This document shows, one piece after another, positions 1-64,000 of a stretch of DNA of 64,000 nt. Numbering within the stretch: the first letter of the stretch is position 1; every line of letters starts with the position of its first letter. The notes beneath the pieces are model-generated. The model did no database searches, was not told the DNA's origin, and saw only the letters and a program-made list of their open reading frames with translations. The stretch lies in the IMG/VR virus record IMGVR_UViG_3300042541_001760, positions 186,001-250,000 of that record; one strand, given 5' to 3'. The position numbers and the translations under genes are program-made.

Positions 1-45
1 CAAGAGGCGGTTAGAAAAACGGTGGAGAAATACTACAAAAAATAA
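1..45 (+). CDS. 3' end of an upstream gene (partial, QEAVRKTVEKYYKK*)
   Basis: Open frame from base 1 to TAA at 43-45, followed by a terminator; too short to assign. Confidence 0.45.
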   Translation, partial: QEAVRKTVEKYYKK

Positions 46-81
46 AACTATTTGTTAGGGGTTGACAGGTATGAAATTAAG

Positions 82-108
82 AGAGGGGAAATTTTTTCCC
101 CTTTTTTT
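82..108 (+). terminator. Intrinsic terminator
   Basis: GGGGAAA-TTT-TTTCCCC stem-loop followed by T7. Confidence 0.75.
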
Positions 109-109
109 G

Positions 110-117
110 TATTTATA
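110..117 (+). promoter_or_regulatory. Putative phage late promoter TATTTATA
   Basis: Motif recurs on the sense strand upstream of many structural-type genes; 14 nt before ATG 132. Confidence 0.6.
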
Positions 118-131
118 AGTAAAATATTACT

Positions 132-1175
132 ATGAATTTAGATAAAATGATTCAGAATTTTAATAATGGTGATGATGAATTCTTGTTGTTATTTGGTACT
201 AAGCATGACGAAATAATACATAGATTCTTATCACTAGTTAAACATAAGGGTAAATTAGACCAAATTTTGTGGAAAGATAATGATAATTTAGAGTATGGGG
301 TTAATAACGTACTACATTTTTTATTTAAAGAACCTGAATATAGAGAGAAGATAATTGATAACGCTATTGATTATTATAGTCGTGATGTGACTAAAGTTGG
401 TGATATAATTTATTTAAATTTTAATGATATTCGTGATTTGTCTGATTTTTTTTGTAATGAAGAATTCAGAAGAGGAGAGATGACTAGTGGTGAAATAGCG
501 AACTCCGTTTTATCTGATGATTTTTGGGAGCCTTATGATGACACGGTTAATGATTTATACGATGATGTCATTGAGGAATTGAGTCCTGAAAATCTTGATA
601 AATTAGGTAATATATTATTAAGACAAATTGGTAATACAAAAATAGAATCTGATGATGACGATTTAATATCAACTATTGCCGATGAACAAGGTCATCCCGA
701 ATATGTTATATTGGAAAAAGATGATATTACCAGAATATTAAAAGACAAATCGGCAACCAAAACGCTTTTTAGAAATGGTTATGTTGAAGGTGATTTAGAA
801 ACCGATTTGTATAATCTTCACGGAAATGCTTATAATGGTGCTTATATTAATGAGTTATATAAAATGGTTTGGAATGCTCTTGGGGACTTATTTGGAAAAG
901 GTGAATATGTTAAAGATGAAAATTCAAGAAGTAAAAACGAATATAGATTTGACATTACAGAATTATTTCCTTTAGTTATTGGTGATTTTATTGAATCTAA
1001 GATGGGTTATAGTGATAATATACAAAATTATTGGAGTTTTAATTCATTAGTAAATGAACTATTTAATTATAGTAGCAAATATGAATGTCTGAAATTAGGT
1101 AGAATACCTGATTACCCTGACCACATTGATGTTAGGAACAACTTAAACTCATCATTTGATGATTACATATACTAA
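132..1175 (+). CDS. Acidic hypothetical protein (347 aa)
   Basis: Long ORF with own putative late promoter; no recognisable family. Confidence 0.8.
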   Translation: MNLDKMIQNFNNGDDEFLLLFGTKHDEIIHRFLSLVKHKGKLDQILWKDNDNLEYGVNNVLHFLFKEPEYREKIIDNAIDYYSRDVTKVGDIIYLNFNDIRDLSDFFCNEEFRRGEMTSGEIANSVLSDDFWEPYDDTVNDLYDDVIEELSPENLDKLGNILLRQIGNTKIESDDDDLISTIADEQGHPEYVILEKDDITRILKDKSATKTLFRNGYVEGDLETDLYNLHGNAYNGAYINELYKMVWNALGDLFGKGEYVKDENSRSKNEYRFDITELFPLVIGDFIESKMGYSDNIQNYWSFNSLVNELFNYSSKYECLKLGRIPDYPDHIDVRNNLNSSFDDYIY

Positions 1176-1447
1176 GGATTAACTTTCCCGCAAATATTAA
1201 TTATTAATGACTCTTCTTCTGATGAAAGTTTATATCTATTATTAATTAAAGACATAACTTTCATATTAAAGTCCTCATCAGATTCTTTTGAAACTACATT
1301 GGATAACTTACTTGTTACGTTTGAGTTTTTTAAACACTCCATAATTACTTTATGATCCATATCATCCATTAATGATTCTAGCATTTCTCTTTTCTCTGAA
1401 CGAGTCATACCGTATAACATTTCGTCAACACTTATATCAATATCCAT
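1172..1447 (-). CDS. Hypothetical protein (91 aa)
   Basis: ORF converging on 132..1175 with 4-nt overlap. Confidence 0.7.
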   Translation of the reverse strand: MDIDISVDEMLYGMTRSEKREMLESLMDDMDHKVIMECLKNSNVTSKLSNVVSKESDEDFNMKVMSLINNRYKLSSEEESLIINICGKVNP

Positions 1448-1545
1448 ATTTTAGTTTTTAGTTAAACATATAAAATTATAGTTTTATTGTCAAATACTAT
1501 TTATCCCTAATTTTATTTTATCTATTAATTATCAAAACAATAGAT

Positions 1546-2346
1546 ATGAAATATATTAATTTAAATTCAAAAAAAGGTTTAGTAAATTTATTCGCCGATT
1601 ACATAGTTAAAGAGTTTAGTCACAATACTATGATACAAGTTTCAGATTGTGGGGCATTCTTCTTAGTCAAAGGTAAAACAGATAAAGAAGAGTATGTTGA
1701 TTTAAACGAAATAAAGAAAACATTCTTAAGTGACAATAAAAACAATTATCAATTTTTAGGTTTAGAGAATATTAATATCATTGATATTATTGAGTATGAT
1801 ACTGAAATCCTACCTAAAGATAGATGGCATTCGTTTTATCCCACTGAGAGACCTATATACACTCAATCTGTTATAGATAGACACGAAGACCTGATTAACA
1901 CAATAAACTCGTTAAATGAGGTTAATGGTAGGTCTGTTATTGAATCTGAGGAGGAGGTTATCGGTTTTGATTATTATGAATACCCATCTATGATTATAAC
2001 ATCAGAATTTCCTTATGGTTATGGTTTGGATACAGGTAGATTGGGTTACTACTATTCTGAATATATTGTCAATCATTTGTTTAACATTACCAACTCATCA
2101 AGTATTGATTTTAGATTCTCAAGTCAGGTTGATGATGATATGGAAGTTAAAATAGACATATCTTTATATGATAGTTTATTACCTAACGAATATATTAAAT
2201 CTATGGTGTTGGATGTATTTAATTTTGATGTGTCCGAACTTAAAAATGAATTACAATCTTATGACTTGTTGGATGACTTAAAGGATCCTTTTGGTAAGAA
2301 GCCTTGGTTGGTTAAGGATATGATTGGGGATATTGTTGTTATTTAA
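1546..2346 (+). CDS. Degenerate S-adenosylmethionine synthetase (MetK)-like protein lacking catalytic motifs
   Basis: Segments FFLVKGKTDKEEYVDLNEI, FPYGYG and VLDVFNFD...PFGKKPWLVKD resemble recalled MetK N-, central and C-terminal motifs; GHPDK and GGGAFSGKD absent. Confidence 0.5.
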   Translation: MKYINLNSKKGLVNLFADYIVKEFSHNTMIQVSDCGAFFLVKGKTDKEEYVDLNEIKKTFLSDNKNNYQFLGLENINIIDIIEYDTEILPKDRWHSFYPTERPIYTQSVIDRHEDLINTINSLNEVNGRSVIESEEEVIGFDYYEYPSMIITSEFPYGYGLDTGRLGYYYSEYIVNHLFNITNSSSIDFRFSSQVDDDMEVKIDISLYDSLLPNEYIKSMVLDVFNFDVSELKNELQSYDLLDDLKDPFGKKPWLVKDMIGDIVVI

Positions 2347-2683
2347 ATTTATGATTCCAACGGTGGATATCGTATTTATAAGTCCATAAAGGTGTTACCT
2401 CCTTTAATTTGTAAACCTCATCCAACCATTTTTTTATAGTTGATTGGATATCTCCGTAGTTAAGATGAAATAATAATTCAATTTTCGACCAAATATCGTC
2501 ATTGTGAATATAAACACGCTCAGTTTTCTTATCGTATTCCATTAAAACCTGATTATTATCATTTACATAATATATTGAGTCAGGATAATCCTTATGTTTC
2601 TTTTGTGTTAAATTACCAAAGTGCTTGTTTAACCACTTGATAACAACCCTCTCTAACTGATGTTCATTTACTTGTATGTTCAT
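2339..2683 (-). CDS. Paralog family protein, copy A (MNIQVN-x-QLERVVIKWLN family)
   Basis: Clear similarity to 2694..3038, 3035..3403 and 6750..7061. Confidence 0.85.
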   Translation of the reverse strand: MNIQVNEHQLERVVIKWLNKHFGNLTQKKHKDYPDSIYYVNDNNQVLMEYDKKTERVYIHNDDIWSKIELLFHLNYGDIQSTIKKWLDEVYKLKEVTPLWTYKYDIHRWNHKFK

Positions 2684-2693
2684 ATTCTATTTT

Positions 2694-3038
2694 TCAATTT
2701 CTAAGTTCTTCCCAATTGAAAATGGATGCGTTACTGTTTCTGATTGGTCTCACACCCTTCAATTTGTAAGTATCTTCCAACCAAACCTCAATAATTGATT
2801 TGATGTCATTGTGTCCAATGTGAAATATATTTTCCAAATGTGACCAAATATCACCATAATGAATATAGACATATTCACTTAGTTTAATGTATTGAAGTAT
2901 AACATTATTACTAGAATCCACATAAAATACCACATTAGGAAAATCCTTATGTTTCTTTGGTGTTAAGTTACCTAAGCGTTTGTTTAACCACTTGATGACA
3001 ACTCTCTCCATTTGATTTCTATTTACCTGTACGTTCAT
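2694..3038 (-). CDS. Paralog family protein, copy B
   Basis: Shares N-terminal MN(V/I)QVN..QxERVVIKWLN and C-terminal WLxxxYKLxxV motifs. Confidence 0.85.
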   Translation of the reverse strand: MNVQVNRNQMERVVIKWLNKRLGNLTPKKHKDFPNVVFYVDSSNNVILQYIKLSEYVYIHYGDIWSHLENIFHIGHNDIKSIIEVWLEDTYKLKGVRPIRNSNASIFNWEELRN

Positions 3039-3403
3039 ATTCTATTTTTTAATTTATAGGTCTCCTCCAACCAAATAAGGCCATCCGGCCAATTGAAATC
3101 ATTATCCATTGGTCTTACTCCCTCCAATTTGTATGTCTCTTTCAACCATACCTTCATAATTGAATGAATTACATGATAGTTAAGGTGAAATAACGATTCA
3201 ACTTTTCCCCAAATATGATTATAATCGATATAAAAATTTTCATACTCCGGATTGTATTCCATCATAACCTTATCATTAGAATTTACGTAAAATACTGAGT
3301 CAGGATAATATTTATGTTTCTTTTGCGTTAAATTACCAAAGTGATTGTTTAACCACTTGATAACAACCCTCTCTAACTGATGTTTATTTACTTGTATGTT
3401 CAT
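3035..3403 (-). CDS. Paralog family protein, copy C
   Basis: Same family; WLxETYKL motif present twice; ATGA-coupled to both neighbours. Confidence 0.85.
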   Translation of the reverse strand: MNIQVNKHQLERVVIKWLNNHFGNLTQKKHKYYPDSVFYVNSNDKVMMEYNPEYENFYIDYNHIWGKVESLFHLNYHVIHSIMKVWLKETYKLEGVRPMDNDFNWPDGLIWLEETYKLKNRI

Positions 3404-3996
3404 TTAATTAATAATATTTTACCATAAATATCTTTATACCCACGATTAAACCCCTTATATACTATATGGTATACGTAAACATCTTCCTGACATATTTGAC
3501 CCTTATAAGTTCCATTCCATTGTTTATTAATATCATCACTTTCAAATATTAATTCACCCCATCTATTAAATATTGTAATATTAAACTTATCAACACCGAA
3601 TCCATAAGCCCCGAAAGTTTCGTTTAGATTGTCATCATTTGGTGTAAATGCGTTTGGGACATAGATGCTTAACTCAGGACACCCCTCAACTTTTACAATC
3701 ACTTCGGTTTGTGAGATACAATTACCATTTGTGTATTGAGCAACTATGGTATACTGACCTGGATCATCCCACCTAACAAATAAAGTATTATCGTTTAATC
3801 CTTGTGCGTTCACACTAGGTTCTACTATCCAACGACTTTGATAACCCGGTAATCCATCAACCCAATATTTTTTATCAATATACAATGTATCACATAAATT
3901 TATTATCTGAGGTTCGTTACGTATCTGTGTGTTTAATGAACCACTTAATAATAAAATAAAGACAATTAATATTGTTTTTAAATATGGGTATGACAT
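3400..3996 (-). CDS. Exported protein with Ig/PKD-like domain and T9SS type-B (gliding motility-associated, CHU_C) C-terminal sorting domain
   Basis: Signal peptide ending LNT|Q; C-terminus IYVPNAFTPNDDNLNETF...IFNRWGELIFES...WNGTYKG...VYVY...GKILLIK. Confidence 0.9.
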   Translation of the reverse strand: MSYPYLKTILIVFILLLSGSLNTQIRNEPQIINLCDTLYIDKKYWVDGLPGYQSRWIVEPSVNAQGLNDNTLFVRWDDPGQYTIVAQYTNGNCISQTEVIVKVEGCPELSIYVPNAFTPNDDNLNETFGAYGFGVDKFNITIFNRWGELIFESDDINKQWNGTYKGQICQEDVYVYHIVYKGFNRGYKDIYGKILLIK

Positions 3997-3997
3997 T

Positions 3998-4564
3998 TTA
4001 ATCTGTGTATATAACCGGTGTTGATGGTGGTGGTGTTATCGTTATTGACCCACTACCACTCATAGGGCATCCATTAGCATCTGTTGATGTGAATGTGATT
4101 GGGTAAACTCCTGTCGCTAATCCTGTTGCGTTAAATACCGATCCGGTAACACCAGTTCCGGCAAATACAGGATTAGTCCCAAGTGGATTGGATGTTAAGT
4201 TTATTGTTCCGTTTCCTTGACATAAGGCATCAACTATAACAACAGGTATTGTTGGTGGTAGTACGGTTATCGTTGCCGAACTAGTTGAACTACATAAACC
4301 AATAGTTTTGGTTATGGTAATTGTGTATGTCCCCGCAACAGACCAAGTGACTTGTATTTGGTCACCACTTGATATTGATGTAAATGGAACTGCTGGTACT
4401 ATACTAAAAGTATATGTCGCCAATGGGTCAATAACTTGGTCACCATAAACTTGAACATCGTTCAAACAATAAGTGTTGTTATTTGCCGAATTCGGTGTTG
4501 GTACTTGTCCGTAACCTAATAGGGTTACCAATAAAAATCCAAGAATAATTATAATCTTTTTCAT
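3998..4564 (-). CDS. Exported two-Ig/PKD-like-domain protein
   Basis: Signal peptide GYG|Q; VTWSVAGTYTIT and GTGVTG..F...G.YPITFT.TDANGC motifs typical of Bacteroidota surface proteins. Confidence 0.8.
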   Translation of the reverse strand: MKKIIIILGFLLVTLLGYGQVPTPNSANNNTYCLNDVQVYGDQVIDPLATYTFSIVPAVPFTSISSGDQIQVTWSVAGTYTITITKTIGLCSSTSSATITVLPPTIPVVIVDALCQGNGTINLTSNPLGTNPVFAGTGVTGSVFNATGLATGVYPITFTSTDANGCPMSGSGSITITPPPSTPVIYTD

Positions 4565-4565
4565 A

Positions 4566-5942
4566 TTAATTTGTGTAAACTGATACTGTTATACCACCCG
4601 GTGGTATGTTTATTGTTTTATTTATTGTTGTTGATGTACAAGGTCCGTTAATGGTTAATGAAACATTATAAGTCCCTGATAATAAATATGCGTGAGTTGG
4701 ATTTTGTTGTATTGAAGTTTGACCATCACCAAAATTCCAAAAATACGTATATAAGTTATTCTGATTAACACAATTGTTAGTTATCGTAGGTGACTGAAAT
4801 GATGCGGTGGTGCAACTTATGGTTGGGTTGGGTAATATGTATTGGGGTTGGACATAAAATGACGCAAAGTTAGGTAATCCGAATCTACCTGCCCTACTCA
4901 CAAGTGGTATGGATAAGTCCGAGTAGTTACACCCGACTCCATAAACATTGGGATTATTTATAACGGATAATGATGTATTATTCCTCGCAACATAAACCTT
5001 ACCATCAGGTCCTAATTGAATTGACCCTATGAAAGCGCCTGCGTTTGATACGACTCTACGGCTAGCCTGTATCTGTGCTTGAGTTCCCGCACATAAATCC
5101 CATTGTAATAACATACCTTGGTTTGTCCCACCATATAATATTCTACCGTCAGGCGAGAATTCACATCCATAGATACCCGTCTCGTTTGATAGGGTAAATC
5201 CCCCTGATGCGAAACCTGTGGATGGGTCAAAATTATGTAACTCAATCTTATTCATTCCATAGTGACACGCCGCCAACCTTCTTCCGTTTGGTGATGCCTT
5301 TAATTGTCCATAAGCGGATTGGGGTACTCCTGATACAACAGACCCGGATATTGACCAAGTAGTAATACTAGGGACACCAACATTATCCACCAACCAAGAG
5401 GTAAATACATTTGTATTCCAATCGTGTGATAAGACCCAAACATCAACATTATTACAATGTCTGACGGCACATAACTTTTCACAGGATGGTGTTTTTAGTT
5501 GGGTATTCTTTGTTGTGACCGCACCTAACCCCACACTTAAACTCATATCAACAATTGAGTAACATATACCATTAACTCCAGCATCGTTATCCGAAGTGAA
5601 GATATAATATATGTTGGGTTGATTTGGTTTCTGAACTATGACGGCTGATTGTGTGGATGAAACATCACCGAATAAACCAGTACCATTTGTCATAACCAAA
5701 TGGTTTTTATTCCAAACGGTAATCCCGTTGGTATAGAATAATAGATTACCCAAATTATCTGATATGGTTGCCACCCCTTCAATAGTGGTTAAGGCTCCAT
5801 TGGTTAAAGCAACAGGAGACCCTGAGTTAAAGGTTATCCCCGCATTTGTCCCAAAATACCAATTAGTACTCGGACCGGGTATTTGTGAATATCCGATAAC
5901 ATAAAGTAATGAAAATAATATTATAAGTTTTAACTTTATCAT
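4566..5942 (-). CDS. Exported beta-propeller plus PKD domain protein
   Basis: Signal peptide GYS|Q; NWYFG...EGVATISD..GNLLFYTNG...NGTGL.G..SSTQSA N-terminus; PKD motif YFWNFGDG...NPTHAY..SGTYNVSLT. Confidence 0.85.
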   Translation of the reverse strand: MIKLKLIILFSLLYVIGYSQIPGPSTNWYFGTNAGITFNSGSPVALTNGALTTIEGVATISDNLGNLLFYTNGITVWNKNHLVMTNGTGLFGDVSSTQSAVIVQKPNQPNIYYIFTSDNDAGVNGICYSIVDMSLSVGLGAVTTKNTQLKTPSCEKLCAVRHCNNVDVWVLSHDWNTNVFTSWLVDNVGVPSITTWSISGSVVSGVPQSAYGQLKASPNGRRLAACHYGMNKIELHNFDPSTGFASGGFTLSNETGIYGCEFSPDGRILYGGTNQGMLLQWDLCAGTQAQIQASRRVVSNAGAFIGSIQLGPDGKVYVARNNTSLSVINNPNVYGVGCNYSDLSIPLVSRAGRFGLPNFASFYVQPQYILPNPTISCTTASFQSPTITNNCVNQNNLYTYFWNFGDGQTSIQQNPTHAYLLSGTYNVSLTINGPCTSTTINKTINIPPGGITVSVYTN

Positions 5943-6607
5943 TCCTTAATACGAATGGTTAGACCAACGTCTAATCCTATCATATAAGTATTAAATGAAT
6001 TGTCAATAACTATTGGTGTTAAATTTGTTCTACCATAAACTGATGTAGTTAGTCCAACACCCTCAATTATATTCATATACAAACCACCTCTAACAAAAAC
6101 CCCTAAATAAGTTTTAACCGTTTTATAATCGTATATTTCAACATCATATGTAAAATCATTACGATTTGTTATTATCCCATCACCAAATATCATATTTAAA
6201 GATGGACCTATTTCAAAATATAAACTTTGACCAATGGATGGGTAGTATGTCAATAAGGGAGATATGGAAACACCATCTATTTGTATTGTCTTATCAATAT
6301 ACTTTAACTCATTAAAATTAACACCATTCGGTATGATTCTAATATCCTGATTTATTCTTGTTTTATTTGTCTCCAATTTAATACCCCAAAATTTATTCTG
6401 ATAATAACCATTCTCAAAATATCTCGCAAACGAAAAACCATATGAACTAGCATAGGTTATTCTTCTTTCATTTCTTAGATCGGTAAATGATGTGTTCGGT
6501 ATGTTTAATGTTGTAATCCCTCGATTAAAATTACCACTAATGGTATAGACTTGGGATAAGAGTGGGGACGACAGTAATACGCATAAAACCAGTAAAAACT
6601 TTTTCAT
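5939..6607 (-). CDS. Outer-membrane beta-barrel protein (PorT-like, about 8 strands)
   Basis: Signal peptide LLS|Q; amphipathic strands, YFEIGPSLNMI motif, terminal strand IGLDVGLTIRI; 222 aa. Confidence 0.65.
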   Translation of the reverse strand: MKKFLLVLCVLLSSPLLSQVYTISGNFNRGITTLNIPNTSFTDLRNERRITYASSYGFSFARYFENGYYQNKFWGIKLETNKTRINQDIRIIPNGVNFNELKYIDKTIQIDGVSISPLLTYYPSIGQSLYFEIGPSLNMIFGDGIITNRNDFTYDVEIYDYKTVKTYLGVFVRGGLYMNIIEGVGLTTSVYGRTNLTPIVIDNSFNTYMIGLDVGLTIRIKE

Positions 6608-6660
6608 AAGATATAGTATATGTTAGTTTAGTTGCCATTCGTAATACGCACTGATTTTAC

Positions 6661-6668
6661 TATAAATA
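6661..6668 (-). promoter_or_regulatory. Putative late promoter TATTTATA driving the 6607-to-2339 operon
   Basis: Exact motif 53 nt upstream of ATG 6607, just downstream of a terminator. Confidence 0.6.
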
Positions 6669-6680
6669 TCTTAAAAACAA

Positions 6681-6705
6681 AAAATCCACTAAAAAAGTGG
6701 ATTTT
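6681..6705 (-). terminator. Intrinsic terminator
   Basis: AAAATCCACT-AAAAA-AGTGGATTTT perfect 10-bp stem with flanking T-run on minus strand. Confidence 0.75.
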
Positions 6706-6749
6706 ATTATTTACTTTATTAAATGTTTTATTACATTAGGTGATTTTTA

Positions 6750-7061
6750 CTAATCATAAGTGGCACCAAAAACTTCTTGAACGTCAATATCGTATGTTTC
6801 GTACATCCATTTTGGGACTATAGTTCTAACATCAACATAAGTTAATTTAAACATATTAACCAAACTCATAAGAATATCATTATTCACATGTAAAATACCA
6901 TTATCAGTATTATAATCCATCATCTGTTTATTATTATGGTTAAAATAAAATACCGTATCGGTAAAATATGAAATCTCTTTTAGTGTTAAGTTACCGTAGT
7001 GTTTATTTAACCACTTGATAACTACTCTTTCCAATTGATGTTTATTTACTTGTATGTCCAT
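6750..7061 (-). CDS. Paralog family protein, copy D
   Basis: MDIQVNKHQLERVVIKWLNKHYGNLT N-terminus. Confidence 0.85.
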   Translation of the reverse strand: MDIQVNKHQLERVVIKWLNKHYGNLTLKEISYFTDTVFYFNHNNKQMMDYNTDNGILHVNNDILMSLVNMFKLTYVDVRTIVPKWMYETYDIDVQEVFGATYD

Positions 7062-7065
7062 AATG

Positions 7066-7073
7066 TATAAATA
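7066..7073 (-). promoter_or_regulatory. Putative late promoter TATTTATA
   Basis: Exact motif 4 nt upstream of ATG 7061. Confidence 0.55.
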
Positions 7074-7076
7074 CCA

Positions 7077-7361
7077 TTAAAGACCAAAATGTTCCTTAAT
7101 GATATTAACACCCTCATCAATCTCGTTATAATCTCTCTCAGGCGCATATAAGTGAGATACAGGTTCATCATCAGGTGATTCTACAATCATAAAAGACGGA
7201 ACAAAATCATTACCTGTTATCTCCTTGAACATCTCGTATTCGTCCTCGTGTTCGTGGATGTCCCTAACAAAATAGTTAATATTTTCCTCGTTCAACCGGT
7301 CTTTCATCATCTGACAAAATGGACACCCATCCATTGTGAACAGAATTAGTAGTTTATCCAT
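7077..7361 (-). CDS. Glutaredoxin/thioredoxin-fold protein
   Basis: FTMDGCPFC active site and downstream VP motif. Confidence 0.85.
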   Translation of the reverse strand: MDKLLILFTMDGCPFCQMMKDRLNEENINYFVRDIHEHEDEYEMFKEITGNDFVPSFMIVESPDDEPVSHLYAPERDYNEIDEGVNIIKEHFGL

Positions 7362-7668
7362 TTATAATTTTACTTGATAAGTCGATTATTTCTTTTATCT
7401 GCATAATTCCAACCTTATTAAAAACTTCTTCACCGCTTTTAAATCCTTTTATAGTGGGAACTCCTCTAACACCTAACTGCATAGTTAATTCTGAATCGGA
7501 ATCCACATTATATTTATACACACTTAAATTTGTAATTTGTGATGAAGCACTCTCCAACATTGGCATCATAACTTTACACGGACCACACCACGGGGCATAG
7601 CAATCCAATATGAAATCTTCCCCCTTTTTAATCTTTTCTCTTACTTGTTCTGCGTTTAATTCAATCAT
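7354..7668 (-). CDS. trxA: Thioredoxin
   Basis: APWCGPCK active site, GVRGVPT motif, 104 aa. Confidence 0.95.
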   Translation of the reverse strand: MIELNAEQVREKIKKGEDFILDCYAPWCGPCKVMMPMLESASSQITNLSVYKYNVDSDSELTMQLGVRGVPTIKGFKSGEEVFNKVGIMQIKEIIDLSSKIING

Positions 7669-8012
7669 TTTATTTTTATTATTTGGTTTATTAAGAATGT
7701 TATTTCTTCAAGTGGTCTTGTTGAATCGTAATATAAATTCACATTGTATCTACTTTCATTTAACTTCCTTGAAAAATAAATATAGTAATTTTCATTAGTT
7801 AGTATAATACATTCTTTTATTTCTATTTTTCTTTCCTGTAGTGATTGCGGTGATAGTATAATATCTTTATATATTACGGATTTGACTAACTTAGTATTTT
7901 TATCAAAAAGTTCAGGTGTTATACTTAACTCATCACGATATGATAATTTAGTTAATAACTCTCCGTAAGTTTTTAAAAATTTTTTCTCTTTTTTAAAGTA
8001 TTTTTCTTCCAT
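7665..8012 (-). CDS. Hypothetical protein (115 aa)
   Basis: ORF coupled to neighbours. Confidence 0.7.
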   Translation of the reverse strand: MEEKYFKKEKKFLKTYGELLTKLSYRDELSITPELFDKNTKLVKSVIYKDIILSPQSLQERKIEIKECIILTNENYYIYFSRKLNESRYNVNLYYDSTRPLEEITFLINQIIKIK

Positions 8013-8014
8013 AA

Positions 8015-9709
8015 TTAGAAAATTATTGCGTTTTGGATTTCCCTATCTTGACTATCCGTTATGTATTTTACTTCGTCATTTAACCATATTAAATTACCTA
8101 CCCTACCCGTATACCAACCAGATTTAGAGTATAGTTCCACACCTTTTAATTTAACAACCAATTCAGGTAGTCCAAATATAAGGGGATTATTTAAAATCAC
8201 TATCCTTGCATCCAATTTACGAATGACTGACATCCAAGTTACATCCAACATCTCATTGAATTTACCCAACGCCTGAATTCTTCTGAACTCAATTCTATTT
8301 TTATTTTTGGTTACACGATACTCAATGGTTGCCCTGTCTTCTGAATTTACACCACTTTTTCTTAATGATATGATTAACGATTCCGCTCTTTGAACATATG
8401 TCCTAACACAATTGGATTGGACTCTTGACTCATCATTGTATTCAGATGTTGATGTCAAAATCACAGGATAATAATTTTCATTATTAAAGATTGGTGGAGT
8501 AACTCTATTTGTAAAATCTTCACTATAGAATCTGAAGAACTCACCCTTTTCATAACTCGCCAGCTTATCTGACCACAATACGTGTTCTCTATTAAAACTT
8601 TTTAAATCGTGAGCCTTCCACTTAATCGTTTCAAACTTGTTTAATCGGTTATAAAATGAAATGTGGTCATTAAACGTAATTAAATGACTTGTCCCATCCA
8701 TAATGAACATAAAACACTTTAATGCGTTTATCTTTTCATTTCTGTTTAAATCAAGTGGTGTTACATTTTCAATAATTTCATATGGTTTATGCCAATATTC
8801 TATAATACCGGTTAACACATCATCATCTTGTTGTCTTAAAAAATCCTCACCAAATTTATTTATTGCATACTTTAAATTATCGGTATTAACGTGAGTTACA
8901 TTATGTAATATCTTCTTTATCTTATCACCACTAAATCCATTAATTGACATATAAGTATCAATTAATTTAAACTTATTTTTCTTTAATTGTCTCTTGTTGG
9001 GTAATGGAAATTGCTTACTGAAAGAAGTCCAATTGTCGGGGTATTTAATACCTCTAACATCTAAATATCTTTTATAAATTAATTCATCAGGCGTATATAT
9101 GGACATAGTACTAACACCAAACTCATTGAAGAATATATCAAATACCTTATCTACTATCTTTCTTCTATCGTCATCGGAGGGATATTTAATTTCTTTATTA
9201 TCAGTTATCTGACTAAATATTAAGTCATTATATAGTTTCGCTATTGGTGTACAATAAAAAGCATTTCTTTTAACGACCTTCTTAGATTTTTTCTTTAGGT
9301 GATACCCTGATATTGTTCCATAGTATATGTCCCCCGTAGATATTTTATAAGTAATAAAATACATCATCGTTTTTTTTCTAAAGAATTTCTCACCTACCAT
9401 CCTTCTATAAGTTTTCCCATAAAATTTTATGGAAACTTTATCATCATTTCTTTCAACAACCAATAAATTATTAACCCTACCAAGTTCGCAAAGTGGATTG
9501 CCGTAATTTTCCAAGAAATCTTCCATCGTATCGGAAACTTTATCATATATAAAATCCCCGTTTTTTGTGCTGAAAGCCGAACGAAGCTCATCCCTCTTCA
9601 CTGGACTTGATGTCTTAAAAAAGTTAGTATGTACCTTATCATAAACTAATCTGAAAAGTTCTGTCCTGTTATCTTCGTGAATTTTAGTTGTTTCTTGTTT
9701 GGTCTCCAT
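8015..9709 (-). CDS. PcfJ-like domain protein
   Basis: C-terminal EYNDESRVQSNCVRTY...RATIEY motif; ATG at 9709 preferred over TTG at 9715. Confidence 0.7.
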   Translation of the reverse strand: METKQETTKIHEDNRTELFRLVYDKVHTNFFKTSSPVKRDELRSAFSTKNGDFIYDKVSDTMEDFLENYGNPLCELGRVNNLLVVERNDDKVSIKFYGKTYRRMVGEKFFRKKTMMYFITYKISTGDIYYGTISGYHLKKKSKKVVKRNAFYCTPIAKLYNDLIFSQITDNKEIKYPSDDDRRKIVDKVFDIFFNEFGVSTMSIYTPDELIYKRYLDVRGIKYPDNWTSFSKQFPLPNKRQLKKNKFKLIDTYMSINGFSGDKIKKILHNVTHVNTDNLKYAINKFGEDFLRQQDDDVLTGIIEYWHKPYEIIENVTPLDLNRNEKINALKCFMFIMDGTSHLITFNDHISFYNRLNKFETIKWKAHDLKSFNREHVLWSDKLASYEKGEFFRFYSEDFTNRVTPPIFNNENYYPVILTSTSEYNDESRVQSNCVRTYVQRAESLIISLRKSGVNSEDRATIEYRVTKNKNRIEFRRIQALGKFNEMLDVTWMSVIRKLDARIVILNNPLIFGLPELVVKLKGVELYSKSGWYTGRVGNLIWLNDEVKYITDSQDREIQNAIIF

Positions 9710-9713
9710 AGTC

Positions 9714-9748
9714 AAAAAAAAAGGAGTAGAAAACTAAATCTACTCCTT
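9714..9748 (-). terminator. Terminator-like hairpin in the leader of the PcfJ-like gene
   Basis: AAGGAGTAGA/TCTACTCCTT 10-bp stem followed by a T-run on the minus strand. Confidence 0.7.
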
Positions 9749-9749
9749 A

Positions 9750-9757
9750 CAAATATA
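9750..9757 (-). promoter_or_regulatory. Bacteroidota-type -7 promoter TATATTTG (TAnnTTTG)
   Basis: Exact match in intergenic region upstream of 9709. Confidence 0.7.
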
Positions 9758-9770
9758 CGAAAAAAATCTA

Positions 9771-10073
9771 TTAATTCAAACCAATTAATCCGTGATTTGT
9801 GGATTGAAAAACTTTATTTATTATAATAACAAGTTTCTCATTAGTTATGTCTCTCTTCTTAAGTTTAACCACAACTTCTATAATCTGATGTTGTGTTAAT
9901 GTTATATCCTCACCTTTATCGTAATTAAGAGTTGCCTGTTCTTTAAGTAAAGTATAGAACTCATCTTTATCAAGTTCACCAATTAAATCCATTAAATCGT
10001 TTGGATTGCTCTCAAAAAATTTAACAAGTTGGTTAATATAAATATCAATATCAACTCTATCCATATCAGTCAT
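9771..10073 (-). CDS. Hypothetical protein (100 aa)
   Basis: ORF only. Confidence 0.7.
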   Translation of the reverse strand: MTDMDRVDIDIYINQLVKFFESNPNDLMDLIGELDKDEFYTLLKEQATLNYDKGEDITLTQHQIIEVVVKLKKRDITNEKLVIIINKVFQSTNHGLIGLN

Positions 10074-10095
10074 AATTACAATCGTTTAATCGTTT

Positions 10096-11466
10096 TTAAT
10101 TATCAAGAAAAAAGTAACCATTACCTTGTGATATTAAATTTTCCCTAACCGATTCAGGTAAGGTTTCCTCTAACTTATCTCCTGAACCATAAATGTTAAG
10201 GAAGGTCAGGTCTTTTAAGTTTTCTATTGAACTTGGTAATGATTTTAATTGTTTGTTATTAGGTAGTATAAGATAACCTAAATTTGTTAGTTTTCCAAGT
10301 TCATCAGGTAATGATTTAACAATATTTTCTAATTGTAAAGTCGTTAAATTTGTAAATTCGCCTATTGATGCTGGAATGTCTATCGCAAGATCTTCTTTAG
10401 ATTTATTAATGAATGATAACATATCTATGTCTCTTGGTAAACTTTCAAACAATTCCTCAAAGCCATATAGAGCCACGAATTTACCCGCTGAACTATCAGG
10501 GTAAGTTATGTTAACTTGGTTCGTAGATTGATTAACCAATCCTTTTGCGAATTCAGGTTTGAAGTATTCTTTAAGGTCGGGTGCTTTATTATTTAAAAAA
10601 TCAACCAACTCAATTCTATGGTCTAATCTATCCATAAACTGATTAGATGGGAAGTGAAATTGGAATCTGTCTTGGGGTAATCCTGTTCTTCCTCCGACAG
10701 GTCCACCCTCATCGTTAGATAATAACACATAAAGAGGTCCGTCTTTAACATATCCCCTAAAATAACTTGAACTTGGTGGTGATGTACACCATCTTGATTC
10801 ACCCTTTTCGTAGTCATAATAACCACCATACCAAGATGCCGCTTCTTGACCTTTTTCACCCCCATCTGAAATCTTAACCACTGTATAGTTGTCTCCAACA
10901 TATTCAACGGTCGCACCAGGATGTGAAAAACCTTTTCTTTCTTTACGAATTTCTTTTTTAACTTCTGACTTAGCTAATTTATTCTTAATCTTCTCAGGTA
11001 GTTCAAAATTATTTAGGAATTTGAAAAGTTTAGTTGGTGTAAATTTATTGATATCTCTCCATACAACAGGAAAATATTGTTTGTATTTTGTGAATTTTTT
11101 AAGGTCATCTGTTAATTTAAACAAATCCTCCATAAATAAATCACGTGCTCTTTCAACACTACCTGAGTCGTCAGTTTCGGGACTCTCATAGTTCTTTAAC
11201 ATCCAATTAACATATTGACCCGGTTGAATCTTTTTTAAATTCTCAGGACTAAAATCCGCATCGTTAAAATCCGCAGGTTTTTTTGTGGTTGGATCGGCAA
11301 ATATGATATCTGCCAATTTATTTATATCCATTAAAGCTTTTGAGCCTTTACCGGGTATTACATCTTTCTTAGGTTTTGTATATTTGTCAATCAATACATC
11401 AAAACGACTTTGTTCCGTTAGAATATTACGTAACAATGTGTTTAATTTTATATTTTTAATTTTCAT
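10096..11466 (-). CDS. Protein with central WCTS domain and C-terminal leucine-rich repeats
   Basis: SRWCTS motif; IPASIGEFTNLTTLQL, LPDELGKLTNLGYLIL, LPSSIENLKDLTFLNI repeats. Confidence 0.85.
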   Translation of the reverse strand: MKIKNIKLNTLLRNILTEQSRFDVLIDKYTKPKKDVIPGKGSKALMDINKLADIIFADPTTKKPADFNDADFSPENLKKIQPGQYVNWMLKNYESPETDDSGSVERARDLFMEDLFKLTDDLKKFTKYKQYFPVVWRDINKFTPTKLFKFLNNFELPEKIKNKLAKSEVKKEIRKERKGFSHPGATVEYVGDNYTVVKISDGGEKGQEAASWYGGYYDYEKGESRWCTSPPSSSYFRGYVKDGPLYVLLSNDEGGPVGGRTGLPQDRFQFHFPSNQFMDRLDHRIELVDFLNNKAPDLKEYFKPEFAKGLVNQSTNQVNITYPDSSAGKFVALYGFEELFESLPRDIDMLSFINKSKEDLAIDIPASIGEFTNLTTLQLENIVKSLPDELGKLTNLGYLILPNNKQLKSLPSSIENLKDLTFLNIYGSGDKLEETLPESVRENLISQGNGYFFLDN

Positions 11467-11496
11467 ATCTATTATATATTTTGCTAAGTTATTAAA

Positions 11497-13311
11497 TTAA
11501 TACCAAATATAAAAACCGGGACCTTCTTCTTTCATCCTTGCTCTTACTTCTTCGGGTATGATTATATCAGGATTAGATCCCTCCAATAGGATGAAATCTA
11601 ACTCTTCTAATTTTGCTAATGATTTGGGTAATGACTTTAGTCTAGGGTTGTTGGGTAATCCTAAAACAGATAACCTACTTAGATTACCAATTGATTCGGG
11701 TAACTCCTCAACAACGCCAGTCAAACTTAAATTCTCAAGATTACTAAATCTATCTATGTCGTTTGGTATATCTATTTTTATTGACCCATCTTTACTCTTA
11801 TTCTTTATTACTAACTCAGTGATGGTGTCAGGTAATGAATCAAAAAGTTCTTTTAATCCATATAGGGCAATGTATTTACCTTCGTTTGATGATGGTAACT
11901 CAATTACTGCTGAGTCCTTGAATACAAAATTGGTTGCGAACTTAGTTTTAAGGGATTCTTTTAGTTTGGCCATCATAGGTAAATTTAGTATGGCTATCTC
12001 ACCTTCACTTAAACTACCAATATTCTTGTTAGATAAAGCCTCAACTTTTTTCTTTAGGTAGTATTTCATTGTGTCAGAATCAGAGTTCCTAACTTGACCT
12101 GCGGTTAATTCGTGACCTAAAGCAATATATTTCTTTCTTAAATTTGGTGTTAGGCTATTGAATTGTTCATCACTTACTTTCCTATTAACAATCTCTAACC
12201 AATACTCAACCTCATTTTCATTAGCGAAAGTATCAAAGAGATTATCACCGACTTTTGAGTTTCTTATTTTATCTATAAGTACTTTTTCGTCAGATGTTAA
12301 TGGTTTTGGTTTGAATACGCCCTCCAATCCTTTTAATTTAGGTATTTTAGTTAATATCTCACTCCAAGGAATATTGTTATGACCTGAATATCTACCTGAG
12401 TTTGTACCATCCGCCAATGACATATCCCCATCAGGGTCAACCAATATAACAACCGCAAAGTTTACATCAGAATAATCCTTATCTTGGTCTATCACATAGT
12501 ATAATGTTCTCTCGTTGTCTAATCTATAGTTATAGAATAAGTTTGATGTTCCCTCACGAGATGTACACCAACTTCTACCATTCTTTAACTTAATACACTG
12601 GTCTCTCGTCTTTGGTTGGAATATTAATAAGTTATTCTCATTGTATACTTCCTCAATATCAGATACATCTGTTTTTGTTTCTGTGTCGTCGGATTTAACT
12701 GACGCATCAATATAATGTTCAAAATCTGTAAAACTTAGTGAGGTTGCCAATGGCATTTGCTCATATAACTGATTAAAGTTATCCAAGTACGCTTGAACAT
12801 AATACATTATTACATCTTCCGTTAGATTTGGATTCTCTTTCTTAAATTTCTCTGACAATATTTTTAGTAGAAACTTGGGGTAAGATTGGTCAATAACTTT
12901 TTGTAAATCCAAGAATTTATACTTGGTGATGTCCTTACCTTTACCGAATGCGTCCTCAATCTCCAAAAACTTTCTAATGGTTTTCTTAAGAGACACATTT
13001 TCAATACCCCCTTCTTTCTTTTTGAACTCCTTAAAAAGATCGGATTCTCTTTTTTGAGTTCTCTTTAAAGCAATAATGTTTTTTAATTCACTATATGAAT
13101 ATCTTGATAAATCTCTTTTCTCAACAGGTAACCCGTTTTTGTATTTTTCAAAATCGTCAATGTATCCACCTATGGTTTTTTCGTCATCCTTAGTATCTTG
13201 TAAAAATTTACCGATTAACTTCGCTTTTATTTTATCGGATACTTCTTTAAGTAACTTTTTAGGTAACGGGCTTTCAACCACAACGGACGATAATAAATTT
13301 ACTAACTTCAT
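11497..13311 (-). CDS. Paralogous WCTS-domain plus leucine-rich-repeat protein
   Basis: RSWCTS motif; LPESIGNLSRLSVLGL, LPKSLAKLEELDFILL repeats; C-terminal region aligns with 10096..11466. Confidence 0.85.
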   Translation of the reverse strand: MKLVNLLSSVVVESPLPKKLLKEVSDKIKAKLIGKFLQDTKDDEKTIGGYIDDFEKYKNGLPVEKRDLSRYSYSELKNIIALKRTQKRESDLFKEFKKKEGGIENVSLKKTIRKFLEIEDAFGKGKDITKYKFLDLQKVIDQSYPKFLLKILSEKFKKENPNLTEDVIMYYVQAYLDNFNQLYEQMPLATSLSFTDFEHYIDASVKSDDTETKTDVSDIEEVYNENNLLIFQPKTRDQCIKLKNGRSWCTSREGTSNLFYNYRLDNERTLYYVIDQDKDYSDVNFAVVILVDPDGDMSLADGTNSGRYSGHNNIPWSEILTKIPKLKGLEGVFKPKPLTSDEKVLIDKIRNSKVGDNLFDTFANENEVEYWLEIVNRKVSDEQFNSLTPNLRKKYIALGHELTAGQVRNSDSDTMKYYLKKKVEALSNKNIGSLSEGEIAILNLPMMAKLKESLKTKFATNFVFKDSAVIELPSSNEGKYIALYGLKELFDSLPDTITELVIKNKSKDGSIKIDIPNDIDRFSNLENLSLTGVVEELPESIGNLSRLSVLGLPNNPRLKSLPKSLAKLEELDFILLEGSNPDIIIPEEVRARMKEEGPGFYIWY

Positions 13312-13329
13312 TTTATATATGTAATTTAT

Positions 13330-13337
13330 TATAAATA
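13330..13337 (-). promoter_or_regulatory. Putative late promoter TATTTATA
   Basis: Exact motif 18 nt upstream of ATG 13311. Confidence 0.6.
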
Positions 13338-13356
13338 CCTATAAAGTCAGAAAAAA

Positions 13357-14202
13357 TTAATAGTTCATAATCAAAAGTTCTTCCCCCATAGATTGTTTAC
13401 CACCTTTTTTTGCTCCTGCCGCTTTTGCGAACTCTTTACTCTCCCATCTATACTTATCTTTTGGAAACCATTCCTCCAATTTATCAAAATAATAGTATGA
13501 CATTGAGAACTTACCTTTCATATTTCTTAGGGTGTCTGCCAGTCTTTCGTGGTCACTTAATCCGAATCCGTGATTGGAATAATAGTCCTCCGTCTTGTAG
13601 TATGGAGCGTCAACATACACATAAAAATTCTCATCGTCATATTTCTCAATGAACTTTTGAAAATCCATATTCTCAACGATATTGATGCTCTTAAATTTCT
13701 TAATCCACTCAGGATGTTTTAATTTATCTCTGAATGTTAGAAACTTAGATTTATACTTACCCTTCAAATCAATGTAGTTACTTTTCTCAGGTTTACTACC
13801 TGAAAATACTTGTGTTAAGATGTAAGCGTATTGAGCGGCAACCTCATAATTAGGTTCATCACCAACCACAAAATTGGGATCGTATAACTTTGTTTGGAAC
13901 TCTTTGAATAGTTTTGGTAACTCAGGTGATGTATTGGGGTCGTCTTTCTGTTGGCAAGGTATGTTCTCAACCTCAACCAACAATAGTTCGGGGTTCTTTA
14001 AACACTTAAAAAAATTAGTGTTAAGTGGATTAAAGTCATTATATATGACGTTGGTAAGATTTGGGAAGTTCACCATATCCATATTAAAGAAACACCAAAA
14101 CATTCCACCGAAGCATTCTGAGTAATTAGTTATGTTTGAAGGGTAGTGTGGGGTAATCCATTTTGAGATTCGGGACTTACCTCCGATGTATGAAACTGGC
14201 AT
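13357..14202 (-). CDS. dam: Dam-family (D12 class) N6-adenine DNA methyltransferase
   Basis: YIGGKS, ECFGG, IYNDFN, ENMDF, YVDAPY (DPPY variant), DHERLA motifs. Confidence 0.85.
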   Translation of the reverse strand: MPVSYIGGKSRISKWITPHYPSNITNYSECFGGMFWCFFNMDMVNFPNLTNVIYNDFNPLNTNFFKCLKNPELLLVEVENIPCQQKDDPNTSPELPKLFKEFQTKLYDPNFVVGDEPNYEVAAQYAYILTQVFSGSKPEKSNYIDLKGKYKSKFLTFRDKLKHPEWIKKFKSINIVENMDFQKFIEKYDDENFYVYVDAPYYKTEDYYSNHGFGLSDHERLADTLRNMKGKFSMSYYYFDKLEEWFPKDKYRWESKEFAKAAGAKKGGKQSMGEELLIMNY

Positions 14203-14251
14203 AATATTTTTTATAGAAGTATAACCAATTTATTAGACTTAATCAACCTTC

Positions 14252-14371
14252 TTAGTCGTTTTTGTTACCCTTACGAGAGTAAACCTTACCCGAAGGTTTA
14301 ACCTTCTGAATCATCTTTCTACGTATGATTTGTGCCGTATGTCTTTCAGATAGTCCGTTAAAAGTCATCAT
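14252..14371 (-). CDS. Small basic peptide (39 aa) missed by the ORF track
   Basis: MMTFNGLSERHTAQIIRRKMIQKVKPSGKVYSRKGNKND*, downstream of a TATCTTTG promoter. Confidence 0.55.
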   Translation of the reverse strand: MMTFNGLSERHTAQIIRRKMIQKVKPSGKVYSRKGNKND

Positions 14372-14405
14372 AGTTTCTAAGTTTTTAGGGTGGTTGATTG
14401 TTTTA

Positions 14406-14413
14406 CAAAGATA
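14406..14413 (-). promoter_or_regulatory. Bacteroidota-type promoter TATCTTTG
   Basis: TAnnTTTG match upstream of the small ORF and dam. Confidence 0.65.
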
Positions 14414-14476
14414 CAATAAATATCATTACCACCAAATCTTATTTAAATAAAATTTACAAATACAGGTAGAACCCCT

Positions 14477-14686
14477 ATGTTTGTTAAAAATAAAAATATT
14501 ATGGAAAATATCGTAGAAACACTATTCGCAAAAGACAACTCAAAACCTGAAGGTGAGTGTAAAACATGTAAAAATAAAGTCAACCCGTTACAAAGTGGTT
14601 TAATTTGGTTCTCAGTTTGGATGTTAATAATGTCATTATATGGTCACGTAGTTTTTTTTAAAAAAATATTTGGTCTTATTTTTTAA
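14477..14686 (+). CDS. Small membrane protein with CxxC motif (start may be 14501)
   Basis: CKTCK followed by one hydrophobic helix. Confidence 0.6.
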   Translation: MFVKNKNIMENIVETLFAKDNSKPEGECKTCKNKVNPLQSGLIWFSVWMLIMSLYGHVVFFKKIFGLIF

Positions 14687-15620
14687 ATCTGACATTCAAT
14701 CTGACATACATATCCCCTAACCCGTTGTTCCTGAACCCCTTTGATTTTAATCTTAGGGGTTTTGTTGTATCAAACTCATCTGGCATCTTAATAGCCAACT
14801 TACCATCAGGGTGTGGTATCTCAAAACTATCCGACTTTAACTCATCAAGATTAAAAAACTTATTGTATATGAGATCGTTATTAACCTTCTCAAAATCTTC
14901 CAATGGTTGGACATTAAATTTTATGAGTAAGTTACCATAACTACCATTTATAAAATCCCCTTTACCTTGAGCCTTAATGAATTGTCCATTATCAATTCCG
15001 TGAGGTATGGCAATATTAATTGAGTCCATCATATCTTTTGTTCCTGAACCAACACAAGAGTGGCAGGTGGTCTTAAATGTAAATCCTCTACCACCACATC
15101 CATTACAAGCGGTTCTAACCATCTGAACAAACATACCGGTACCTACTCTTTGTGTTATTGATCCGGCGCCACCGCACATTCCACATTGTATCCTTTCTCC
15201 ACCACTACCACTACAATCCTGACATTGGTGTTTTCTATTATATACTATATTTTTTTGAGCTGACTTATATGAATCCAATACACTTATATTAACATCAACC
15301 ACTTTATCAGGGGCTTGTCTTTGTTGTTGTTGGGGATTACCTCCACGACCACCACCGAAGAACTGAGCAAACAAATCTTCCATAGATCCACCTCCACCAC
15401 CAAATCCTGCCATTGGGTTGTTTCTTTGGTTATCGTATCGTTTTCGTTTATTATCGTCTCCAATCGTATCATAAGCCTGAGCAACCTCCTTGAATATATT
15501 CTCATCCCCTCCTTTATCGGGGTGATGCTCAACCGCTTTCTTCCTATACGCTTTTTTTATTTCATCTTGGGTTGCGGTTTCGGAAACTCCTAACACTTCA
15601 TAATAATTGGGTTGTGCCAT
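14676..15620 (-). CDS. dnaJ: DnaJ chaperone
   Basis: J-domain with HPD, G/F-rich linker, four CxxCxGxG repeats, DnaJ C-terminal domain. Confidence 0.95.
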   Translation of the reverse strand: MAQPNYYEVLGVSETATQDEIKKAYRKKAVEHHPDKGGDENIFKEVAQAYDTIGDDNKRKRYDNQRNNPMAGFGGGGGSMEDLFAQFFGGGRGGNPQQQQRQAPDKVVDVNISVLDSYKSAQKNIVYNRKHQCQDCSGSGGERIQCGMCGGAGSITQRVGTGMFVQMVRTACNGCGGRGFTFKTTCHSCVGSGTKDMMDSINIAIPHGIDNGQFIKAQGKGDFINGSYGNLLIKFNVQPLEDFEKVNNDLIYNKFFNLDELKSDSFEIPHPDGKLAIKMPDEFDTTKPLRLKSKGFRNNGLGDMYVRLNVRFKK

Positions 15621-15659
15621 AATGATTTACTTAATCTTATAATTGTGGTATTTTATAAT

Positions 15660-16310
15660 ATGGATAATAATTTTTTGGTTGTCTTATTCAAGAATAGAGT
15701 AAAACAAAAAATACTAAACAAATTTAAAACTTATAAGCGAGTTAATCAATACTTCAAAGATTTGGAGAAGGAGAGTAATGCCGTTATATTCGATCGACAT
15801 TACGATAATGGTGTTAAGTGTGACTATCAATTGGGATTACTACAAAAAAGTAATGTGGGTAAATCTATGGTATATATGGTAGATTCCCTGGGTCGTAACA
15901 TCAAGATAGAGTTTGAGGATCCCGATTACGAATTAGTTAAGATGGTAAATTATAATTTTGAGGAGTTGATATTTGATAACCAAAAAAAGAAAAGGATAAC
16001 AATTGATAAATTTATGTTAAAATATTTATCCAAGCCAGGACTTAAGATGATATCAAAATTGAACCACAGGATTATAGTTCAATTGGATGAATTGATATGG
16101 TTATTTACTTTGAAAACTGAGGATGATGGTGATAGGTTCATTAACCAACTATCGGAACATTTCTCTTCGTTGGGTAGGATGGATTGTATTTTGGTTAGGG
16201 ATTGTTCTACCGATCAAAGAAAATACCTTTACTCCTTATTAGAGGAGTCAGGTATTCCTAAGACGATGTTGTATCGTCAGTCAACGACGTTTCCATCCTC
16301 AACCCGTTAA
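15660..16310 (+). CDS. Hypothetical protein (ORF track start 15612; ATG 15660 avoids overlap with dnaJ)
   Basis: Long ORF divergent from dnaJ. Confidence 0.7.
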   Translation: MDNNFLVVLFKNRVKQKILNKFKTYKRVNQYFKDLEKESNAVIFDRHYDNGVKCDYQLGLLQKSNVGKSMVYMVDSLGRNIKIEFEDPDYELVKMVNYNFEELIFDNQKKKRITIDKFMLKYLSKPGLKMISKLNHRIIVQLDELIWLFTLKTEDDGDRFINQLSEHFSSLGRMDCILVRDCSTDQRKYLYSLLEESGIPKTMLYRQSTTFPSSTR

Positions 16311-16518
16311 TAAGGAAGATAAATTCTGTCCCCGACATATCTATCTTAAACTTATCATCTTTAAGATTTGGTTGTTTTAACATTACTTGAGTTCTTCTGA
16401 ATTCCATCTCATCAAGTTCAAATATAATGGTAGACCTACCATTAAATAAATTTTGAGTTGCGTCAGCCATTAAAGCCAATTTTGCTAGAATCCCAATATC
16501 GTCGTTATCTTCTGCCAT
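16258..16518 (-). CDS. Hypothetical protein (86 aa)
   Basis: Member of an overlapping small-gene operon. Confidence 0.65.
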   Translation of the reverse strand: MAEDNDDIGILAKLALMADATQNLFNGRSTIIFELDEMEFRRTQVMLKQPNLKDDKFKIDMSGTEFIFLINGLRMETSLTDDTTSS

Positions 16519-16706
16519 AATGTCAATTTTTTTGGTGTCGTGTTAACGATTTCCTCTTTTCTTACTTTTTTTATTGAATTAATAAATTCTTCCTTAACCT
16601 TTAAGATGCTTAATTCATCTTTTTTGGTTTGGGATTCATACCAAGCAAGAATATCTTTTTCTTCAGTTTGTTGCTGGCTCTGCGTCTGTGAGTTCTTCAT
16701 CTTCAA
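16485..16706 (-). CDS. Hypothetical protein (73 aa)
   Basis: Member of an overlapping small-gene operon. Confidence 0.6.
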   Translation of the reverse strand: MKMKNSQTQSQQQTEEKDILAWYESQTKKDELSILKVKEEFINSIKKVRKEEIVNTTPKKLTLWQKITTILGF

Positions 16707-17085
16707 ATTCTACTTTTTTTGATGTGATGTCAAATTTCAAATTCTTTAAATTGTCAAGGTTCTGCTTATCAAACATTTTTCTTAATTCACTAACCTTATC
16801 ATCAAATAACTTTTCCTTCTCTTCTCTCTCTTTATTATATCTAATAACATTTTGGATGTTTGAAAGGATATTATCTACCGCCTGTTCTTCAAATTCACTC
16901 ACAAAGGAGAAGAATCTATGGTCAGGTAACTGACTCTCATTCTCAACTATTGAGTTTTCAGGAATATACTTCTTTGGTAGTTTCCAAGAATTTGGAAACA
17001 TAACATCAATAGATAGGTGGGTCTTTAGTTTCCTAATTGAGTGTAGATAAGGAAACAATATAGTTACTTCTTGATAGAGAGTCAT
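16663..17085 (-). CDS. Hypothetical coiled-coil protein (140 aa)
   Basis: ORF coupled to neighbours. Confidence 0.7.
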   Translation of the reverse strand: MTLYQEVTILFPYLHSIRKLKTHLSIDVMFPNSWKLPKKYIPENSIVENESQLPDHRFFSFVSEFEEQAVDNILSNIQNVIRYNKEREEKEKLFDDKVSELRKMFDKQNLDNLKNLKFDITSKKVEFEDEELTDAEPATN

Positions 17086-17276
17086 AATAGTGTTTGTATA
17101 ATGTAAGTTAATATATATGACAATGCGAGTCCGTTTGAAATTAGTGCCGTATTACTATGATGCACCTTTTCAGGAATCTCTTGTAACACGGCACTTATAA
17201 TTTTAACAAAATTTCTCGTGATTGTCAAAATTGAGAATATGAATATAAACAAAAATAGGGTATTAATATTAAACAT
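17082..17276 (-). CDS. Small two-TM membrane protein
   Basis: Two hydrophobic segments in 64 aa. Confidence 0.65.
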   Translation of the reverse strand: MFNINTLFLFIFIFSILTITRNFVKIISAVLQEIPEKVHHSNTALISNGLALSYILTYIIQTLL

Positions 17277-17451
17277 TTTCTCTGCTTTTTCTTTCCTCTA
17301 GAATTTCTTTTCTTAGGGTTTGTAAAAGTTCTTTAAGATCTTGAGCGGTATTTCTTACTCTCGTACCAGCACTTTTGTTACCACCGTAAAATTTGTCCGC
17401 ATCATTTGATAGAGATTCGGTCAATTCTTTGATTTTTCCAATTGTTTCCAT
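17269..17451 (-). CDS. Histone H1-like (Hc1-type) nucleoid protein
   Basis: KF..GNKSAGTRVR...DLKELLQTLRK pattern of Bacteroidota Hc1-family proteins. Confidence 0.75.
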   Translation of the reverse strand: METIGKIKELTESLSNDADKFYGGNKSAGTRVRNTAQDLKELLQTLRKEILEERKSRENV

Positions 17452-17530
17452 AATAATTTTTTAATTATAACTTGTTTATTTTTATTAAATCTTAACTTTT
17501 TTATAGTCATAGTAAAGATTTTAATATGTT

Positions 17531-17998
17531 TTATTTTTTAAGATTCTTGTCTAAAGACTTATACAGGTCGGTTAACATATCAATATCCGATTTAGTGAAT
17601 GGTTTTTTTAAGTCAAATAAATCCTCAAAAAAAACACCTATTTGGTCTTTAACCTTCTGTTCCTTTTGGTTGTAATAGACCTCATCAAAAAAGGATTTAA
17701 AATGGTCATAGTGTTCTCCTCTCGAATAGAACTTAACATTTTCCTTATTGAAATTTTCAATTGACTTTTTCCAACACCAATCAAAATGTTTGGTATTATC
17801 CTCTTCCGTTAATTTAATGTTGGATTCGTTGGACTTATCATCCTCACCTAAATATGTGTTAAGTATTAACTTATATAACGAACTTGTAAAGTCAGAATAT
17901 AGGTCTACTTTCTCAGGTATAATGTTGTTTATATTCAACCATACTTGAACGTCATCGGGGTGTACCGGCTTTGATATGTAGTTAAAAAAATTCTCCAT
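17531..17998 (-). CDS. Hypothetical protein (155 aa)
   Basis: ORF only. Confidence 0.75.
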   Translation of the reverse strand: MENFFNYISKPVHPDDVQVWLNINNIIPEKVDLYSDFTSSLYKLILNTYLGEDDKSNESNIKLTEEDNTKHFDWCWKKSIENFNKENVKFYSRGEHYDHFKSFFDEVYYNQKEQKVKDQIGVFFEDLFDLKKPFTKSDIDMLTDLYKSLDKNLKK

Positions 17999-18017
17999 AG
18001 GTATTTCCTATGGAGAA
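17984..18017 (-). terminator. 11-bp hairpin plus T7 overlapping the start codon of 17531..17998
   Basis: TTCTCCATAGG-loop-CCTATGGAGAA then TTTTTTT on the minus strand. Confidence 0.7.
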
Positions 18018-18053
18018 AGTATAAGGTTAGATTTAATAATGTGAATAAATAAA

Positions 18054-19352
18054 TTACTGTGTTTTTCTATTGTAATTCAGTAAGTTACTCATTTTATTTA
18101 TTTCTTCGTTCAACAACTTAGTTTTCTTATCTTGTGTTGACTCTAATTGATTCATAATCTTATTAGCCTTTGTGTTACTTTTATTAGTAGTGTTTGTCTC
18201 TCCTTTAGTAACTTCACCAGCCTCATCAGTAACGACCGGTTGGGGTGATTTATTATAGGCTTGTTTTTTAAGTGCCCCCAATAAATTATCCTTTCTGATT
18301 TTATTTCTGTTTTTATTAACAGGTGTCTCAACCGCATTTGCCCACTTAGGATTATTACCAGTTCTAGATGAACCTTCAATATTGTCTGTTACCCAATCTT
18401 CATTCGGGTGAATTTCATCATACATTAAGTTCTCTTGACCTGCGGATGAAAATGCTTCAACATATTCCTCAACTGCGTCAGATGCTTGGTATGTCTTTTT
18501 TGCCATCTTTTTATCCATTTGTCCGTTAGATTCAGGGAAATGTTCTGCATCCATAGTATAATCTTCTTTAGAACCATTTTTAAGGTAGTCCTTCATCTTT
18601 TGAGTTACAGATTTAATGTAATCATCATTTTCTTTTTTAGATTTACCAATTGCCGTTTCGTATGTTGCCAATCCTTTAGGTTTTGACATTTTTTTAATAT
18701 TGTCTTTCTCCTCTTTAACAATCTTTTCAATCATATCAATCATCTCATCTTCGGTTAATTTGATAGATTCTTTAACTTGATATTCTTTACCATCAACTTC
18801 AAAGTCATCATCTCCTTTACGTTTTGCTTTTGCTAATGCTCCTGTAAACGCATTACCTTCTTCCATTTCTTCGTCAGTTTGATGTTTTTTTGACTTTCTT
18901 AACATTTTAAAATCTTCAGCGTCAATTTTGTTATTTTTATTCTTATCCATTTTTTTCTGTCCACCGAATAATGCTTCAGTCATTTCAGCACCAGCATATC
19001 TTTTGTGACTCTCACAAGCCTGTGCGTCATAATCTTCACCATCTTCATTACAAACTCTTGATAATTTTTCAGAGGGGTCGAAATCCATATCGGTACTTTC
19101 CATCATGCCACCATATCCACATTCGTTACATTGACCTTCATTCATAGTTCCACCACATTGTTCACAAGTTTCTCCTTCTTCCATCTCTTCATCCATTGAT
19201 ATTTCTTGCCATTCATCCTCTGTCGTCATATCATCATCAATTTCATTGACTTTGGATTTGATTTTATTTACTAGTGATTCGGCTCTTTCTTCTAATGACT
19301 CCTTTAATGTTTTTTTAACAATTGAATCAATATAGTTATTTACGTTTTTCAT
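18054..19352 (-). CDS. Acidic putative prohead core/internal head protein
   Basis: Very E/D/K/M-rich; CxxC-CxxC segment; EF-hand-like DKNKNNKIDAED; many hydrophobic-x-E-(G/S/A) sites; own late-type promoter. Confidence 0.5.
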   Translation of the reverse strand: MKNVNNYIDSIVKKTLKESLEERAESLVNKIKSKVNEIDDDMTTEDEWQEISMDEEMEEGETCEQCGGTMNEGQCNECGYGGMMESTDMDFDPSEKLSRVCNEDGEDYDAQACESHKRYAGAEMTEALFGGQKKMDKNKNNKIDAEDFKMLRKSKKHQTDEEMEEGNAFTGALAKAKRKGDDDFEVDGKEYQVKESIKLTEDEMIDMIEKIVKEEKDNIKKMSKPKGLATYETAIGKSKKENDDYIKSVTQKMKDYLKNGSKEDYTMDAEHFPESNGQMDKKMAKKTYQASDAVEEYVEAFSSAGQENLMYDEIHPNEDWVTDNIEGSSRTGNNPKWANAVETPVNKNRNKIRKDNLLGALKKQAYNKSPQPVVTDEAGEVTKGETNTTNKSNTKANKIMNQLESTQDKKTKLLNEEINKMSNLLNYNRKTQ

Positions 19353-19365
19353 AATTTTGTTTTTA

Positions 19366-19373
19366 TATAAATA
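19366..19373 (-). promoter_or_regulatory. Putative late promoter TATTTATA
   Basis: Exact motif 13 nt upstream of ATG 19352. Confidence 0.6.
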
Positions 19374-19376
19374 TCT

Positions 19377-20399
19377 TTATTTAGTTAAAGTGTTACCTTT
19401 TTTATATTCTTTAATGATAATGTTTTTAATTGTATTTTCACTTATACCGTGTTTCTTACTTATATTCTTTATCACCTTCATAAGTAATTTATTTTCAAAT
19501 ATGTTCAGAGATTTAATATCCCCCTGATTACAGTATGGGAATTTTTGACATTTTTTCTTAACCTCAACAAATTTACCTCCAGGTATCTGAGTTTTAGCCG
19601 CTCCTCTCCAATTTTTCTTACTACCTGACTTAGCCCAAGCCGCAGGTGTTTCATATGAACCGGAAGAACCTGATCCCGTCGCTTCTTTTGTTTCAATTTT
19701 CTTAGGTTTATTAACGAATCTGTCGGCACTTGAGAATAATGGACCTTCAAAACCACCCGCGGAACCCGAACCTGTTGCTTCTGTATTCTCTTCTTTATTT
19801 TTTTTGTTTTTTAGTGATTCAAAACTTTTACGTCCTCTACCTTCGTGTTCTTCCATATTAAAATAATCTTCTATGTGTTTATCTTGTAGTTTTTGGATAA
19901 ACTCAGGTCTATCATTACTTTTGTTTGGTGAAAATCTCTTATAACCGTTAATTTTTTGTATTTTTAATACATCTTTATTTTTCTTATATAACCAATAAGG
20001 TAATTTAACATACTTGAAAGGTTCATAACCCTCAACATCACCTATTATTTCTACTTGTGATTTTGGTAATTTTATTTTATGAATTTCTATATTAAATGGT
20101 CTTGCCCCATCCACAAACATCCTACTCTCAAACTCATTCTCAATAATATTAATCACCTCAATTGTATTTGATTGTGAGTCGTCACTTACAATATATGAAC
20201 CTATAAAAGATTTTTCTTCGGGTAGATATAATGATTTATAATAACTTAAATCATATGTAGGTTTTGTAGATTCTTCGTCCTGTTCCGGTAAGTCAGACGG
20301 TATACGTAAAGAAGATACATATGGTGATGCCATATTTTGAGCCACCCCCGTATTACTTTTAAATCCAGCCATAATCTTCGATCCAATTTCGTTCTTCAT
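19377..20399 (-). CDS. Hypothetical (possibly head-associated) protein with duplicated EATGSGS motif
   Basis: EATGSGSAGGFEGP and EATGSGSSGSYETP; in operon behind a late-type promoter. Confidence 0.75.
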   Translation of the reverse strand: MKNEIGSKIMAGFKSNTGVAQNMASPYVSSLRIPSDLPEQDEESTKPTYDLSYYKSLYLPEEKSFIGSYIVSDDSQSNTIEVINIIENEFESRMFVDGARPFNIEIHKIKLPKSQVEIIGDVEGYEPFKYVKLPYWLYKKNKDVLKIQKINGYKRFSPNKSNDRPEFIQKLQDKHIEDYFNMEEHEGRGRKSFESLKNKKNKEENTEATGSGSAGGFEGPLFSSADRFVNKPKKIETKEATGSGSSGSYETPAAWAKSGSKKNWRGAAKTQIPGGKFVEVKKKCQKFPYCNQGDIKSLNIFENKLLMKVIKNISKKHGISENTIKNIIIKEYKKGNTLTK

Positions 20400-20400
20400 A

Positions 20401-20646
20401 TTATGCTCTCCTTATTCTTGGTTCCCAAGTTCCTTTTTGAGTCCATAGGAATTGATAAAATTCACTAAAGCTTCTAACTATTAGTTCTTTTACGTTACCT
20501 TCCAATTTACCTCGTTTAATTTCCTTAGCAATTTCATCCATTAACTTTTCTTCAAATTGTTTAATGGTGGATGATCCCATGAAATCCCTAATCTCTTTAC
20601 GGACCATAGTTTCAATTTCTTTTTTTTCGGTAGAAGTTAATGACAT
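20401..20646 (-). CDS. Hypothetical protein (81 aa)
   Basis: ORF tightly spaced in operon. Confidence 0.7.
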   Translation of the reverse strand: MSLTSTEKKEIETMVRKEIRDFMGSSTIKQFEEKLMDEIAKEIKRGKLEGNVKELIVRSFSEFYQFLWTQKGTWEPRIRRA

Positions 20647-20647
20647 A

Positions 20648-21271
20648 TTATTTCTTTAGTTTAATCTTCCAATAAATACTTCCTTGTAGTGATATTTGTT
20701 TGGAGTTATTTAGTCCAACACCAAGTCCGAATATTTTATCTTTCTTGTCTTTATAAAGTAAAGATGGTCCTGCGTAATTAAGTATATTTACCTTATCAAA
20801 TCCACCTGTAAGACCTAAATATATTTGTCGTTTAGCGGGTTCTTTTAAGAATAAAGTGTCATTAATAATTCTTTCGGTTATTCTTGAAGTGAATTTTCTT
20901 GCGAATATTTTGTTCTCAACGACAGTATCTTCAATTGTAACATAAGAATCTTTACCTAAGTCCAATGTGTCTGTATAAAACCTTTTGGTAAAATAATCCA
21001 TTAATATTAATTGTGTGTCAGCTTCTTGTGGAATATACTTTGGGACTTCAACTTTAACTTTGATGGTTTTACCTTCCTTATATACGATTGTATCTCTTTT
21101 AATATAAATGGTGTCTCTTTTATTATCCACCACTTCGTATTTTTTTCCGTTCACCTTTACGATGTCACCCTTATTAATTTCTTTCTTACCATTATCCCCA
21201 TCACACATTCTCATTAATAGAACAACGATAATCAATCCAATAATTGCCAGTGTTTTAAAATCAAGTTTCAT
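20648..21271 (-). CDS. Membrane/lipoprotein, spanin candidate
   Basis: N-terminal hydrophobic helix ending MRMC; repeated DTI/DTL motifs; beta-strand-rich C-terminus; near amidase. Confidence 0.5.
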   Translation of the reverse strand: MKLDFKTLAIIGLIIVVLLMRMCDGDNGKKEINKGDIVKVNGKKYEVVDNKRDTIYIKRDTIVYKEGKTIKVKVEVPKYIPQEADTQLILMDYFTKRFYTDTLDLGKDSYVTIEDTVVENKIFARKFTSRITERIINDTLFLKEPAKRQIYLGLTGGFDKVNILNYAGPSLLYKDKKDKIFGLGVGLNNSKQISLQGSIYWKIKLKK

Positions 21272-21272
21272 A

Positions 21273-21899
21273 TTAGTCAGTTTTTTTTCTTGACGCGATT
21301 ATTTTACCCCACTTAGATTTAAATTTTTCATAATATTGTCTAAGTTTTTGTATCATTGAGTCAAAGTCCTGGTCAACTTTTACAGTTTCACAATTGATAT
21401 ACACTCCGTTTGTCTCTCCCACTCTAAAAATGAAATCCAAATCAAAATCAATAATCTTACCTGACCACTCAGCACTATCGCTATATAGGTTTAATTGATT
21501 AAAGTCGGTCATTTCGGATACCTCGGATACAAATTCATCCATAGTTTCCTGAAACGCTTTTTTATCATCGGTAGTTAATTCCAAGGCCTTCTTATCGTTT
21601 CCGTGTATCATTAACACACCACCAGATATTCTATATCCTTGTTGTTTTGAATCTTTATTATTATCTTTCTTATCTTCATCAAAATCTATTTCACTCTCCA
21701 CAGATCCGGGAACATTAACTCTTTGAGTTATTTCGTCTCCTGTGTTCTCAATATCACCAGAGTCCTTAAATGTTTGTTCATTAATAATACCGTATTTTTT
21801 TTTGATACCATTAATATCCTCAGATATCTGAGTGTTATTTTTTTGAAGCATCTCTCTTGAGGCTTTCAATAATCTTTGTATTTCTTCGTGGTTACTCAT
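21273..21899 (-). CDS. Hypothetical protein (208 aa)
   Basis: ORF in operon; N-terminal leader ending IINEQ. Confidence 0.75.
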   Translation of the reverse strand: MSNHEEIQRLLKASREMLQKNNTQISEDINGIKKKYGIINEQTFKDSGDIENTGDEITQRVNVPGSVESEIDFDEDKKDNNKDSKQQGYRISGGVLMIHGNDKKALELTTDDKKAFQETMDEFVSEVSEMTDFNQLNLYSDSAEWSGKIIDFDLDFIFRVGETNGVYINCETVKVDQDFDSMIQKLRQYYEKFKSKWGKIIASRKKTD

Positions 21900-22488
21900 A
21901 TCCTATTAGTTCGTTAAATTTGTTAAAGTCAAATGCTGGACTCACATCAGTAAATATCACATCAAAGTTGCTTTTCGTAACAATACCTTCAAATTTTTCA
22001 ATTCCTTCAAATTTTGTGTTATGCCCGACACTTCTTTTATTAATGGAGTGTTCTCCCATTAGTTTAATACATAGTTCTGCGGTCTTATTCATTTGTATAT
22101 CGGTATATGGTTGCCAAAAGAAATAATCTCTCCATTTTTTTTCAAATACCTTATCTTTATAAATATTACCAATCCAATTAATGTGATGGTCCTTTAATGG
22201 TTCTTTTTGTAACCAACCAAGATTCTCCAAACATATGATAATTGAGTTCCTATTAACATTATCTACCTTGAAGAAGTTTGAATGTTCTGTGTCCGACATT
22301 AGTTTTAGTATGGTACCTTCTCGACTAATTACGTAATTTGGTATCTTATCGTAGTTACCATTAGCCCTAAATTTAAGGGATGTTAAATATTCACCGATCT
22401 CACGGGAAGTATGGCACAGGATTATTTGTTTCTTCTTTTTTTGTTTACCCGTAGCCTTGAAATCACCATAACTAATTATTTCAAACAT
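21892..22488 (-). CDS. N-acetylmuramoyl-L-alanine amidase (Amidase_2-like), putative endolysin
   Basis: IILCHT, NYVISREG, NRNSIIICLEN, YTDIQ, GHN and TDVSP motifs. Confidence 0.75.
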   Translation of the reverse strand: MFEIISYGDFKATGKQKKKKQIILCHTSREIGEYLTSLKFRANGNYDKIPNYVISREGTILKLMSDTEHSNFFKVDNVNRNSIIICLENLGWLQKEPLKDHHINWIGNIYKDKVFEKKWRDYFFWQPYTDIQMNKTAELCIKLMGEHSINKRSVGHNTKFEGIEKFEGIVTKSNFDVIFTDVSPAFDFNKFNELIGYE

Positions 22489-23356
22489 CTCGTTTTGAAT
22501 AACTTAATCTTTTTATGTTGGTATCGTTAGATAATTGGTCTTTAAGTTCATCTAAGTTTTGATTCTCAACCACAATCTCTTCGGTATGTTCTTCATGTAT
22601 TTCCTCTACCGTTGGTTCAACAATCTCTTCGGTATGTTCTTCATGTATTTCCTCTACCGTTGGTTCAACAATCTCTTCAACCACCTCATCTTCAACTACA
22701 ATATCCTTCACCTTTTCTTCCTCACCGAATTTTTCTTTTTGAATCACATCAAGATGTTTCTCCAATTTTTCAATAGTTTCTATTGTTATAGCGGGGGTAA
22801 TAGTATTTACTTCCCTCTCAATAATACCCGCCTTACGAGATATTTCATCTATTTGTTCTTCCGTTAGTTCGGTTGCGGTTTCAGTTATGGTTTCTTTATT
22901 TGAATAAACCACTAACATATGAGCAAATGTTAAAGATATGATGGGTAGTAATCCACCACTGAATAAAGCCAAAATTAATTTATGTGTTGGTATATTAGTT
23001 GGGTCAATACCCATAGGTTCAAATAAAGGTCCAGCCATCTCCATCCATTGTTTGAATGTCTCGGATGTTTCCTGTATGTATGAATATGAAAAGAATAGGT
23101 TACCCACGAATTGAATAAAGGTTACCAATATGAAGGGGAAATATATGAACCTACCCATCTTTACTGACACACCGGCAAGGGCTGATAGTGCGGCAATCTC
23201 AACCGCAACAGAAAGATATATAGCCCAAGCAAAAGGGTTTGTAATACCATAGAATGAAGTTACGTGTGATATAGACACAAAGGCAACTAACAATATAGGT
23301 ATTACAAACGCCGTGGCAATTATACTCTTAAGATTTTTTTGAATCCAATTTTTCAT
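22481..23356 (-). CDS. Multi-pass membrane protein with acidic repetitive tail (holin/antiholin candidate)
   Basis: About four TM helices in the N-terminal half; adjacent to amidase. Confidence 0.6.
   Translation of the reverse strand: MKNWIQKNLKSIIATAFVIPILLVAFVSISHVTSFYGITNPFAWAIYLSVAVEIAALSALAGVSVKMGRFIYFPFILVTFIQFVGNLFFSYSYIQETSETFKQWMEMAGPLFEPMGIDPTNIPTHKLILALFSGGLLPIISLTFAHMLVVYSNKETITETATELTEEQIDEISRKAGIIEREVNTITPAITIETIEKLEKHLDVIQKEKFGEEEKVKDIVVEDEVVEEIVEPTVEEIHEEHTEEIVEPTVEEIHEEHTEEIVVENQNLDELKDQLSNDTNIKRLSYSKRDV
22573..22678. repeat. 48-bp perfect tandem repeat (two copies plus 10 nt), in frame (EEIVEPTVEEIHEEHT)
   Basis: 22573-22620 identical to 22621-22668. Confidence 0.95.
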
Positions 23357-23360
23357 TTAA

Positions 23361-23636
23361 TCATTTGTCCATATTTTTATAGTAATTAACCGGAACTTTG
23401 TTTTTGTCCGATAATTCCTCAATCTCTAATGTTTTCCAATTAGGAGTTTCTTTAATAATCTTAACCATCTCGTTTGATTTAATAGAGGTAGAATCCATTT
23501 GATGTACCTTTTTGTTCAAACTTTCAATGTCCTTTTCAATTCTACCTAATTCGGATGCAGTTCCACACGTTCTTAGAAATATAAATAAACATAGAGTTAG
23601 TGTGGCAATGGTGAAGTAATTTTGATATTTTTCCAT
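23361..23636 (-). CDS. Small membrane-anchored coiled-coil protein
   Basis: N-terminal hydrophobic helix ending LRTC, then coiled coil; first gene after a late-type promoter. Confidence 0.7.
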   Translation of the reverse strand: MEKYQNYFTIATLTLCLFIFLRTCGTASELGRIEKDIESLNKKVHQMDSTSIKSNEMVKIIKETPNWKTLEIEELSDKNKVPVNYYKNMDK

Positions 23637-23648
23637 AAGTTTTTATTA

Positions 23649-23656
23649 TATAAATA
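23649..23656 (-). promoter_or_regulatory. Putative late promoter TATTTATA (lysis/head operon)
   Basis: Exact motif 12 nt upstream of ATG 23636. Confidence 0.6.
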
Positions 23657-23665
23657 GATTAGATT

Positions 23666-24466
23666 TTACATATATTCAAAAAGAACCGAACTTTCATTTC
23701 GTAATTTACGAAGAGCCTTCTCTTTAATCTGTCTCACACGTTCTTTAGTAAGATTGAAGTCGTCACCGATGTCCTCCAAAGTTCTTGGTGTCCCCGTTAG
23801 ACCGAAATAATCCTCAATGATGGATCTCTCTCTTTTGTCCAAAATACCTAACACATCCATAAGTTTTTCTTTCAACTTATCTTTGGTATCAAAACCATCG
23901 TCAGGCATTACACAATTCTCATTTACGATTACATCAATAAGTGTATCTCCGTCTTCATTAATCTCGTCGTTAAGATTGACCATTGAAGGTAGTGAGGTGA
24001 ACTTATCGGACAATTGCTTGCCATTGTTCTCAACCTCTTTTTTAGCTCGTTGTAGGTCTTGTACGACATTAACAGGGAGTCGTATGGTTCTTGCGTTCTC
24101 GTTAAGAGATTGGAGAATACATTGACGAACCCACCATACCGCATATGATATAAATCGTAGGTTCTTATTCCAATCAAAATTCTCAATGGCTTTAATCAAT
24201 CCCATATTACCTTCGGCAATTAAATCGGGGAATGGTAATCCTTGATTCTGATATTGTTTTGCCACGGTAATAACAAAACGTAAATTACCTTCAACTAACT
24301 CCTGATGTATCTCATCTTTCTGTCTATCTGTTAGGTTTCCTGTGGCCATCATAGCAGCCAACTCACGTTCTCTATCAGGTGTCATAACCTTAATCTTTCT
24401 TAGATCTTTAAGATAAGATTGAATCTCGTCTTGGTTGATCGGTATTCCTGTGTTTTTCTCTCTCAT
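23666..24466 (-). CDS. rpoD: Sigma-70 family RNA polymerase sigma factor, Bacteroidota primary-sigma type (no region 1.1)
   Basis: NLRFVITVAKQY, DLIAEGNMGLIKA, FISYAVWWVRQ, TIRLP, TLEDIG...LTKERVRQIKEKALRKLR. Confidence 0.93.
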   Translation of the reverse strand: MREKNTGIPINQDEIQSYLKDLRKIKVMTPDRERELAAMMATGNLTDRQKDEIHQELVEGNLRFVITVAKQYQNQGLPFPDLIAEGNMGLIKAIENFDWNKNLRFISYAVWWVRQCILQSLNENARTIRLPVNVVQDLQRAKKEVENNGKQLSDKFTSLPSMVNLNDEINEDGDTLIDVIVNENCVMPDDGFDTKDKLKEKLMDVLGILDKRERSIIEDYFGLTGTPRTLEDIGDDFNLTKERVRQIKEKALRKLRNESSVLFEYM

Positions 24467-24470
24467 ATGA

Positions 24471-24986
24471 TTATTTTGAATATTGGTGTAAGGTTTGTTT
24501 TTCTTTTTTGGTTAATGACTCAATTCCTTTATTACTTATCTTCTCTAATATTTCATCCAAAGATAACACTTTTTCGGGAATAATGGTCTCTTGATAATCA
24601 TCGTTTGTTAAACTTAATACTTCGTTAATGGTATCATAATCTTGTTGTAACTCAGGGTTAACATTATTATAATTATCCAGAAATCCGATTCCGTCATCCT
24701 CTAAGTCAAAAAGATGTTCAAAAATTTGTGTTGGCATCTGACAAGATATCTCACCCTCGTACGGCACCAACATATATATGATACATTCGTTTGATACGAC
24801 AGAGTGGATAAATTGTTTTAATTTAAAGAAATCTTCATTGGATTTGAAGTGGAATATACTACTACTCTCACCATAACTAAATTTTACGTTTTTAGAGTCG
24901 GAGACATCGACAATTTTCTTAGCCATTCTCTCAACACCTGATTCATCGTTTTTAACTTGACCGAATATAGATAATAGATATTTCAT
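24471..24986 (-). CDS. Hypothetical protein with C-terminal DUF6576-like motif
   Basis: LDEILEKISNKGIESLTKKEKQTL terminus. Confidence 0.65.
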   Translation of the reverse strand: MKYLLSIFGQVKNDESGVERMAKKIVDVSDSKNVKFSYGESSSIFHFKSNEDFFKLKQFIHSVVSNECIIYMLVPYEGEISCQMPTQIFEHLFDLEDDGIGFLDNYNNVNPELQQDYDTINEVLSLTNDDYQETIIPEKVLSLDEILEKISNKGIESLTKKEKQTLHQYSK

Positions 24987-25003
24987 AGTTATTTATTATT
25001 TTA

Positions 25004-25011
25004 CAAATGTA
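25004..25011 (-). promoter_or_regulatory. Bacteroidota-type promoter TACATTTG (upstream of the 24986/sigma operon)
   Basis: TAnnTTTG match 17 nt upstream of ATG 24986. Confidence 0.6.
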
Positions 25012-25041
25012 ATGATATTTATCGTGATAAACAAACTTATT

Positions 25042-25683
25042 ATGAATAAAAGAATATCAATTACAAGAGACCAACTGGTTGAACATATTAGAAAATCAAT
25101 TTCTAAAAATTTAATGGAACAGGACTATTCGTCCGATATAAATAGACCAACTCAACCTAGAGAAAAAGGGGTTAAGACAATATTTGGTGATAAGTATTCA
25201 AGATATATTCCAAATGATGTTATTCGTTATATGAGAAAGAACCCGGCTCTTATATTTGAAAGGTTATTTGAACTATATGGTGAGGACGCCTATATGTATT
25301 TAGATAAAGCAAAAGAAAAGATGGGTGATTCACCTGAACCTATGATGGAACAAGATATGGATGATGATTACGATGATGAAGATGAGGAAGAAGAACAGGA
25401 TCCATTGATGGACACATTAAAAGATGTTGTTAACAACAATGGTGAATTCAGTGAAAGTGACATTGATGACATTAATGATTATGGGGGTTCTAAAAGATCG
25501 TTTAGAGGTTCAATTTATTTAGATGGAATGGTACCCGAAACTGACGATAAAGAATTTGATAGAAAAGTGGCAATTAAAATTATGGAGTTCTTCGCATCAG
25601 GACTGAACATTAACAGATATGTCGGTGGTGTTGGTTTCAAACAACGAAGTATGACAAACCCATTTGATAACGAGAATTTTTAA
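25042..25683 (+). CDS. Acidic hypothetical protein with N-terminal leader (ORF track start 25012)
   Basis: TATTTATC at 25016 favours ATG 25042; leader ends NLMEQ. Confidence 0.75.
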   Translation: MNKRISITRDQLVEHIRKSISKNLMEQDYSSDINRPTQPREKGVKTIFGDKYSRYIPNDVIRYMRKNPALIFERLFELYGEDAYMYLDKAKEKMGDSPEPMMEQDMDDDYDDEDEEEEQDPLMDTLKDVVNNNGEFSESDIDDINDYGGSKRSFRGSIYLDGMVPETDDKEFDRKVAIKIMEFFASGLNINRYVGGVGFKQRSMTNPFDNENF

Positions 25684-25690
25684 AATATAA

Positions 25691-25717
25691 GCCCCACCCT
25701 AAGAGTGGGGTTTTTTT
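25691..25717 (+). terminator. Intrinsic terminator
   Basis: GCCCCAC-loop-GTGGGG followed by T7. Confidence 0.8.
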
Positions 25718-25733
25718 ATATCATTATTTTTCG

Positions 25734-25741
25734 TATATTTG
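25734..25741 (+). promoter_or_regulatory. Bacteroidota-type promoter TATATTTG
   Basis: TAnnTTTG match between the terminator and ATG 25778. Confidence 0.65.
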
Positions 25742-25777
25742 TAAAATTAAATTAGTGTTAACCTTTTAAAATATAAA

Positions 25778-26395
25778 ATGAAAAACATATTATTTTTAGA
25801 TGAACAAATTAAAAGAATCTACGAAGTGTCATATACTATTTCGGAATCAAGAGGTAAGAATAGACAGAACATTATTAATGATGTGGTAATAGAATCCTTA
25901 AAATCCGATATATACTATAATGATTGTGTGTTTAAAAAAGAAGTTATAATCCCCGGAACAAAATTACTATGGGGTAAATACTTTCCTGTTGATATATGCG
26001 TATATAAAGATAATACTCTAATTGAGATTATTTTAAATAAGGCGCCTTCATCAAATATAAAGCAAAATAGAATTAATTCACTTAATGGTATTAATTCAGA
26101 CATAACAAGATTATCTAAATTAGAAAATATAAAAATTTCTTTAATTAATTTTTTACCTAAGATATCCCCTTTCTTTAAAAGAGATGAAAGTATTAAATCT
26201 TTTGAGAAAAATGAGCCTTTTTTCTTATCTACTTCTGGCGCCTTTTATAAATTCGATGTTGATGAAATATATGTTACTTTTGAAATTAATAATTTATATA
26301 AATGTAATTCAAAAGTTGATGTTAGAAATTTATTTTTGGTGAATCCTATAAAAAATGTGAATTTAATTCAAAAAAATTATAAAAGTTTAACTTAA
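25778..26395 (+). CDS. Putative type II restriction endonuclease
   Basis: Adjacent to and convergent with an MTase; PVD...E...K.P.SN.KQN..N segment; shares the very AT-rich composition of the MTase. Confidence 0.45.
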   Translation: MKNILFLDEQIKRIYEVSYTISESRGKNRQNIINDVVIESLKSDIYYNDCVFKKEVIIPGTKLLWGKYFPVDICVYKDNTLIEIILNKAPSSNIKQNRINSLNGINSDITRLSKLENIKISLINFLPKISPFFKRDESIKSFEKNEPFFLSTSGAFYKFDVDEIYVTFEINNLYKCNSKVDVRNLFLVNPIKNVNLIQKNYKSLT

Positions 26396-27840
26396 TAAGT
26401 ATAACTCTTTATAGTTGTGGTGGATACACTCAACCAAACATCATCAGATTTACTTTTATCTGATAAAATTTTATTATTTAACTCACAAAAACTATGGAAA
26501 TTACCACTTGAGATTATTTTAACGAACTCTTCTTTCATTCCTTTTTTAATATCGATTAACAATCCAGACATAACTAGACAATTTTCTTTTTCGGGTATTT
26601 CAATATAATGTATGTTTCTTGATCTTAGGAATGTTAATGGTAGTATTATGTAATCACCTTTTTTTTCTTTTAGTAATCCTTGCCTTCTACCGTAAGCATA
26701 CCAAGTATCATAATTTGACGTTTTTCCTTTATCTCTTGATAATAAATCATTTTTTCTACTTAAAAGATAATCATAACAAAATGGATAATCTCGTTTAAGG
26801 TTATTTTCATTTATTATTTCACCATTTACGTAAGGATATATGATGTATTTATACTCGCTAAAATTTCTACTTGTGGTTGCTTTTATATATTTTTTACAAA
26901 TGTTTTTTTCTATTTTAAAACCATTCTTATAACAAAAATCCTCGTCATTATAATCCATTTTAAAAACATCGTCCTTTATTGTTGCCAATCCACCAGAATA
27001 ATAATTAACCATATCACTTAGTTTATTGTTACCGTATTTTATTTCCTCAAATATCCATTTGTTAAGAGATAAATCTTTTTTGTTTTTAATAATATTTAAT
27101 TTATTTGTTTCATATAAAACAACATCAGAAATATTTTCTTCACATATAACTATTGATGTGTAGGTTGATATATTATCCCATACTTTTTCATTCTTAAAAT
27201 CATAAATATATGATACTCGTTCTTTTATTATTTCTCTTATAAAAGACCCTGATTTATTTTTTATAAAAGAATTTGGTATAATAAAACCTACTTTTTTTGA
27301 ATGTATTAATGATTTTTCCAAAAAAGCATAATATAAATCAATATTACCTAATGAAATTGATTTTAACTCTCCTTTTAACGAATTTAAATAATCTTTGTTT
27401 ATATTTTGAATTCGGACATATGGTGGATTTCCAAGTATAACATCATAATCCATTTTCTGTATTAGAAAATCACCTTGTATAATATTATTAAATGATAATT
27501 CACCATCATGTTTAAAATATTCAAAATACCCATTTAATAGTAATTTAAATTCATTAAGAAAATCTTTATTTATATCATAACAGAATAAATTATTATTTAC
27601 AAAATTGGCAATTTCCTTTATAGAATAATCTTTTTGTCTGAAAAACTCTAATAGTGAAAAAACGAAAACTCCTTTACCGACACTTGGCTCACAGATAATT
27701 TCATTTATTTTTGGATTAATTCTATTAATAATAATATCACATATGGTTTTGTCTGTGAAAACAACACCATTTTCTTTAATGGATTTTTTATCTTTCTGAT
27801 TAAAGTAACTTGAATTACTTATTATTTTGTCTAAATTCAT
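26392..27840 (-). CDS. Eco57I/TaqI-like N6-adenine DNA methyltransferase
   Basis: GVVFT, EPSVGKGVF (motif I), GNPPYVR (motif IV), DLYYAFLE, GFIIPNS. Confidence 0.9.
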   Translation of the reverse strand: MNLDKIISNSSYFNQKDKKSIKENGVVFTDKTICDIIINRINPKINEIICEPSVGKGVFVFSLLEFFRQKDYSIKEIANFVNNNLFCYDINKDFLNEFKLLLNGYFEYFKHDGELSFNNIIQGDFLIQKMDYDVILGNPPYVRIQNINKDYLNSLKGELKSISLGNIDLYYAFLEKSLIHSKKVGFIIPNSFIKNKSGSFIREIIKERVSYIYDFKNEKVWDNISTYTSIVICEENISDVVLYETNKLNIIKNKKDLSLNKWIFEEIKYGNNKLSDMVNYYSGGLATIKDDVFKMDYNDEDFCYKNGFKIEKNICKKYIKATTSRNFSEYKYIIYPYVNGEIINENNLKRDYPFCYDYLLSRKNDLLSRDKGKTSNYDTWYAYGRRQGLLKEKKGDYIILPLTFLRSRNIHYIEIPEKENCLVMSGLLIDIKKGMKEEFVKIISSGNFHSFCELNNKILSDKSKSDDVWLSVSTTTIKSYTY

Positions 27841-27854
27841 AGATTATTTATTTT

Positions 27855-27862
27855 TATAAATA
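27855..27862 (-). promoter_or_regulatory. Putative late promoter TATTTATA
   Basis: Exact motif 14 nt upstream of MTase ATG. Confidence 0.5.
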
Positions 27863-27878
27863 TTAGTTTAAACCACTA

Positions 27879-30293
27879 TTATTGAGTAATCCTACTAATA
27901 TTATTTTCTTTTGTGATTCTTATTACGTTGTCCGCCCAATTAGTGATTAGAGGATTGTGAGTTATGACGAATATCTTCTCAAAATAATCCTTAATCTTAA
28001 CGAAGAATTCATATACCATATCTAAGTTGTCATTGGATATTTTACCGAACACCTCATCCATAACATTTATATTAGGTTTTGGTAATGAACATACCTTACT
28101 TAATACCGATCTTAATGCTAGTGAAGCAATCGTCTTTTCATACCCACTACCTGATGACATCAACTTCTCTACCTGAGTATCGTTATCAATCATAATAAAC
28201 TCAACTTCATTCTTATCGTTGATTCTGACTTCAAGTTTGAACTGACAACTATCTTCCAATAATCTTTGTAACTCAGAATTAATAATTGGTATCATTGTTT
28301 TCATAATCAACTTTGATATACCGTTCTTACCATAGACCTCCAAATAAAGTTTATAATACTTTTCTCTTTCTGACTCTTCGGATATCTTTTGAATAAGTGT
28401 CATATTTTCCACAATCTTATTATTAAGAGTTTGAGTTTGATATGTTAGATTCGTTATCTCCCTATCTATCTTATTCTCTTCCATATTAAGTTCGTCCATA
28501 CGGATGTTCGCCTTAATTATCTGACTTTCAATTTTAAGGTTCTGTTCAATCTTGGTTTGAATTTGATTATACCGGTTTAACTTGTCCTTAATCGCATCAA
28601 TTTTAAGATTATTACTTTCAATATTAACCTCGTATTTCTCTTTGATTAACTTGTTTTTCTCGTATTCATTAAACTCTTTCTTAAGTTGAACGAAACCCTT
28701 CTCTTTGCCCGATAAATCAAGCATTAACTCGGTTATTTGACCATAATGCTGGTTATATGAGGCAAGTTCCCCCAATTTTGTCTTGGTAATTTCCGCATTT
28801 AATAACTCAATTCCGCAGTGTTCACACTTGATTCCACCCGATACAGATTTCGCCAACTCATTAAGGTTTGCGATTTTGGTTTCCGTTTCAATCTTCTTAA
28901 CAAGTTGTTCGTTATACTCTTCCTTTACCTTGTCGTGTTTGTCCTCGTGATAAAATGAGGATGGTTCAACAACATTAATCTTGGATAGGTCTTCAATTAA
29001 CTTTTTATTGGTATAGTCAATCTGTGTGATGTCCTCGTTAAGTTTGGTTGGATTAAGGATGGCAATTGCGTTGTCAATGTCATTATGTTTCTGAGAAACT
29101 AATCCATCTCTATAGTCCTGACCCTTCTTAATTCTTCCCTTAACATCCTCCAATTGTTCTTGGTGTTTTATTAGGGTTTCATTGTTTTCGGTAATCTTTG
29201 TCTTGGCCGATTCAATATCCTGTTTCAATTGTTCGGTGTTATAAACATTGGACAACATAGATTTTGAATATTTACTATACAAATCTTTACCTATCTCCTC
29301 TTTTTTCTTTAGAGATTCCAAACCAAGAAACCTTGATAATACCTGACCCCTTGCGGTTGGTTTGGCGTCAATTAAATCCTCCAAATTAGATCCTGTGGTT
29401 AGAATGGTTGTTAAGAAGTCGTCCATCTCACCGATTGATGTTTTGATAAACTTTTCTGTCTCAACTCTTTGTTCCCCCGTGAAATTCTGTAAACTTCCGT
29501 CGGACAACTTTTTAAAGAAGTCCAACGTAGTTTTTACATTCCATTCACCGGCTTTTGACATTTTTCTCTCAATGGTTCTGATAATCAAATAGTTATCACC
29601 ATCAATCATAATATCACCACGAACTGACACCTTGTTCTTATCTGTAAATCTATTAAAGATTTCTTCTGCCTTTTGCGTCTTTGTTGTCGTGTTAAAGAAT
29701 AGGAATAGTAATAAGTCAACGGTAAGGACGGTCTTACCCCCAAAATTAGGTGGATTTGATTCTACAACGGTAATACCATTACATAAGTCAAAATCAATCA
29801 CCTGATCCTCACCATACGATAAGAAATTGGAGAACTCTATCTTTTTAACAAACCACTTCTTAAATGGTGTTACTTCGGACTGGTCTAATACCAATTCATT
29901 CTCAACTTGGGCATCAATTCTCAATACCTCCGGTAGATAATCCTCTGCCGATTTTGAGATTAGAAAGTTCTTCATCAACTCCTGTTGATAATTTTTATCC
30001 AAGATGTTAAACGATATGTCAACCGATTGAGTCGTATCCTCCGATGTCTTAACCTTAGTTATAACATTAACATTATTTGAAGCGTATTTTTTTTGGAAGT
30101 ATTGTTTTACACTTTTGATTTTCTCTTGTGTGAAATTCTCAGGTGCATCTTCCCACACCACTTTGACGTAGGGATTCTCCAATTCGGATATATCCAAATT
30201 ATGTTTCATGTTTTCGTAATTAAAGTTCTTGGGCGGATTGAATAAGTCCAGTGTCTTCCGTGTCACCAGATGGTGTTGTTTTGAGTTCCTCAA
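27879..30293 (-). CDS. sbcC: SbcC/Rad50/gp46-like recombination ATPase (probable start 30209)
   Basis: IEFSNFLSYG, GGKT Walker A, coiled coil with CEHC hook, MSSGSGYE signature, VMDEVF Walker B, VITHN. Confidence 0.9.
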   Translation of the reverse strand: MRNSKQHHLVTRKTLDLFNPPKNFNYENMKHNLDISELENPYVKVVWEDAPENFTQEKIKSVKQYFQKKYASNNVNVITKVKTSEDTTQSVDISFNILDKNYQQELMKNFLISKSAEDYLPEVLRIDAQVENELVLDQSEVTPFKKWFVKKIEFSNFLSYGEDQVIDFDLCNGITVVESNPPNFGGKTVLTVDLLLFLFFNTTTKTQKAEEIFNRFTDKNKVSVRGDIMIDGDNYLIIRTIERKMSKAGEWNVKTTLDFFKKLSDGSLQNFTGEQRVETEKFIKTSIGEMDDFLTTILTTGSNLEDLIDAKPTARGQVLSRFLGLESLKKKEEIGKDLYSKYSKSMLSNVYNTEQLKQDIESAKTKITENNETLIKHQEQLEDVKGRIKKGQDYRDGLVSQKHNDIDNAIAILNPTKLNEDITQIDYTNKKLIEDLSKINVVEPSSFYHEDKHDKVKEEYNEQLVKKIETETKIANLNELAKSVSGGIKCEHCGIELLNAEITKTKLGELASYNQHYGQITELMLDLSGKEKGFVQLKKEFNEYEKNKLIKEKYEVNIESNNLKIDAIKDKLNRYNQIQTKIEQNLKIESQIIKANIRMDELNMEENKIDREITNLTYQTQTLNNKIVENMTLIQKISEESEREKYYKLYLEVYGKNGISKLIMKTMIPIINSELQRLLEDSCQFKLEVRINDKNEVEFIMIDNDTQVEKLMSSGSGYEKTIASLALRSVLSKVCSLPKPNINVMDEVFGKISNDNLDMVYEFFVKIKDYFEKIFVITHNPLITNWADNVIRITKENNISRITQ

Positions 30294-30411
30294 GTTGTTT
30301 TGCCATTAATTGTTCAAATGATTTTTGGAAATGTGCTTTTTCGGCGCCGATTCTCTGAGTTCTTGCCTTTGATTTCGCTTTGTGGTTTTTTCTGTTTTTA
30401 GATGTTGGCAT
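30220..30411 (-). CDS. Small basic hypothetical protein
   Basis: K/R-rich N-terminus; fits between neighbours if sbcC starts at 30209. Confidence 0.55.
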   Translation of the reverse strand: MPTSKNRKNHKAKSKARTQRIGAEKAHFQKSFEQLMAKQLEELKTTPSGDTEDTGLIQSAQEL

Positions 30412-30428
30412 GATATATAAAATTTAAA

Positions 30429-30782
30429 TTAATTTTTTTGTTGTGGTCGGTTTTGTTCAAACCATTCAATCACTGCGTTAATTGCCCAAGCCGAACCTGA
30501 TGCTAACATACCATCAAATATCCAAGACAAATAATGTGTAAATCCTAATATTTCGTGAACTGGTGAATAAACAAATAGACCCAAAAAGAATCCTAACCAT
30601 ACCCCGAAACACATTACACATTGTATCATATTTGAAATGAATGCCGATACCCCTGCGAATGGTAAATATTGACTTTCCCCATACATTTTGAAGAAGTTTC
30701 TAAGTCCACTGAATATTGATCCGTAAACTACTACGTTAGCCGTTCCATACGCTAACATCATCCATAAAAAAAGTGCTGCCAT
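30429..30782 (-). CDS. Membrane protein, DUF1360-like
   Basis: TM helices with CVMCFGVW motif. Confidence 0.65.
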   Translation of the reverse strand: MAALFLWMMLAYGTANVVVYGSIFSGLRNFFKMYGESQYLPFAGVSAFISNMIQCVMCFGVWLGFFLGLFVYSPVHEILGFTHYLSWIFDGMLASGSAWAINAVIEWFEQNRPQQKN

Positions 30783-30784
30783 AA

Positions 30785-31183
30785 TTATAATATTGATTTT
30801 ATATTTGAACCTGAGTGGTAAACTGCTCCTCGTGATAATACCACGTCTTTAAAGTGGTTTGCCATTTCCTCAAGTTGGTTTATTTTTTCGTCTCTTAATG
30901 ATAATTCTTTTTTTAATACCTGTAAAGTACCCTCCAACAATTTAATCTTTGTTTCGTCACAAGGTTTATCAACAACCCTCTCCACAATCTTTTCAACCTC
31001 AATCTCAATTACTTCAGGTTCTTTACCATTAATAAGACCATATTTATCTATCGCATATCCCTTCTTAAAGCAATATTGGATATACTTTTGAACGTCATCT
31101 ATATTGTTTAATTTACAGAATATGTTTACGTTTTTCAGATCACTATCTGAAATTTTAATGATTGACAAGTCGTTCTGTTCCAT
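30785..31183 (-). CDS. Hypothetical coiled-coil protein
   Basis: ORF in operon. Confidence 0.7.
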   Translation of the reverse strand: MEQNDLSIIKISDSDLKNVNIFCKLNNIDDVQKYIQYCFKKGYAIDKYGLINGKEPEVIEIEVEKIVERVVDKPCDETKIKLLEGTLQVLKKELSLRDEKINQLEEMANHFKDVVLSRGAVYHSGSNIKSIL

Positions 31184-31934
31184 CTACTAAATTATCTATT
31201 GAATCTATCTTGAATGATAGAAATGGTTTAGGGTTTTTTAAATCCACAAATTCGTATTTATCTTCCTTCACATTGTAAATTCCGTACCCGTGTTTTTTTA
31301 TGGTCTCACCATAGTTCTGTTGGATTGTTGACCCAACCATATACGCCTTCTTACCTCCAGGGATGTCAAATACTTGTCGTTTGTGAATATCCCCACATAA
31401 AACTAAATCACACCCACCGAACTTATCTGACTCAAACCCTGAATCAAATTTATACCCAATATCGGTTGTTAATCCTTGTACCGGTCCGTGAAATAATCCA
31501 ATATTTAATTTACCATTTTTAGGTATCTCAGGTGGTATGTTATGGTCAATCAATGAATATACACACCAATTGATGTTATCATCCTCATGTGTCCCTCTAT
31601 TCTTATAATAAACAATGTTTTGATTGTCTAATGAATCAATAATGGGAGTTAGAGCGTCTAATCTAGATTGATTAGACTCCAAAAAATCGTGATTACCAAT
31701 GATTACAATTGTTTTGGCAATCTTTGAACATTCTGTTAATACCCAAACCACAAACTCAATAAGTTCGGGTGTCATTTGGTTCTTTGAATGTACGAGGTCT
31801 CCTGTGAAAACAATTCTGTCGGGGGTAACATCTCCCCATTGTTTAAACATATCTTTCAATATTGACTTATACAAATCGTGATCCTTGAATAGTCGTATGT
31901 GTAAATCTGAGAAGTGTATTAATTTATCAATCAT
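31155..31934 (-). CDS. sbcD: SbcD/Mre11/gp47-like metallophosphoesterase nuclease (ORF track start 32030; MIDKL start preferred)
   Basis: SDLH, TGDLVH, IGNHD, FHG, GDIH motifs, GSTIQQNYGE. Confidence 0.9.
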   Translation of the reverse strand: MIDKLIHFSDLHIRLFKDHDLYKSILKDMFKQWGDVTPDRIVFTGDLVHSKNQMTPELIEFVVWVLTECSKIAKTIVIIGNHDFLESNQSRLDALTPIIDSLDNQNIVYYKNRGTHEDDNINWCVYSLIDHNIPPEIPKNGKLNIGLFHGPVQGLTTDIGYKFDSGFESDKFGGCDLVLCGDIHKRQVFDIPGGKKAYMVGSTIQQNYGETIKKHGYGIYNVKEDKYEFVDLKNPKPFLSFKIDSIDNLVDGTERLVNH

Positions 31935-32199
31935 ATCTTTCGTATTTATCTCCCGTATCTTGGTCTCCGTTGTGGAATATGATTTTAGGTCCTTCCGGTT
32001 TATATGGATGTGTGTTCCAATTCTCACCAAGTAATTCTCTTTTATTATCCAAAAAATTATCCCTATCCCGTTTAATAATGTTGGATGTTTCTGAAACCTC
32101 TTTCATCTTTTCCTTTATAGTTTCAAGGTCTTTCTCAACAACCCACTCTCGGTTTGTCATAAATCCATCTAGCCAAACATAAAACTCCTTATGTGTCAT
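31927..32199 (-). CDS. Hypothetical protein (90 aa)
   Basis: ATGA-coupled to 32196..32423. Confidence 0.65.
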   Translation of the reverse strand: MTHKEFYVWLDGFMTNREWVVEKDLETIKEKMKEVSETSNIIKRDRDNFLDNKRELLGENWNTHPYKPEGPKIIFHNGDQDTGDKYERYD

Positions 32200-32423
32200 T
32201 GCTCGTCTTCTGTGAATGGGTTTTGGTCTTTATTTACGTGTCCGCAAGAGTCGCACATATAAACGGGGAATGGTACGTCAGTGTCTTGGGGTGACCCAGT
32301 TAATAATCGTGATACTCGTTTAAGTATAGTTACTTCTCTGAAGAAAATACCATCACATTTTTCACAAGTAATGGTTGGTTGTTCTCTTAAATCAATTTTA
32401 GGTTTTCCGATGTCTAAATCCAT
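32196..32423 (-). CDS. Small zinc-ribbon protein
   Basis: CEKC...CDSCGH. Confidence 0.7.
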   Translation of the reverse strand: MDLDIGKPKIDLREQPTITCEKCDGIFFREVTILKRVSRLLTGSPQDTDVPFPVYMCDSCGHVNKDQNPFTEDEQ

Positions 32424-32435
32424 AATTTTATTATT

Positions 32436-33203
32436 TTATTTTTTAGTTGTTTCTAACATTAATTTCAATTCTGCGGTTAAATCCTTACAAGGAAAAATCT
32501 TGTAGTTATCATTAACCTCATTTATCCACACAAGATAAAGATTACCTATTTTTAGATTGGTGTTCTTCTCTATGATGTGTTTGTAAAGGTGTAGTTGTAA
32601 AGAATAAGTATTTATTTCACAAACGTCAATATGTGATATAGGTGATTTGAAATTCTCCCTATACACACTCTTTAGTTTTATCTCCTTATTTGTCTTATAG
32701 TCATATATTTCCAACATACCAGACTTTTTATTATAGAATAAACAATCCACCATTCCCGCAATTCCGTAGTCCTCATCCGCAACCACAAACTCCATCTTAA
32801 CAGGAATCAGATTAGTTTTGGCATCATTATAGAATCTCTCAAATATTGTTACACACTTCTCAAATTTTTCTTTGATAATGTCCGTCCCAAATTTCTTTAT
32901 AGAAACAGACGGATCGTATGGGAACACTTTATTATACCAAAAGTTCTCTGCGTAATTGTGAACCATTGACCCCTTTACGGTGGATATATCTCTCTTTAAA
33001 TCCCACTCATTGATAACATCCTCAACCATAAGACCTCTCTTATCAGCATAGGTTTGAGCCATATTCTCGGTATCAAACTTATTTTTGAATTTACCGATGA
33101 ATGTGGTGGCACTTGTGAATTCCCGATTACCTGCGTAATATTTGTGGGGTTCGTCATAATACTTTATATGACTAAACTTATTTAACTCTAAAATTGTATC
33201 CAT
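32436..33203 (-). CDS. PD-(D/E)xK exonuclease (RecB/Cas4-like)
   Basis: KGSMVH, AGMVD, IYDYKT, YSLQLHLY motifs. Confidence 0.85.
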   Translation of the reverse strand: MDTILELNKFSHIKYYDEPHKYYAGNREFTSATTFIGKFKNKFDTENMAQTYADKRGLMVEDVINEWDLKRDISTVKGSMVHNYAENFWYNKVFPYDPSVSIKKFGTDIIKEKFEKCVTIFERFYNDAKTNLIPVKMEFVVADEDYGIAGMVDCLFYNKKSGMLEIYDYKTNKEIKLKSVYRENFKSPISHIDVCEINTYSLQLHLYKHIIEKNTNLKIGNLYLVWINEVNDNYKIFPCKDLTAELKLMLETTKK

Positions 33204-33250
33204 TTAATATCTTTGTTTAAAGATAGTTATTTTTTTTCTATAAAACAAAG

Positions 33251-33258
33251 TATTTATA
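33251..33258 (+). promoter_or_regulatory. Putative late promoter TATTTATA
   Basis: Exact motif 15 nt upstream of ATG 33274; second copy at 33267-33274. Confidence 0.6.
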
Positions 33259-33273
33259 ATAAAAAATATTTAT

Positions 33274-33954
33274 ATGAAAAACTTATTTAATGATATCTCT
33301 CAAGATGAGAGAAACAGGATTTTGGAAATGCATAAATCCGCAACTAGAAAAAACTATTTGTCAGAACAAACACCCGCTCCCGCACCTGCTCCTGCAACTG
33401 CTCCTGCGGCGGCACCTGCCGGGGTTCCTAAAGGTCCGGTTGGGGGTGTAACTAAAAAACCTGCGGTAGTGCCAGGTGGTGATAAACCACAGGGTTCTGC
33501 GGGGATTTATAAAGAAATTGATGTCGAGACTTTCAATCCAAAATTTCAAATGTGCTGGAACGAAAACACTGCAAGTGGAAAAAAATACATTTCACTAAAA
33601 CAAAAGGTTGAGAATGGGGATGATGAAGAGGAAAAATTGATGGTGTATAATAATAACAATATTAGACAATCAATGTTTAATACCATTAACCAAGTTTATT
33701 TGAAGTCTCTAACTAAACCTATGAGTAGTGACGAGTTAGGCAGATTATGGAACACCGTAAAAACTTACCCAATTACATACTATTTCACTGACCCGAAAGT
33801 ACGACCAAGAGTGTCAAATACGATTTCATCAACTGTTGAAGAAGCAATAAAAAACGTTTATACGAATGAGAATGAAATGAAAATAGATTATTTGAATACG
33901 TTTAATTGCGCAATGAAGGGTATTCAAGGTGCTCAACCTACACAAGGTACTTAA
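33274..33954 (+). CDS. Hypothetical protein with leader ending YLSEQ and Pro/Ala-rich linker
   Basis: ORF with own promoter and terminator, inverted relative to neighbours. Confidence 0.8.
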   Translation: MKNLFNDISQDERNRILEMHKSATRKNYLSEQTPAPAPAPATAPAAAPAGVPKGPVGGVTKKPAVVPGGDKPQGSAGIYKEIDVETFNPKFQMCWNENTASGKKYISLKQKVENGDDEEEKLMVYNNNNIRQSMFNTINQVYLKSLTKPMSSDELGRLWNTVKTYPITYYFTDPKVRPRVSNTISSTVEEAIKNVYTNENEMKIDYLNTFNCAMKGIQGAQPTQGT

Positions 33955-33975
33955 TTCATATAGATAAAATATAAT

Positions 33976-33999
33976 AAAAAGGGAGTTAACTCCCTTTTT
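33976..33999. terminator. Bidirectional intrinsic terminator
   Basis: Perfect palindrome AAAAAGGGAGTTAACTCCCTTTTT between convergent genes. Confidence 0.85.
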
Positions 34000-34437
34000 T
34001 TATTTAATAGAATATGTTAAAATATCACTATATACTCCTTGAGTGTGTGGTAATTCAGGTGTAAATTCGAGACAAATTAAAATATTTAATTGTTTCCCAA
34101 CATCTTTACATAGAAAAAAAGTATAGTATTCTTCGTTTACTTTTGCGAAAACCTTAAAATGATCCCCATCATTAGAAATCACATTTATCATTTTACACTT
34201 AATAGACCAATCACTTTCATTACTCATATTAATAACTTGATTATTGAAATCAAATTCATATGTTAATTTGTATGGATACAGTAAGGTGTTTTTTATAGAA
34301 TCTTTCTGTACCGCCTCATTGAAGTCCATATTTGTTGGTATTTGGAAAATTGAGTAATTCTCCATAACTATGGTTGTTACTTGCGAATGAAGATTAAAAC
34401 AAAAAAGAAAAAGTACTGAGAGAATGAGAGTTTTCAT
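34000..34437 (-). CDS. Secreted hypothetical protein
   Basis: Signal peptide MKTLILSVLFLFCFNLHS|Q. Confidence 0.7.
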   Translation of the reverse strand: MKTLILSVLFLFCFNLHSQVTTIVMENYSIFQIPTNMDFNEAVQKDSIKNTLLYPYKLTYEFDFNNQVINMSNESDWSIKCKMINVISNDGDHFKVFAKVNEEYYTFFLCKDVGKQLNILICLEFTPELPHTQGVYSDILTYSIK

Positions 34438-34459
34438 AGTTATGTTGTTTTTGGTTTTA

Positions 34460-34467
34460 CAAATATA
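34460..34467 (-). promoter_or_regulatory. Bacteroidota-type promoter TATATTTG
   Basis: TAnnTTTG match 22 nt upstream of ATG 34437. Confidence 0.65.
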
Positions 34468-34473
34468 GACATA

Positions 34474-35373
34474 TTATTTGATTTCCACAAAAAAATCTTC
34501 TATTTTCCCCTGTAAATCCGCAATGTCTTTATCTTCAGGTAGTTTTAATATCTTAACCTTACCGAACAACCTACCCCCATTTAACTCGTGAAACAATCTT
34601 TTAGCATTGTCAAAGGCATCACCATCCAAAGCAATGATAACATTATTTAATGCTTTCTCATATATGGTCTCAAACAATAGTTTTGACATATGTTTACCGA
34701 GCATTGGTATTGAGTTGTCCAAGAAGATACCATCAAATACCCCTTCACAAAGATAAACATCCTTAAACCAATCTATTAGGTTCTCATTAAAGATTATCTT
34801 GTCTTTCTCTGCCGTTGGGTTCTTATATTTAGCCTTGGTTGTTTTGTTCCAAGATCTGGCAATGAAGTAGTTTAACTTATTGTTTTCATCATAGGAGGGT
34901 ATGATTATCCTACCTGAGAATTCACCATCATCACAGAAACCAATCTGATATTTCTCAATCATTTGGTCGGTTATGTTTCGCTCTTTTAGGTATTTCATCG
35001 CCTGTCTATATATTGGATAAACGGGGTTGGAATCCTTAAACTTGGTATATCCTTGGGGTAATACTAGTTTTGGTTTCTTGGGTGTTATTTTCTCATCTTC
35101 CTTGGGTTTTAACATTCTATATAACTTAACCTGTTTCTTGGTTCCGTTATTTTCAATTAACTTACCTAAAGGTCCGTGAGTTCCTTCGGTATCTCCACAA
35201 GACCAACAATGGTAAACGTCTTTGAAGATGTTAATCTCCAAATTACCCTTATGTCTTCCTTCGTCACAGTTGGGACAATTGAATGAGTATTGACCCTTAC
35301 TTTCGTAGTGTTGTTTTTCTTTACCTAGGAAACTCCTTACAATATCTAATATGATTTCTTGCTCGTCTAACAT
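34474..35373 (-). CDS. dnaG: DNA primase (zinc finger plus TOPRIM); ORF track start 35391, MLDEQ start preferred
   Basis: CPNC...HCWSC, RIIIP, KYKNP, LCEGVFD, LDGDA. Confidence 0.9.
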   Translation of the reverse strand: MLDEQEIILDIVRSFLGKEKQHYESKGQYSFNCPNCDEGRHKGNLEINIFKDVYHCWSCGDTEGTHGPLGKLIENNGTKKQVKLYRMLKPKEDEKITPKKPKLVLPQGYTKFKDSNPVYPIYRQAMKYLKERNITDQMIEKYQIGFCDDGEFSGRIIIPSYDENNKLNYFIARSWNKTTKAKYKNPTAEKDKIIFNENLIDWFKDVYLCEGVFDGIFLDNSIPMLGKHMSKLLFETIYEKALNNVIIALDGDAFDNAKRLFHELNGGRLFGKVKILKLPEDKDIADLQGKIEDFFVEIK

Positions 35374-35378
35374 TACCA

Positions 35379-35386
35379 CAAAGATA
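35379..35386 (-). promoter_or_regulatory. Bacteroidota-type promoter TATCTTTG
   Basis: 5 nt upstream of primase ATG 35373. Confidence 0.6.
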
Positions 35387-35461
35387 AACAAAATTTATAA
35401 ATCAATCAATATTCACAAGTTTTCTAATAACACTATATTTATTGACATAGAACACAATTAG

Positions 35462-35701
35462 ATGCCAAAATACGTAGAAATAACCTCAGTAACAGGATCC
35501 TCACCATATAACATATATATTTGTGACGTGGCTCAAGTGTCTTGTACTTGGATATCAACAATTACATCAGGTAACTTACCTTATTCGTTTGAGTTACCTT
35601 CCATTTTTTCAAGTTATTCCGATTTTGCCGTTAAGGTGGTTGACTCATCCAATTGTAATATGATAAAATTTAGTGGGACAAGTTATCCTGAATGTCCTTA
35701 A
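35462..35701 (+). CDS. Small Cys-containing structural-type protein, paralogous to the N-terminal domain of 42019..42759
   Basis: I.S.TG..PY.IYICD....C..I.TIT shared motif; TATTTATT at 35436. Confidence 0.75.
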   Translation: MPKYVEITSVTGSSPYNIYICDVAQVSCTWISTITSGNLPYSFELPSIFSSYSDFAVKVVDSSNCNMIKFSGTSYPECP

Positions 35702-35712
35702 TTAGTTAAAAT

Positions 35713-37185
35713 ATGAGTAATTGTAATAATTGTCTACCTACCTCAATAACTTGGTCACCTGCTAACAACGGAACATTAAATTGTACGGGAACATCCGCTA
35801 GTACGGTATATACCTGCTATTCCAACGAAACTATATTTTTTACTGATTGGGACTTTTCTTCCGCCAATGTATTATATCAAGATTCCATAGATGGCGGTGT
35901 TATTCCTGTTACAGGTGTGACTATTAATTATCCATACGGTATCGCAAATACTAATAGTAAATTTTGGGTTCAGGATTCTGGAAATACGAGTATTAACGAA
36001 TACTCAATTTCATATTCTCCGTTATTGCCAGGTAATTCTGTTATTTTGACAGGCCCAATCAATAAGCCAATTACGGGAACTAATCAATTAAATTCGTTGG
36101 TCGCAATTAGCGAAGATGTTTTAGTTGGTGGCGGTCAAAGTACTTTTGATGGAAATAAAATAATTAAATACCCTGTTAGTGGTTCGTCAATTGAATCGGT
36201 AGGTTTGTTTGAATTACCTTATACTAGCGGGTCAATTAATGACATAAAATATGACGTTAAAAAACAAACACTGGTAATTACATATTACAACGATGATTTA
36301 GGAAAATACTACGTATCCGAATACACCACAGGTGGAACTATGGTTAATGAGATTGAAATCATCCCTTACGTAAACAACAAACAAATAGTTTCATTAGCAA
36401 CATATAATGGTGTTAATTATATGTTAAGTGGAGGTTCCTCAACTTGGACTTGGTATAGTTACGATAACTTAACAAATTTGAATTTAGTTAACACAGGTAT
36501 ATCTACCTTATATTCCCAACCAAGTTCATCACAAGCCTTAGGTGTTTTCAGATCACCATTCACATCAACAGGGTCGAGTTATTGCCTTTCCACAATGTAT
36601 TCATCAACATCACAATATGATGGTAACTATTATTCAGGTGGAACATATGATGGGTATTTATTTTACGTAGGTGACGGATCTACACCTGGGTTAATATACT
36701 ATAACACAGGGTCAACATCTTGGTGTTTATCCACAAGTTTAGGTGGTACTTGTATTTTGTTTGGGGGTAATAGTTGTCAAAGTCCCACACCTAACTTTTC
36801 AAGTGGTTTTTTCTCAAACGCGATGTGTCCAACGCCAACTCCATCACCAACAAATAATTGTACCGTTTTAAATATTGATGCATTTTTTGATTGTGACATT
36901 ATACCACCAACACCATCAATAACACCAACGATGACAGTTACCCCAACGTCAGGATACACTTATCCAACGCCAACACCGACGATGACCCCATCTCCAACTG
37001 CGTCAAGTCAATCATGTTCTAATGTTAACTTCTGTTTCAATATACAGAATTTTGGACCAACACCGACACCCACAATGACAATGACGCCAAGTAGTGGTTC
37101 TGGTAGAAATACGGTCGCAGGTGGAACTAGATCGTTTATCACAATTAATGACAATTTAGTTTGTCCTCCGCCACAAATAGTTTAA
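35713..37185 (+). CDS. Ser/Thr/Gly-rich putative tail fibre/adhesin-like protein with Pro-Thr repeats
   Basis: Composition and PTPT linkers resemble 40140..41753. Confidence 0.65.
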   Translation: MSNCNNCLPTSITWSPANNGTLNCTGTSASTVYTCYSNETIFFTDWDFSSANVLYQDSIDGGVIPVTGVTINYPYGIANTNSKFWVQDSGNTSINEYSISYSPLLPGNSVILTGPINKPITGTNQLNSLVAISEDVLVGGGQSTFDGNKIIKYPVSGSSIESVGLFELPYTSGSINDIKYDVKKQTLVITYYNDDLGKYYVSEYTTGGTMVNEIEIIPYVNNKQIVSLATYNGVNYMLSGGSSTWTWYSYDNLTNLNLVNTGISTLYSQPSSSQALGVFRSPFTSTGSSYCLSTMYSSTSQYDGNYYSGGTYDGYLFYVGDGSTPGLIYYNTGSTSWCLSTSLGGTCILFGGNSCQSPTPNFSSGFFSNAMCPTPTPSPTNNCTVLNIDAFFDCDIIPPTPSITPTMTVTPTSGYTYPTPTPTMTPSPTASSQSCSNVNFCFNIQNFGPTPTPTMTMTPSSGSGRNTVAGGTRSFITINDNLVCPPPQIV

Positions 37186-37187
37186 TA

Positions 37188-37793
37188 TTATTTCCAAATA
37201 CTTTCTTGGTGCATATGTCCTAAAACACAAGCATAAGCATCTGTCATATCAAAATTCTCTTTTTTAAGAGTTTGATTCTTAGTATATTGCCATTCAATTT
37301 GGGGTTCTCTCTTGGCAACCAAGTCCCAAACTATCATTTTCTTGTCAATATCTTTAGGTAATCCACCAAACAATACAAACTTATTTTTATCGTTCTCTTT
37401 AACCAATTCAGGGAAAGCAAACTTTCTTGAGTTGTATGTTGATATGTATTCAGGAACTATACCTAAAGTGTCGTATATCTCCTTAGAGATGAGTGTATTA
37501 TACCTAAGTAGTGTTTGTACTGTATAAACATTATTAGAGTTAAGTAGGGGTTCTTCTATGATTACTTTTGTAATACCTAAATTCTTATACTCGGTTAACT
37601 TTTGTTTGAATACCTCAGCCTTTAAAAATAACTCCTTAATTTTATTATCTTCTTTTGGTTTGGGGACTGGTGAGATGTGAGTTAGTTCTAATAATTCTTG
37701 ACTCATTATATCAAATAGAGCCCAACCGATAGTTTTAGTTGACACGTCTAAACCCAATACTTTTGGGTTATTCTTAATTTGTTGCTTTGCCAT
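37188..37793 (-). CDS. ruvC: RuvC-like Holliday junction resolvase
   Basis: VLGLDVSTKTIGWA, VIIEEP, DMTDAY acidic residues. Confidence 0.75.
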   Translation of the reverse strand: MAKQQIKNNPKVLGLDVSTKTIGWALFDIMSQELLELTHISPVPKPKEDNKIKELFLKAEVFKQKLTEYKNLGITKVIIEEPLLNSNNVYTVQTLLRYNTLISKEIYDTLGIVPEYISTYNSRKFAFPELVKENDKNKFVLFGGLPKDIDKKMIVWDLVAKREPQIEWQYTKNQTLKKENFDMTDAYACVLGHMHQESIWK

Positions 37794-37834
37794 ATTACAT
37801 ATGGTAATATATTAGTTAAATTTGTAAATAATAC

Positions 37835-40111
37835 TTATATATCAAGCTTAACCAAGAATTGTTGTATACTCTGTCTTTCTATGGGTGATTGTAACTTAGC
37901 AATAGCCATTAGGTCTCTAACATTGTCATATAAAGCCACTTCACTTATATATGATGGTACTCCTGCCGTCCAAGTCGGATTTGATGGGTAATTAAACTCG
38001 TTTTGATTTAGATTACACAACCATCTCATTTCATATATGGTCGCCTGTATTTCTGTTTCAATATTACCGTAGAAGTAATACTCATCTCCGAAGTTAAGGG
38101 TTTGTCCTGTTTGTCCAACTGTGGGTAATGTCACGTAATTATTTAAGTTATATGTAAGTGCCAAATCGTAATCGGACTTTGTGATATACAATGTGGTTCC
38201 TGTAATACCGCTAGTCGTGATTTTACCTCCAACTATGGTTGCCGATAATTGATTTGTTACATCTATTTTTTTCCATCCTGTCGGGCTTGGTTTTCCTTCT
38301 CCACTTACTTTCTGACATAGTATTTCAAAAGAATCATAAGTAAAATTACCAAGACACCCAAACTCATTTCCGAATGTAATTGCGATATCTTGACTAGTGC
38401 TATTACAAGTTTGATTAGGACCCAATATTGATGAATAATAATTACAATGTAATGAATTAGTATAGAAAAGGCTATTTGAGAATCTATATGTCACATACAT
38501 ATAATCAGTATTTCCCGTTAATACACCTTCTCCGTTTGGAGTTGATAGCACTAATCTCGGTGCCGGTAATGTCCAATTTCTGTTGGACTTATATGACATT
38601 GCCGCGATTATTTCCTCATCGTCAATAACTATCGTATTTAAATCGGGAAACACTTTACCTATTCTACTTGGGTATCCGTCAATTACGTTCGCATTTGTAT
38701 CCCAAAGATGATAATATCTATGACCCGGATTGTTCATATCCGTATTTTTATTTGAGGTTAGATAATGTTCTTGGAACAGTCCTAATGTTTCAAATTCTAC
38801 GTTTGGTGGGTCAACATAAAATGTTTGTCCTTGGCAACAGTCTGCTGATTTATGCCATTGTAACCAAGGTATTGTGAATCTGAAATTTCTTGCCATACCA
38901 ACCGTATTGGTTTCATTCAAAGGGTCATATGGTTGTAACGCAAATTTTTCACCATAAACAAAGTCAATGGTGTTATTAGTATAATGAACAATCGCTATTG
39001 CCTTTTGGTCTTTACCCGGTACAATGATTTTATCACCAAGAGAATTATAATAGTTAACAGAATCACTATCTGTTTGACCATTACTATTACTATATCCAAA
39101 GTATTCTTTACTACCCAAATAATTTACAGATCCAAAATTAGTATAATCCTTATAAGCAGAACCATTTAAACCTGCCGGTGATTCTGACCAAGGAATATTC
39201 ATATTCCATATATTAACATTAAATAAATCAACATCACATACAGATTCAAAATTAAAAACATCTTGATTCCAATGTGGTTCTGGCGTAGCACTGTCGTAGA
39301 AGTTAGTCATACCTGATGGGTACACCAAAACTCTCGCCTCACCTGTTACCGATGGGGTTGCATAGTTAGGAACATTTCTATCCACAGTGATTATATTACC
39401 ATTAACCCCAATAATTCTATATGTTAAAATTGGCGTACAACTTTGAAATGACATAAAACAAGATCTATCGCTTGGGGGTACTGGAGGGCATGGATTATAC
39501 GGTGAATAAACGGTTGTACATGGTGATGAAACCGAAGTATAAGTACAATTACAATTAGTTAATCCTAACCCATCATAATATATTGTAACAAAATCCCCTG
39601 CGGAAAATGAATATGTTGTTGCGGTATTACAAATACTCGGAACCGGAATTAAGGTCATAGTATTTTGACTAGGGCCTAAATTATTCATATCCACATAGTA
39701 ATTACCTGTCTTAACATATTCACTACCTGTTTTAGCACTCCAATTTGTAGGTAATGTGGTTGTGTCAGCACTAAAAAATCCTCTCATTGGGGCTACATTA
39801 TATACATTTGAAACTATAGAATCCATAAATGGTATTCCGTAAGTTGCTCCTGATAACGTATCAACATAATAAGGGTACTTAACATTTTGAAAATTGGCTT
39901 GGGGTACAGGCGCTCCATTTTGTGAATTAAAAGCGGGTTCTAACACAACACTATTTGTTTGATTAAAACCACTTATCGCGTTGTATGAAACCTCACTATC
40001 TCCAACTTGGAAATAAGTTATGTTAAAATTACCTTGTGATATTTTTTGTCTACCAATATCAGTAATTCTTGTATTAACTAAACCTGATGTATTTTTTAAT
40101 ATATAAGCCAT
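37835..40111 (-). CDS. Baseplate/tail-collar-type structural protein
   Basis: N-terminal TRITDIGRQKI..G...ITYFQVGDSE; C-terminal ISEVALYD...LMAIAKL..PI pattern of tail-collar/fibre-attachment proteins. Confidence 0.65.
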   Translation of the reverse strand: MAYILKNTSGLVNTRITDIGRQKISQGNFNITYFQVGDSEVSYNAISGFNQTNSVVLEPAFNSQNGAPVPQANFQNVKYPYYVDTLSGATYGIPFMDSIVSNVYNVAPMRGFFSADTTTLPTNWSAKTGSEYVKTGNYYVDMNNLGPSQNTMTLIPVPSICNTATTYSFSAGDFVTIYYDGLGLTNCNCTYTSVSSPCTTVYSPYNPCPPVPPSDRSCFMSFQSCTPILTYRIIGVNGNIITVDRNVPNYATPSVTGEARVLVYPSGMTNFYDSATPEPHWNQDVFNFESVCDVDLFNVNIWNMNIPWSESPAGLNGSAYKDYTNFGSVNYLGSKEYFGYSNSNGQTDSDSVNYYNSLGDKIIVPGKDQKAIAIVHYTNNTIDFVYGEKFALQPYDPLNETNTVGMARNFRFTIPWLQWHKSADCCQGQTFYVDPPNVEFETLGLFQEHYLTSNKNTDMNNPGHRYYHLWDTNANVIDGYPSRIGKVFPDLNTIVIDDEEIIAAMSYKSNRNWTLPAPRLVLSTPNGEGVLTGNTDYMYVTYRFSNSLFYTNSLHCNYYSSILGPNQTCNSTSQDIAITFGNEFGCLGNFTYDSFEILCQKVSGEGKPSPTGWKKIDVTNQLSATIVGGKITTSGITGTTLYITKSDYDLALTYNLNNYVTLPTVGQTGQTLNFGDEYYFYGNIETEIQATIYEMRWLCNLNQNEFNYPSNPTWTAGVPSYISEVALYDNVRDLMAIAKLQSPIERQSIQQFLVKLDI

Positions 40112-40115
40112 TTTC

Positions 40116-40123
40116 TATAAATA
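40116..40123 (-). promoter_or_regulatory. Putative late promoter TATTTATA
   Basis: Exact motif 4 nt upstream of ATG 40111. Confidence 0.6.
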
Positions 40124-40139
40124 CTTTATTAGTTGTTTT

Positions 40140-41753
40140 TTATGGGTTGTTAATAGACATAACATTAGTTTCTGGCGCCCCTGTGACATTACAACAAGTA
40201 CATCCATTAATTGATGAGGTACTTAGTATAAACACTTTATCGGTTGATTTAACGTAACAAGACAAGGGACTTAATTTAAGTATTGAAGTTATAACCGTTC
40301 CTGATATCACATCCACCCCTGATATTGTAATATTGTTATACGTTAAAGTGGTTGCAGTTGAATATTCCTTAGTGTTTGGTGGGCATATGCCGGTTGTTGA
40401 TCCAGATTGTGTTGAAGATGCGGTTGTTGGTGTTATACCTATAGGGACTCCATTTTTATGTACTTGAACAGTATTAGTTATACTTCCAAACGCCGGATTG
40501 GTCGCCACCATAAAATTATTATATTCGGATAAATCAAAAGTTATTATTGTACCGGATGGTAAGTTTGATATAATGTTATTATTTATGTCTCTAACAACAA
40601 CTTTAAATGTTAATTTTTTCTGTCCCACCCCTGTTGATACTATTGTATTATCTATTGTTAAATTATACGAATTTGTTGCCGGTCCGGCCGGAACGATTGC
40701 GTTCTGTTGTCTTACTGTTGACGATCCATCTTGTACCCAAATACTATAAGTACCCGCCGGTAAGTTATTAAACATTGGTGATTGTTGTGTTGTAATACCT
40801 CCATCTTTTGAATATATTACGGGTGGTTGACCGTTAAGGGGATTTATAATTAAAGATCCCGTAGAGTCGTTAACACAATTAGGGGCACTAATAGTTGGTG
40901 GATTTAAACTCATCACAGGCGCATTACAAGCCCCCGCATATGTGGTGGCATTACCCGCTGGTCCGAATAAAGTCCAACCACCAATTGGTGGAATACTCGC
41001 GTTCGTGTTTATTATCAATGTTGAGTCAATATCAACAAACCAATAAGCTTGTGATAATCCACCCCATCTCATATCGAGAGTACCAGAAATCCAAGTGGGT
41101 TTACCATTTACAATACTCCCCGTTGGTGTGAATGTATATAATGTTGTAATATTACCTGTAGTATATTGTAAACATAAATTAGGGTACACAACAGGAATTG
41201 GTGTCGGTGTTGGTGTAGGAGTTGGTGATGGTGTTTGACTAGGAACAATTAAAGAACAGGTTGTTGTTGCCGTATAATCAGACCCTCCGTTTGGCCAATT
41301 GTAGTCGGTTACTGTTACAGTATACACCCCATTAGAAGTGGCATTAGTTAAAGTAGGACCTAAAGTTCCTGTACTCCAAAGAATTTTATAAGGTGGTGTA
41401 CCACCCGATACTAACATAGTAATACTATTATTTAATAGATTTGGACTACAACTAATAGTCATTGGCGTTATTGTAACAATATCACACTGATTAACTCCTG
41501 TAACTCTATTACAGACATACAATGCGGTACATTCACCACAATTACCATAAGAACCCTCTAAAGTGACTCCTGGCGATAAAAAAGAATATGTGGGTGAATC
41601 AGGATACAATGAACCAGAACTAATAACAGTACAACAACCACTGAAATAATTGGGTATAATTACATACTTTATATCACCAATCGTTAATGTTGGAGAATTG
41701 GTTAGTGTAAACGTAAAACTGGAATCGCAACAGGATTTGAAATAATGGGTCAT
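40140..41753 (-). CDS. Putative tail fibre protein with Cys-rich N-module, two SprB-like repeats and PT linker
   Basis: VSGGTPPYKILWS...GVYTVTVTD; PNC...TGSL...NGQPP...FNNLPAGTYSIWVQD. Confidence 0.7.
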   Translation of the reverse strand: MTHYFKSCCDSSFTFTLTNSPTLTIGDIKYVIIPNYFSGCCTVISSGSLYPDSPTYSFLSPGVTLEGSYGNCGECTALYVCNRVTGVNQCDIVTITPMTISCSPNLLNNSITMLVSGGTPPYKILWSTGTLGPTLTNATSNGVYTVTVTDYNWPNGGSDYTATTTCSLIVPSQTPSPTPTPTPTPIPVVYPNLCLQYTTGNITTLYTFTPTGSIVNGKPTWISGTLDMRWGGLSQAYWFVDIDSTLIINTNASIPPIGGWTLFGPAGNATTYAGACNAPVMSLNPPTISAPNCVNDSTGSLIINPLNGQPPVIYSKDGGITTQQSPMFNNLPAGTYSIWVQDGSSTVRQQNAIVPAGPATNSYNLTIDNTIVSTGVGQKKLTFKVVVRDINNNIISNLPSGTIITFDLSEYNNFMVATNPAFGSITNTVQVHKNGVPIGITPTTASSTQSGSTTGICPPNTKEYSTATTLTYNNITISGVDVISGTVITSILKLSPLSCYVKSTDKVFILSTSSINGCTCCNVTGAPETNVMSINNP

Positions 41754-41799
41754 TTAATAATAATTCTTACAAACTAAATAATAATTGGTTATTTTTAGT

Positions 41800-41807
41800 T
41801 ATAAATA
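41800..41807 (-). promoter_or_regulatory. Putative late promoter TATTTATA
   Basis: Exact motif upstream of ATG 41753. Confidence 0.55.
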
Positions 41808-41845
41808 TCTTAATTAATGTTTTGTGGTATTAATATACCTTAGAG

Positions 41846-41853
41846 TATTTATA
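41846..41853 (+). promoter_or_regulatory. Putative late promoter TATTTATA
   Basis: Exact motif 4 nt upstream of ATG 41858. Confidence 0.55.
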
Positions 41854-41857
41854 TTAT

Positions 41858-42040
41858 ATGAAATTATTAAGAACAATAGAAAAGATGGTTACCGAATCTG
41901 AAAGAGCGTATGAAGAAGCATGTGAGAGAGGTGCTAAACCACAGGTGTTAGATAAATTAGAAAAAAACTACTTGGACTCACTTAAATTGATGTCTTTATA
42001 CGAGAGTGTTGAGAAAAATCAACAAGGGAAGACATCCTGA
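41858..42040 (+). CDS. Small protein (60 aa), leader MKLLRTIEKMVTES
   Basis: Own promoter motif; fills the gap between minus-strand genes. Confidence 0.6.
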   Translation: MKLLRTIEKMVTESERAYEEACERGAKPQVLDKLEKNYLDSLKLMSLYESVEKNQQGKTS

Positions 42041-42759
42041 CAATCATTACAATCCGTCATTGGTGGGAAAGGGAAAATATTGGATGTTTCTCTGTTTGTA
42101 ATATTATTCCAATCAATACTAGTATATGTTTCGTTGGGGGTTAAGTAATTAGCCACTACTGTGGTACATCCTGTGTATCCCGTGCCGCTACCCAAAGACG
42201 AGTTTGGTATATTAACATACCATCTTGTGTTAGGTTCAAATGTACTTTGGAATGTCTCATCTAAAGTGAATGTGTAGTCATAACAACAGGCACTAAAATA
42301 TGTTGGTGCTATCGCATCGTAACATTCCTGACAAGTCGTAAAAACCGGTTCAATATGAGTTAAAATCGATGCGGTGTTATTGGTGAATTGATATCCAGAA
42401 TATACCCAACACTGACCATATTCATTTAATGAAACAATATCTCCGAAATTAAGGTTTGGATTATCTTCCGTATAAACACAATTAGATAAATCACCACAAT
42501 TACAGAAAGTAAAATATACATTTGGTAGATACGTACAAGTAACTAATTGAAATTTTTCACAGGGGGCTATTGTCTCAATAATTTTAAGACCGACGGATGG
42601 TGCTCCACTAAATAATAGAGGTAGTGGTATTACATTAATTGGGGGTACATTATTGGTTATTGTATCAATATATTGACATCGGTTACCATAAACATCGCAA
42701 ATATATATTTCGTATGGTGGTGTAAGTCCCGTTATTGACGATATAATAATACTCTTCAT
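42019..42759 (-). CDS. Cys-rich modular structural protein
   Basis: Three modules with paralogs in 35462..35701 and 40140..41753. Confidence 0.7.
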   Translation of the reverse strand: MKSIIISSITGLTPPYEIYICDVYGNRCQYIDTITNNVPPINVIPLPLLFSGAPSVGLKIIETIAPCEKFQLVTCTYLPNVYFTFCNCGDLSNCVYTEDNPNLNFGDIVSLNEYGQCWVYSGYQFTNNTASILTHIEPVFTTCQECYDAIAPTYFSACCYDYTFTLDETFQSTFEPNTRWYVNIPNSSLGSGTGYTGCTTVVANYLTPNETYTSIDWNNITNRETSNIFPFPPMTDCNDCQDVFPC

Positions 42760-42766
42760 AACTTAT

Positions 42767-45061
42767 TTAACAAGATACACAATTTATATTATATAATATG
42801 GATACTTGTACCGTAATGTTTTGGTTTGATAAAGCGTCCGTGGTTTCTTCACAACTTGTGTTAACCGTAATTGTATTATTGTTGGTGTCAACTATAACTT
42901 CACCAATCCCTGTTACGTCACTTAGTAGTGTATCAACAGTATTATACCAACTACTATTTGCTGGAACGTCGTTTAAAGTTGTGGCGGTATAAAATGATTG
43001 AGAGTAAGAGTTTCCAGCCACTGTGGCAACCGCAGAGAATGTTGCCGAACTTAATAAACAATCCGTACAACCATTAGTTAAATCCAAATACCCTTCAAGT
43101 AACATTTTACCTAAAGTTCTTTCTGTAATACCACCACTTGATATCGTACTTTCACAAATATTGTACTCGCTCAAGTTTGATAATATAAATGATCCTGTTA
43201 CTATTACCGATTTAGTTATCGTACATCCGTCGGTGTCTTGTACTGTTAAAGTATATGTCCCTGCGGATAAATTATCAATTGCCGTACCTGTTTGACCATT
43301 GACATTTGATGACCATGTTAGGGTAAATGGGGGTATTCCTTGGAATATGTTAGCGAATATCTCTCCATTGTATCCGTTAGTGGAGCTTGTTGGTATTAAT
43401 ATAAAATTTATTTGCTCGCTCTCATCTATGTAGAAATTACTAGTTGATATACACCCATTACTATCCGTTACCGTCGCCTGATAATAACCTGACGATAAAT
43501 CATTAAAAGTATATGAACTCAATGGTATTTGACCTGATGGTGGAATAGGAAGTCCATTACCTCCTTGAATTGAATATATAAATGGTGATGTTCCGCCTGT
43601 CGTTTTAAATATCTTTACTATTCCATTATTACCCCCGCAAGTAGTTCCAGATGCTTGTGTCGTAACATTATATGATAAAGTTGACTGAACAACAACAGTA
43701 CCGCTATAAGTACAAATACCATCAGTTATTGTTAGTGTGTATGTATCAGGAAATAGATTATTGAACGAAGTATTTAAACTTTGTTGTGGTCGATTATCCG
43801 AATCCCCATTACTTTTTTTAAGTGAATAATCATAACTAGAATTTGGATTACCATTCAATGTTATTGAAATACTACCATTACTATTACCACAAACACTACT
43901 AATGACGTTAGTTGTTGCGACCGCAAAACTATTTGGTTGAGCTAAACTTACTTGTGTGTTAACACTACAAAGGGACGAATCGGTTACGGTTATATCATAA
44001 ATACCCCCATATAAATTAGGAAAGGTATATGTTTGTTGGTAAGATATATCAATATAATTTATTGATGGTATGTAATACCTATATGGTGGAGTACCATTTA
44101 TTACCGTTATCTGTATTGCCCCGTTGGGGGCAAAACAAGTCGGCGGTGTTGGAGTTATAGGCCCTAATGACACCGGAGCCACATCGGTAATAAGCGCATT
44201 TTTGGTTGATGTACAACCTTGTGCATCTGTTATAGTAACACTATAATCGCCAGCGGTTAATCCTGTTATTGAAACTCCAGTTAACGATACATTATTTTCT
44301 AATAATCCTGGTGTTGATGATGACCATAAATAAGTATATGGAGCAACTCCGGTTAATCCCGTAATAAATATTCTACCAACACCAGTACTAACATTACCAC
44401 AATTTGAGCTATTAACTGAATATAACCCATAATTTAATAGTGTGGAATTCTGTATTATAGAATTTTCACTTCTACCTGTACACCCTCCTCCGTCATCGGC
44501 AATTACATAATACATACCGTACGGTAAATTATCGAAAACGAATGTATCGGAGTTGGTGGATCCTGTTCTTATTAAATCAGGTTGATACGGTTCATTTGGT
44601 GGTGTATTAATAGGAGGTACTCTATTGTTATTATTTTCTAAATATAATTTATATGTGGCCAAACCGTTAGTATTAGCAACCGTTGCGGTTAAAGACCCAT
44701 TTACTAAACCACAAGTAGTTGGGGTTACGTTAGTAATCGACACACAACTAGATGCCGAAGAAACATATATGTTAAGTGTTGTTCTATTGTTTTGTGTTAA
44801 CTCGGTAGGTCCTCCACAAGAGTCATTTATTTCTAGTACATATAAACCTGCCGGTAGATTACTATATGTTCTCGGTCCATTTAAAATACCTGTTTCAACC
44901 GAAGGTCCTCCACCCTCATTTGGGGACCAAGGATTTGGTAGATACCAAGTAATACTCATCGGTTCTGATGTCGTAGATAGATTGAGGGTAAATGACCCCG
45001 ATGCATTATTTTGACAGTCACCAACTACACTAAAATCACTAAAATTAAAATCGCAAGCCAT
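42767..45061 (-). CDS. Structural protein with about seven SprB-like repeats
   Basis: Repeats C...NG.I.I....GTPPY.Y.W.......L..G.Y.VTVTD..GC. Confidence 0.8.
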   Translation of the reverse strand: MACDFNFSDFSVVGDCQNNASGSFTLNLSTTSEPMSITWYLPNPWSPNEGGGPSVETGILNGPRTYSNLPAGLYVLEINDSCGGPTELTQNNRTTLNIYVSSASSCVSITNVTPTTCGLVNGSLTATVANTNGLATYKLYLENNNNRVPPINTPPNEPYQPDLIRTGSTNSDTFVFDNLPYGMYYVIADDGGGCTGRSENSIIQNSTLLNYGLYSVNSSNCGNVSTGVGRIFITGLTGVAPYTYLWSSSTPGLLENNVSLTGVSITGLTAGDYSVTITDAQGCTSTKNALITDVAPVSLGPITPTPPTCFAPNGAIQITVINGTPPYRYYIPSINYIDISYQQTYTFPNLYGGIYDITVTDSSLCSVNTQVSLAQPNSFAVATTNVISSVCGNSNGSISITLNGNPNSSYDYSLKKSNGDSDNRPQQSLNTSFNNLFPDTYTLTITDGICTYSGTVVVQSTLSYNVTTQASGTTCGGNNGIVKIFKTTGGTSPFIYSIQGGNGLPIPPSGQIPLSSYTFNDLSSGYYQATVTDSNGCISTSNFYIDESEQINFILIPTSSTNGYNGEIFANIFQGIPPFTLTWSSNVNGQTGTAIDNLSAGTYTLTVQDTDGCTITKSVIVTGSFILSNLSEYNICESTISSGGITERTLGKMLLEGYLDLTNGCTDCLLSSATFSAVATVAGNSYSQSFYTATTLNDVPANSSWYNTVDTLLSDVTGIGEVIVDTNNNTITVNTSCEETTDALSNQNITVQVSILYNINCVSC

Positions 45062-45062
45062 T

Positions 45063-48044
45063 TTATGAACAAGATATATTGAAATTTATTCCCACATTTA
45101 TTTTAAAATCTGAGTTAAGGTTATTACCATCACAAGTAAGCGTATAAATAGTCACCTCATTATTTACTATATAATAATCTAACCCATAATCTATAAGTAA
45201 ATCCAATTGTGATTCAAGTGCCGTTAGCCACTGACTAGACGATGGATAACTAACGCCAGGACCTAAAGTTAAACCAAAACCATTATTAAAGAATGGATAA
45301 CTTATTATCTCAGACCCACCTAATGATATCTTAACATACCACTTGGATGTTAATGTATTAAGATTACAATTATTTCCACTAGTGTAATTTAACACCAATT
45401 GACTTAAAAGCGAACCAAAAGTAGTTATATTAGGGTTACTAGTCCAAGGATAAACATCACAAGTTGTTGATGCTTGCGGACAATCAATGGTAAATATTGG
45501 ACCAATAAGAGTACAAGGGTTACAAGGTACAGGTACAATTTGACAACCTCTTTGTCTTCTCCATACAAATTTTTGACGATGAAACGCTGAGTTCTCGTAT
45601 CTAACACCCGTATTCCAAATAGTAGTCGCTGGTACCATTTGTTCAACTAATCTTATCCAATAGTCCCCCAACCCACCTATGTAATCAATCATTTTTTGAT
45701 ATGTATAATCGGTGTTCGGAGCGTTGTTACCTTCACCGGATTTCAAATACTTCCAATAGATATATTCTAGTGTTGGGTATCCACCCGTCTTACCGTTTGT
45801 TACATATTGTCTATCCCTAACATTAATCATATTTTGCCAAAAGGTCTGAGCAAATTCAAAGAATGTTTTTTGTGATGGATTTGGGTCAATTAATGTACTA
45901 TCCAATATCGTTGGATTAAGGTATGTCGGACAATAACAATTACCGCTAATAGTTAGTCCTGATGCGGGTATTGGGTAATCATAATTACTTGATGTATACC
46001 ACACATCATAAACTAAGGCTTGTCCGGGATTTAAGAAAAGATCAACATTCTTTACATTGAGTATTAGTTTTTCATCATCAACAAAATAGAATGAGTTATT
46101 TCCGTCGGAATTTCTTCTTAACCCCGTCTCTAAAGTTGACCAACTTTTCTTGTTATCTATTGTTTTAGTTAAAGTAAATCCTAAGTCTGTATAAGGGAAA
46201 TCTCTAAATCTATCCAAATAAACTTGACCATATGTGAATGGTGCTAATTTGGTTTGATAATTAGGGTTCTGACCCGTGAAAGTCGTATTAACAGAATCAA
46301 ACACCTCATTAGATCTATGTGAAGGTGTACTTTCAAACCATCCAGCACCTATTTGAAAATAAAAATTATCTGTGTCTTCGGGAGCTCTTGGGTATCCATT
46401 AATGTCTATTGGGAACTCTTCTAAGGTTATATCAGCATCTTCTACTATTGTCTCTGTAGTAAACCCCGTAAATACTCGTCCTTGGACTTTAAATGTGTTA
46501 CCAGGTTCTAATACGGGTAGTTCTTTTGAGTATGTTCCTCCTGATATCTGAGCAAATTCTTGATTGAACTGCGTCATATTAATCTTTTGGTCGGCAACAT
46601 AAATATACTCATTAAAATCAACCAATGCGTCAGGGGCTCCAACTAATCTTAGTAACCCCTCTATTGATTTTCTAGTCCCTTTTGATTTAAAAAGGTATGC
46701 AGAGTTTAGAATCAAATTTCTATAAAATTGATAATTTAACTCGTCGGGAGTGTATCCCCTACCAACACCAGGAAACTCACTAAATTCTTCACCACCAAAA
46801 ACAGAATTTAAGAAATCTTCGTTAGTTATTGGTGATATGTTTTTTGACCATCCCAAAGTTTGGGATAAGTTCTTTAATAGTTGTGATGGTATGTCATTAC
46901 CCACATTATAATTAACTGAATTCATAAAAGCCAGAGCGTCTATGAATTTCTTTACTTGATCAAAACTTCTACCATATAACTCTAAAACTTTACTTATTTT
47001 TTGGTCATATGTATCAAAATCTTTAAACGCACCTGTGGTTAAAAATCTATTAATTAAATTTGTTTTAAATGAGTCAAAATTTTCAGCAATAACACTTACA
47101 CTTACCACATAATCTTTAAATACCGGAGTTCGTATATCTAAATTCCAAACACCGTCCAATGGCCAAGTTACTGATTGGGTGGTAACATAATACTTACCAT
47201 TATTATCTTCTTCCACAACCTGAAAATCGGCAGTATAAATTGGTGTTACCAATCTATTGAGTAAAAATCTCTCAATCTCATCAAAATCCTGCCCGAAAAC
47301 CATTTCAGTTGTTTGGTAATTAGGTCTTATGATAAAATTATCGTAAGTTGTGGTTACCCCCGTAAAAGGATTACCTCTAACAAACATTTTTAATGTCCCT
47401 GAAGATAAGTTATCCGTAGGGGTCATAGAGATTAATGGGTGACTACTTCCATTAATATATAAACTATATTTTGTAAAGGTGGTTGTCATATCCCTAAGTG
47501 GGGACAATTCAATCTCACTAACACTTATATTTCTTGGTGCGTTTATCGTAAAATCAATATCAAAAGGATTCCTTATCCTCGCAAGGTCGATTTCCAAATA
47601 ACTCACGTCATTAATAACATTGTAAGATATATTTGTTGCAGTTGCCCCTGTCGTATAATTTGGTGATTTAAATGTAACCTCTAAAGCGGCAGGGAAAAAA
47701 TTAATTATTTTTGTAATTGATACAGATAACCTTTTAGTTAATGAACCGTATTGTGAAAAATTGGAAACCTGACTTAAATCAAAATTTGGATATACTTTAA
47801 AGTTTTTCTCAATAATTGATCTTGATTCTTCTACAGATCTAACACCAAGACTATCTAATGTAATAGGGTCAGAAAAAGAACCTATAACAAAATCCCTATT
47901 AGATTTTTCCGTAATTCCTACTGTAAACTCAAAATTACCTTGTGTCAATCCACCTCCCGCAACTAATTGGAAACCAACTAAATTGTCAGAAAAAGTATTA
48001 TCTGCGGTCGCTTTTTGCGGTGGACAAGTATATTTTTTAGCCAT
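45063..48044 (-). CDS. Baseplate wedge subunit (gp7/P2 gpI-like domain)
   Basis: LLKNLSQTLGW...YLFKSKGTRKSIEGLLRLVG; position in baseplate cluster. Confidence 0.6.
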   Translation of the reverse strand: MAKKYTCPPQKATADNTFSDNLVGFQLVAGGGLTQGNFEFTVGITEKSNRDFVIGSFSDPITLDSLGVRSVEESRSIIEKNFKVYPNFDLSQVSNFSQYGSLTKRLSVSITKIINFFPAALEVTFKSPNYTTGATATNISYNVINDVSYLEIDLARIRNPFDIDFTINAPRNISVSEIELSPLRDMTTTFTKYSLYINGSSHPLISMTPTDNLSSGTLKMFVRGNPFTGVTTTYDNFIIRPNYQTTEMVFGQDFDEIERFLLNRLVTPIYTADFQVVEEDNNGKYYVTTQSVTWPLDGVWNLDIRTPVFKDYVVSVSVIAENFDSFKTNLINRFLTTGAFKDFDTYDQKISKVLELYGRSFDQVKKFIDALAFMNSVNYNVGNDIPSQLLKNLSQTLGWSKNISPITNEDFLNSVFGGEEFSEFPGVGRGYTPDELNYQFYRNLILNSAYLFKSKGTRKSIEGLLRLVGAPDALVDFNEYIYVADQKINMTQFNQEFAQISGGTYSKELPVLEPGNTFKVQGRVFTGFTTETIVEDADITLEEFPIDINGYPRAPEDTDNFYFQIGAGWFESTPSHRSNEVFDSVNTTFTGQNPNYQTKLAPFTYGQVYLDRFRDFPYTDLGFTLTKTIDNKKSWSTLETGLRRNSDGNNSFYFVDDEKLILNVKNVDLFLNPGQALVYDVWYTSSNYDYPIPASGLTISGNCYCPTYLNPTILDSTLIDPNPSQKTFFEFAQTFWQNMINVRDRQYVTNGKTGGYPTLEYIYWKYLKSGEGNNAPNTDYTYQKMIDYIGGLGDYWIRLVEQMVPATTIWNTGVRYENSAFHRQKFVWRRQRGCQIVPVPCNPCTLIGPIFTIDCPQASTTCDVYPWTSNPNITTFGSLLSQLVLNYTSGNNCNLNTLTSKWYVKISLGGSEIISYPFFNNGFGLTLGPGVSYPSSSQWLTALESQLDLLIDYGLDYYIVNNEVTIYTLTCDGNNLNSDFKINVGINFNISCS

Positions 48045-48952
48045 TATTGAGTGATATTTACAAAGTTTTTACTGTAATCAATATTAGTTCCCCTATCCTG
48101 TCTAACTTCATATAATAACTCATTAAATTCATCTCTAACCTCATAAAGATTGTATTGTTTGTAAATATTGTTATTACTGTCGTATATAGTGTAAATACCA
48201 TCGTCCATAGATTTGGTTTGATTACCGTATAGAGCAATTGCCAGGGTTGATATGTCATGTTCCACAATCTCAACCTCAATACTAATAGGATTGAAGTATG
48301 TGTTACTTATAACCACATTTTGATTGGGTTGTCCAATGAATGGGGTTGCGTTAGGCTTGTTTGTTGGTGATGATGATGGTGAAACTGTACAAAATAGTAA
48401 ATTTGTCGCTCCATCAACATATCTATATCTAATTGATTTCTGTGATGAGTTTGTCTGATTTTCTGTAACAGGCTCACAATAAAATGAAGATGTTATGATT
48501 CTAAAAAAGTTGGGTATTTTACTTCCGTCAGGGTTTAAATATTCTATTCTGAATCCAACCAATCCTTGAGCCACGAATTTATTTCTGTATTGAGATGGTA
48601 CTTGTTCTAAATTAAAAATTAACCCCTTAACATTTGGTATTGCCGATAACACACCGCAATCATTAATTGTTGTTCTGATTTGTGCCGGTCTAAGATATAG
48701 GTTATAGATACCTAAAGCATTAAATTGATCTGCGGGTAGTTTTAGGTTATATAAACCCCCTAATATCTCAACATCTGCATTACCTCCCGTTTCTCCGTTA
48801 TTAAAATATGGTTTTAAAACATCCTGAGCATTTAATGTTGTAAGTGTGAAATTATCAGTATTATCCCTACTTGGGGTATAATTTAGTATTATCTCAACAT
48901 CTTCGGGGGAAACATCCGCCGGCCTTATAGTTCCATATGATCCAGTTGCCAT
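48044..48952 (-). CDS. Putative structural protein (302 aa)
   Basis: Late-type promoter, structural cluster. Confidence 0.7.
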   Translation of the reverse strand: MATGSYGTIRPADVSPEDVEIILNYTPSRDNTDNFTLTTLNAQDVLKPYFNNGETGGNADVEILGGLYNLKLPADQFNALGIYNLYLRPAQIRTTINDCGVLSAIPNVKGLIFNLEQVPSQYRNKFVAQGLVGFRIEYLNPDGSKIPNFFRIITSSFYCEPVTENQTNSSQKSIRYRYVDGATNLLFCTVSPSSSPTNKPNATPFIGQPNQNVVISNTYFNPISIEVEIVEHDISTLAIALYGNQTKSMDDGIYTIYDSNNNIYKQYNLYEVRDEFNELLYEVRQDRGTNIDYSKNFVNITQ

Positions 48953-48988
48953 CTTTTTTAATTAAATTATTATTTTTTTAACCATATT

Positions 48989-48996
48989 TATAAATA
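48989..48996 (-). promoter_or_regulatory. Putative late promoter TATTTATA
   Basis: Within palindrome TATTTATAAATA upstream of ATG 48952. Confidence 0.55.
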
Positions 48997-49003
48997 CTTA
49001 ATG

Positions 49004-50194
49004 TTAGGTTTTATTGACATTAAAAAATTTATAACCATACGATACTAACCCCCCTATTGTTGATACCTCACCCAATCTGTGTATACTTTCAAGTGCTGAA
49101 TTTTTACCTCTCTCTATATATACATTGGAAAACACCTGTACCTGATCGATTACATTTAATAATGCCTCATCTTTAGTTAATCCTGACGAAACCAACCAAT
49201 TTTGTGTTAATCCTGACGACTTCACAACATATATTGTTGATCCATCATCATAGTCATAATAATCAACACCATTAATAGTGTAAGCATCCGACATATTATC
49301 GGGGGTTCTACCTTTGTAGATACCAACAGTGTTACTTGTTCCTGTTATTTGTTGATTAAGTTTAAACGACTTACCGTCTTTTGTTGCGTCACCTTTATAT
49401 TGTGATAAGTCACCCAATGTTGATTTTGTATAACCCGTAATATAAAAAGGAACTGTTGTATAGTTTGAACTAATATGAGCCAATAAATTGGTGTTTGAGT
49501 CCCCCGAAAAAATGTAGTCATACATTATTGGGGTTCCTGACCAATCACCTCCTTGTGGTACAAAATAAGCAGTTCCATTGGGGTTGAATATTGGTACATT
49601 TGTGAATGGTACTTGGACTTGTTTTTCGATTACCGTCACCCCGAATTGAGTATATCCCGATAGTGTTATAGTATATTGAGCACTTCCCGATGGATATGTA
49701 TGTGATGTGTAATTTGGTGCTACCGAAGTTAAAGTTTGTACTGGTGTATTATCACCCCAATTTATCTTAAAAGTAGAACTTTTTAGAAATTTCTTATACT
49801 TAACATCTGATGTATTGTACACATAGTAAGTCGATGAGTTAATCCCCGTGACCGCCGAGAATAAAAAGTTAGTAATAACATCTTTTTGTAAAATAGCCCC
49901 ATCAAAAACAGAATAATAACCAATGTCCGTAATATTTTGAGTAAATAAAATTGGTATTGTTAATCCCGTCATTAAGGAAGTTCCACTTGTACCACCAGTG
50001 ACCACCGCAGACATTTGTAATTGTACTCTTGTGGATGCGGTTGTAAAATAGAAGTTTTCCGTATAACTCGTAAAGTCGCAACAGGTCAAGTCCAAACTAA
50101 GGGTAACTCCCGTAGATGCGGTATATACCATTGTAACAATATCGCTAGTTATTACTTCAGGTGAAATCTTAATATAGTATCTTTGATCCTCCAT
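49004..50194 (-). CDS. Putative structural protein with PKD-like segment
   Basis: INWGDNTP...HTYPSG..QYTITL; coupled operon. Confidence 0.7.
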   Translation of the reverse strand: MEDQRYYIKISPEVITSDIVTMVYTASTGVTLSLDLTCCDFTSYTENFYFTTASTRVQLQMSAVVTGGTSGTSLMTGLTIPILFTQNITDIGYYSVFDGAILQKDVITNFLFSAVTGINSSTYYVYNTSDVKYKKFLKSSTFKINWGDNTPVQTLTSVAPNYTSHTYPSGSAQYTITLSGYTQFGVTVIEKQVQVPFTNVPIFNPNGTAYFVPQGGDWSGTPIMYDYIFSGDSNTNLLAHISSNYTTVPFYITGYTKSTLGDLSQYKGDATKDGKSFKLNQQITGTSNTVGIYKGRTPDNMSDAYTINGVDYYDYDDGSTIYVVKSSGLTQNWLVSSGLTKDEALLNVIDQVQVFSNVYIERGKNSALESIHRLGEVSTIGGLVSYGYKFFNVNKT

Positions 50195-51039
50195 TAACTT
50201 GGGTTAACATACTCATACCAATTTATGGGTTTGGATTCATAACCAACCCTAATATCTGACCCGTTCGCATAATCGAATATTTGATATGTGTAATCAGAAT
50301 AATCTAATTTTACCTTATAGTAAAAATACTTTTCTCCGTTAAACCCATACTTATCGCCCGATAATTCATTTGATCCTTGATTTCTATTTATCATTTTTAC
50401 GAAATTACCGGTACTCCCATTAAAAAATTTAGCCGACATATAAAATGTGTCAATATTTAAAAACTCTCTACTTTTTAACCAATAAAAAAAGTAACCTTCT
50501 TTTTGTTGTCCAACAAAATCTAATTTAAATCTAGGTACACTAATATTAACATCGGGTAGGTATGTTGATATTGATTTTAATTCATCTAACGATTCGTTCG
50601 CAAATAGAATTACAGTAAAGTAATTTTTTTGAGTTTTACCATCTTTAGTATCGTAAAAATCTAATTTAAAAAATGACTTTTGGAATGGTTTTGTGGTATA
50701 ATATATGTCTTTATCGGAGAATCCTTCACTATTATAATTTGCCTCCCAATAAGTTGGAATTGCGGTATTCATAAAATTTAAATCAGCACTATAAAAATAA
50801 AAATTGTAATTAACTGACGTTTCGTTATTATTAGGGTATTTTTTATTCTGAAATCTTGCCAACTCAAAATCTTTTGGTTTACCAATTACTTTTTCAATTA
50901 TATCCTCTTGTATTTTATCAATACTATCATCCCTACCATAGAAATCCCATTTGATTTCCACGGGAATATCAATATACTTATCAGTACTTGTTTTAACTAT
51001 CTTAAACTTATTCACACTCATCTGTAGTAGGTAAAGCAA
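50194..51039 (-). CDS. Putative structural protein (281 aa)
   Basis: Coupled in baseplate operon. Confidence 0.7.
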   Translation of the reverse strand: MLYLLQMSVNKFKIVKTSTDKYIDIPVEIKWDFYGRDDSIDKIQEDIIEKVIGKPKDFELARFQNKKYPNNNETSVNYNFYFYSADLNFMNTAIPTYWEANYNSEGFSDKDIYYTTKPFQKSFFKLDFYDTKDGKTQKNYFTVILFANESLDELKSISTYLPDVNISVPRFKLDFVGQQKEGYFFYWLKSREFLNIDTFYMSAKFFNGSTGNFVKMINRNQGSNELSGDKYGFNGEKYFYYKVKLDYSDYTYQIFDYANGSDIRVGYESKPINWYEYVNPS

Positions 51040-52789
51040 CCGTATTTATTGTTGATAAAGGTGTTGACGCACCTTCAGGGATTACTCTAAATATCGTATT
51101 AGTAAAAGGATAATGAACCCCATTTAAAAACGGATAATCAACTCCAATACCATCGGTATCTATAAACCCATATGTATATATATCTCTCCAAATGAAAGTT
51201 CCATTGGTTTTTGAAAAAACAGCATAATCAGGTATTTCACTTACCGTTGCAGGGTCTCCATCCTCAATATATGATGAAAAATCCCTTATTTTAATTGGGT
51301 TATGTGGTTTATAGTAGTACCCTAGCGGATTTGCCGGTGGTGCTTGTTGCGTTATGTTTATATTAAAATGAGTAGGATTATATATTATTTTATGATAATA
51401 CTCGGAAATAACTCTCTCGGTATATTCATAATCATTCCACTCACAAAAATCACCATCAAGAGTATCTCCATTTATTAATGGTTTGTTATAGTAAAAAGTT
51501 TTACCATTGACCGCATATGATATTGTTGGTATGGACGTATATGCGTTTGGTGTTAGGTTTTGTGGGGCATTGTCCCACCAATCAGATGGTTGTCCATTTT
51601 TTAATGGTATATTAAAATCAAAACCTTGCTTCAACGCAATATTTGAATTTACAGATGGATAGGTGGGACTTGATGTCCATCCAAATCTACCAATCCACTG
51701 AAAAGTAAAGAATAGTTGGGTTATAGGTCGGTTTTGATTGTCAACTAAATCATCTATTGATATGTCTTTTGAGAAAGATAATGTATATGATTGACTACCT
51801 TCTTTTACCGAAATCCTTGATACCTTATTCGGAGTTAATCCTGATGGTTCATATTGCTTAATTACCTTGAATGGGTTTAATTCAAATCCTGCGTTTACCA
51901 ACATCGCATCCTGCGGATTTGTTATTATTTTATGTCTTCTAATATAATATTCAGACATTGTATCTTGGTAGTTATTCTCGTCAATAACTCTTTTAAATGT
52001 CCCTGTAGTTCCCGCATCAAAAGTGTTTCCAGTATATCCTAAATTTGAAATACTAAACACATATTCATCTGACCCATAATCACCATCACCTAATTCATAA
52101 ACTTGAAATAAACTTTGTCCATTATAATTAATAGATAGGTAAGCGAACTCACCGACACTTAATCCATGTCTACAAACAGATCTAAATGTTATTAAACTTT
52201 GTCCGTTTGATGTAGAACCAGTTATGATAAATGGTATTCCGTCAAACGCCGTCCAATTTAAAGTCGTATTGGTCATTGGTTCAACCGCCTTTAGAGTTTT
52301 ATTTACATTATCATAAGGATAACTAATAAAAAAATTCCAATTATAAGATGACGCACTTGTACCAATGAAATTAATATGATTATTCGGTCCGGTAGTATAA
52401 CCCACAACATTATTATCAGTCCTCATTAAATCAAATTCATTATACAATGGATAACCTGACCAATAAACCGAATTACTATTACTACAAAACTGTCTAGACG
52501 ATGTTAAGGCATTAACATAATATAGATTTTCAGTAAATGGTTTATAATCAGTTTGACCATAATAAGTATTTTTAAACAAATATGTTATTTTGGTAACTGG
52601 TCTAAATGTAGTTGATGATTGTCTTTCATTTTCAAACACCTGAGCTAAATCAATAGTATTACTTCTATCAAATTCAACAGATTCCTTGGAGGTCTGTGAT
52701 AAACCAACATCAACCATATTATCAACAATTGGTGATGATTTGTACCTTAAAGTACTAAGGACTATTTTTGTATTATTCTCGTTTCCCAT
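51008..52789 (-). CDS. Putative structural protein (593 aa)
   Basis: Coupled in baseplate operon. Confidence 0.7.
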   Translation of the reverse strand: MGNENNTKIVLSTLRYKSSPIVDNMVDVGLSQTSKESVEFDRSNTIDLAQVFENERQSSTTFRPVTKITYLFKNTYYGQTDYKPFTENLYYVNALTSSRQFCSNSNSVYWSGYPLYNEFDLMRTDNNVVGYTTGPNNHINFIGTSASSYNWNFFISYPYDNVNKTLKAVEPMTNTTLNWTAFDGIPFIITGSTSNGQSLITFRSVCRHGLSVGEFAYLSINYNGQSLFQVYELGDGDYGSDEYVFSISNLGYTGNTFDAGTTGTFKRVIDENNYQDTMSEYYIRRHKIITNPQDAMLVNAGFELNPFKVIKQYEPSGLTPNKVSRISVKEGSQSYTLSFSKDISIDDLVDNQNRPITQLFFTFQWIGRFGWTSSPTYPSVNSNIALKQGFDFNIPLKNGQPSDWWDNAPQNLTPNAYTSIPTISYAVNGKTFYYNKPLINGDTLDGDFCEWNDYEYTERVISEYYHKIIYNPTHFNINITQQAPPANPLGYYYKPHNPIKIRDFSSYIEDGDPATVSEIPDYAVFSKTNGTFIWRDIYTYGFIDTDGIGVDYPFLNGVHYPFTNTIFRVIPEGASTPLSTINTVALPTTDECE

Positions 52790-55700
52790 TAGTCAGCAAA
52801 TGCGTCTGTGTCAATCCATTTAGCGGTAAATCTATCGAAAGCCGATGCCCCTTTAGCTAATCCAAAATAAAAATAGAATGGAGCGCCTAAGTTGTATTTA
52901 CCGGATATCCCAGGTTCCGGTTTATAATCACTTTCACCTGTTGCTGGATTAATGACTAAAGGCCCATCAACATTATAAATCCAACCTTTATTGTATTTTA
53001 TTTCAGTTACGCTAGGACTTGGTTGGAATGTTCTCGATCCATTTACACCTCCGTACAGTCTATCTATTTTTTGATATCCGTATTTGAATGCGTTAGCACC
53101 CGCACCACCAAAAACCCAGTCATTTGTTTGTTTTCCGAAAATATTATCATTACCACTATTATTAAAAATTTGCCATAAATAAAATGGGACTGTTTGTGTT
53201 GTAACCGGGATATAAGTAAAATTACAATCATTATTTATTCCAATAAGACCATCTGGATTATATAAAGTTCTATTTGGTGATATATAATCTCTAAGTTGAC
53301 TATCGCCAGTATAAAAAATACCAAAAGTAATATCCTTATAACTACCAACCCCACCCGGAAAATATAAAGGTGAGTTAAATCCTGAATTAATAGCTGGCTC
53401 AGGATAATTTGCAGGTTCAAAAGCGGAGATACCTAATTGTGAATTGGTTGCAATCATTTGAGAAAAATCCGCATCAACGAATCTTTTAGGACGTGAAAAA
53501 TAATTCATAATACTAGCACCCGCAGGTGTCCCAAATAACGCTCCAAAACTTGTACTAGCAAATCTTGACAATATGAATATATTCAATATTTCTGAAGTAT
53601 CTCCGAATGTTGTACTATTTAACTTATTCATAATATACCCATCCCAATTTCCGCTTTGAGATAAAAATTTTTGTAGTTCGTCTCTTGGACCTAAGTCCAT
53701 CATCGTCGTTGGGAACATTAAATTTCTACTATTTCCTAAAAGATTTGATCCGTCATAAAACCCTTTTTTACCTACGAAATCATCTGTAGCTTCATCATAT
53801 GGTGAACTCCTATAATAAAAATTAGAAGTGTCAGGGTCTAAGTATATTGTATCTTTACAATATTTATTATATGGTATATTTGGTGGATTTCCATTTGGTC
53901 CGGTAAAATATCTTGTTGTTTTAAATGGGAACATATACAATGACCCATTAACCCAATTATTAAAAAACGTATGTGAAAATACTTCCCTACAAGCTCCAAA
54001 ATTAATATTCATTCGTGATAACCACTCAGTAACTAATTGTAAGTCTTTAGTTAAATGTGCCCCTAAATAATTTGCATGTACTAAATTATAACAAGACCCA
54101 CCAATAAAAAATTGGGCATATCCTCCTGATGTATAAAATTGACAAGATGCTGCCGGTAAAATATCTAGTGTATCATTAACATTTTGATAACAACCTATTG
54201 GGACTAAATGTTCACAAGCAAAAGAATCTAATACTTTATCAACCGATCCAAAACTTTCTGGTTCAGTTGATCCGGTAATTCTAATATCAGGGTCATCACC
54301 GGGAAACGCTTGAGTCCCTGACGCTGGGTTTACACCGGCAACAACACCTTCATCAGATAGTTGATATACGGTAAATTGCCCGTTAGCCATCATATTCATA
54401 CCTTGCGGTATAATCGTATTAACTGTATTAAAAGATTGAAATAGGTCGGATGTCGGCATTCTGTCAGTCCTCATTACAATTCTATTACTATCTGACATTA
54501 TAGTATTAACAGTAGGGAGGTATTTTGGAGAAAAGTATACTGACCCTAACGCCGTTCTAGTTCCATTATTTAAAGTATTTATTTCAGATCTCATACCAAC
54601 CATAGATCCACCTTCAACACTCTCCCCAATAGCATATCTTTTACCCACAAATTGCATAATTTCAACATTAGCGGGAGGTGCAGGAGGTACGGTAGGTGCA
54701 ACATAATTTACAGGAAATCCGCAGTAACCACTATCTGATGGACCATCAATCTGAGAACCTGGTAGTCTAGCATACATATTCTTACCACCAACTCTTAACC
54801 CCCCTCCTGTTGTTCCATTAGTTCCACCAATAAAAGTATATTCCGCTATTGATGAATACATTGCGGGTGGTGTTCCCCCTGGTGCGTAACCAACTACATT
54901 ACTATTTTCATCCAATGATGAGTAATTAGAGCTTCGATATGTTGGGAATGGTGTCCATTGATCCGGTTGGAAGTGATAAGAAGGGAAGAATAGTCTACCA
55001 TTAGAATATCCGGTATCTACCGAGGTATTATTAATAATATTTGTATGATTTACGCATCTATGAGCATTATTATAGGCAATTACATCGGATCCAATTTGAA
55101 GCGATTGACCAAAATCTAAACCATCATTAGGTTGTAATGGGATGTTCATTTTGAAATCACCAATAACCGAAACATCAAAATGGGTAGTTCTACCAAATAA
55201 ACGACCTAAACCATATTTTATGGGTATCCTACTTGAATGGGGGTCAACACCTCTAACCATTATAGTTATTAGGGCATTTGGTTTATCTGAATATAATGAC
55301 CAAAGGTTAATCCAAGACCAAAGTCCAGGACTGTTGGTATTTGCTCTTATATCGGGTCCGTTAGTCCCAATAGATTGATTAATTGGCGTCCAATTATTAA
55401 ATATCCTCGCGAAGAAACTTTCTTGTTCTCTTTTATCTTGAAGCCATCCCGACGAGACAAGTATATTACTGTATTCATCAAATGTCATTGCGGTAATAAC
55501 TTGAAAGTATTCAATACCTGTTGGGTATTTTAGATATCTATCCGTATCTGAATTAGTTTGAGTTATATTGTAATTAGTAACCTTTCTACCTCCCGTAATG
55601 GGGTCTGTGTAACTAACAGTTGTTGTACCACTAACGTTTATAGGATTACCCGTTACTGAATATGTACCATACGCATTTGCTTGAGTTGTGGCGCTCATAT

Positions 55701-58700
55701 TAACATCAACGCCGTCATAAGGATTATTAAATGTTAAAATAGTACCAGATTCAATTTTTTCCTCCAACATTAACATCATTATATTATCGTAATGAGTTCC
55801 ACCATTGAATCCCTCATTAAATCTGACTCTTATTTGATTTGTACCTCCACCTAAACAATAATCACTACCATTAACGGTATCTATAACTCTAACACTATTA
55901 TTAGAATTTCCAACATATAAATAATCATTAGTCGTATTATACACCGCAAAACTAGGGGTTGATCCAACGGATATCGTATTAATCACAGAATTAATTGAGG
56001 TATCAATAACACTAACTGTATTGGATAAGGTATTTCCAACATATAAACGATTTTCCCCTGAAACATACGTACCAAAGGAAGGATTTGTTCCTGGTCCTAT
56101 GGATATTATTGTTATCAACGAATTATTATTTATGGTATCAAAAACACTAACATCACCGGAACCACTATTTCCAACATATAGATAACCATTATCAGGATTA
56201 TATGTCCCAAAAGTAGGGTTTGTCCCTGGACCTATAGTTATTAAGTCAATTACCGTAACACCAGATATTACACTAATAGTACCATCCCCTCTATTTCCAA
56301 CATATAAACAATTATTATTGGGGGTATATGTTCCGAAAGAAGGATTATTACCAACTGATATTGTTGGTATTGTACTAGACGTACCTGATATTACACTAAC
56401 AGTACCATCTCCTTTATTTCCAACATAAACGCAATTATTACTAGGGTTGTATGTTCCGAAAATAGGTTGGTCTCCAACATTTTTAATTCCAGCAATTCCA
56501 TTATTTACGGTATTTATAATAGTAACAGTATCACTCGCATTATTTCCAACATATAGATATTGATTAACAGGATTATATGTTCCGAAAGAAGGATTATTAC
56601 CAAAAAGAATTATCGAACCACTCGCAACATTGTTTGTGGTATTTATTGGTTTAACTTGACCATTAGCACCACCAAATCCAACATATAAAGTATTATTGAC
56701 ATACGTTCCAAAAGTAGGATTTGAACCGACTGATATCGTACTAACCCCCCCATTATTCGCGGTATCAATAGCACTAACATTACTAGATCCATTATTTCCA
56801 ACATATAAACGACCATTTGGCGCATATGTTCCAAAGATAGGATTTGTTCCAACGGTGATTGATCTTGTATCCGTTCTCTTATTTAAATCACCTGTAGTAT
56901 TAATCTCAGCATTACCTTCACCAAAAAACTTACCCTTAAAGTTCATCATATTAACGCTTTCCGGTATAGTTAATCCTTGAACCCAAATAAAACGACCATC
57001 ACTAAAATTATCTCTTTGTGGTGTTCTAAAAGCGGCTGAATATTGTAAATTATTAGATATCCAACCCGCAGCAAATCTTTGTATTGGCCCAATAACCTCA
57101 TCATAATCAGTATTAACGTCATAAGATCCTGGATCAATTATATTTGCCAATATACTACTATTAGTAAATAGTGGTGGTCTATATGTGGATCCTGGATTAT
57201 TAAACCCTTCGTTTGTTGGAGTACATGAACAGAGTTGGCATTCGGGAAAAACAAATAACGGGATTGCTAATTGACTAAATCTATTTTCTATGTCAATTAA
57301 AACCTGCCAATTTTCAAAGGGTCGTAAAGTAAACGATAAAAGGCTACCACTATATCCGATTCCGAAGTTCCTTATTTTTGAAACTAGAAAGCATATAACG
57401 TGAAATATTGTTACTACCAATTTTAATATGATAGAAATAAAGGACGATACAATTACAAATAGTAAAAACAATAAATCAAATCTATATTGAGCATCATTGG
57501 TTGGAAATTTATTACTTGTACTTTCACAAGTTTCATCGGTAATGTTTTTAATTCCTAAGTATTGTCTTTGTCTATTACCTTTCGTGAATCTTGTTACAAG
57601 TTGAGATATCGTATAAACTTTATTATATGACATCTCGTAGAATTTATCTTCACAATTTATAGCCTCCTGTATAATATCATCACCAAATGATGACCCTGAA
57701 TACCCATAATCATCCCAATCTAAACTAAATGCATATGATTTCTTAGCCGCAATATATCCACCTGAAGTGGATGCGAAATTTATCAGAGGATCATCATCGG
57801 GATTATTTGAATCCCACCCATTTTCTTTTACGTTTGGTATTAAGAAGTTTGCTCGTTTAATTGGTTCACCCAAACTTGGTGACTGATTCCATTTTACTTT
57901 AAATCTATATTTAGATTTGGTTGGTATTCCTTTTCTCTCATCATTTGAGAATATTTGCTCACCAAATTCATTTGTTATTATAAAATCCAAATTCATTGGT
58001 ACATCTAATAGCCAAGCACCATCAGAATCGATAACTTTACCGTTGTTTTCAAACTCGTACTCCTCTAAAATAGGTCTACCGTTTATATCTTGTTTAATCG
58101 TTTGTCTAATCGCCAATATCTGACCCGGTCCTGAAATTAAATTACATTGGTATCCAGATTTTTTAATTGGTTTACAATTTTTTCTTAACGCCGATTCATC
58201 AGTATCGGATATGATTGAACCCATAAAAATCGCGGTAGGTTTAATGGTGATACTAGCCTCGGCAGTTAAATCAAAATCGGTTCTTGTAATTGATGGTTGA
58301 CAAATTTCAGGTTCACCCCACAATGGTAAAACCTCAACTGTCTTATTTAAGAAGATAATCTGTGGTAATGTTGTTAAATTCTCTGATGTTTGGAATTTAG
58401 TTCCGTTAACTTGACTCTCGGTGGCTACACCTATTCTTATTAAATCCTGTGGTGATTGTGAAAACGGACCCATATCTGATAAATCCAAATTCATTAAGAT
58501 TGTGTAACTACCAACAGGAACTCCAAATATCATAAAGTCACCACTGTCATTGGTTGTTACAGTAAATTTATAATACTTGTCATATAACTCAATTGCGGTA
58601 GGATTTGTTAATACATCTTCTAAGTCAGGAAATGACCCTGTGGCTGCGTGTCCAGGAAATGATGGTTTGTAAGGTAATAAATTATATTTATAACCATCCT

Positions 58701-58992
58701 CATTAATATCACTTATTGTTTTATAAGGATATATTTCACTGATGGTTGGATTTAACTCGTCATCGGCGGTTATTGGTATGAATAACGATAATTTAGCGTT
58801 AGGTACACCATATCCATCATTGACGGAAACCCTACCAGCAATAACACCATAATCGGAACATTGTCTTACATATATCTCGCTTTGTGATAATTTTAAGGAT
58901 AATATTTCCAAAAAATCAAAATCTTGATCTAAATTTACGGTTACTGATTTATCAACGCCAACCTGCGTTCTTACCCTATATGACTTCGACAT
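52789..58992 (-). CDS. Very large (2067 aa) tail/baseplate protein with an inserted YVTN-type beta-propeller
   Basis: Baseplate operon position; eight tandem ~42-aa repeats (I.VG.NP.FGTY....LYVGN....VSVID). Confidence 0.75.
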   Translation of the reverse strand: MSKSYRVRTQVGVDKSVTVNLDQDFDFLEILSLKLSQSEIYVRQCSDYGVIAGRVSVNDGYGVPNAKLSLFIPITADDELNPTISEIYPYKTISDINEDGYKYNLLPYKPSFPGHAATGSFPDLEDVLTNPTAIELYDKYYKFTVTTNDSGDFMIFGVPVGSYTILMNLDLSDMGPFSQSPQDLIRIGVATESQVNGTKFQTSENLTTLPQIIFLNKTVEVLPLWGEPEICQPSITRTDFDLTAEASITIKPTAIFMGSIISDTDESALRKNCKPIKKSGYQCNLISGPGQILAIRQTIKQDINGRPILEEYEFENNGKVIDSDGAWLLDVPMNLDFIITNEFGEQIFSNDERKGIPTKSKYRFKVKWNQSPSLGEPIKRANFLIPNVKENGWDSNNPDDDPLINFASTSGGYIAAKKSYAFSLDWDDYGYSGSSFGDDIIQEAINCEDKFYEMSYNKVYTISQLVTRFTKGNRQRQYLGIKNITDETCESTSNKFPTNDAQYRFDLLFLLFVIVSSFISIILKLVVTIFHVICFLVSKIRNFGIGYSGSLLSFTLRPFENWQVLIDIENRFSQLAIPLFVFPECQLCSCTPTNEGFNNPGSTYRPPLFTNSSILANIIDPGSYDVNTDYDEVIGPIQRFAAGWISNNLQYSAAFRTPQRDNFSDGRFIWVQGLTIPESVNMMNFKGKFFGEGNAEINTTGDLNKRTDTRSITVGTNPIFGTYAPNGRLYVGNNGSSNVSAIDTANNGGVSTISVGSNPTFGTYVNNTLYVGFGGANGQVKPINTTNNVASGSIILFGNNPSFGTYNPVNQYLYVGNNASDTVTIINTVNNGIAGIKNVGDQPIFGTYNPSNNCVYVGNKGDGTVSVISGTSSTIPTISVGNNPSFGTYTPNNNCLYVGNRGDGTISVISGVTVIDLITIGPGTNPTFGTYNPDNGYLYVGNSGSGDVSVFDTINNNSLITIISIGPGTNPSFGTYVSGENRLYVGNTLSNTVSVIDTSINSVINTISVGSTPSFAVYNTTNDYLYVGNSNNSVRVIDTVNGSDYCLGGGTNQIRVRFNEGFNGGTHYDNIMMLMLEEKIESGTILTFNNPYDGVDVNMSATTQANAYGTYSVTGNPINVSGTTTVSYTDPITGGRKVTNYNITQTNSDTDRYLKYPTGIEYFQVITAMTFDEYSNILVSSGWLQDKREQESFFARIFNNWTPINQSIGTNGPDIRANTNSPGLWSWINLWSLYSDKPNALITIMVRGVDPHSSRIPIKYGLGRLFGRTTHFDVSVIGDFKMNIPLQPNDGLDFGQSLQIGSDVIAYNNAHRCVNHTNIINNTSVDTGYSNGRLFFPSYHFQPDQWTPFPTYRSSNYSSLDENSNVVGYAPGGTPPAMYSSIAEYTFIGGTNGTTGGGLRVGGKNMYARLPGSQIDGPSDSGYCGFPVNYVAPTVPPAPPANVEIMQFVGKRYAIGESVEGGSMVGMRSEINTLNNGTRTALGSVYFSPKYLPTVNTIMSDSNRIVMRTDRMPTSDLFQSFNTVNTIIPQGMNMMANGQFTVYQLSDEGVVAGVNPASGTQAFPGDDPDIRITGSTEPESFGSVDKVLDSFACEHLVPIGCYQNVNDTLDILPAASCQFYTSGGYAQFFIGGSCYNLVHANYLGAHLTKDLQLVTEWLSRMNINFGACREVFSHTFFNNWVNGSLYMFPFKTTRYFTGPNGNPPNIPYNKYCKDTIYLDPDTSNFYYRSSPYDEATDDFVGKKGFYDGSNLLGNSRNLMFPTTMMDLGPRDELQKFLSQSGNWDGYIMNKLNSTTFGDTSEILNIFILSRFASTSFGALFGTPAGASIMNYFSRPKRFVDADFSQMIATNSQLGISAFEPANYPEPAINSGFNSPLYFPGGVGSYKDITFGIFYTGDSQLRDYISPNRTLYNPDGLIGINNDCNFTYIPVTTQTVPFYLWQIFNNSGNDNIFGKQTNDWVFGGAGANAFKYGYQKIDRLYGGVNGSRTFQPSPSVTEIKYNKGWIYNVDGPLVINPATGESDYKPEPGISGKYNLGAPFYFYFGLAKGASAFDRFTAKWIDTDAFAD
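55868..56870 (-). repeat. Eight YVTN/YncE-like beta-propeller blade repeats
   Basis: Visible at protein and DNA level (recurrent ttccaacata on the plus strand). Confidence 0.85.
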
Positions 58993-59063
58993 TTAATACT
59001 TTTTGAATAAATAGTTTATATTCTACTTTCAAAAAATAATTGATTTAATAAAAAAATAAATTA

Positions 59064-60902
59064 TCAACTGAAATTAACCGTTTTTAGGTTTTTAACCCTA
59101 ACTCTAATATCTCTGCCGGGATATCTAACTTGATATATCTGTGTCGGTTCAGCAAATATCGTATCATCAATAAGTTCTATTTGTCTTGTTGTTGAATCCA
59201 AATATCTTTGTGAGGTTTGTGATGATGAGTATTGACCCCCAACTTCATTTATAACATCTATTGCCGCCACACTAATAACACCGTTTAAAGTTTGTACTTG
59301 TCTTCTTATTTCAGATATATAGACATTCTCACCCATCTCTCTAACTGATGGTGAGAAGTATTTAGTTACAATATCAACCATTTGTGAAATAACCACACCT
59401 TGGTTTTGACTTGAATCCAATACAACCGATATGTCCATACTAAGGTCAACAACTTGAGCACTTTCTACGGATATATAGTCATTAATCATTCGGTAGTTTG
59501 AAAGGTAGTTAGCAATGTTTGTTTTAAGTGTGTTTGAAATAACATTACTTAATCCTCCACTTGAATCGTATGATAATATCTGAATTTTAATTTTATTCTC
59601 TTGTTCGGTTACCGCTACTTTGGCGGGTGCTCCGAATTGTGAAGGCATTTTTCTAATTAAAGATTCGTAGTCATTAATTGTTACCGCTCTGTTTTGTGCC
59701 GCAAAATTGTATGTTACATAGTTTCTTACTTCCTCAATAGTTGGTACATTTGCCCCACCTATTGCGGCGGTTGTATTATTACATGTTAATGTATTAACTA
59801 CCGTTGTATTTTGTGTTTGTGATGGACCGTTAACGAAGAATGAGACCGTACCTAATTGATTAAGGACATTGACACCTAAATTGGTTGATATACCACCACC
59901 AACTCTGTATTGGATGAATAATGTGGTGTTAGCCTTCAATGTACTACCCAAAGCAAAGTTGTTTGAGTATTTTTGTAGATTCATGGGGTTACCATTGGCG
60001 GCAAAATCTCTTAATTGTTCGTCCGCCGATTGACTACCCCCACCGAATATCATTTTAAAGAAACTCTCAGGAGTAAATTCTGTTATAAATCTTGTAGGCG
60101 CCGGAACATATTTACCCACCTTTACACCAGGTTGGTCTGATACTTTAGTTGGATCCTCAACAAAAACTTTGTCCTGTATTAAAGCATCAACTTCGTACCA
60201 TCTATTATCTAATCCCAAGAATTCATTATCTGTTGGTATATTCGCATATTGTGTTCCGTCTTTTAATAATACACTTGTTACACCTAAAACATTTTTTTCA
60301 GGTAAGAATAACTCAAAAAATGGTCTTACATCGTTTGATGATATAACTCTTTTGAACACTTTAGTAATACCGTTAACTACGGTTTCTCTTTTTGTAATCG
60401 TATAATTAATAATCTTATTATTGGCATCAAAGTTTGGAACTTTGGTTCTGTTTGGAAACCCTTCGTTATTATATGGTGATGAAAAATCTATGTCATATAC
60501 GGTCTCAAATGTTTGACCCGCACCATTTATCTGTGACCCCCTTCTTAGGATACCACAATACCTAATATCCTCTTTATCTCCGAAAGCCGGAACAGTTATT
60601 GAGAAATCAACTAACGCAACTGATGGTCTTTGTCCGGGTATTTTAAGTCCATAAGTTCTGGCAATGTTGTATATTGATGACCTCTGTTGAGCGTATTGTA
60701 ATACCGTTTCTTGAATACTTCTATCAATATTAAATTGTAGGTTGTCTGATACCGCAGCATTTAAATCAAGTAACACCGAGAATGTTGAAGCGTCATTTAC
60801 GTTAGATAACAAATCAGGATAGTATGTTTTAACAAAATTAATTAATTCCGTTCTTATCCCCTGAAAATCTCTCGTAGTATAGGATATTTTTTTATTTGCC
60901 AT
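59064..60902 (-). CDS. Baseplate wedge protein (T4 gp6 / baseplate J-like)
   Basis: ISYTTRDF.GIR.ELI, ARTYG.K..G.RPS, QNRAVTINDY, MPSQFG.PAKV; adjacent to gp25. Confidence 0.85.
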   Translation of the reverse strand: MANKKISYTTRDFQGIRTELINFVKTYYPDLLSNVNDASTFSVLLDLNAAVSDNLQFNIDRSIQETVLQYAQQRSSIYNIARTYGLKIPGQRPSVALVDFSITVPAFGDKEDIRYCGILRRGSQINGAGQTFETVYDIDFSSPYNNEGFPNRTKVPNFDANNKIINYTITKRETVVNGITKVFKRVISSNDVRPFFELFLPEKNVLGVTSVLLKDGTQYANIPTDNEFLGLDNRWYEVDALIQDKVFVEDPTKVSDQPGVKVGKYVPAPTRFITEFTPESFFKMIFGGGSQSADEQLRDFAANGNPMNLQKYSNNFALGSTLKANTTLFIQYRVGGGISTNLGVNVLNQLGTVSFFVNGPSQTQNTTVVNTLTCNNTTAAIGGANVPTIEEVRNYVTYNFAAQNRAVTINDYESLIRKMPSQFGAPAKVAVTEQENKIKIQILSYDSSGGLSNVISNTLKTNIANYLSNYRMINDYISVESAQVVDLSMDISVVLDSSQNQGVVISQMVDIVTKYFSPSVREMGENVYISEIRRQVQTLNGVISVAAIDVINEVGGQYSSSQTSQRYLDSTTRQIELIDDTIFAEPTQIYQVRYPGRDIRVRVKNLKTVNFS

Positions 60903-60908
60903 AATCTA

Positions 60909-61367
60909 TTAAATATTAATTATTATAAAATCACTTGACTCAAATACATTAGATGTGATTTTATAATCTATTCTAACTTTAGCGGTATGTTCTTTTGTTC
61001 CGATACCGGGAACTCTAAAAACCCTCTCATCACCACTTATTACGGTAACATTTGGGTCGTCTTCTTCTGTTGATGCGTCATAAACGGCGATTTTCGTTAT
61101 TACCAAATTAGGTACGTATTTTGAAACTGAATCTCTTATTTCTGATTCTATCTCGGAGAATGTTGGTCCGTCTAATGGTTCAAATATATATTCAAGTAGT
61201 CTAGTTCCGAAGTCAGGTAAAAAATATCTTGTCCCCTTTCTCGTTAATAACAGATGTATAAGGTCAGTTCTAATCTCCTCCTCAATGGTTGATGATAAAT
61301 CTAAAAATCTACCATCAAATGAATCCCTGAATGGGAAATTTATTCCATATGTAACGCCGTTTGCCAT
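60909..61367 (-). CDS. Baseplate wedge protein gp25-like (GPW/gp25 family)
   Basis: LI.LLLTRKGTR.F.PDFGTRL..YIFEP...I..EI..SV.KY.P. Confidence 0.9.
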   Translation of the reverse strand: MANGVTYGINFPFRDSFDGRFLDLSSTIEEEIRTDLIHLLLTRKGTRYFLPDFGTRLLEYIFEPLDGPTFSEIESEIRDSVSKYVPNLVITKIAVYDASTEEDDPNVTVISGDERVFRVPGIGTKEHTAKVRIDYKITSNVFESSDFIIINI

Positions 61368-61370
61368 ACA

Positions 61371-61378
61371 TATAAATA
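61371..61378 (-). promoter_or_regulatory. Putative late promoter TATTTATA
   Basis: Exact motif 3 nt upstream of ATG 61367; second copy at 61407-61414. Confidence 0.6.
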
Positions 61379-61416
61379 TAGTGCCTCTAATTTTTCTTTA
61401 AATAGGTATAAAATAA

Positions 61417-61443
61417 AAAATCACGACGAATTGTCGTGATTTT
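61417..61443 (-). terminator. Intrinsic terminator after nrdA
   Basis: AAAATCACGAC-GAATT-GTCGTGATTTT 11-bp stem with T-run. Confidence 0.8.
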
Positions 61444-61451
61444 AAATGTGA

Positions 61452-63866
61452 TTAGGATGAACACCCAAAACAATCAACTAAACTACTGTCAGGTTTTGGT
61501 GGTAAATTCATTTTAGAGTAATCAATCTCAGGTAGTGGTTGATTAGTTTGACTAATATCCACCGCTAAGTGTTTCGCTCCCGTTGATATCGCCTTTGTTC
61601 TAACATAATAACAAAGTGTCTTTAATCCTTTATCCCACCCGTGAAAGTGTGATGTAGTAATTTTAGATACCGTTGGATTAGCCAAGTAGATATTCATTGA
61701 TTGTGATTGGTCAATGAATGGTGCTCTATCGGCCGACATATCAATTAATTCTCTTTGTGATATCTCCCAAATTGTTTTGTATTTCTTAAGTAGATACTCA
61801 ACTCGTTTAACCTTTTTAGAGTGATTCTTATCTTCAGGATCCAAATACTTATTAAAGTTAATGTTTTGAATTGACCCCTCGTTCATAATGATTTCGTGTT
61901 TAACCGATTCGTTCCAAATACCCATCTTCTCAAAGTCATTGATAAGATACTTGTTAACAATCATAATCTCACCACCGACAACTCTACGATTAAATAATGC
62001 CGAGTGAGCCGGTTCTGTCATTTCAAATGACCCTGTGATTTTTGCCGATGACGCTACAGGCATTTGTGCGGTATTTAAACTATTACAAACTCCATATGTT
62101 TTAACATCCTCTTTTAGTGAATCCCAATCCCATAATCCTGATACATCTTCGTTAGTTAATCCCCACATATCAAATTGGAAAATTCCTTTTGACATTGGTG
62201 ACCCGTCAAAGTATTTGTATGGTTGATATTCACCAGTCTTACAAAGATTATTACTTTCATAAACCGCTCCGTAATAGATTGTTTCAAATATCTCTTTGTT
62301 TAACTTCTTAGCCTCATCAGATGTGAACACATAATCCATTAGGAAAAATACATCAGCAAGTCCTTGTGTTCCGATGGCAATGGCTCTTTGTTCCATACCA
62401 CCTTTTAAACCCTTTTCAGTTGAGTAGTGATTGATATCAATAACTTTATTAAGTGCTCTGACAACCTTTCTTGTTTCGTGAAACAATAAATTAAAGTTAA
62501 ATTTACCATCAATAATGAAGTTCTTTAGAATCATTGAAGATAGGGTACAGATTGCGGTCGTATCTTCGTCCGTGTATTGATAAATCTCGTTACATAGATT
62601 GGATTGTTTAATAACCCCGATATTCTGATGGTTCGTCTTTCTGTTAGCACTATCTTTTGAACATAGATAGGGAACTCCGGTCTCAATCTGAGATTCAATA
62701 ATCTTATACCAAATACTCTGAGCGGTAACTTTCTTACCTAATCCCATTTCAACCGCCTTGTTATAGTTCTCTTCATATTCTTCACCATAACATTCTTGTA
62801 GTGGTTTAATACCTGCTCTTTTAATGTCGTTAGGACAAAATAAATACCAATCGGAACTCTCTCTAACTGCTCTCATAAAGTTATCAGGAATCCAAAGTGC
62901 GGTGAATAAATCTCTCGCTCTTAATTCTTCTTGACCTGTGTTTTTCTTAATATCCAATAGGTCAAAGATGTCTTTATGCCAAGGTTCAATGTAGATTGCG
63001 GCACTTCCAGGTCGTCTTCCTTGTTGGTTAAAGAATCTCAATGACTCATTAACGATTTTAAGGTACTTAAGTAATCCACCCGCGAATCCACCTGATGATG
63101 AAATTCTACTTTCTTTAGACCGGATATTACTCATAGATAAACCAATACCTGCAGCGTCTGATGAGTATGTTGAGATGTCAGTTAATGTATTCAACAATCC
63201 ACTTCTTGAATCACTATTGTTATAGTGTAACACACAAGATGCTAGTTGGGGAACAATAGTTCCCGAATTAATCATAATCGGTGTTGCCGGTGATATTAGT
63301 TGTGTGGATAAAGAAAAATAGTAATTAACCGCTTCTTCAAATGATTTTGTAACCCATAGAGCAACCCTCATATACATATGTTGTGGTCTCTCTAATACAA
63401 TACCTTCAGAGTTCTTCAAAAGATACATTTCTTGTAGTGATCTCCAACCAAAATAGTCAAAGTTATAATCATTGTCGTGACGAATAACCTCATCAATGTT
63501 TTCCGCTCCATAACTCTCAATGATTTCCATAAGTTTATCACTTACGATACCATCTACGTGTAGGGTATGCATTGTGTTACAGAAACTTGGGTCAGTTTCT
63601 TTATGGTGTAAAGAGATAGCAATACTTGCCGCAAATCTACTATAGTCATAGTGACTACCAGTATATGAGGCGGATATCTCATAAATCAATTTATCCAATT
63701 CTTTAGTGGTAATCCTACCCTCCGTCGGAACAGAGGTTATGACCTTAATAAAGATTTCGTCAGAATTGACATTTAAAGATTTAGATGCTTTCTTAATCCT
63801 GTTATATATTTTTGAGGGGTTAAATGATGTTTCTTCCCCGTCTTTCTTAATAATTGTTAGTGACAT
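61452..63866 (-). CDS. nrdA: Ribonucleotide reductase class Ia alpha subunit with ATP cone
   Basis: ATP cone, SPATP, QLASC, SNLCNE, CTLSS, MPVASS, TLCYY, C-terminal CxxC. Confidence 0.97.
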   Translation of the reverse strand: MSLTIIKKDGEETSFNPSKIYNRIKKASKSLNVNSDEIFIKVITSVPTEGRITTKELDKLIYEISASYTGSHYDYSRFAASIAISLHHKETDPSFCNTMHTLHVDGIVSDKLMEIIESYGAENIDEVIRHDNDYNFDYFGWRSLQEMYLLKNSEGIVLERPQHMYMRVALWVTKSFEEAVNYYFSLSTQLISPATPIMINSGTIVPQLASCVLHYNNSDSRSGLLNTLTDISTYSSDAAGIGLSMSNIRSKESRISSSGGFAGGLLKYLKIVNESLRFFNQQGRRPGSAAIYIEPWHKDIFDLLDIKKNTGQEELRARDLFTALWIPDNFMRAVRESSDWYLFCPNDIKRAGIKPLQECYGEEYEENYNKAVEMGLGKKVTAQSIWYKIIESQIETGVPYLCSKDSANRKTNHQNIGVIKQSNLCNEIYQYTDEDTTAICTLSSMILKNFIIDGKFNFNLLFHETRKVVRALNKVIDINHYSTEKGLKGGMEQRAIAIGTQGLADVFFLMDYVFTSDEAKKLNKEIFETIYYGAVYESNNLCKTGEYQPYKYFDGSPMSKGIFQFDMWGLTNEDVSGLWDWDSLKEDVKTYGVCNSLNTAQMPVASSAKITGSFEMTEPAHSALFNRRVVGGEIMIVNKYLINDFEKMGIWNESVKHEIIMNEGSIQNINFNKYLDPEDKNHSKKVKRVEYLLKKYKTIWEISQRELIDMSADRAPFIDQSQSMNIYLANPTVSKITTSHFHGWDKGLKTLCYYVRTKAISTGAKHLAVDISQTNQPLPEIDYSKMNLPPKPDSSLVDCFGCSS

Positions 63867-63877
63867 AGTTTTATTTT

Positions 63878-64000
63878 TTAAAAATCCTCATCAAATGAAA
63901 TAGCCTCGTTTAATTTTGCCTTTTGATACTCAATAGTTCTACTTTCAAAGAAGTTACCTTTTGTTTCCACGGCAATTTGTTCCATAAACTTGAATGGTTG
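63878..64000 (-). CDS. nrdB: Ribonucleotide reductase beta subunit, 3' end (partial)
   Basis: Manual translation QPFKFMEQIAVETKGNFFESRTIEYQKAKLNEAISFDEDF*. Confidence 0.9.
   Translation of the reverse strand, partial: QPFKFMEQIAVETKGNFFESRTIEYQKAKLNEAISFDEDF

What the first reader, a model, noticed from the sequence alone, without database searches (positions are those of the whole stretch)
25734..27862. Convergent putative R-M pair with apparently inverted timing
Seen: a putative endonuclease (+) and an Eco57I/TaqI-like MTase (-) overlap tail to tail in a block visibly more AT-rich than its surroundings. The nuclease follows a host-type (early) promoter and the MTase follows the late-type motif. 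Established: cellular R-M systems express the MTase first. Inference: an early nuclease could attack host or competitor DNA while late methylation marks progeny genomes. The nuclease also has a leader-like N-terminus.
Basis: partly seen in the sequence, partly recalled or inferred. Interest (0 to 1): 0.6.

Follow-up and report, generated by a model that had tools for sequence, protein, structure and literature searches.

The report
Phage-borne restriction-modification cassette in hotspot
A lytic, T4-like freshwater phage carries a horizontally acquired two-gene restriction-modification cassette (an uncharacterised nuclease family plus an adenine methylase) at a site where many related phages carry other such systems; the supposed "nuclease first, methylase late" timing is only partly borne out.

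Summary
ORF 25778-26395 (+, 205 aa) and ORF 26392-27840 (-, 482 aa) converge and share a 4-nt TTAA stop overlap, in the lowest-GC 2-kb stretch of the 261-kb phage genome.

- **Methylase:** a gamma-class N6-adenine DNA methyltransferase (Pfam Eco57I, PADLOC MTase_II, motifs VGKG and NPPY).
- **Nuclease:** no Pfam, NCBIfam or PADLOC hit. A confident model (pLDDT 91) has the PD-(D/E)xK restriction-endonuclease fold. Family-wide conserved residues are E55, D72, K88, N97, N100 and D/E108, and a symmetric homodimer is predicted. Its relatives sit beside methylases of two unrelated families in three gene orders.
- **Insertion:** the roughly 2.16-kb block lies exactly between the sbcC stop codon and a bidirectional terminator. 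Among 64 related phages this junction is empty in 26 and holds at least 1 kb of cargo in 30. At least 21 of those cargoes include a DNA methylase, and several are other R-M pairs.
- **N-terminus:** it is not leader-like.

Verdict: a real Type II R-M pair, a new member of a known kind. The recognition site, enzyme activity and transcription timing are untested.

The parts
25689..25713 (.). Bidirectional intrinsic terminator. It ends the 223-aa gene (25012-25683, +). On the minus strand it is the first terminator after sbcC and M. It marks the left border of the inserted block.
   Evidence: The terminator scan finds it on both strands. It aligns with the terminator that directly follows the sbcC stop in relative L036.
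25734..25741 (+). TATATTTG, a host-type (Bacteroidota TAnnTTTG) -7 promoter box 44 nt before the R start. There is no TTG -33 element; that region is the T-tract of the terminator.
   Evidence: Sequence. The motif lies upstream of 37 of 344 ORFs against 11 in the control. A TAnnTTTG box is also found before R in L002, L003/L005 and L007.
25778..26395 (+). R: a 205-aa predicted Type II restriction endonuclease of an unnamed PD-(D/E)xK family. Candidate catalytic residues are E55, D72 and K88. N97, N100 and D108 are conserved on the helix that forms the predicted dimer interface.
26392..26395 (.). TTAA: the overlapping stop codons of R and M. The same 4-nt overlap occurs in L002 and L003-L005.
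26392..27840 (-). M: a 482-aa gamma-class N6-adenine DNA methyltransferase of the Eco57I family. Motif I (VGKG) lies at about residues 54-57 and motif IV (NPPY) at 138-141. The C-terminal half is the presumed target-recognition domain.
27855..27863 (-). ATATTTATA, the genome's late-type promoter motif, 22 nt before the M start.
27879..30209 (-). Context: the sbcC/Rad50-like gene, last ancestral gene of the PD-(D/E)xK-nuclease/sbcD/sbcC operon (33203 down to 27879). Its stop codon is the right border of the insertion, and read-through from it enters M.
25714..27878 (.). The inserted accessory block of about 2.16 kb (both promoters, R and M). It is low in GC and differs by only 0.5-0.8% between two lake strains whose flanks differ by 3.6-4.5%.

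Best explanation
The block is a complete, horizontally acquired Type II restriction-modification cassette carried by a virulent T4-like myovirus of freshwater Bacteroidota.

Shown:
- M is an Eco57I-family N6-adenine DNA methyltransferase.
- R is a small PD-(D/E)xK endonuclease of an uncharacterised family, and it is predicted to form a homodimer.
- The pair was inserted between the sbcC stop codon and the operon's bidirectional terminator. In this phage clade that junction is a hotspot for interchangeable R-M and methylase cargo.

Inferred mechanism:
- The infecting genome arrives already methylated from the previous cycle.
- R is made at a low level from a host-type promoter that lacks a -33 element. 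It cuts unmethylated DNA, meaning the host chromosome and any co-infecting phage that lacks the mark.
- M is made both by read-through of the sbcCD operon (early or middle) and from its own late-type promoter. Replicating and packaged phage DNA therefore stays protected.
- The genes converge with no terminator between them. Strong late transcription of M runs antisense across the whole of R to the terminator at 25689-25713, and should dampen R late in infection.
For: **M identity.** Pfam Eco57I 6e-19, PADLOC MTase_II 1.5e-56 over residues 14-454, NPPY present.

**R fold.**
- AlphaFold model with pLDDT 91.4 and pTM 0.88.
- Nearly all the best PDB matches are PD-(D/E)xK nucleases, including BstEII, NgoMIV, AgeI, BglII and Cfr10I. 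They are individually weak: Foldseek best E 4.6e-3, VIA Z up to 7.8.
- ESM Atlas: TM 0.78/0.84 to a viral cluster named 'Restriction endonuclease'. TM 0.75 to part of a 694-aa Eco57I-methylase protein cluster, a fusion of the two activities.
- BFVD: E 6e-14, TM 0.71/0.77 to 'Restriction endonuclease' of Synechococcus phage S-CAM7.
- In 71 divergent members, K88 and N97 are invariant, D72 and N100 occur in 70 of 71, E55 in 66 of 71, and D/E108 in 71 of 71.
- 7 of 71 members hit Pfam HSDR_N_2.

**R dimer.** ipSAE 0.70 against a best control of 0.00. That mark was reached by 20 of 30 proteins solved as pairs of one chain and by 1 of 23 solved as single chains. Runs agree in at least 97% of contacts, and pLDDT is 91.

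**Linkage to methylases.** R relatives sit next to one in every fuller context examined:
- convergent with an Eco57I type (window, L002, L003-5, L007, L029);
- R then M (L006, L012);
- M then R (L011);
- R then an N6_N4_Mtase (L009/L010).

**Insertion and hotspot.**

**Recent exchange.** The cassette diverges by 0.5-0.8% against 3.6-4.5% for the flanks in run X3.

**Promoter classes.**

**Lifestyle.** Gp23, gp20 portal and terminase are present and no integrase was found.
Against: - No enzymatic, methylome or transcript evidence exists. No public RNA run holds this phage.
- The individual PDB structure matches fall in a range that a common fold arrangement can reach by chance.
- The canonical acidic residue of the (D/E)xK triad is absent. 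Position 86 is Leu, and E83 is conserved only in the close subfamily.
- D/E108, which might substitute for it, lies on the helix predicted to form the dimer interface. Its conservation may therefore be structural rather than catalytic.
- Solitary R homologues with intact residues occur in cyanophages S-CAM7 and S-WAM1, and in fragments L027 and L028. The family does not strictly need an adjacent methylase.
- The recognition sequence is unknown.
- The promoter assignments rest on motif and gene-class association, not on mapped transcription starts.
Confidence: 0.72

Rival explanations
1. Strict inverted timing. R is early and M is made only late, so for much of the infection only the nuclease is present. 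Phage DNA survives because it entered methylated.
For: R has a host-type box and M a late-type box, each at a typical distance from its start. Late-motif genes include the portal gene and the capsid operon. In chloroviruses the nucleases act within 5 min and the methylases are not packaged (PMC7019647).
Against: M is 38 nt downstream of sbcC with no terminator, and the cassette was inserted upstream of that operon's terminator. After two rounds of replication without M, phage DNA would be unmethylated on both strands and cleavable. In L003 the M gene has a host-type box, and in L089 and L049 the cargo sits behind the early TATCTTTG promoter.
Confidence: 0.15
2. A selfish hitch-hiker. The cassette is a mobile addiction module that spreads among co-infecting phages by recombination at the hotspot and gives the phage no benefit.
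For: It is the lowest-GC segment of the genome. It is absent from all 80 related loci at this junction. It is nearly identical between strains whose flanks differ by about 4%, and the cargo is interchangeable.
Against: The phage-type promoter wiring, and the persistence of the same cassette in lake metagenomes from 18 studies, suggest it is maintained. At least 21 of 30 occupied hotspots carry methylase cargo, which suggests selection for this function. Selfish spread and usefulness do not exclude each other.
Confidence: 0.3
3. M is the useful gene, protecting the phage from a host restriction enzyme of the same specificity. R is a decaying or non-restriction nuclease, for example a homing-type or repair nuclease.
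For: Orphan methylases are common in phages (PMC4176335). This genome has two further N6_N4 methylase genes. M has many more relatives than R. The R-like gene next to the M homologue of a 735-kb phage has Met in place of K88. Solitary R homologues exist in cyanophages.
Against: R is full length, all family-invariant residues are intact, and it has its own conserved promoter box. It keeps 59-82% identity in 20 near-full-length relatives. Its family co-occurs with two unrelated methylase families, as expected of a cognate nuclease.
Confidence: 0.12

Closest known systems
Orthodox Type II (IIP-like) R-M systems with convergent genes, such as the AhdI and Esp1396I architecture (PMC5333194)
   Same: Separate small nuclease and methylase genes, tail to tail. 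The nuclease has a PD-(D/E)xK fold and a predicted homodimer. The methylase has its own promoter.
   Different: There is no controller (C) protein gene. The genes overlap at their stop codons with no terminator between them. The cassette is carried by a virulent phage and wired to phage-specific promoter classes. The nuclease family has no Pfam, NCBIfam or PADLOC model, and the recognition site is unknown.
Chlorovirus R-M pairs such as those of PBCV-1 (PMC7019647)
   Same: Virus-encoded, adjacent nuclease and methylase genes. The viral genome is methylated, and the nuclease is thought to degrade host DNA early. The atlas's nearest clusters by sequence features to R are mostly from Nucleocytoviricota.
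   Different: Chlorovirus nucleases are packaged in virions. Here R sits behind a host-type promoter, and packaging is unknown. The host is a bacterium, probably of Bacteroidota, not an alga.
Restriction endonuclease-like proteins of T4-like cyanophages: S-CAM7 gp111 (UniProt A0A1D8KTP6), S-WAM1 gp185 and ACG-2014f
   Same: Same protein family. Structure match E 6e-14, TM 0.71/0.77. E55, D72, K88, N97, N100 and E108 are all kept.
   Different: The cyanophage genes are solitary, lying among small hypothetical genes with no methylase within 2.5 kb. They share only about 19-22% identity with the window's R.
Eco57I-family methyltransferases and Type IIG fused enzymes
   Same: The M catalytic domain matches PF07669 and PADLOC REase_MTase_IIG models over the methylase part. 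A 694-aa bacterial cluster fuses an R-like fold to an Eco57I methylase.
   Different: Here the two activities are separate proteins, and M (482 aa) has no nuclease domain.

Membership tests
Type II restriction-modification system (separate R and M) | A DNA methyltransferase with an AdoMet-binding motif and a catalytic (D/N)PP(Y/F) motif | tested here: met
   VGKG and NPPY are present. Pfam Eco57I 69 bits (cut-off 25.3), N6_Mtase 22.8 bits (cut-off 20.4), PADLOC MTase_II 1.5e-56.
Type II restriction-modification system (separate R and M) | An adjacent gene for an endonuclease with a known nuclease fold | tested here: met
   The model has pLDDT 91. The best matches are PD-(D/E)xK nucleases and Type II enzymes. 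TM 0.78/0.84 to a 'Restriction endonuclease' cluster, and BFVD E 6e-14.
Type II restriction-modification system (separate R and M) | A canonical catalytic constellation D...(D/E)xK | tested here: inconclusive
   E55, D72 and K88 are conserved family-wide. Position 86 is Leu, and E83 is conserved only in the close subfamily. D/E108 is invariant but lies on the predicted dimer helix. The active-site geometry could not be inspected.
Type II restriction-modification system (separate R and M) | The nuclease family co-occurs with methylases across genomes and gene orders | tested here: met
   A methylase is adjacent in nine distinct contexts, in three gene orders and from two methylase families. Exceptions are cyanophages and two short fragments.
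Type II restriction-modification system (separate R and M) | Site-specific cleavage that is blocked by the cognate methylation | not testable with these tools
   This needs enzyme assays or methylome data.
Type IIP homodimeric enzymes | A symmetric homodimer | tested here: met
   Prediction only. ipSAE 0.70 against a best control of 0.00. That mark was reached by 20 of 30 solved pairs of one chain and by 1 of 23 single chains. Contact agreement is at least 97% and pLDDT is 91.
C-protein-controlled R-M systems | A small helix-turn-helix controller gene upstream of R | tested here: not met
   No ORF lies between the terminator (25713) and the R start (25778), nor elsewhere in the 2.16-kb block.
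TaqI-like methyltransferase | A TaqI-type C-terminal specificity domain, or similarity to M.TaqI | tested here: not met
   No such Pfam hit at E up to 0.1. The only PDB chain at E up to 0.01 is a Type I M subunit.
XhoI restriction endonuclease family (PF04555) | A match to the family profile | tested here: not met
   R has no Pfam hit. There is only a fold-level resemblance, TM 0.61/0.63, to an XhoI-domain cluster, plus a language-model lead.
   The sequence reads MKNILFLDEQ. Homologues are polar there, and the region is part of the folded domain. No dedicated signal-peptide predictor was available.

The most novel reading that the evidence does not exclude
A whole clade of virulent freshwater T4-like phages keeps a dedicated hotspot just after the sbcCD recombination-nuclease operon, where interchangeable Type II R-M systems are swapped by recombination. 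The phages use them offensively: an early nuclease destroys the host chromosome and unmarked co-infecting phages, while the phage's own genome arrives pre-methylated. The window's cassette would be one allele of this 'weapon slot', with convergent transcription serving as a built-in late switch from R to M.
Probability: 0.3. Interest if true: 0.75.

Novelty: new member of a known kind. Interest (0 to 1): 0.55.

Why it matters
Complete R-M systems are reported as nearly absent from virulent phages: 9 in 831 genomes (PMC4176335). Here a lytic phage lineage found in lake metagenomes from 18 studies carries one. Its relatives carry other R-M pairs, or methylases alone, at the same junction.

This gives three things:
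- an uncharacterised restriction-endonuclease family to test, possibly with a new specificity;
- a natural system for asking what R-M systems do for a virus, whether host DNA degradation, exclusion of competing phages, or selfish spread;
- a case where the usual 'methylase first' rule may not apply, because the element's own DNA enters already methylated.

Tried and rejected
**Searches that gave nothing**
- Megablast of 25000-28000, and tblastn of R, against 50,697 phage records: no match.
- GTDB species genomes scanned with R patterns: no relative.
- Sequence search of R, and of its 71-member profile, against PDB chains: only chance-level hits.
- Pfam, NCBIfam and PADLOC on R: nothing. PHROGs gave only an unnamed family.
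- RNA evidence: no RNA run holds the stretch, so timing could not be tested.

**Ideas dropped or left open**
- E83 as the catalytic acid: dropped, because it is not conserved outside the close subfamily.
- D/E108 as a 'migrated' acid in the manner of Cfr10I and NgoMIV: left open, because that helix is the predicted dimer interface.
- Inferring the recognition site from word avoidance: inconclusive. CATG, GATC, TCGA and TGCA are strongly depleted, as is ACAGC/GCTGT. A phage that methylates its own sites need not avoid them, so none of these can be assigned to this pair.

**Other results**
- The small genes beside methylases in related hotspots are not members of the R family (hhalign probability below 1%). 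Several do match other PADLOC REase_II models.
- A 3.6-kb 'skip' joint (24280 to 27910) in one X3 contig has only 32 letters on its shorter side and was laid at 85% likeness. I did not treat it as a deletion variant.

- No alternative genetic code was used.
Full report
**1. What is there**

The window is bases 186001-250000 of a 261,052-bp IMG/VR virus record, estimated 89% complete.

- ORF R runs 25778-26395 on the plus strand (205 aa). ORF M runs 26392-27840 on the minus strand (482 aa). They converge, and their stop codons overlap in the palindrome TTAA at 26392-26395.
- The pair has 23.3% GC, against 33.1% for the rest of the window and 32.4% for the genome. It is the lowest-GC 2-kb window in the whole genome.

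**2. The methylase**

- M matches Pfam Eco57I (6e-19) and N6_Mtase. It matches a PADLOC Type II methyltransferase model over residues 14-454 (1.5e-56).
- It carries VGKG, followed later by NPPY. That order is the gamma-class arrangement of N6-adenine methylases.
- Nothing supports 'TaqI-like' specifically.
- More than 120 relatives at 40-79% identity exist in metagenomes. One, at 52%, lies in a 735-kb uncultured phage.

**3. The nuclease**

R has no Pfam, NCBIfam or PADLOC match, and only an unnamed PHROG.

*Fold*
- With 20 relatives as the alignment, AlphaFold gives a confident model: pLDDT 91.4, pTM 0.88. It has a helix / three strands / helix / strand core.
- Against the PDB no single match is strong. 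The best Foldseek E-value is 4.6e-3 (BstEII), and the best VIA Z is 7.8.
- Even so, the lists consist almost wholly of PD-(D/E)xK nucleases. They include many Type II enzymes: BstEII, NgoMIV, AgeI, PspGI, BglII, Cfr10I, Bse634I, SgrAI and HindIII.
- Predicted-structure libraries give clear matches:
  - TM 0.78/0.84 over 180 residues to a viral cluster named 'Restriction endonuclease';
  - TM 0.75 to part of a 694-aa Eco57I-methylase cluster, which is a natural fusion of the two activities;
  - TM 0.61 to an XhoI-domain cluster (all);
  - E 6e-14 to 'Restriction endonuclease' of Synechococcus phage S-CAM7.

*Conserved residues*
- A profile search of 1.8 billion representatives found 95 relatives.
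- In an alignment of 71 of them, K88 and N97 are invariant. D72 and N100 occur in 70 of 71, E55 in 66 of 71, and D/E108 in all 71.
- Seven members reach the Pfam HSDR_N_2 nuclease domain.
- The textbook acidic residue two positions before the lysine is missing, so the exact catalytic constellation is unresolved.

*Dimer and N-terminus*
- A symmetric homodimer is predicted. The score is 0.70 against a best control of 0.00, a mark reached by 20 of 30 solved one-chain pairs and by 1 of 23 single chains. Contact agreement is at least 97% and pLDDT is 91.
- The interface comprises residues 64-66, 98-113 and 148-158.
- The N-terminus is not a signal peptide.

**4. Genetic linkage**

R relatives lie next to a DNA methylase in every fuller context examined:
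- convergent with the same 4-nt overlap but different neighbours, in a 102-kb contig (L002) and in L003-L005;
- convergent in L007, and in the 735-kb phage (L029). There the R-like gene has lost K88;
- R then M in L006 and L012;
- M then R in L011;
- R followed by a methylase of another family (N6_N4_Mtase) in L009/L010.

Changing partner, order and orientation while keeping adjacency is the signature of a restriction enzyme family.

There are exceptions. Homologues with intact residues stand alone in the cultured cyanophages S-CAM7, S-WAM1 and ACG-2014f. Two short IMG/VR fragments also lack a nearby methylase.

**5. Origin: an insertion in a hotspot**

*The phage*
- It has a T4-type portal, a Gp23 capsid protein and a terminase. 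No integrase was found.
- Its nearest isolates by portal protein are Microcystis phage Mel-JY01 and the Flavobacterium 'immuto' phages.
- Promoter boxes of the Bacteroidota type point to a Bacteroidota host.

*The junction in relatives*
- I fetched 80 related loci through the sbcC-like gene, at 60-76% identity.
- The common arrangement is sbcC, about 70 nt, then DUF6576 and a sigma-70-family gene.
- None of the 80 loci has this R.
- In the closest relative with a simple junction (L036), the sbcC stop is followed at once by a bidirectional terminator and the end of the 223-aa gene.
- In the window, the roughly 2.16-kb R-M block lies exactly between that stop codon (27879-27881) and that terminator (25689-25713).

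*Tally of the junction*

| State of the junction in 64 loci with both anchors | Loci |
|---|---|
| Empty (under 150 nt) | 26 |
| 150-1000 nt | 8 |
| At least 1 kb of cargo | 30 |
| ...of which carry a DNA methylase-like gene | at least 21 |

*Cargo identified at this junction*
- REase_II PDLC03550 plus an N6_N4 methylase (L035, L047).
- REase_II PDLC03414 plus an Eco57I-type methylase (L089).
- REase_II PDLC03424 plus an N6_N4 methylase (L052).
- Proteins of about 800 aa with an Eco57I domain (L049, L071, L099).
- A Dam-type methylase (L112).

*Spread in nature*
- The cassette itself occurs in lake and freshwater metagenomes from 18 studies.
- In one run its contigs differ from the window by 0.5-0.8%, while the flanks differ by 3.6-4.5%. 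That is consistent with recent exchange between strains.

**6. Timing**

*Two promoter classes stand out*

| Motif | Upstream of ORFs (of 344) | In-gene control | Genes it precedes |
|---|---|---|---|
| [AG]TATTTAT[AT], 7-45 nt before the start | 91 | 4 | Portal, the operon with the major capsid gene, virion lysin-domain proteins: a late class |
| TAnnTTTG (the Bacteroidota -7 box; PMC2483708, PMC6847099) | 37 | 11 | Primase, the DUF6576-sigma operon, another methylase: an early class |

- R has TATATTTG 44 nt upstream but no -33 TTG. Relatives keep such a box before R.
- M has ATATTTATA 22 nt upstream.

*Why strictly late methylation is unlikely*
- M begins 38 nt after sbcC with no terminator between, and the insertion lies upstream of the operon's own terminator.
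- Transcripts of the PD-(D/E)xK-nuclease/sbcD/sbcC operon should therefore continue through M, and then antisense across R.
- In relatives, M can have a host-type box (L003), or the whole R-M pair sits behind the early TATCTTTG promoter (L089, L049).
- 'Nuclease early, methylase only late' is therefore unlikely. 'Both early, methylase boosted late, nuclease damped late by convergent transcription' fits the anatomy better. All of this is inference.

*Why early R is not paradoxical for a virus*
- The infecting genome is already methylated, and the host chromosome is expendable.
- Chloroviruses, whose packaged nucleases degrade host DNA within 5 min, are the precedent (PMC7019647).

**7. Verdict**

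This is a real Type II R-M pair and a new member of a known kind. Its nuclease family is uncharacterised. It sits in a clade-wide hotspot for R-M cargo in virulent phages, where such systems are reported to be rare (PMC4176335). The recognition site, enzyme activity and transcription timing remain to be measured.

Noticed in passing
Whole genome G000; the four sites are at genome positions 96166, 145920, 150606 and 237219 (the last is window 51219): The non-palindromic 5-mer ACAGC/GCTGT occurs 4 times against about 237 expected from base composition (ratio 0.017). It is by far the most avoided 5-mer. This suggests a host Type IIS, IIG or III restriction site, or some other strongly counter-selected signal.
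   Followed up: partly
Whole genome G000: Four-base palindromes are strongly depleted against a Markov expectation: CATG 0.24, GATC 0.36, TCGA 0.34, TGCA 0.47 and CGCG 0.30. This looks like classic restriction avoidance, even though the phage carries at least three DNA methylase genes.
   Followed up: partly
Related loci L035-L114, the junction after the sbcC-like gene (window equivalent 25714-27878): This is a hotspot for accessory cargo in a clade of freshwater T4-like phages. At least 21 of 30 occupied sites hold DNA methylases. Several are other Type II R-M pairs or proteins of about 800 aa with an Eco57I domain.
   Followed up: yes
window 23666-24986 (-): A phage-encoded sigma-70-family factor (regions 1.2, 2 and 4) follows a DUF6576 gene behind a host-type TACATTTG box. 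The pair is conserved next to sbcC in about 60 related phages. It is a candidate driver of later transcription.
   Followed up: partly
Genome-wide; for example window 27855-27863, 18054-19352 and 37835-40111 upstream regions: A late-type promoter motif [AG]TATTTAT[AT] lies upstream of 91 of 344 ORFs. Its spacing from the start codon is bimodal, about 11-13 nt and 20-26 nt. It resembles the T4 late box TATAAATA but is not identical to it.
   Followed up: partly
G000 180734-181651 (-) and 155768-156340 (-), outside the window: Two further N6_N4-type DNA methyltransferase genes. The first sits behind a host-type TAnnTTTG box. No partner nuclease was looked for.
   Followed up: no
G000 156415-158486, 176930-177624, 188339-189403, 192750-193061 and 256765-258146 (window 2339-3403 and 6750-7061 among them): A 16-member paralogous family of proteins of about 100-120 aa lies in tandem clusters, many of them preceded by the late-type motif. 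Function is unknown.
   Followed up: no
L029 (LR756501.1, 735-kb uncultured phage) 2489-4669: An M homologue (52% identity) converges on a 231-aa distant R-family gene (hhalign probability 93.8%) in which the invariant Lys88 aligns with Met. This may be a decayed nuclease beside a retained methylase.
   Followed up: partly
L007 740-2190: The Eco57I-type methylase next to a 38%-identical R homologue matches in two frames (residues 2-393 and 390-482). This is either a frameshifted gene or an assembly error.
   Followed up: no
window 25012-25683 (+): A 223-aa, very acidic protein of unknown function sits behind a late-type motif. It is present only in the closest relatives (L035, L036, L106), so it is also accessory cargo at this hotspot.
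   Followed up: partly

What the first reader, a model, noticed from the sequence alone, without database searches (positions are those of the whole stretch)
40140..45061. Tail-cluster proteins built from SprB-like gliding-adhesin repeats
Seen: 42767..45061 has about seven, and 40140..41753 two, repeats matching C...NG.I.I...GGT.PY.Y.W....L.aG.Y.vTVTD..GC. Both lie in the baseplate/tail cluster. Established: this repeat is characteristic of SprB, the filamentous gliding adhesin of Flavobacterium. Inference: the virion may use host-derived adhesin repeats as fibre shafts or as mimics that engage the gliding/T9SS track. This parallels the T9SS cargo operon.
Basis: partly seen in the sequence, partly recalled or inferred. 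Interest (0 to 1): 0.75.

Follow-up and report, generated by a model that had tools for sequence, protein, structure and literature searches.

The report
SprB-type Ig repeats in phage tail proteins
Two genes in the tail-fibre region of a 261-kb lake-water phage really are built from the bead-like repeat found in Bacteroidota gliding adhesins, but they lack every secretion signal of those adhesins, so the repeat most likely serves as rod or spacer material, as in other phage tail proteins.

Summary
The ORF at 42767..45061(-), here p764 (764 aa), has seven tandem beta-sandwich repeats and a 120-aa alpha/beta end domain. The ORF at 40140..41753(-), p537 (537 aa), has two repeats. Pfam SprB only just passes for p764 (28.3 bits, cut-off 28) and fails for p537. 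Stronger tests agree with homology. A profile of bacterial SprB repeats scores p764 at E 6e-53 and p537 at 2e-17. A single-sequence search with p537 finds thousands of giant multi-repeat proteins, and all five that I checked carry 9-32 SprB repeats.

Neither protein has a signal peptide or a T9SS sorting domain, although an 858-aa protein of the same genome has both. They are therefore not gliding-track cargo. Relatives occur in at least 354 viral contigs, always in the same tail gene order. All 120 homologues listed have the seven-repeat array (7 detected in 107) and the same end domain, and the middle repeats are the least conserved. Each repeat position is older than the clade, and no bacterial donor can be resolved.

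The best reading is a beaded rod or spacer in tail-fibre-like proteins. Presence in the virion is not shown. Mimicry of the gliding track has no support. UniProt already labels relatives "SprB repeat" automatically.

The parts
42767..45061 (-). p764: 764-aa protein made of seven SprB-type Ig-like repeats, a linker and a C-terminal alpha/beta domain
   Evidence: ORF. Pfam SprB 28.3 bits. Bacterial repeat profile E 6.4e-53. AlphaFold2 model, mean pLDDT 80.
44747..45028 (-). p764 repeat 1 (aa 12-105): divergent and without an SprB signature
   Evidence: Leave-one-out score only 12.3 bits. Seven predicted strands, pLDDT 56-81. Groups with its positional counterpart in the 57%-identity homologue P0025 (SH-aLRT 98); the copy from the 40% homologue P0086 joins only in an unresolved group shared with the repeat-7 copies.
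44405..44746 (-). p764 repeat 2 (aa 106-219): carries a roughly 25-aa insertion
   Evidence: Leave-one-out 31 bits. Only a partial match (11.8 bits) to the bacterial profile.
44141..44404 (-). p764 repeat 3 (aa 220-307)
   Evidence: Leave-one-out 38.7 bits. Bacterial profile 49.2 bits.
43895..44140 (-). p764 repeat 4 (aa 308-389): the one repeat above the Pfam SprB cut-off
   Evidence: Pfam best stretch aa 303-330. 34.3 bits in the six-frame search. Bacterial profile 38.6 bits.
43643..43894 (-). p764 repeat 5 (aa 390-473)
   Evidence: Leave-one-out 35.7 bits. Bacterial profile 18.5 bits.
43382..43642 (-). p764 repeat 6 (aa 474-560)
   Evidence: Leave-one-out 49.2 bits. Bacterial profile 31.8 bits.
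43160..43381 (-). p764 repeat 7 (aa 561-634): lacks the opening Cys
   Evidence: Leave-one-out 44.5 bits. Bacterial profile 54.4 bits.
42770..43126 (-). p764 C-terminal alpha/beta domain (aa 646-764), preceded by a low-confidence linker (aa 625-645)
   Evidence: Model of aa 640-764: pLDDT 85, pTM 0.78. No convincing fold match. Present directly after repeat 7 in all 120 homologues listed.
40140..41753 (-). p537: 537-aa protein. Order of parts: Cys-rich N-terminal region, SprB-type repeat A, Pro/Thr linker, unassigned domain, SprB-type repeat B, unassigned C-terminal region
   Evidence: ORF and translation. Bacterial repeat profile E 2.1e-17. Single-sequence search: 7395 hits, dominated by giant multi-repeat proteins.
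41253..41483 (-). p537 repeat A (about aa 91-167)
   Evidence: Pfam SprB 22.9 bits in the protein scan and 26.7 bits in the six-frame search. Bacterial profile 29.4 bits. Giant proteins match aa 86-172 at 37-53% identity.
40653..40904 (-). p537 repeat B (about aa 284-367)
   Evidence: p764 profile 29.4 bits. Bacterial profile 31.3 bits. Giant proteins match aa 275-370.
42019..42759 (-). p246: Cys-rich (6.5%) 246-aa protein between the two repeat proteins, kept in the same position in relatives; role unknown
   Evidence: Same position in L001 and L003. No family match. Cys content. The complex test with the p764 C-terminus gave no answer.
59064..61367 (-). Baseplate anchor genes: gp25-like (60909..61367) and Baseplate_J/gp6-like (59064..60902). 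These define the tail module.
   Evidence: PF04965 47.4 bits, PF04865 31 bits, phrog_219 E 2.7e-22.

Best explanation
p764 and p537 are most likely tail-fibre-like parts of the virion's baseplate periphery, made in the cytoplasm. The phage is an uncultivated lake-water myovirus of at least 261 kb that probably infects Bacteroidota.

In these proteins the SprB-type repeat, an Ig-like beta-sandwich of about 75-90 residues, is used as building material. In p764 seven beads in a row form a rod. Assuming about 4 nm per Ig domain (my estimate, not measured), it would be roughly 25-30 nm long. A small conserved alpha/beta domain caps it. In p537 two beads space out other domains.

The middle beads act mainly as spacer. 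The two ends make the specific contacts: attachment to the virion at one end, and a partner or the cell surface at the other. The many invariant cysteines probably form stiffening disulfides once the particle is outside the cell, as in the solved grappling-hook protein GhpA.

Shown: repeat homology, architecture, absence of secretion signals, conserved gene order, conservation pattern.
Inferred: presence in the virion, the rod function, which end is attached, the disulfides, the host.
For: Homology:
- The p764-only profile finds full-length repeat units in Bacteroidota arrays that score 40-64 bits on Pfam SprB.
- The reverse, bacterial profile scores p764 at E 6e-53 and p537 at 2e-17.
- The p537 single-sequence search hits proteins of 2000-7400 aa with 20-87 matched stretches. 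All five checked carry 9-32 Pfam SprB repeats.

Fold:
- Seven beta domains are predicted with pLDDT about 80-90.
- The best PDB matches are GhpA fragments 9fly, 9flp and 9flw. The best AlphaFold DB matches are T9SS type-B, PKD and SprB-repeat proteins at 21-25% identity.

Not secreted:
- There is no N-terminal hydrophobic segment (Kyte-Doolittle maximum 0.75 and 1.29, against 2.49 for the genome's own T9SS cargo) and no room for one upstream.
- No CHU_C, TIGR04131 or Por_Secre_tail domain is present.

Tail context:
- gp25-like and gp6-like genes lie upstream, and 10 co-oriented packed genes follow.
- The same gene order is seen in relatives at 75%, 57% and 40% identity; the longest contigs recorded for those proteins are 147-316 kb.
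- The nearest cultured phage by gp6, Flavobacterium phage immuto, has its fibre and spike genes at the matching place.

Shaft-like behaviour:
- 107 of 120 homologues show exactly seven repeats. The 11 with six and the two odd counts (five and eight) look like a missed repeat 1 or truncated/atypical sequences; I did not inspect each.
- All 120 keep the end domain, and extra modules of 70-600 aa are added only after it.
- In the 73-79% identity tier, repeats 2-6 differ at 25-42% of positions, against 16-17% for repeats 1 and 7 and 12% for the end domain.

Cysteines:
- Cysteines at the repeat borders are invariant across 62 sequences.
- The GhpA stem has disulfides between neighbouring Ig-like domains (bioRxiv 10.1101/2024.01.29.577165).

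Spread: at least 354 IMG/VR viral contigs encode relatives.
Against: - No virion proteomics or imaging exists, so structural status rests on gene position alone.
- The other genes of the block have no family matches. p993 has only weak language-model leads to baseplate wedge proteins.
- The end domain has no recognisable fold relative (best Z 5.5, below background).
- There is no hypervariable tip of the kind usual in receptor-binding proteins.
- Which end attaches to the virion is unresolved.
- Oligomeric state is unknown. Classical fibres are trimers, whereas strings of Ig domains are often monomers.
- The complex prediction gave no answer.
- No RNA run was listed.
- The 36 bacterial repeats behind the reverse profile were chosen from hits of the p764 profile, which is partly circular. 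Searches do not depend on that choice.
Confidence: 0.6

Rival explanations
1. Decoration or accessory-adhesin model (Hoc-like). p764 is anchored by its conserved C-terminal domain to the capsid, sheath or baseplate surface. Its string of Ig-like beads points outward and gives weak, non-specific binding to polysaccharide, particles or cell surfaces. It is dispensable for infection.
For: - The layout (an Ig array plus a small conserved C-terminal domain) resembles that of T4 Hoc (Hoc's layout is from my own knowledge).
- There are weak PHROG matches to a Hoc-like head decoration family (E 0.0031) and to a 'virion structural protein' family (E 1.2e-5).
- There is a weak match to the decoration protein 5lxk (E 0.028).
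- The end domain is the most conserved part, and there is no hypervariable tip.
Against: - The gene sits inside the baseplate/fibre block, one base after the p993 stop codon.
- Some homologues add 70-600 aa after the end domain, which is awkward if that domain is buried on the virion.
- The PHROG and PDB matches are weak and come from the generic Ig part.
Confidence: 0.2
2. Adhesin-engagement model. The phage's SprB-type beads pair side by side with the host's own SprB-family filaments. The phage catches the moving gliding adhesin and is carried to the cell surface, much as flagellum-binding phages ride flagella.
For: - SprB and RemA are thought to be phage receptors in Flavobacterium johnsoniae, and phage resistance in flavobacteria often maps to gliding or T9SS genes (PMC9804748, PMC7345892, PMC13288928).
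- In GhpA, parallel strands of Ig-like repeats bind each other laterally by hydrogen bonds, and GhpA is the best PDB match of p764.
- The phage itself carries a T9SS type-B cargo protein with canonical SprB repeats.
Against: - Nothing in the sequence points to like-with-like binding.
- The repeats are old and diverged (only one of seven passes Pfam), and in a short-sequence tree they do not track any particular bacterial array.
- The spacer-like conservation of the middle repeats does not suggest a long binding surface.
- The host is unknown.
Confidence: 0.07
3. Non-virion model. The proteins are made late and freed at lysis as soluble factors (for example decoys or matrix binders), or they act inside the cell. 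They are not part of the particle.
For: - There is no direct evidence of virion incorporation.
- The high cysteine content (2.7-3.4%, against a genome median of 0.98%) is typical of extracellular proteins.
Against: - The position inside the tail module is strictly conserved across relatives down to 40% identity.
- There is no export signal.
- The repeat number is fixed at seven, which suggests a length-constrained structure.
Confidence: 0.05

Closest known systems
SprB repeat (Pfam PF13573), as in Flavobacterium johnsoniae SprB and many other Bacteroidota T9SS type-B surface proteins
   Same: The same repeat unit of about 75 aa, with the same motif and border cysteines. Homology holds in both directions over the full unit, and the fold is a predicted Ig-like beta-sandwich.
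   Different: - The phage proteins are small (764 and 537 aa, against 6497 aa for SprB; size from bioRxiv 10.1101/2024.01.29.577165).
- They have 7 and 2 repeats instead of dozens.
- They have no signal peptide, no CHU_C/type-B sorting domain and no PorP/SprF partner.
- The repeats are diverged: one of seven passes Pfam.
- The genes sit in a phage tail module.
GhpA grappling-hook protein of Aureispira (PDB 9fly, 9flp, 9flw)
   Same: It is the best solved structural match (Foldseek E 7e-18 to 1e-15, 16-18% identity). Both are strings of Ig-like repeats with conserved cysteines. GhpA shows that such strings can form stiff rods cross-linked by disulfides.
   Different: GhpA is a 5898-aa T9SS substrate with 52 stem repeats that assembles as a heptamer on the outer membrane. 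Nothing is known about the oligomeric state of p764. TM-scores are low (0.15-0.24) because the two strings bend differently.
BACON-domain tandem repeats in tail-associated proteins of crAssphage and other gut phages (de Jonge et al. 2019, PMC6949934)
   Same: A surface-protein domain typical of the host phylum (Bacteroidota) occurs as a tandem array in phage tail-associated proteins. In the crAssphage lineage the array is lineage-specific and distinct from the bacterial copies. This is the closest precedent for the phenomenon.
   Different: A different domain family (BACON, not SprB), a different habitat (gut, not lake water) and a different phage group (crAss-like podoviruses, not a roughly 260-kb myovirus).
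Ig-like domains on phage structural proteins in general (T4 Hoc, the Ig-like domain of lambda-type tip attachment protein J, T5 pb10)
   Same: Ig-like beads added to virion proteins as spacers or weak adhesins. There are weak matches to PF24421 Ig_J, a Hoc-like PHROG family and the decoration protein 5lxk. BFVD lists many phage proteins with Ig or FN3 arrays.
   Different: Those use other Ig families (I-set, FN3, Big_2), usually 1-4 copies. Here the whole protein is essentially an array of seven copies of the Bacteroidota-specific type.
UniProt entries A0A6J5LD72 and A0A6J5LDA4, 'SprB repeat [uncultured Caudovirales phage]'
   Same: A0A6J5LD72 (714 aa) matches the p764 model along its whole length at 31% identity (E 5.8e-62). 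It is a member of the same phage protein family and has already been labelled automatically.
   Different: These are only automatic names. I found no paper discussing them.

Membership tests
SprB repeat domain family (Pfam PF13573) | Score at or above the Pfam gathering cut-off (28 bits) | tested here: met
   p764: 28.3 bits as a whole protein and 34.3 bits for repeat 4 in the six-frame search. p537 alone does not reach it: 22.9 bits in the protein scan and 26.7 bits at best in the six-frame search.
SprB repeat domain family (Pfam PF13573) | Full-length homology of the roughly 75-aa unit to repeats in accepted bacterial SprB-repeat arrays | tested here: met
   - The p764 profile hits 62 units in six bacterial arrays (E 1e-26 to 1e-113 per protein).
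- The bacterial profile hits p764 at E 6e-53 (5 of 7 repeats at 18-54 bits) and p537 at E 2e-17 (both repeats at about 30 bits).
- The p537 single-sequence search hits giant proteins; the five checked carry 9-32 Pfam SprB repeats.
- Repeats 1 and 2 of p764 are not recovered, or only partly.
SprB repeat domain family (Pfam PF13573) | Ig-like beta-sandwich fold in a tandem string | tested here: met
   AlphaFold2 model with seven beta domains. The top structural matches are GhpA and T9SS type-B or SprB-repeat proteins. This is a prediction, not an experiment.
SprB-type gliding adhesin / T9SS type-B cargo | N-terminal Sec signal peptide | tested here: not met
   No hydrophobic N-terminal segment (Kyte-Doolittle maximum 0.75 for p764 and 1.29 for p537, against 2.49 for the genome's own cargo p858). 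The open frames extend only 8 and 0 codons upstream of the start. No dedicated signal-peptide predictor was available.
SprB-type gliding adhesin / T9SS type-B cargo | C-terminal type-B sorting domain (TIGR04131 / PF13585 CHU_C), or type-A (PF18962) | tested here: not met
   In the whole genome, CHU_C and TIGR04131 match only p858 and the 198-aa ORF at window 3400..3996. PF18962 gives only a 14-bit match inside a repeat of p764. NCBIfam finds nothing.
SprB-type gliding adhesin / T9SS type-B cargo | Cognate PorP/SprF-family outer-membrane partner encoded nearby | tested here: not met
   PF11751 finds nothing in the 261-kb record. The record is estimated to be 89% complete.
SprB-type gliding adhesin / T9SS type-B cargo | Movement along the cell-surface track and a role in gliding | not testable with these tools
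   Needs an isolated host and microscopy.
Phage tail fibre / baseplate-peripheral protein | Gene located in the baseplate/fibre module, with conserved gene order | tested here: met
   gp25-like and gp6-like genes lie upstream. The gene order is the same in relatives at 75%, 57% and 40% identity.
Phage tail fibre / baseplate-peripheral protein | Presence in the virion at the tail | not testable with these tools
   No isolate, proteome or map is available, and no RNA run was listed.
Phage tail fibre / baseplate-peripheral protein | Sequence or fold similarity to a known fibre, spike or baseplate family | tested here: not met
   There are no Pfam, PHROG or NCBIfam tail families apart from the generic Ig-driven matches. 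The end domain has no fold relative. tblastn against the immuto tail region finds nothing for p764 or p537.

The most novel reading that the evidence does not exclude
A widespread clade of lake-water jumbo phages uses fibres made of the host phylum's own adhesin repeat to zip onto SprB-family filaments, beta-sandwich string against beta-sandwich string as in the GhpA bundle, and so rides the gliding machinery to the cell surface. The same phages also make the infected cell display a phage-encoded SprB-like T9SS cargo protein (p858 and the small secreted-protein operon at window 3400..6607), which remodels or blocks that same receptor layer. This would be a phage strategy, both structural and host-manipulating, centred on the gliding/T9SS surface.
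Probability: 0.06. Interest if true: 0.8.

Novelty: new member of a known kind. Interest (0 to 1): 0.4.

Why it matters
- It adds the SprB repeat to the list of cell-surface Ig-like modules that phages reuse in tail proteins. With BACON in crAssphage, it is a second clear case of a Bacteroidota-specific surface domain appearing as a tandem array in a phage tail module.
- It gives a strong marker of host phylum for a large group of uncultivated lake-water phages of 150-320 kb: at least 354 viral contigs, and near-identical DNA in more than 20 lake samples.
- It offers a small, tractable seven-repeat protein for solving the structure of the SprB repeat. No experimental structure was found by sequence search, and the nearest solved structure by fold is GhpA.
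- The fixed repeat number and the invariant cysteines suggest a length-controlled rod stiffened by disulfides, which can be tested.
- Together with the phage-encoded T9SS cargo genes, it points to the gliding/T9SS surface as the arena of this phage-host interaction, although the finding itself does not show that.

Tried and rejected
- Nucleotide and protein searches against 50,697 GenBank phage records. No nucleotide match. p764 hits only one uncultured 642-kb phage at 28% identity. p537 hits nothing.
- tblastn of the whole tail block against the tail region of Flavobacterium phage immuto. The only match is a 72-aa stretch at the C-terminus of p758.
- Fold searches with a separate model of the end domain (PDB by Foldseek, AlphaFold DB clusters, VIA wide). 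Nothing rose above background, so no function can be read from the fold.
- Complex prediction of p764 residues 561-764 with the downstream protein p246. The result was 'no answer' and is not evidence either way.
- Sequence search of PDB with p993, p758, p2067 and p764. The only useful match is a beta-propeller in p2067.
- Language-model look-alikes for p993 and p758. All are virus-only clusters, with weak baseplate-wedge leads for p993.
- Sigma-70 promoter and terminator scan, and a scan for the T4 late-promoter motif TATAAATA. All were at or near chance, so nothing can be said about operon structure beyond the gene packing.
- Repeat tree to find a bacterial donor. Positional orthology is clear, but the deep nodes are unresolved with 78 columns.
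- Search for RNA runs. None was listed.
- I considered that p764 might itself be T9SS cargo and rejected it (see the membership test).

Full report
WHAT THE WINDOW IS. The window is bases 186001-250000 of a single 261,052-bp IMG/VR virus record. The record is linear, has 32% G+C, and is 89% complete by CheckV. It encodes a gp25-like baseplate wedge protein (60909..61367, PF04965 47 bits). Next to it is a Baseplate_J/gp6-like protein (59064..60902, phrog_219 E 2.7e-22). Replication and nucleotide-metabolism genes are also present (ribonucleotide reductase large subunit, primase, SbcC-like, RuvC-like). Downstream of gp6, on the minus strand, ten tightly packed genes run to 37835: p2067, p593, p281, p396, p302, p993, p764, p246, p537 and p758. 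The nearest cultured relative by gp6 is Flavobacterium phage immuto at 26% identity. Its fibre and spike genes lie at the matching position. Near-identical DNA occurs in more than 20 lake-water metagenome samples.

THE OBSERVATION. Both coordinate pairs are exact ORFs. In leave-one-out profile tests repeats 2-7 score 31-49 bits, against at most 14 bits for 1000 shuffles. Repeat 1 is marginal (12.3 bits). p537 contains two units, at about residues 91-167 and 284-367. No other protein of the tail block has the repeat.

ARE THEY SprB REPEATS? The 37-position Pfam model covers only the first half of the unit. It gives 28.3 bits for p764 (cut-off 28), with one repeat at 34.3 bits. p537 stays below cut-off. 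I therefore tested the whole unit in three ways.
- A profile built only from the seven p764 repeats finds 62 full-length units in six Bacteroidota proteins. Those arrays score 40-64 bits per unit on Pfam SprB.
- A profile built from 36 of those bacterial units scores p764 at E 6.4e-53 (repeats 3-7 at 18-54 bits) and p537 at E 2.1e-17 (both repeats at about 30 bits). The bacterial units were picked from hits of the p764 profile, which is partly circular.
- An independent single-sequence search of p537 against 1.84 billion representatives gives 7395 hits. Apart from five full-length orthologues, they are dominated by proteins of 2000-7400 aa with 20-87 stretches matching one or other p537 repeat at 32-53% identity. 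All five that I scanned carry 9-32 Pfam SprB repeats.

AlphaFold2 predicts seven beta-sandwich beads (mean pLDDT 80). The best solved matches are fragments of GhpA, the T9SS-secreted grappling hook of Aureispira. The best AlphaFold DB matches are T9SS type-B, PKD and SprB-repeat proteins at 21-25% identity. Homology to the SprB repeat family is established. The repeat is not specific to SprB itself: the five Bacteroidota genomes I looked at have 16-126 matches each, spread over many proteins.

WHAT THEY ARE NOT. A gliding adhesin of the SprB type needs a Sec signal peptide and a C-terminal T9SS type-B sorting domain. p764 and p537 have neither, and there is no room for an upstream signal peptide. 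The tests were able to find these features. The same genome, outside the window (G000 88742..91318, L007:4743-7319), encodes an 858-aa protein with a clear signal peptide, four canonical SprB repeats (95 bits), two PKD domains and a CHU_C sorting domain (62 bits). The 198-aa ORF at window 3400..3996 also has a CHU_C domain (56.6 bits). No PorP/SprF homologue is present. The tail-block proteins are therefore made and kept in the cytoplasm until lysis, as virion parts are, and cannot be loaded on the gliding track by the T9SS route.

THE FAMILY. More than 1300 database proteins match p764. The best 120 are all full-length relatives at 38-95% identity. At least 354 IMG/VR viral contigs (up to 318 kb) encode one. 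Three relatives examined, at 75%, 57% and 40% identity, sit in the same gene order from p2067 to p758. Of the 120 homologues, 107 show exactly seven repeats. The 11 with six, and the two odd counts (five and eight), look like a missed repeat 1 or truncated/atypical sequences; I did not inspect each. All 120 keep the 130-aa C-terminal region directly after repeat 7. Longer members add 70-600 aa only after it, and these additions are DUF285 repeats in some and unknown in most. In a repeat tree each positional repeat groups with its counterparts from the 57% homologue, and for most positions also the 40% homologue (SH-aLRT 81-99). The deeper branches among phage and bacterial repeats are unresolved. 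The array was therefore complete before this phage clade diversified. No donor, recent transfer or recent internal duplication can be claimed. p537 orthologues likewise keep two repeats at fixed positions; the 464-aa P0156, which begins at about p537 residue 170, shows only the second.

HOW IT PROBABLY WORKS. Among relatives at 73-79% identity, repeats 2-6 differ at 25-42% of positions. Repeats 1 and 7 differ at 16-17%, and the end domain at 12%. The fixed bead number, looser middle and tighter ends fit a rod of set length whose ends make the specific contacts. Cysteines at the repeat borders are invariant across 62 sequences. The fibre-block proteins are unusually rich in cysteine: p246 6.5%, p537 3.4% and p764 2.7%, against a genome median of 0.98%. 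In the solved GhpA stem, disulfides link neighbouring Ig-like domains and help to keep the rod straight (bioRxiv 10.1101/2024.01.29.577165). By analogy the phage rod may stiffen once it is in oxygenated lake water; this is inference. The end domain models confidently (pLDDT 85, pTM 0.78) but has no fold relative above background. Whether it docks on the virion, holds a partner or touches the cell is open. Modules are appended only after it in some relatives, which mildly favours the C-terminus as the distal end. Its high conservation mildly favours a docking role. I leave the orientation unresolved.

RIVALS. A Hoc-like decoration or accessory-adhesin role fits the layout and the weak PHROG and PDB matches. 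It fits the gene position less well. Three things give it some footing: flavobacterial phage resistance maps to gliding/T9SS genes, SprB is thought to be a receptor (PMC9804748, PMC7345892, PMC13288928), and GhpA strands pair laterally. Nothing in these sequences supports it directly. A non-virion role cannot be excluded without proteomics.

COMPARISON AND NOVELTY. Ig-like beads on phage structural proteins are well known. The closest precedent is the BACON tandem array in tail-associated proteins of crAssphage and other gut phages of Bacteroidota (PMC6949934). BFVD already holds a 714-aa relative named automatically 'SprB repeat [uncultured Caudovirales phage]' (31% identity, E 5.8e-62). Among 50,697 GenBank phage records, the only matches to the SprB-repeat regions of p764 or p858 are in two uncultured phages of 635-642 kb. 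I found no paper discussing SprB repeats in phage proteins. This is a new member of a known kind: a correct and tidy observation of moderate interest, with a speculative interpretation that the evidence does not bear out.

LIMITS. Virion presence, oligomeric state, host identity and the disulfides are all inferred. The structures are predictions. The complex prediction gave no answer. No RNA data were listed.

Noticed in passing
Outside the window: G000:C1:88742-91318 (+), i.e. L007:4743-7319: The phage encodes a complete T9SS type-B cargo protein of 858 aa. It has a Sec signal peptide, four canonical SprB repeats (Pfam 95 bits; a fifth, degenerate unit follows), two PKD domains and a CHU_C/TIGR04131 sorting domain (62 and 47.5 bits). 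An HNH endonuclease gene lies just upstream. The nearest bacterial relatives are Flavobacteriales, Vicingus and Bacteroidia MAGs at 28-39% identity. Among GenBank phages, only two uncultured phages of about 640 kb have a similar protein. A phage-encoded adhesin-like protein that the host T9SS would display may be more unusual than the tail proteins.
   Followed up: partly
window 3400..6607 (-): Four abutting ORFs (222, 458, 188 and 198 aa) each begin with a signal-peptide-like hydrophobic segment. The 458-aa ORF has a PKD domain and a weak WD40-like match. The 188-aa ORF has weak PKD and SprB-like matches. The 198-aa ORF ends in a CHU_C T9SS sorting domain (56.6 bits). The 222-aa ORF has no family match.
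   Followed up: partly
window 52789..58992 (-): The 2067-aa protein just after the gp6-like gene contains a YVTN-type beta-propeller similar to the Methanosarcina surface-layer protein 1L0Q (E 1.1e-26, residues 729-1014), with weak lactonase-propeller matches in Pfam. A propeller of this kind stood out to me in a protein at this position of a tail module.
   Followed up: no
L004:13582-14793 (relative on a 292-kb contig): An IS605 OrfB/TnpB-type gene (403 aa) sits between the counterparts of p246 and p537. In the window the matching place is a 265-bp gap (41754..42018). In relative L001 it holds a 60-aa ORF on the opposite strand. The gap looks like an insertion-tolerant spot inside the fibre block.
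   Followed up: no
window 42019..42759 (-): p246, between the two repeat proteins, has 16 cysteines in 246 residues (6.5%) and no family match. Its position directly after a fibre-like gene would suit a tip or assembly factor, but the one complex test gave no answer.
   Followed up: partly
window 37835..40111 (-): The last 72 residues of p758 are the only part of the whole tail block with detectable similarity to the cultured Flavobacterium phage immuto (25% identity to the C-terminus of its ORF 164, E 4e-6). Its look-alike clusters are all virus-only.
   Followed up: no
Outside the window: G000:C1:8407-9402 (+): A 332-aa open frame has 16.9% cysteine, by far the highest in the genome. I did not check whether it is a real gene.
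   Followed up: no
window 26392..27840 (-): An Eco57I-type N6 DNA methylase (PF07669, 69 bits) lies next to the SbcC-like gene. It may be an anti-restriction or self-modification function.
   Followed up: no
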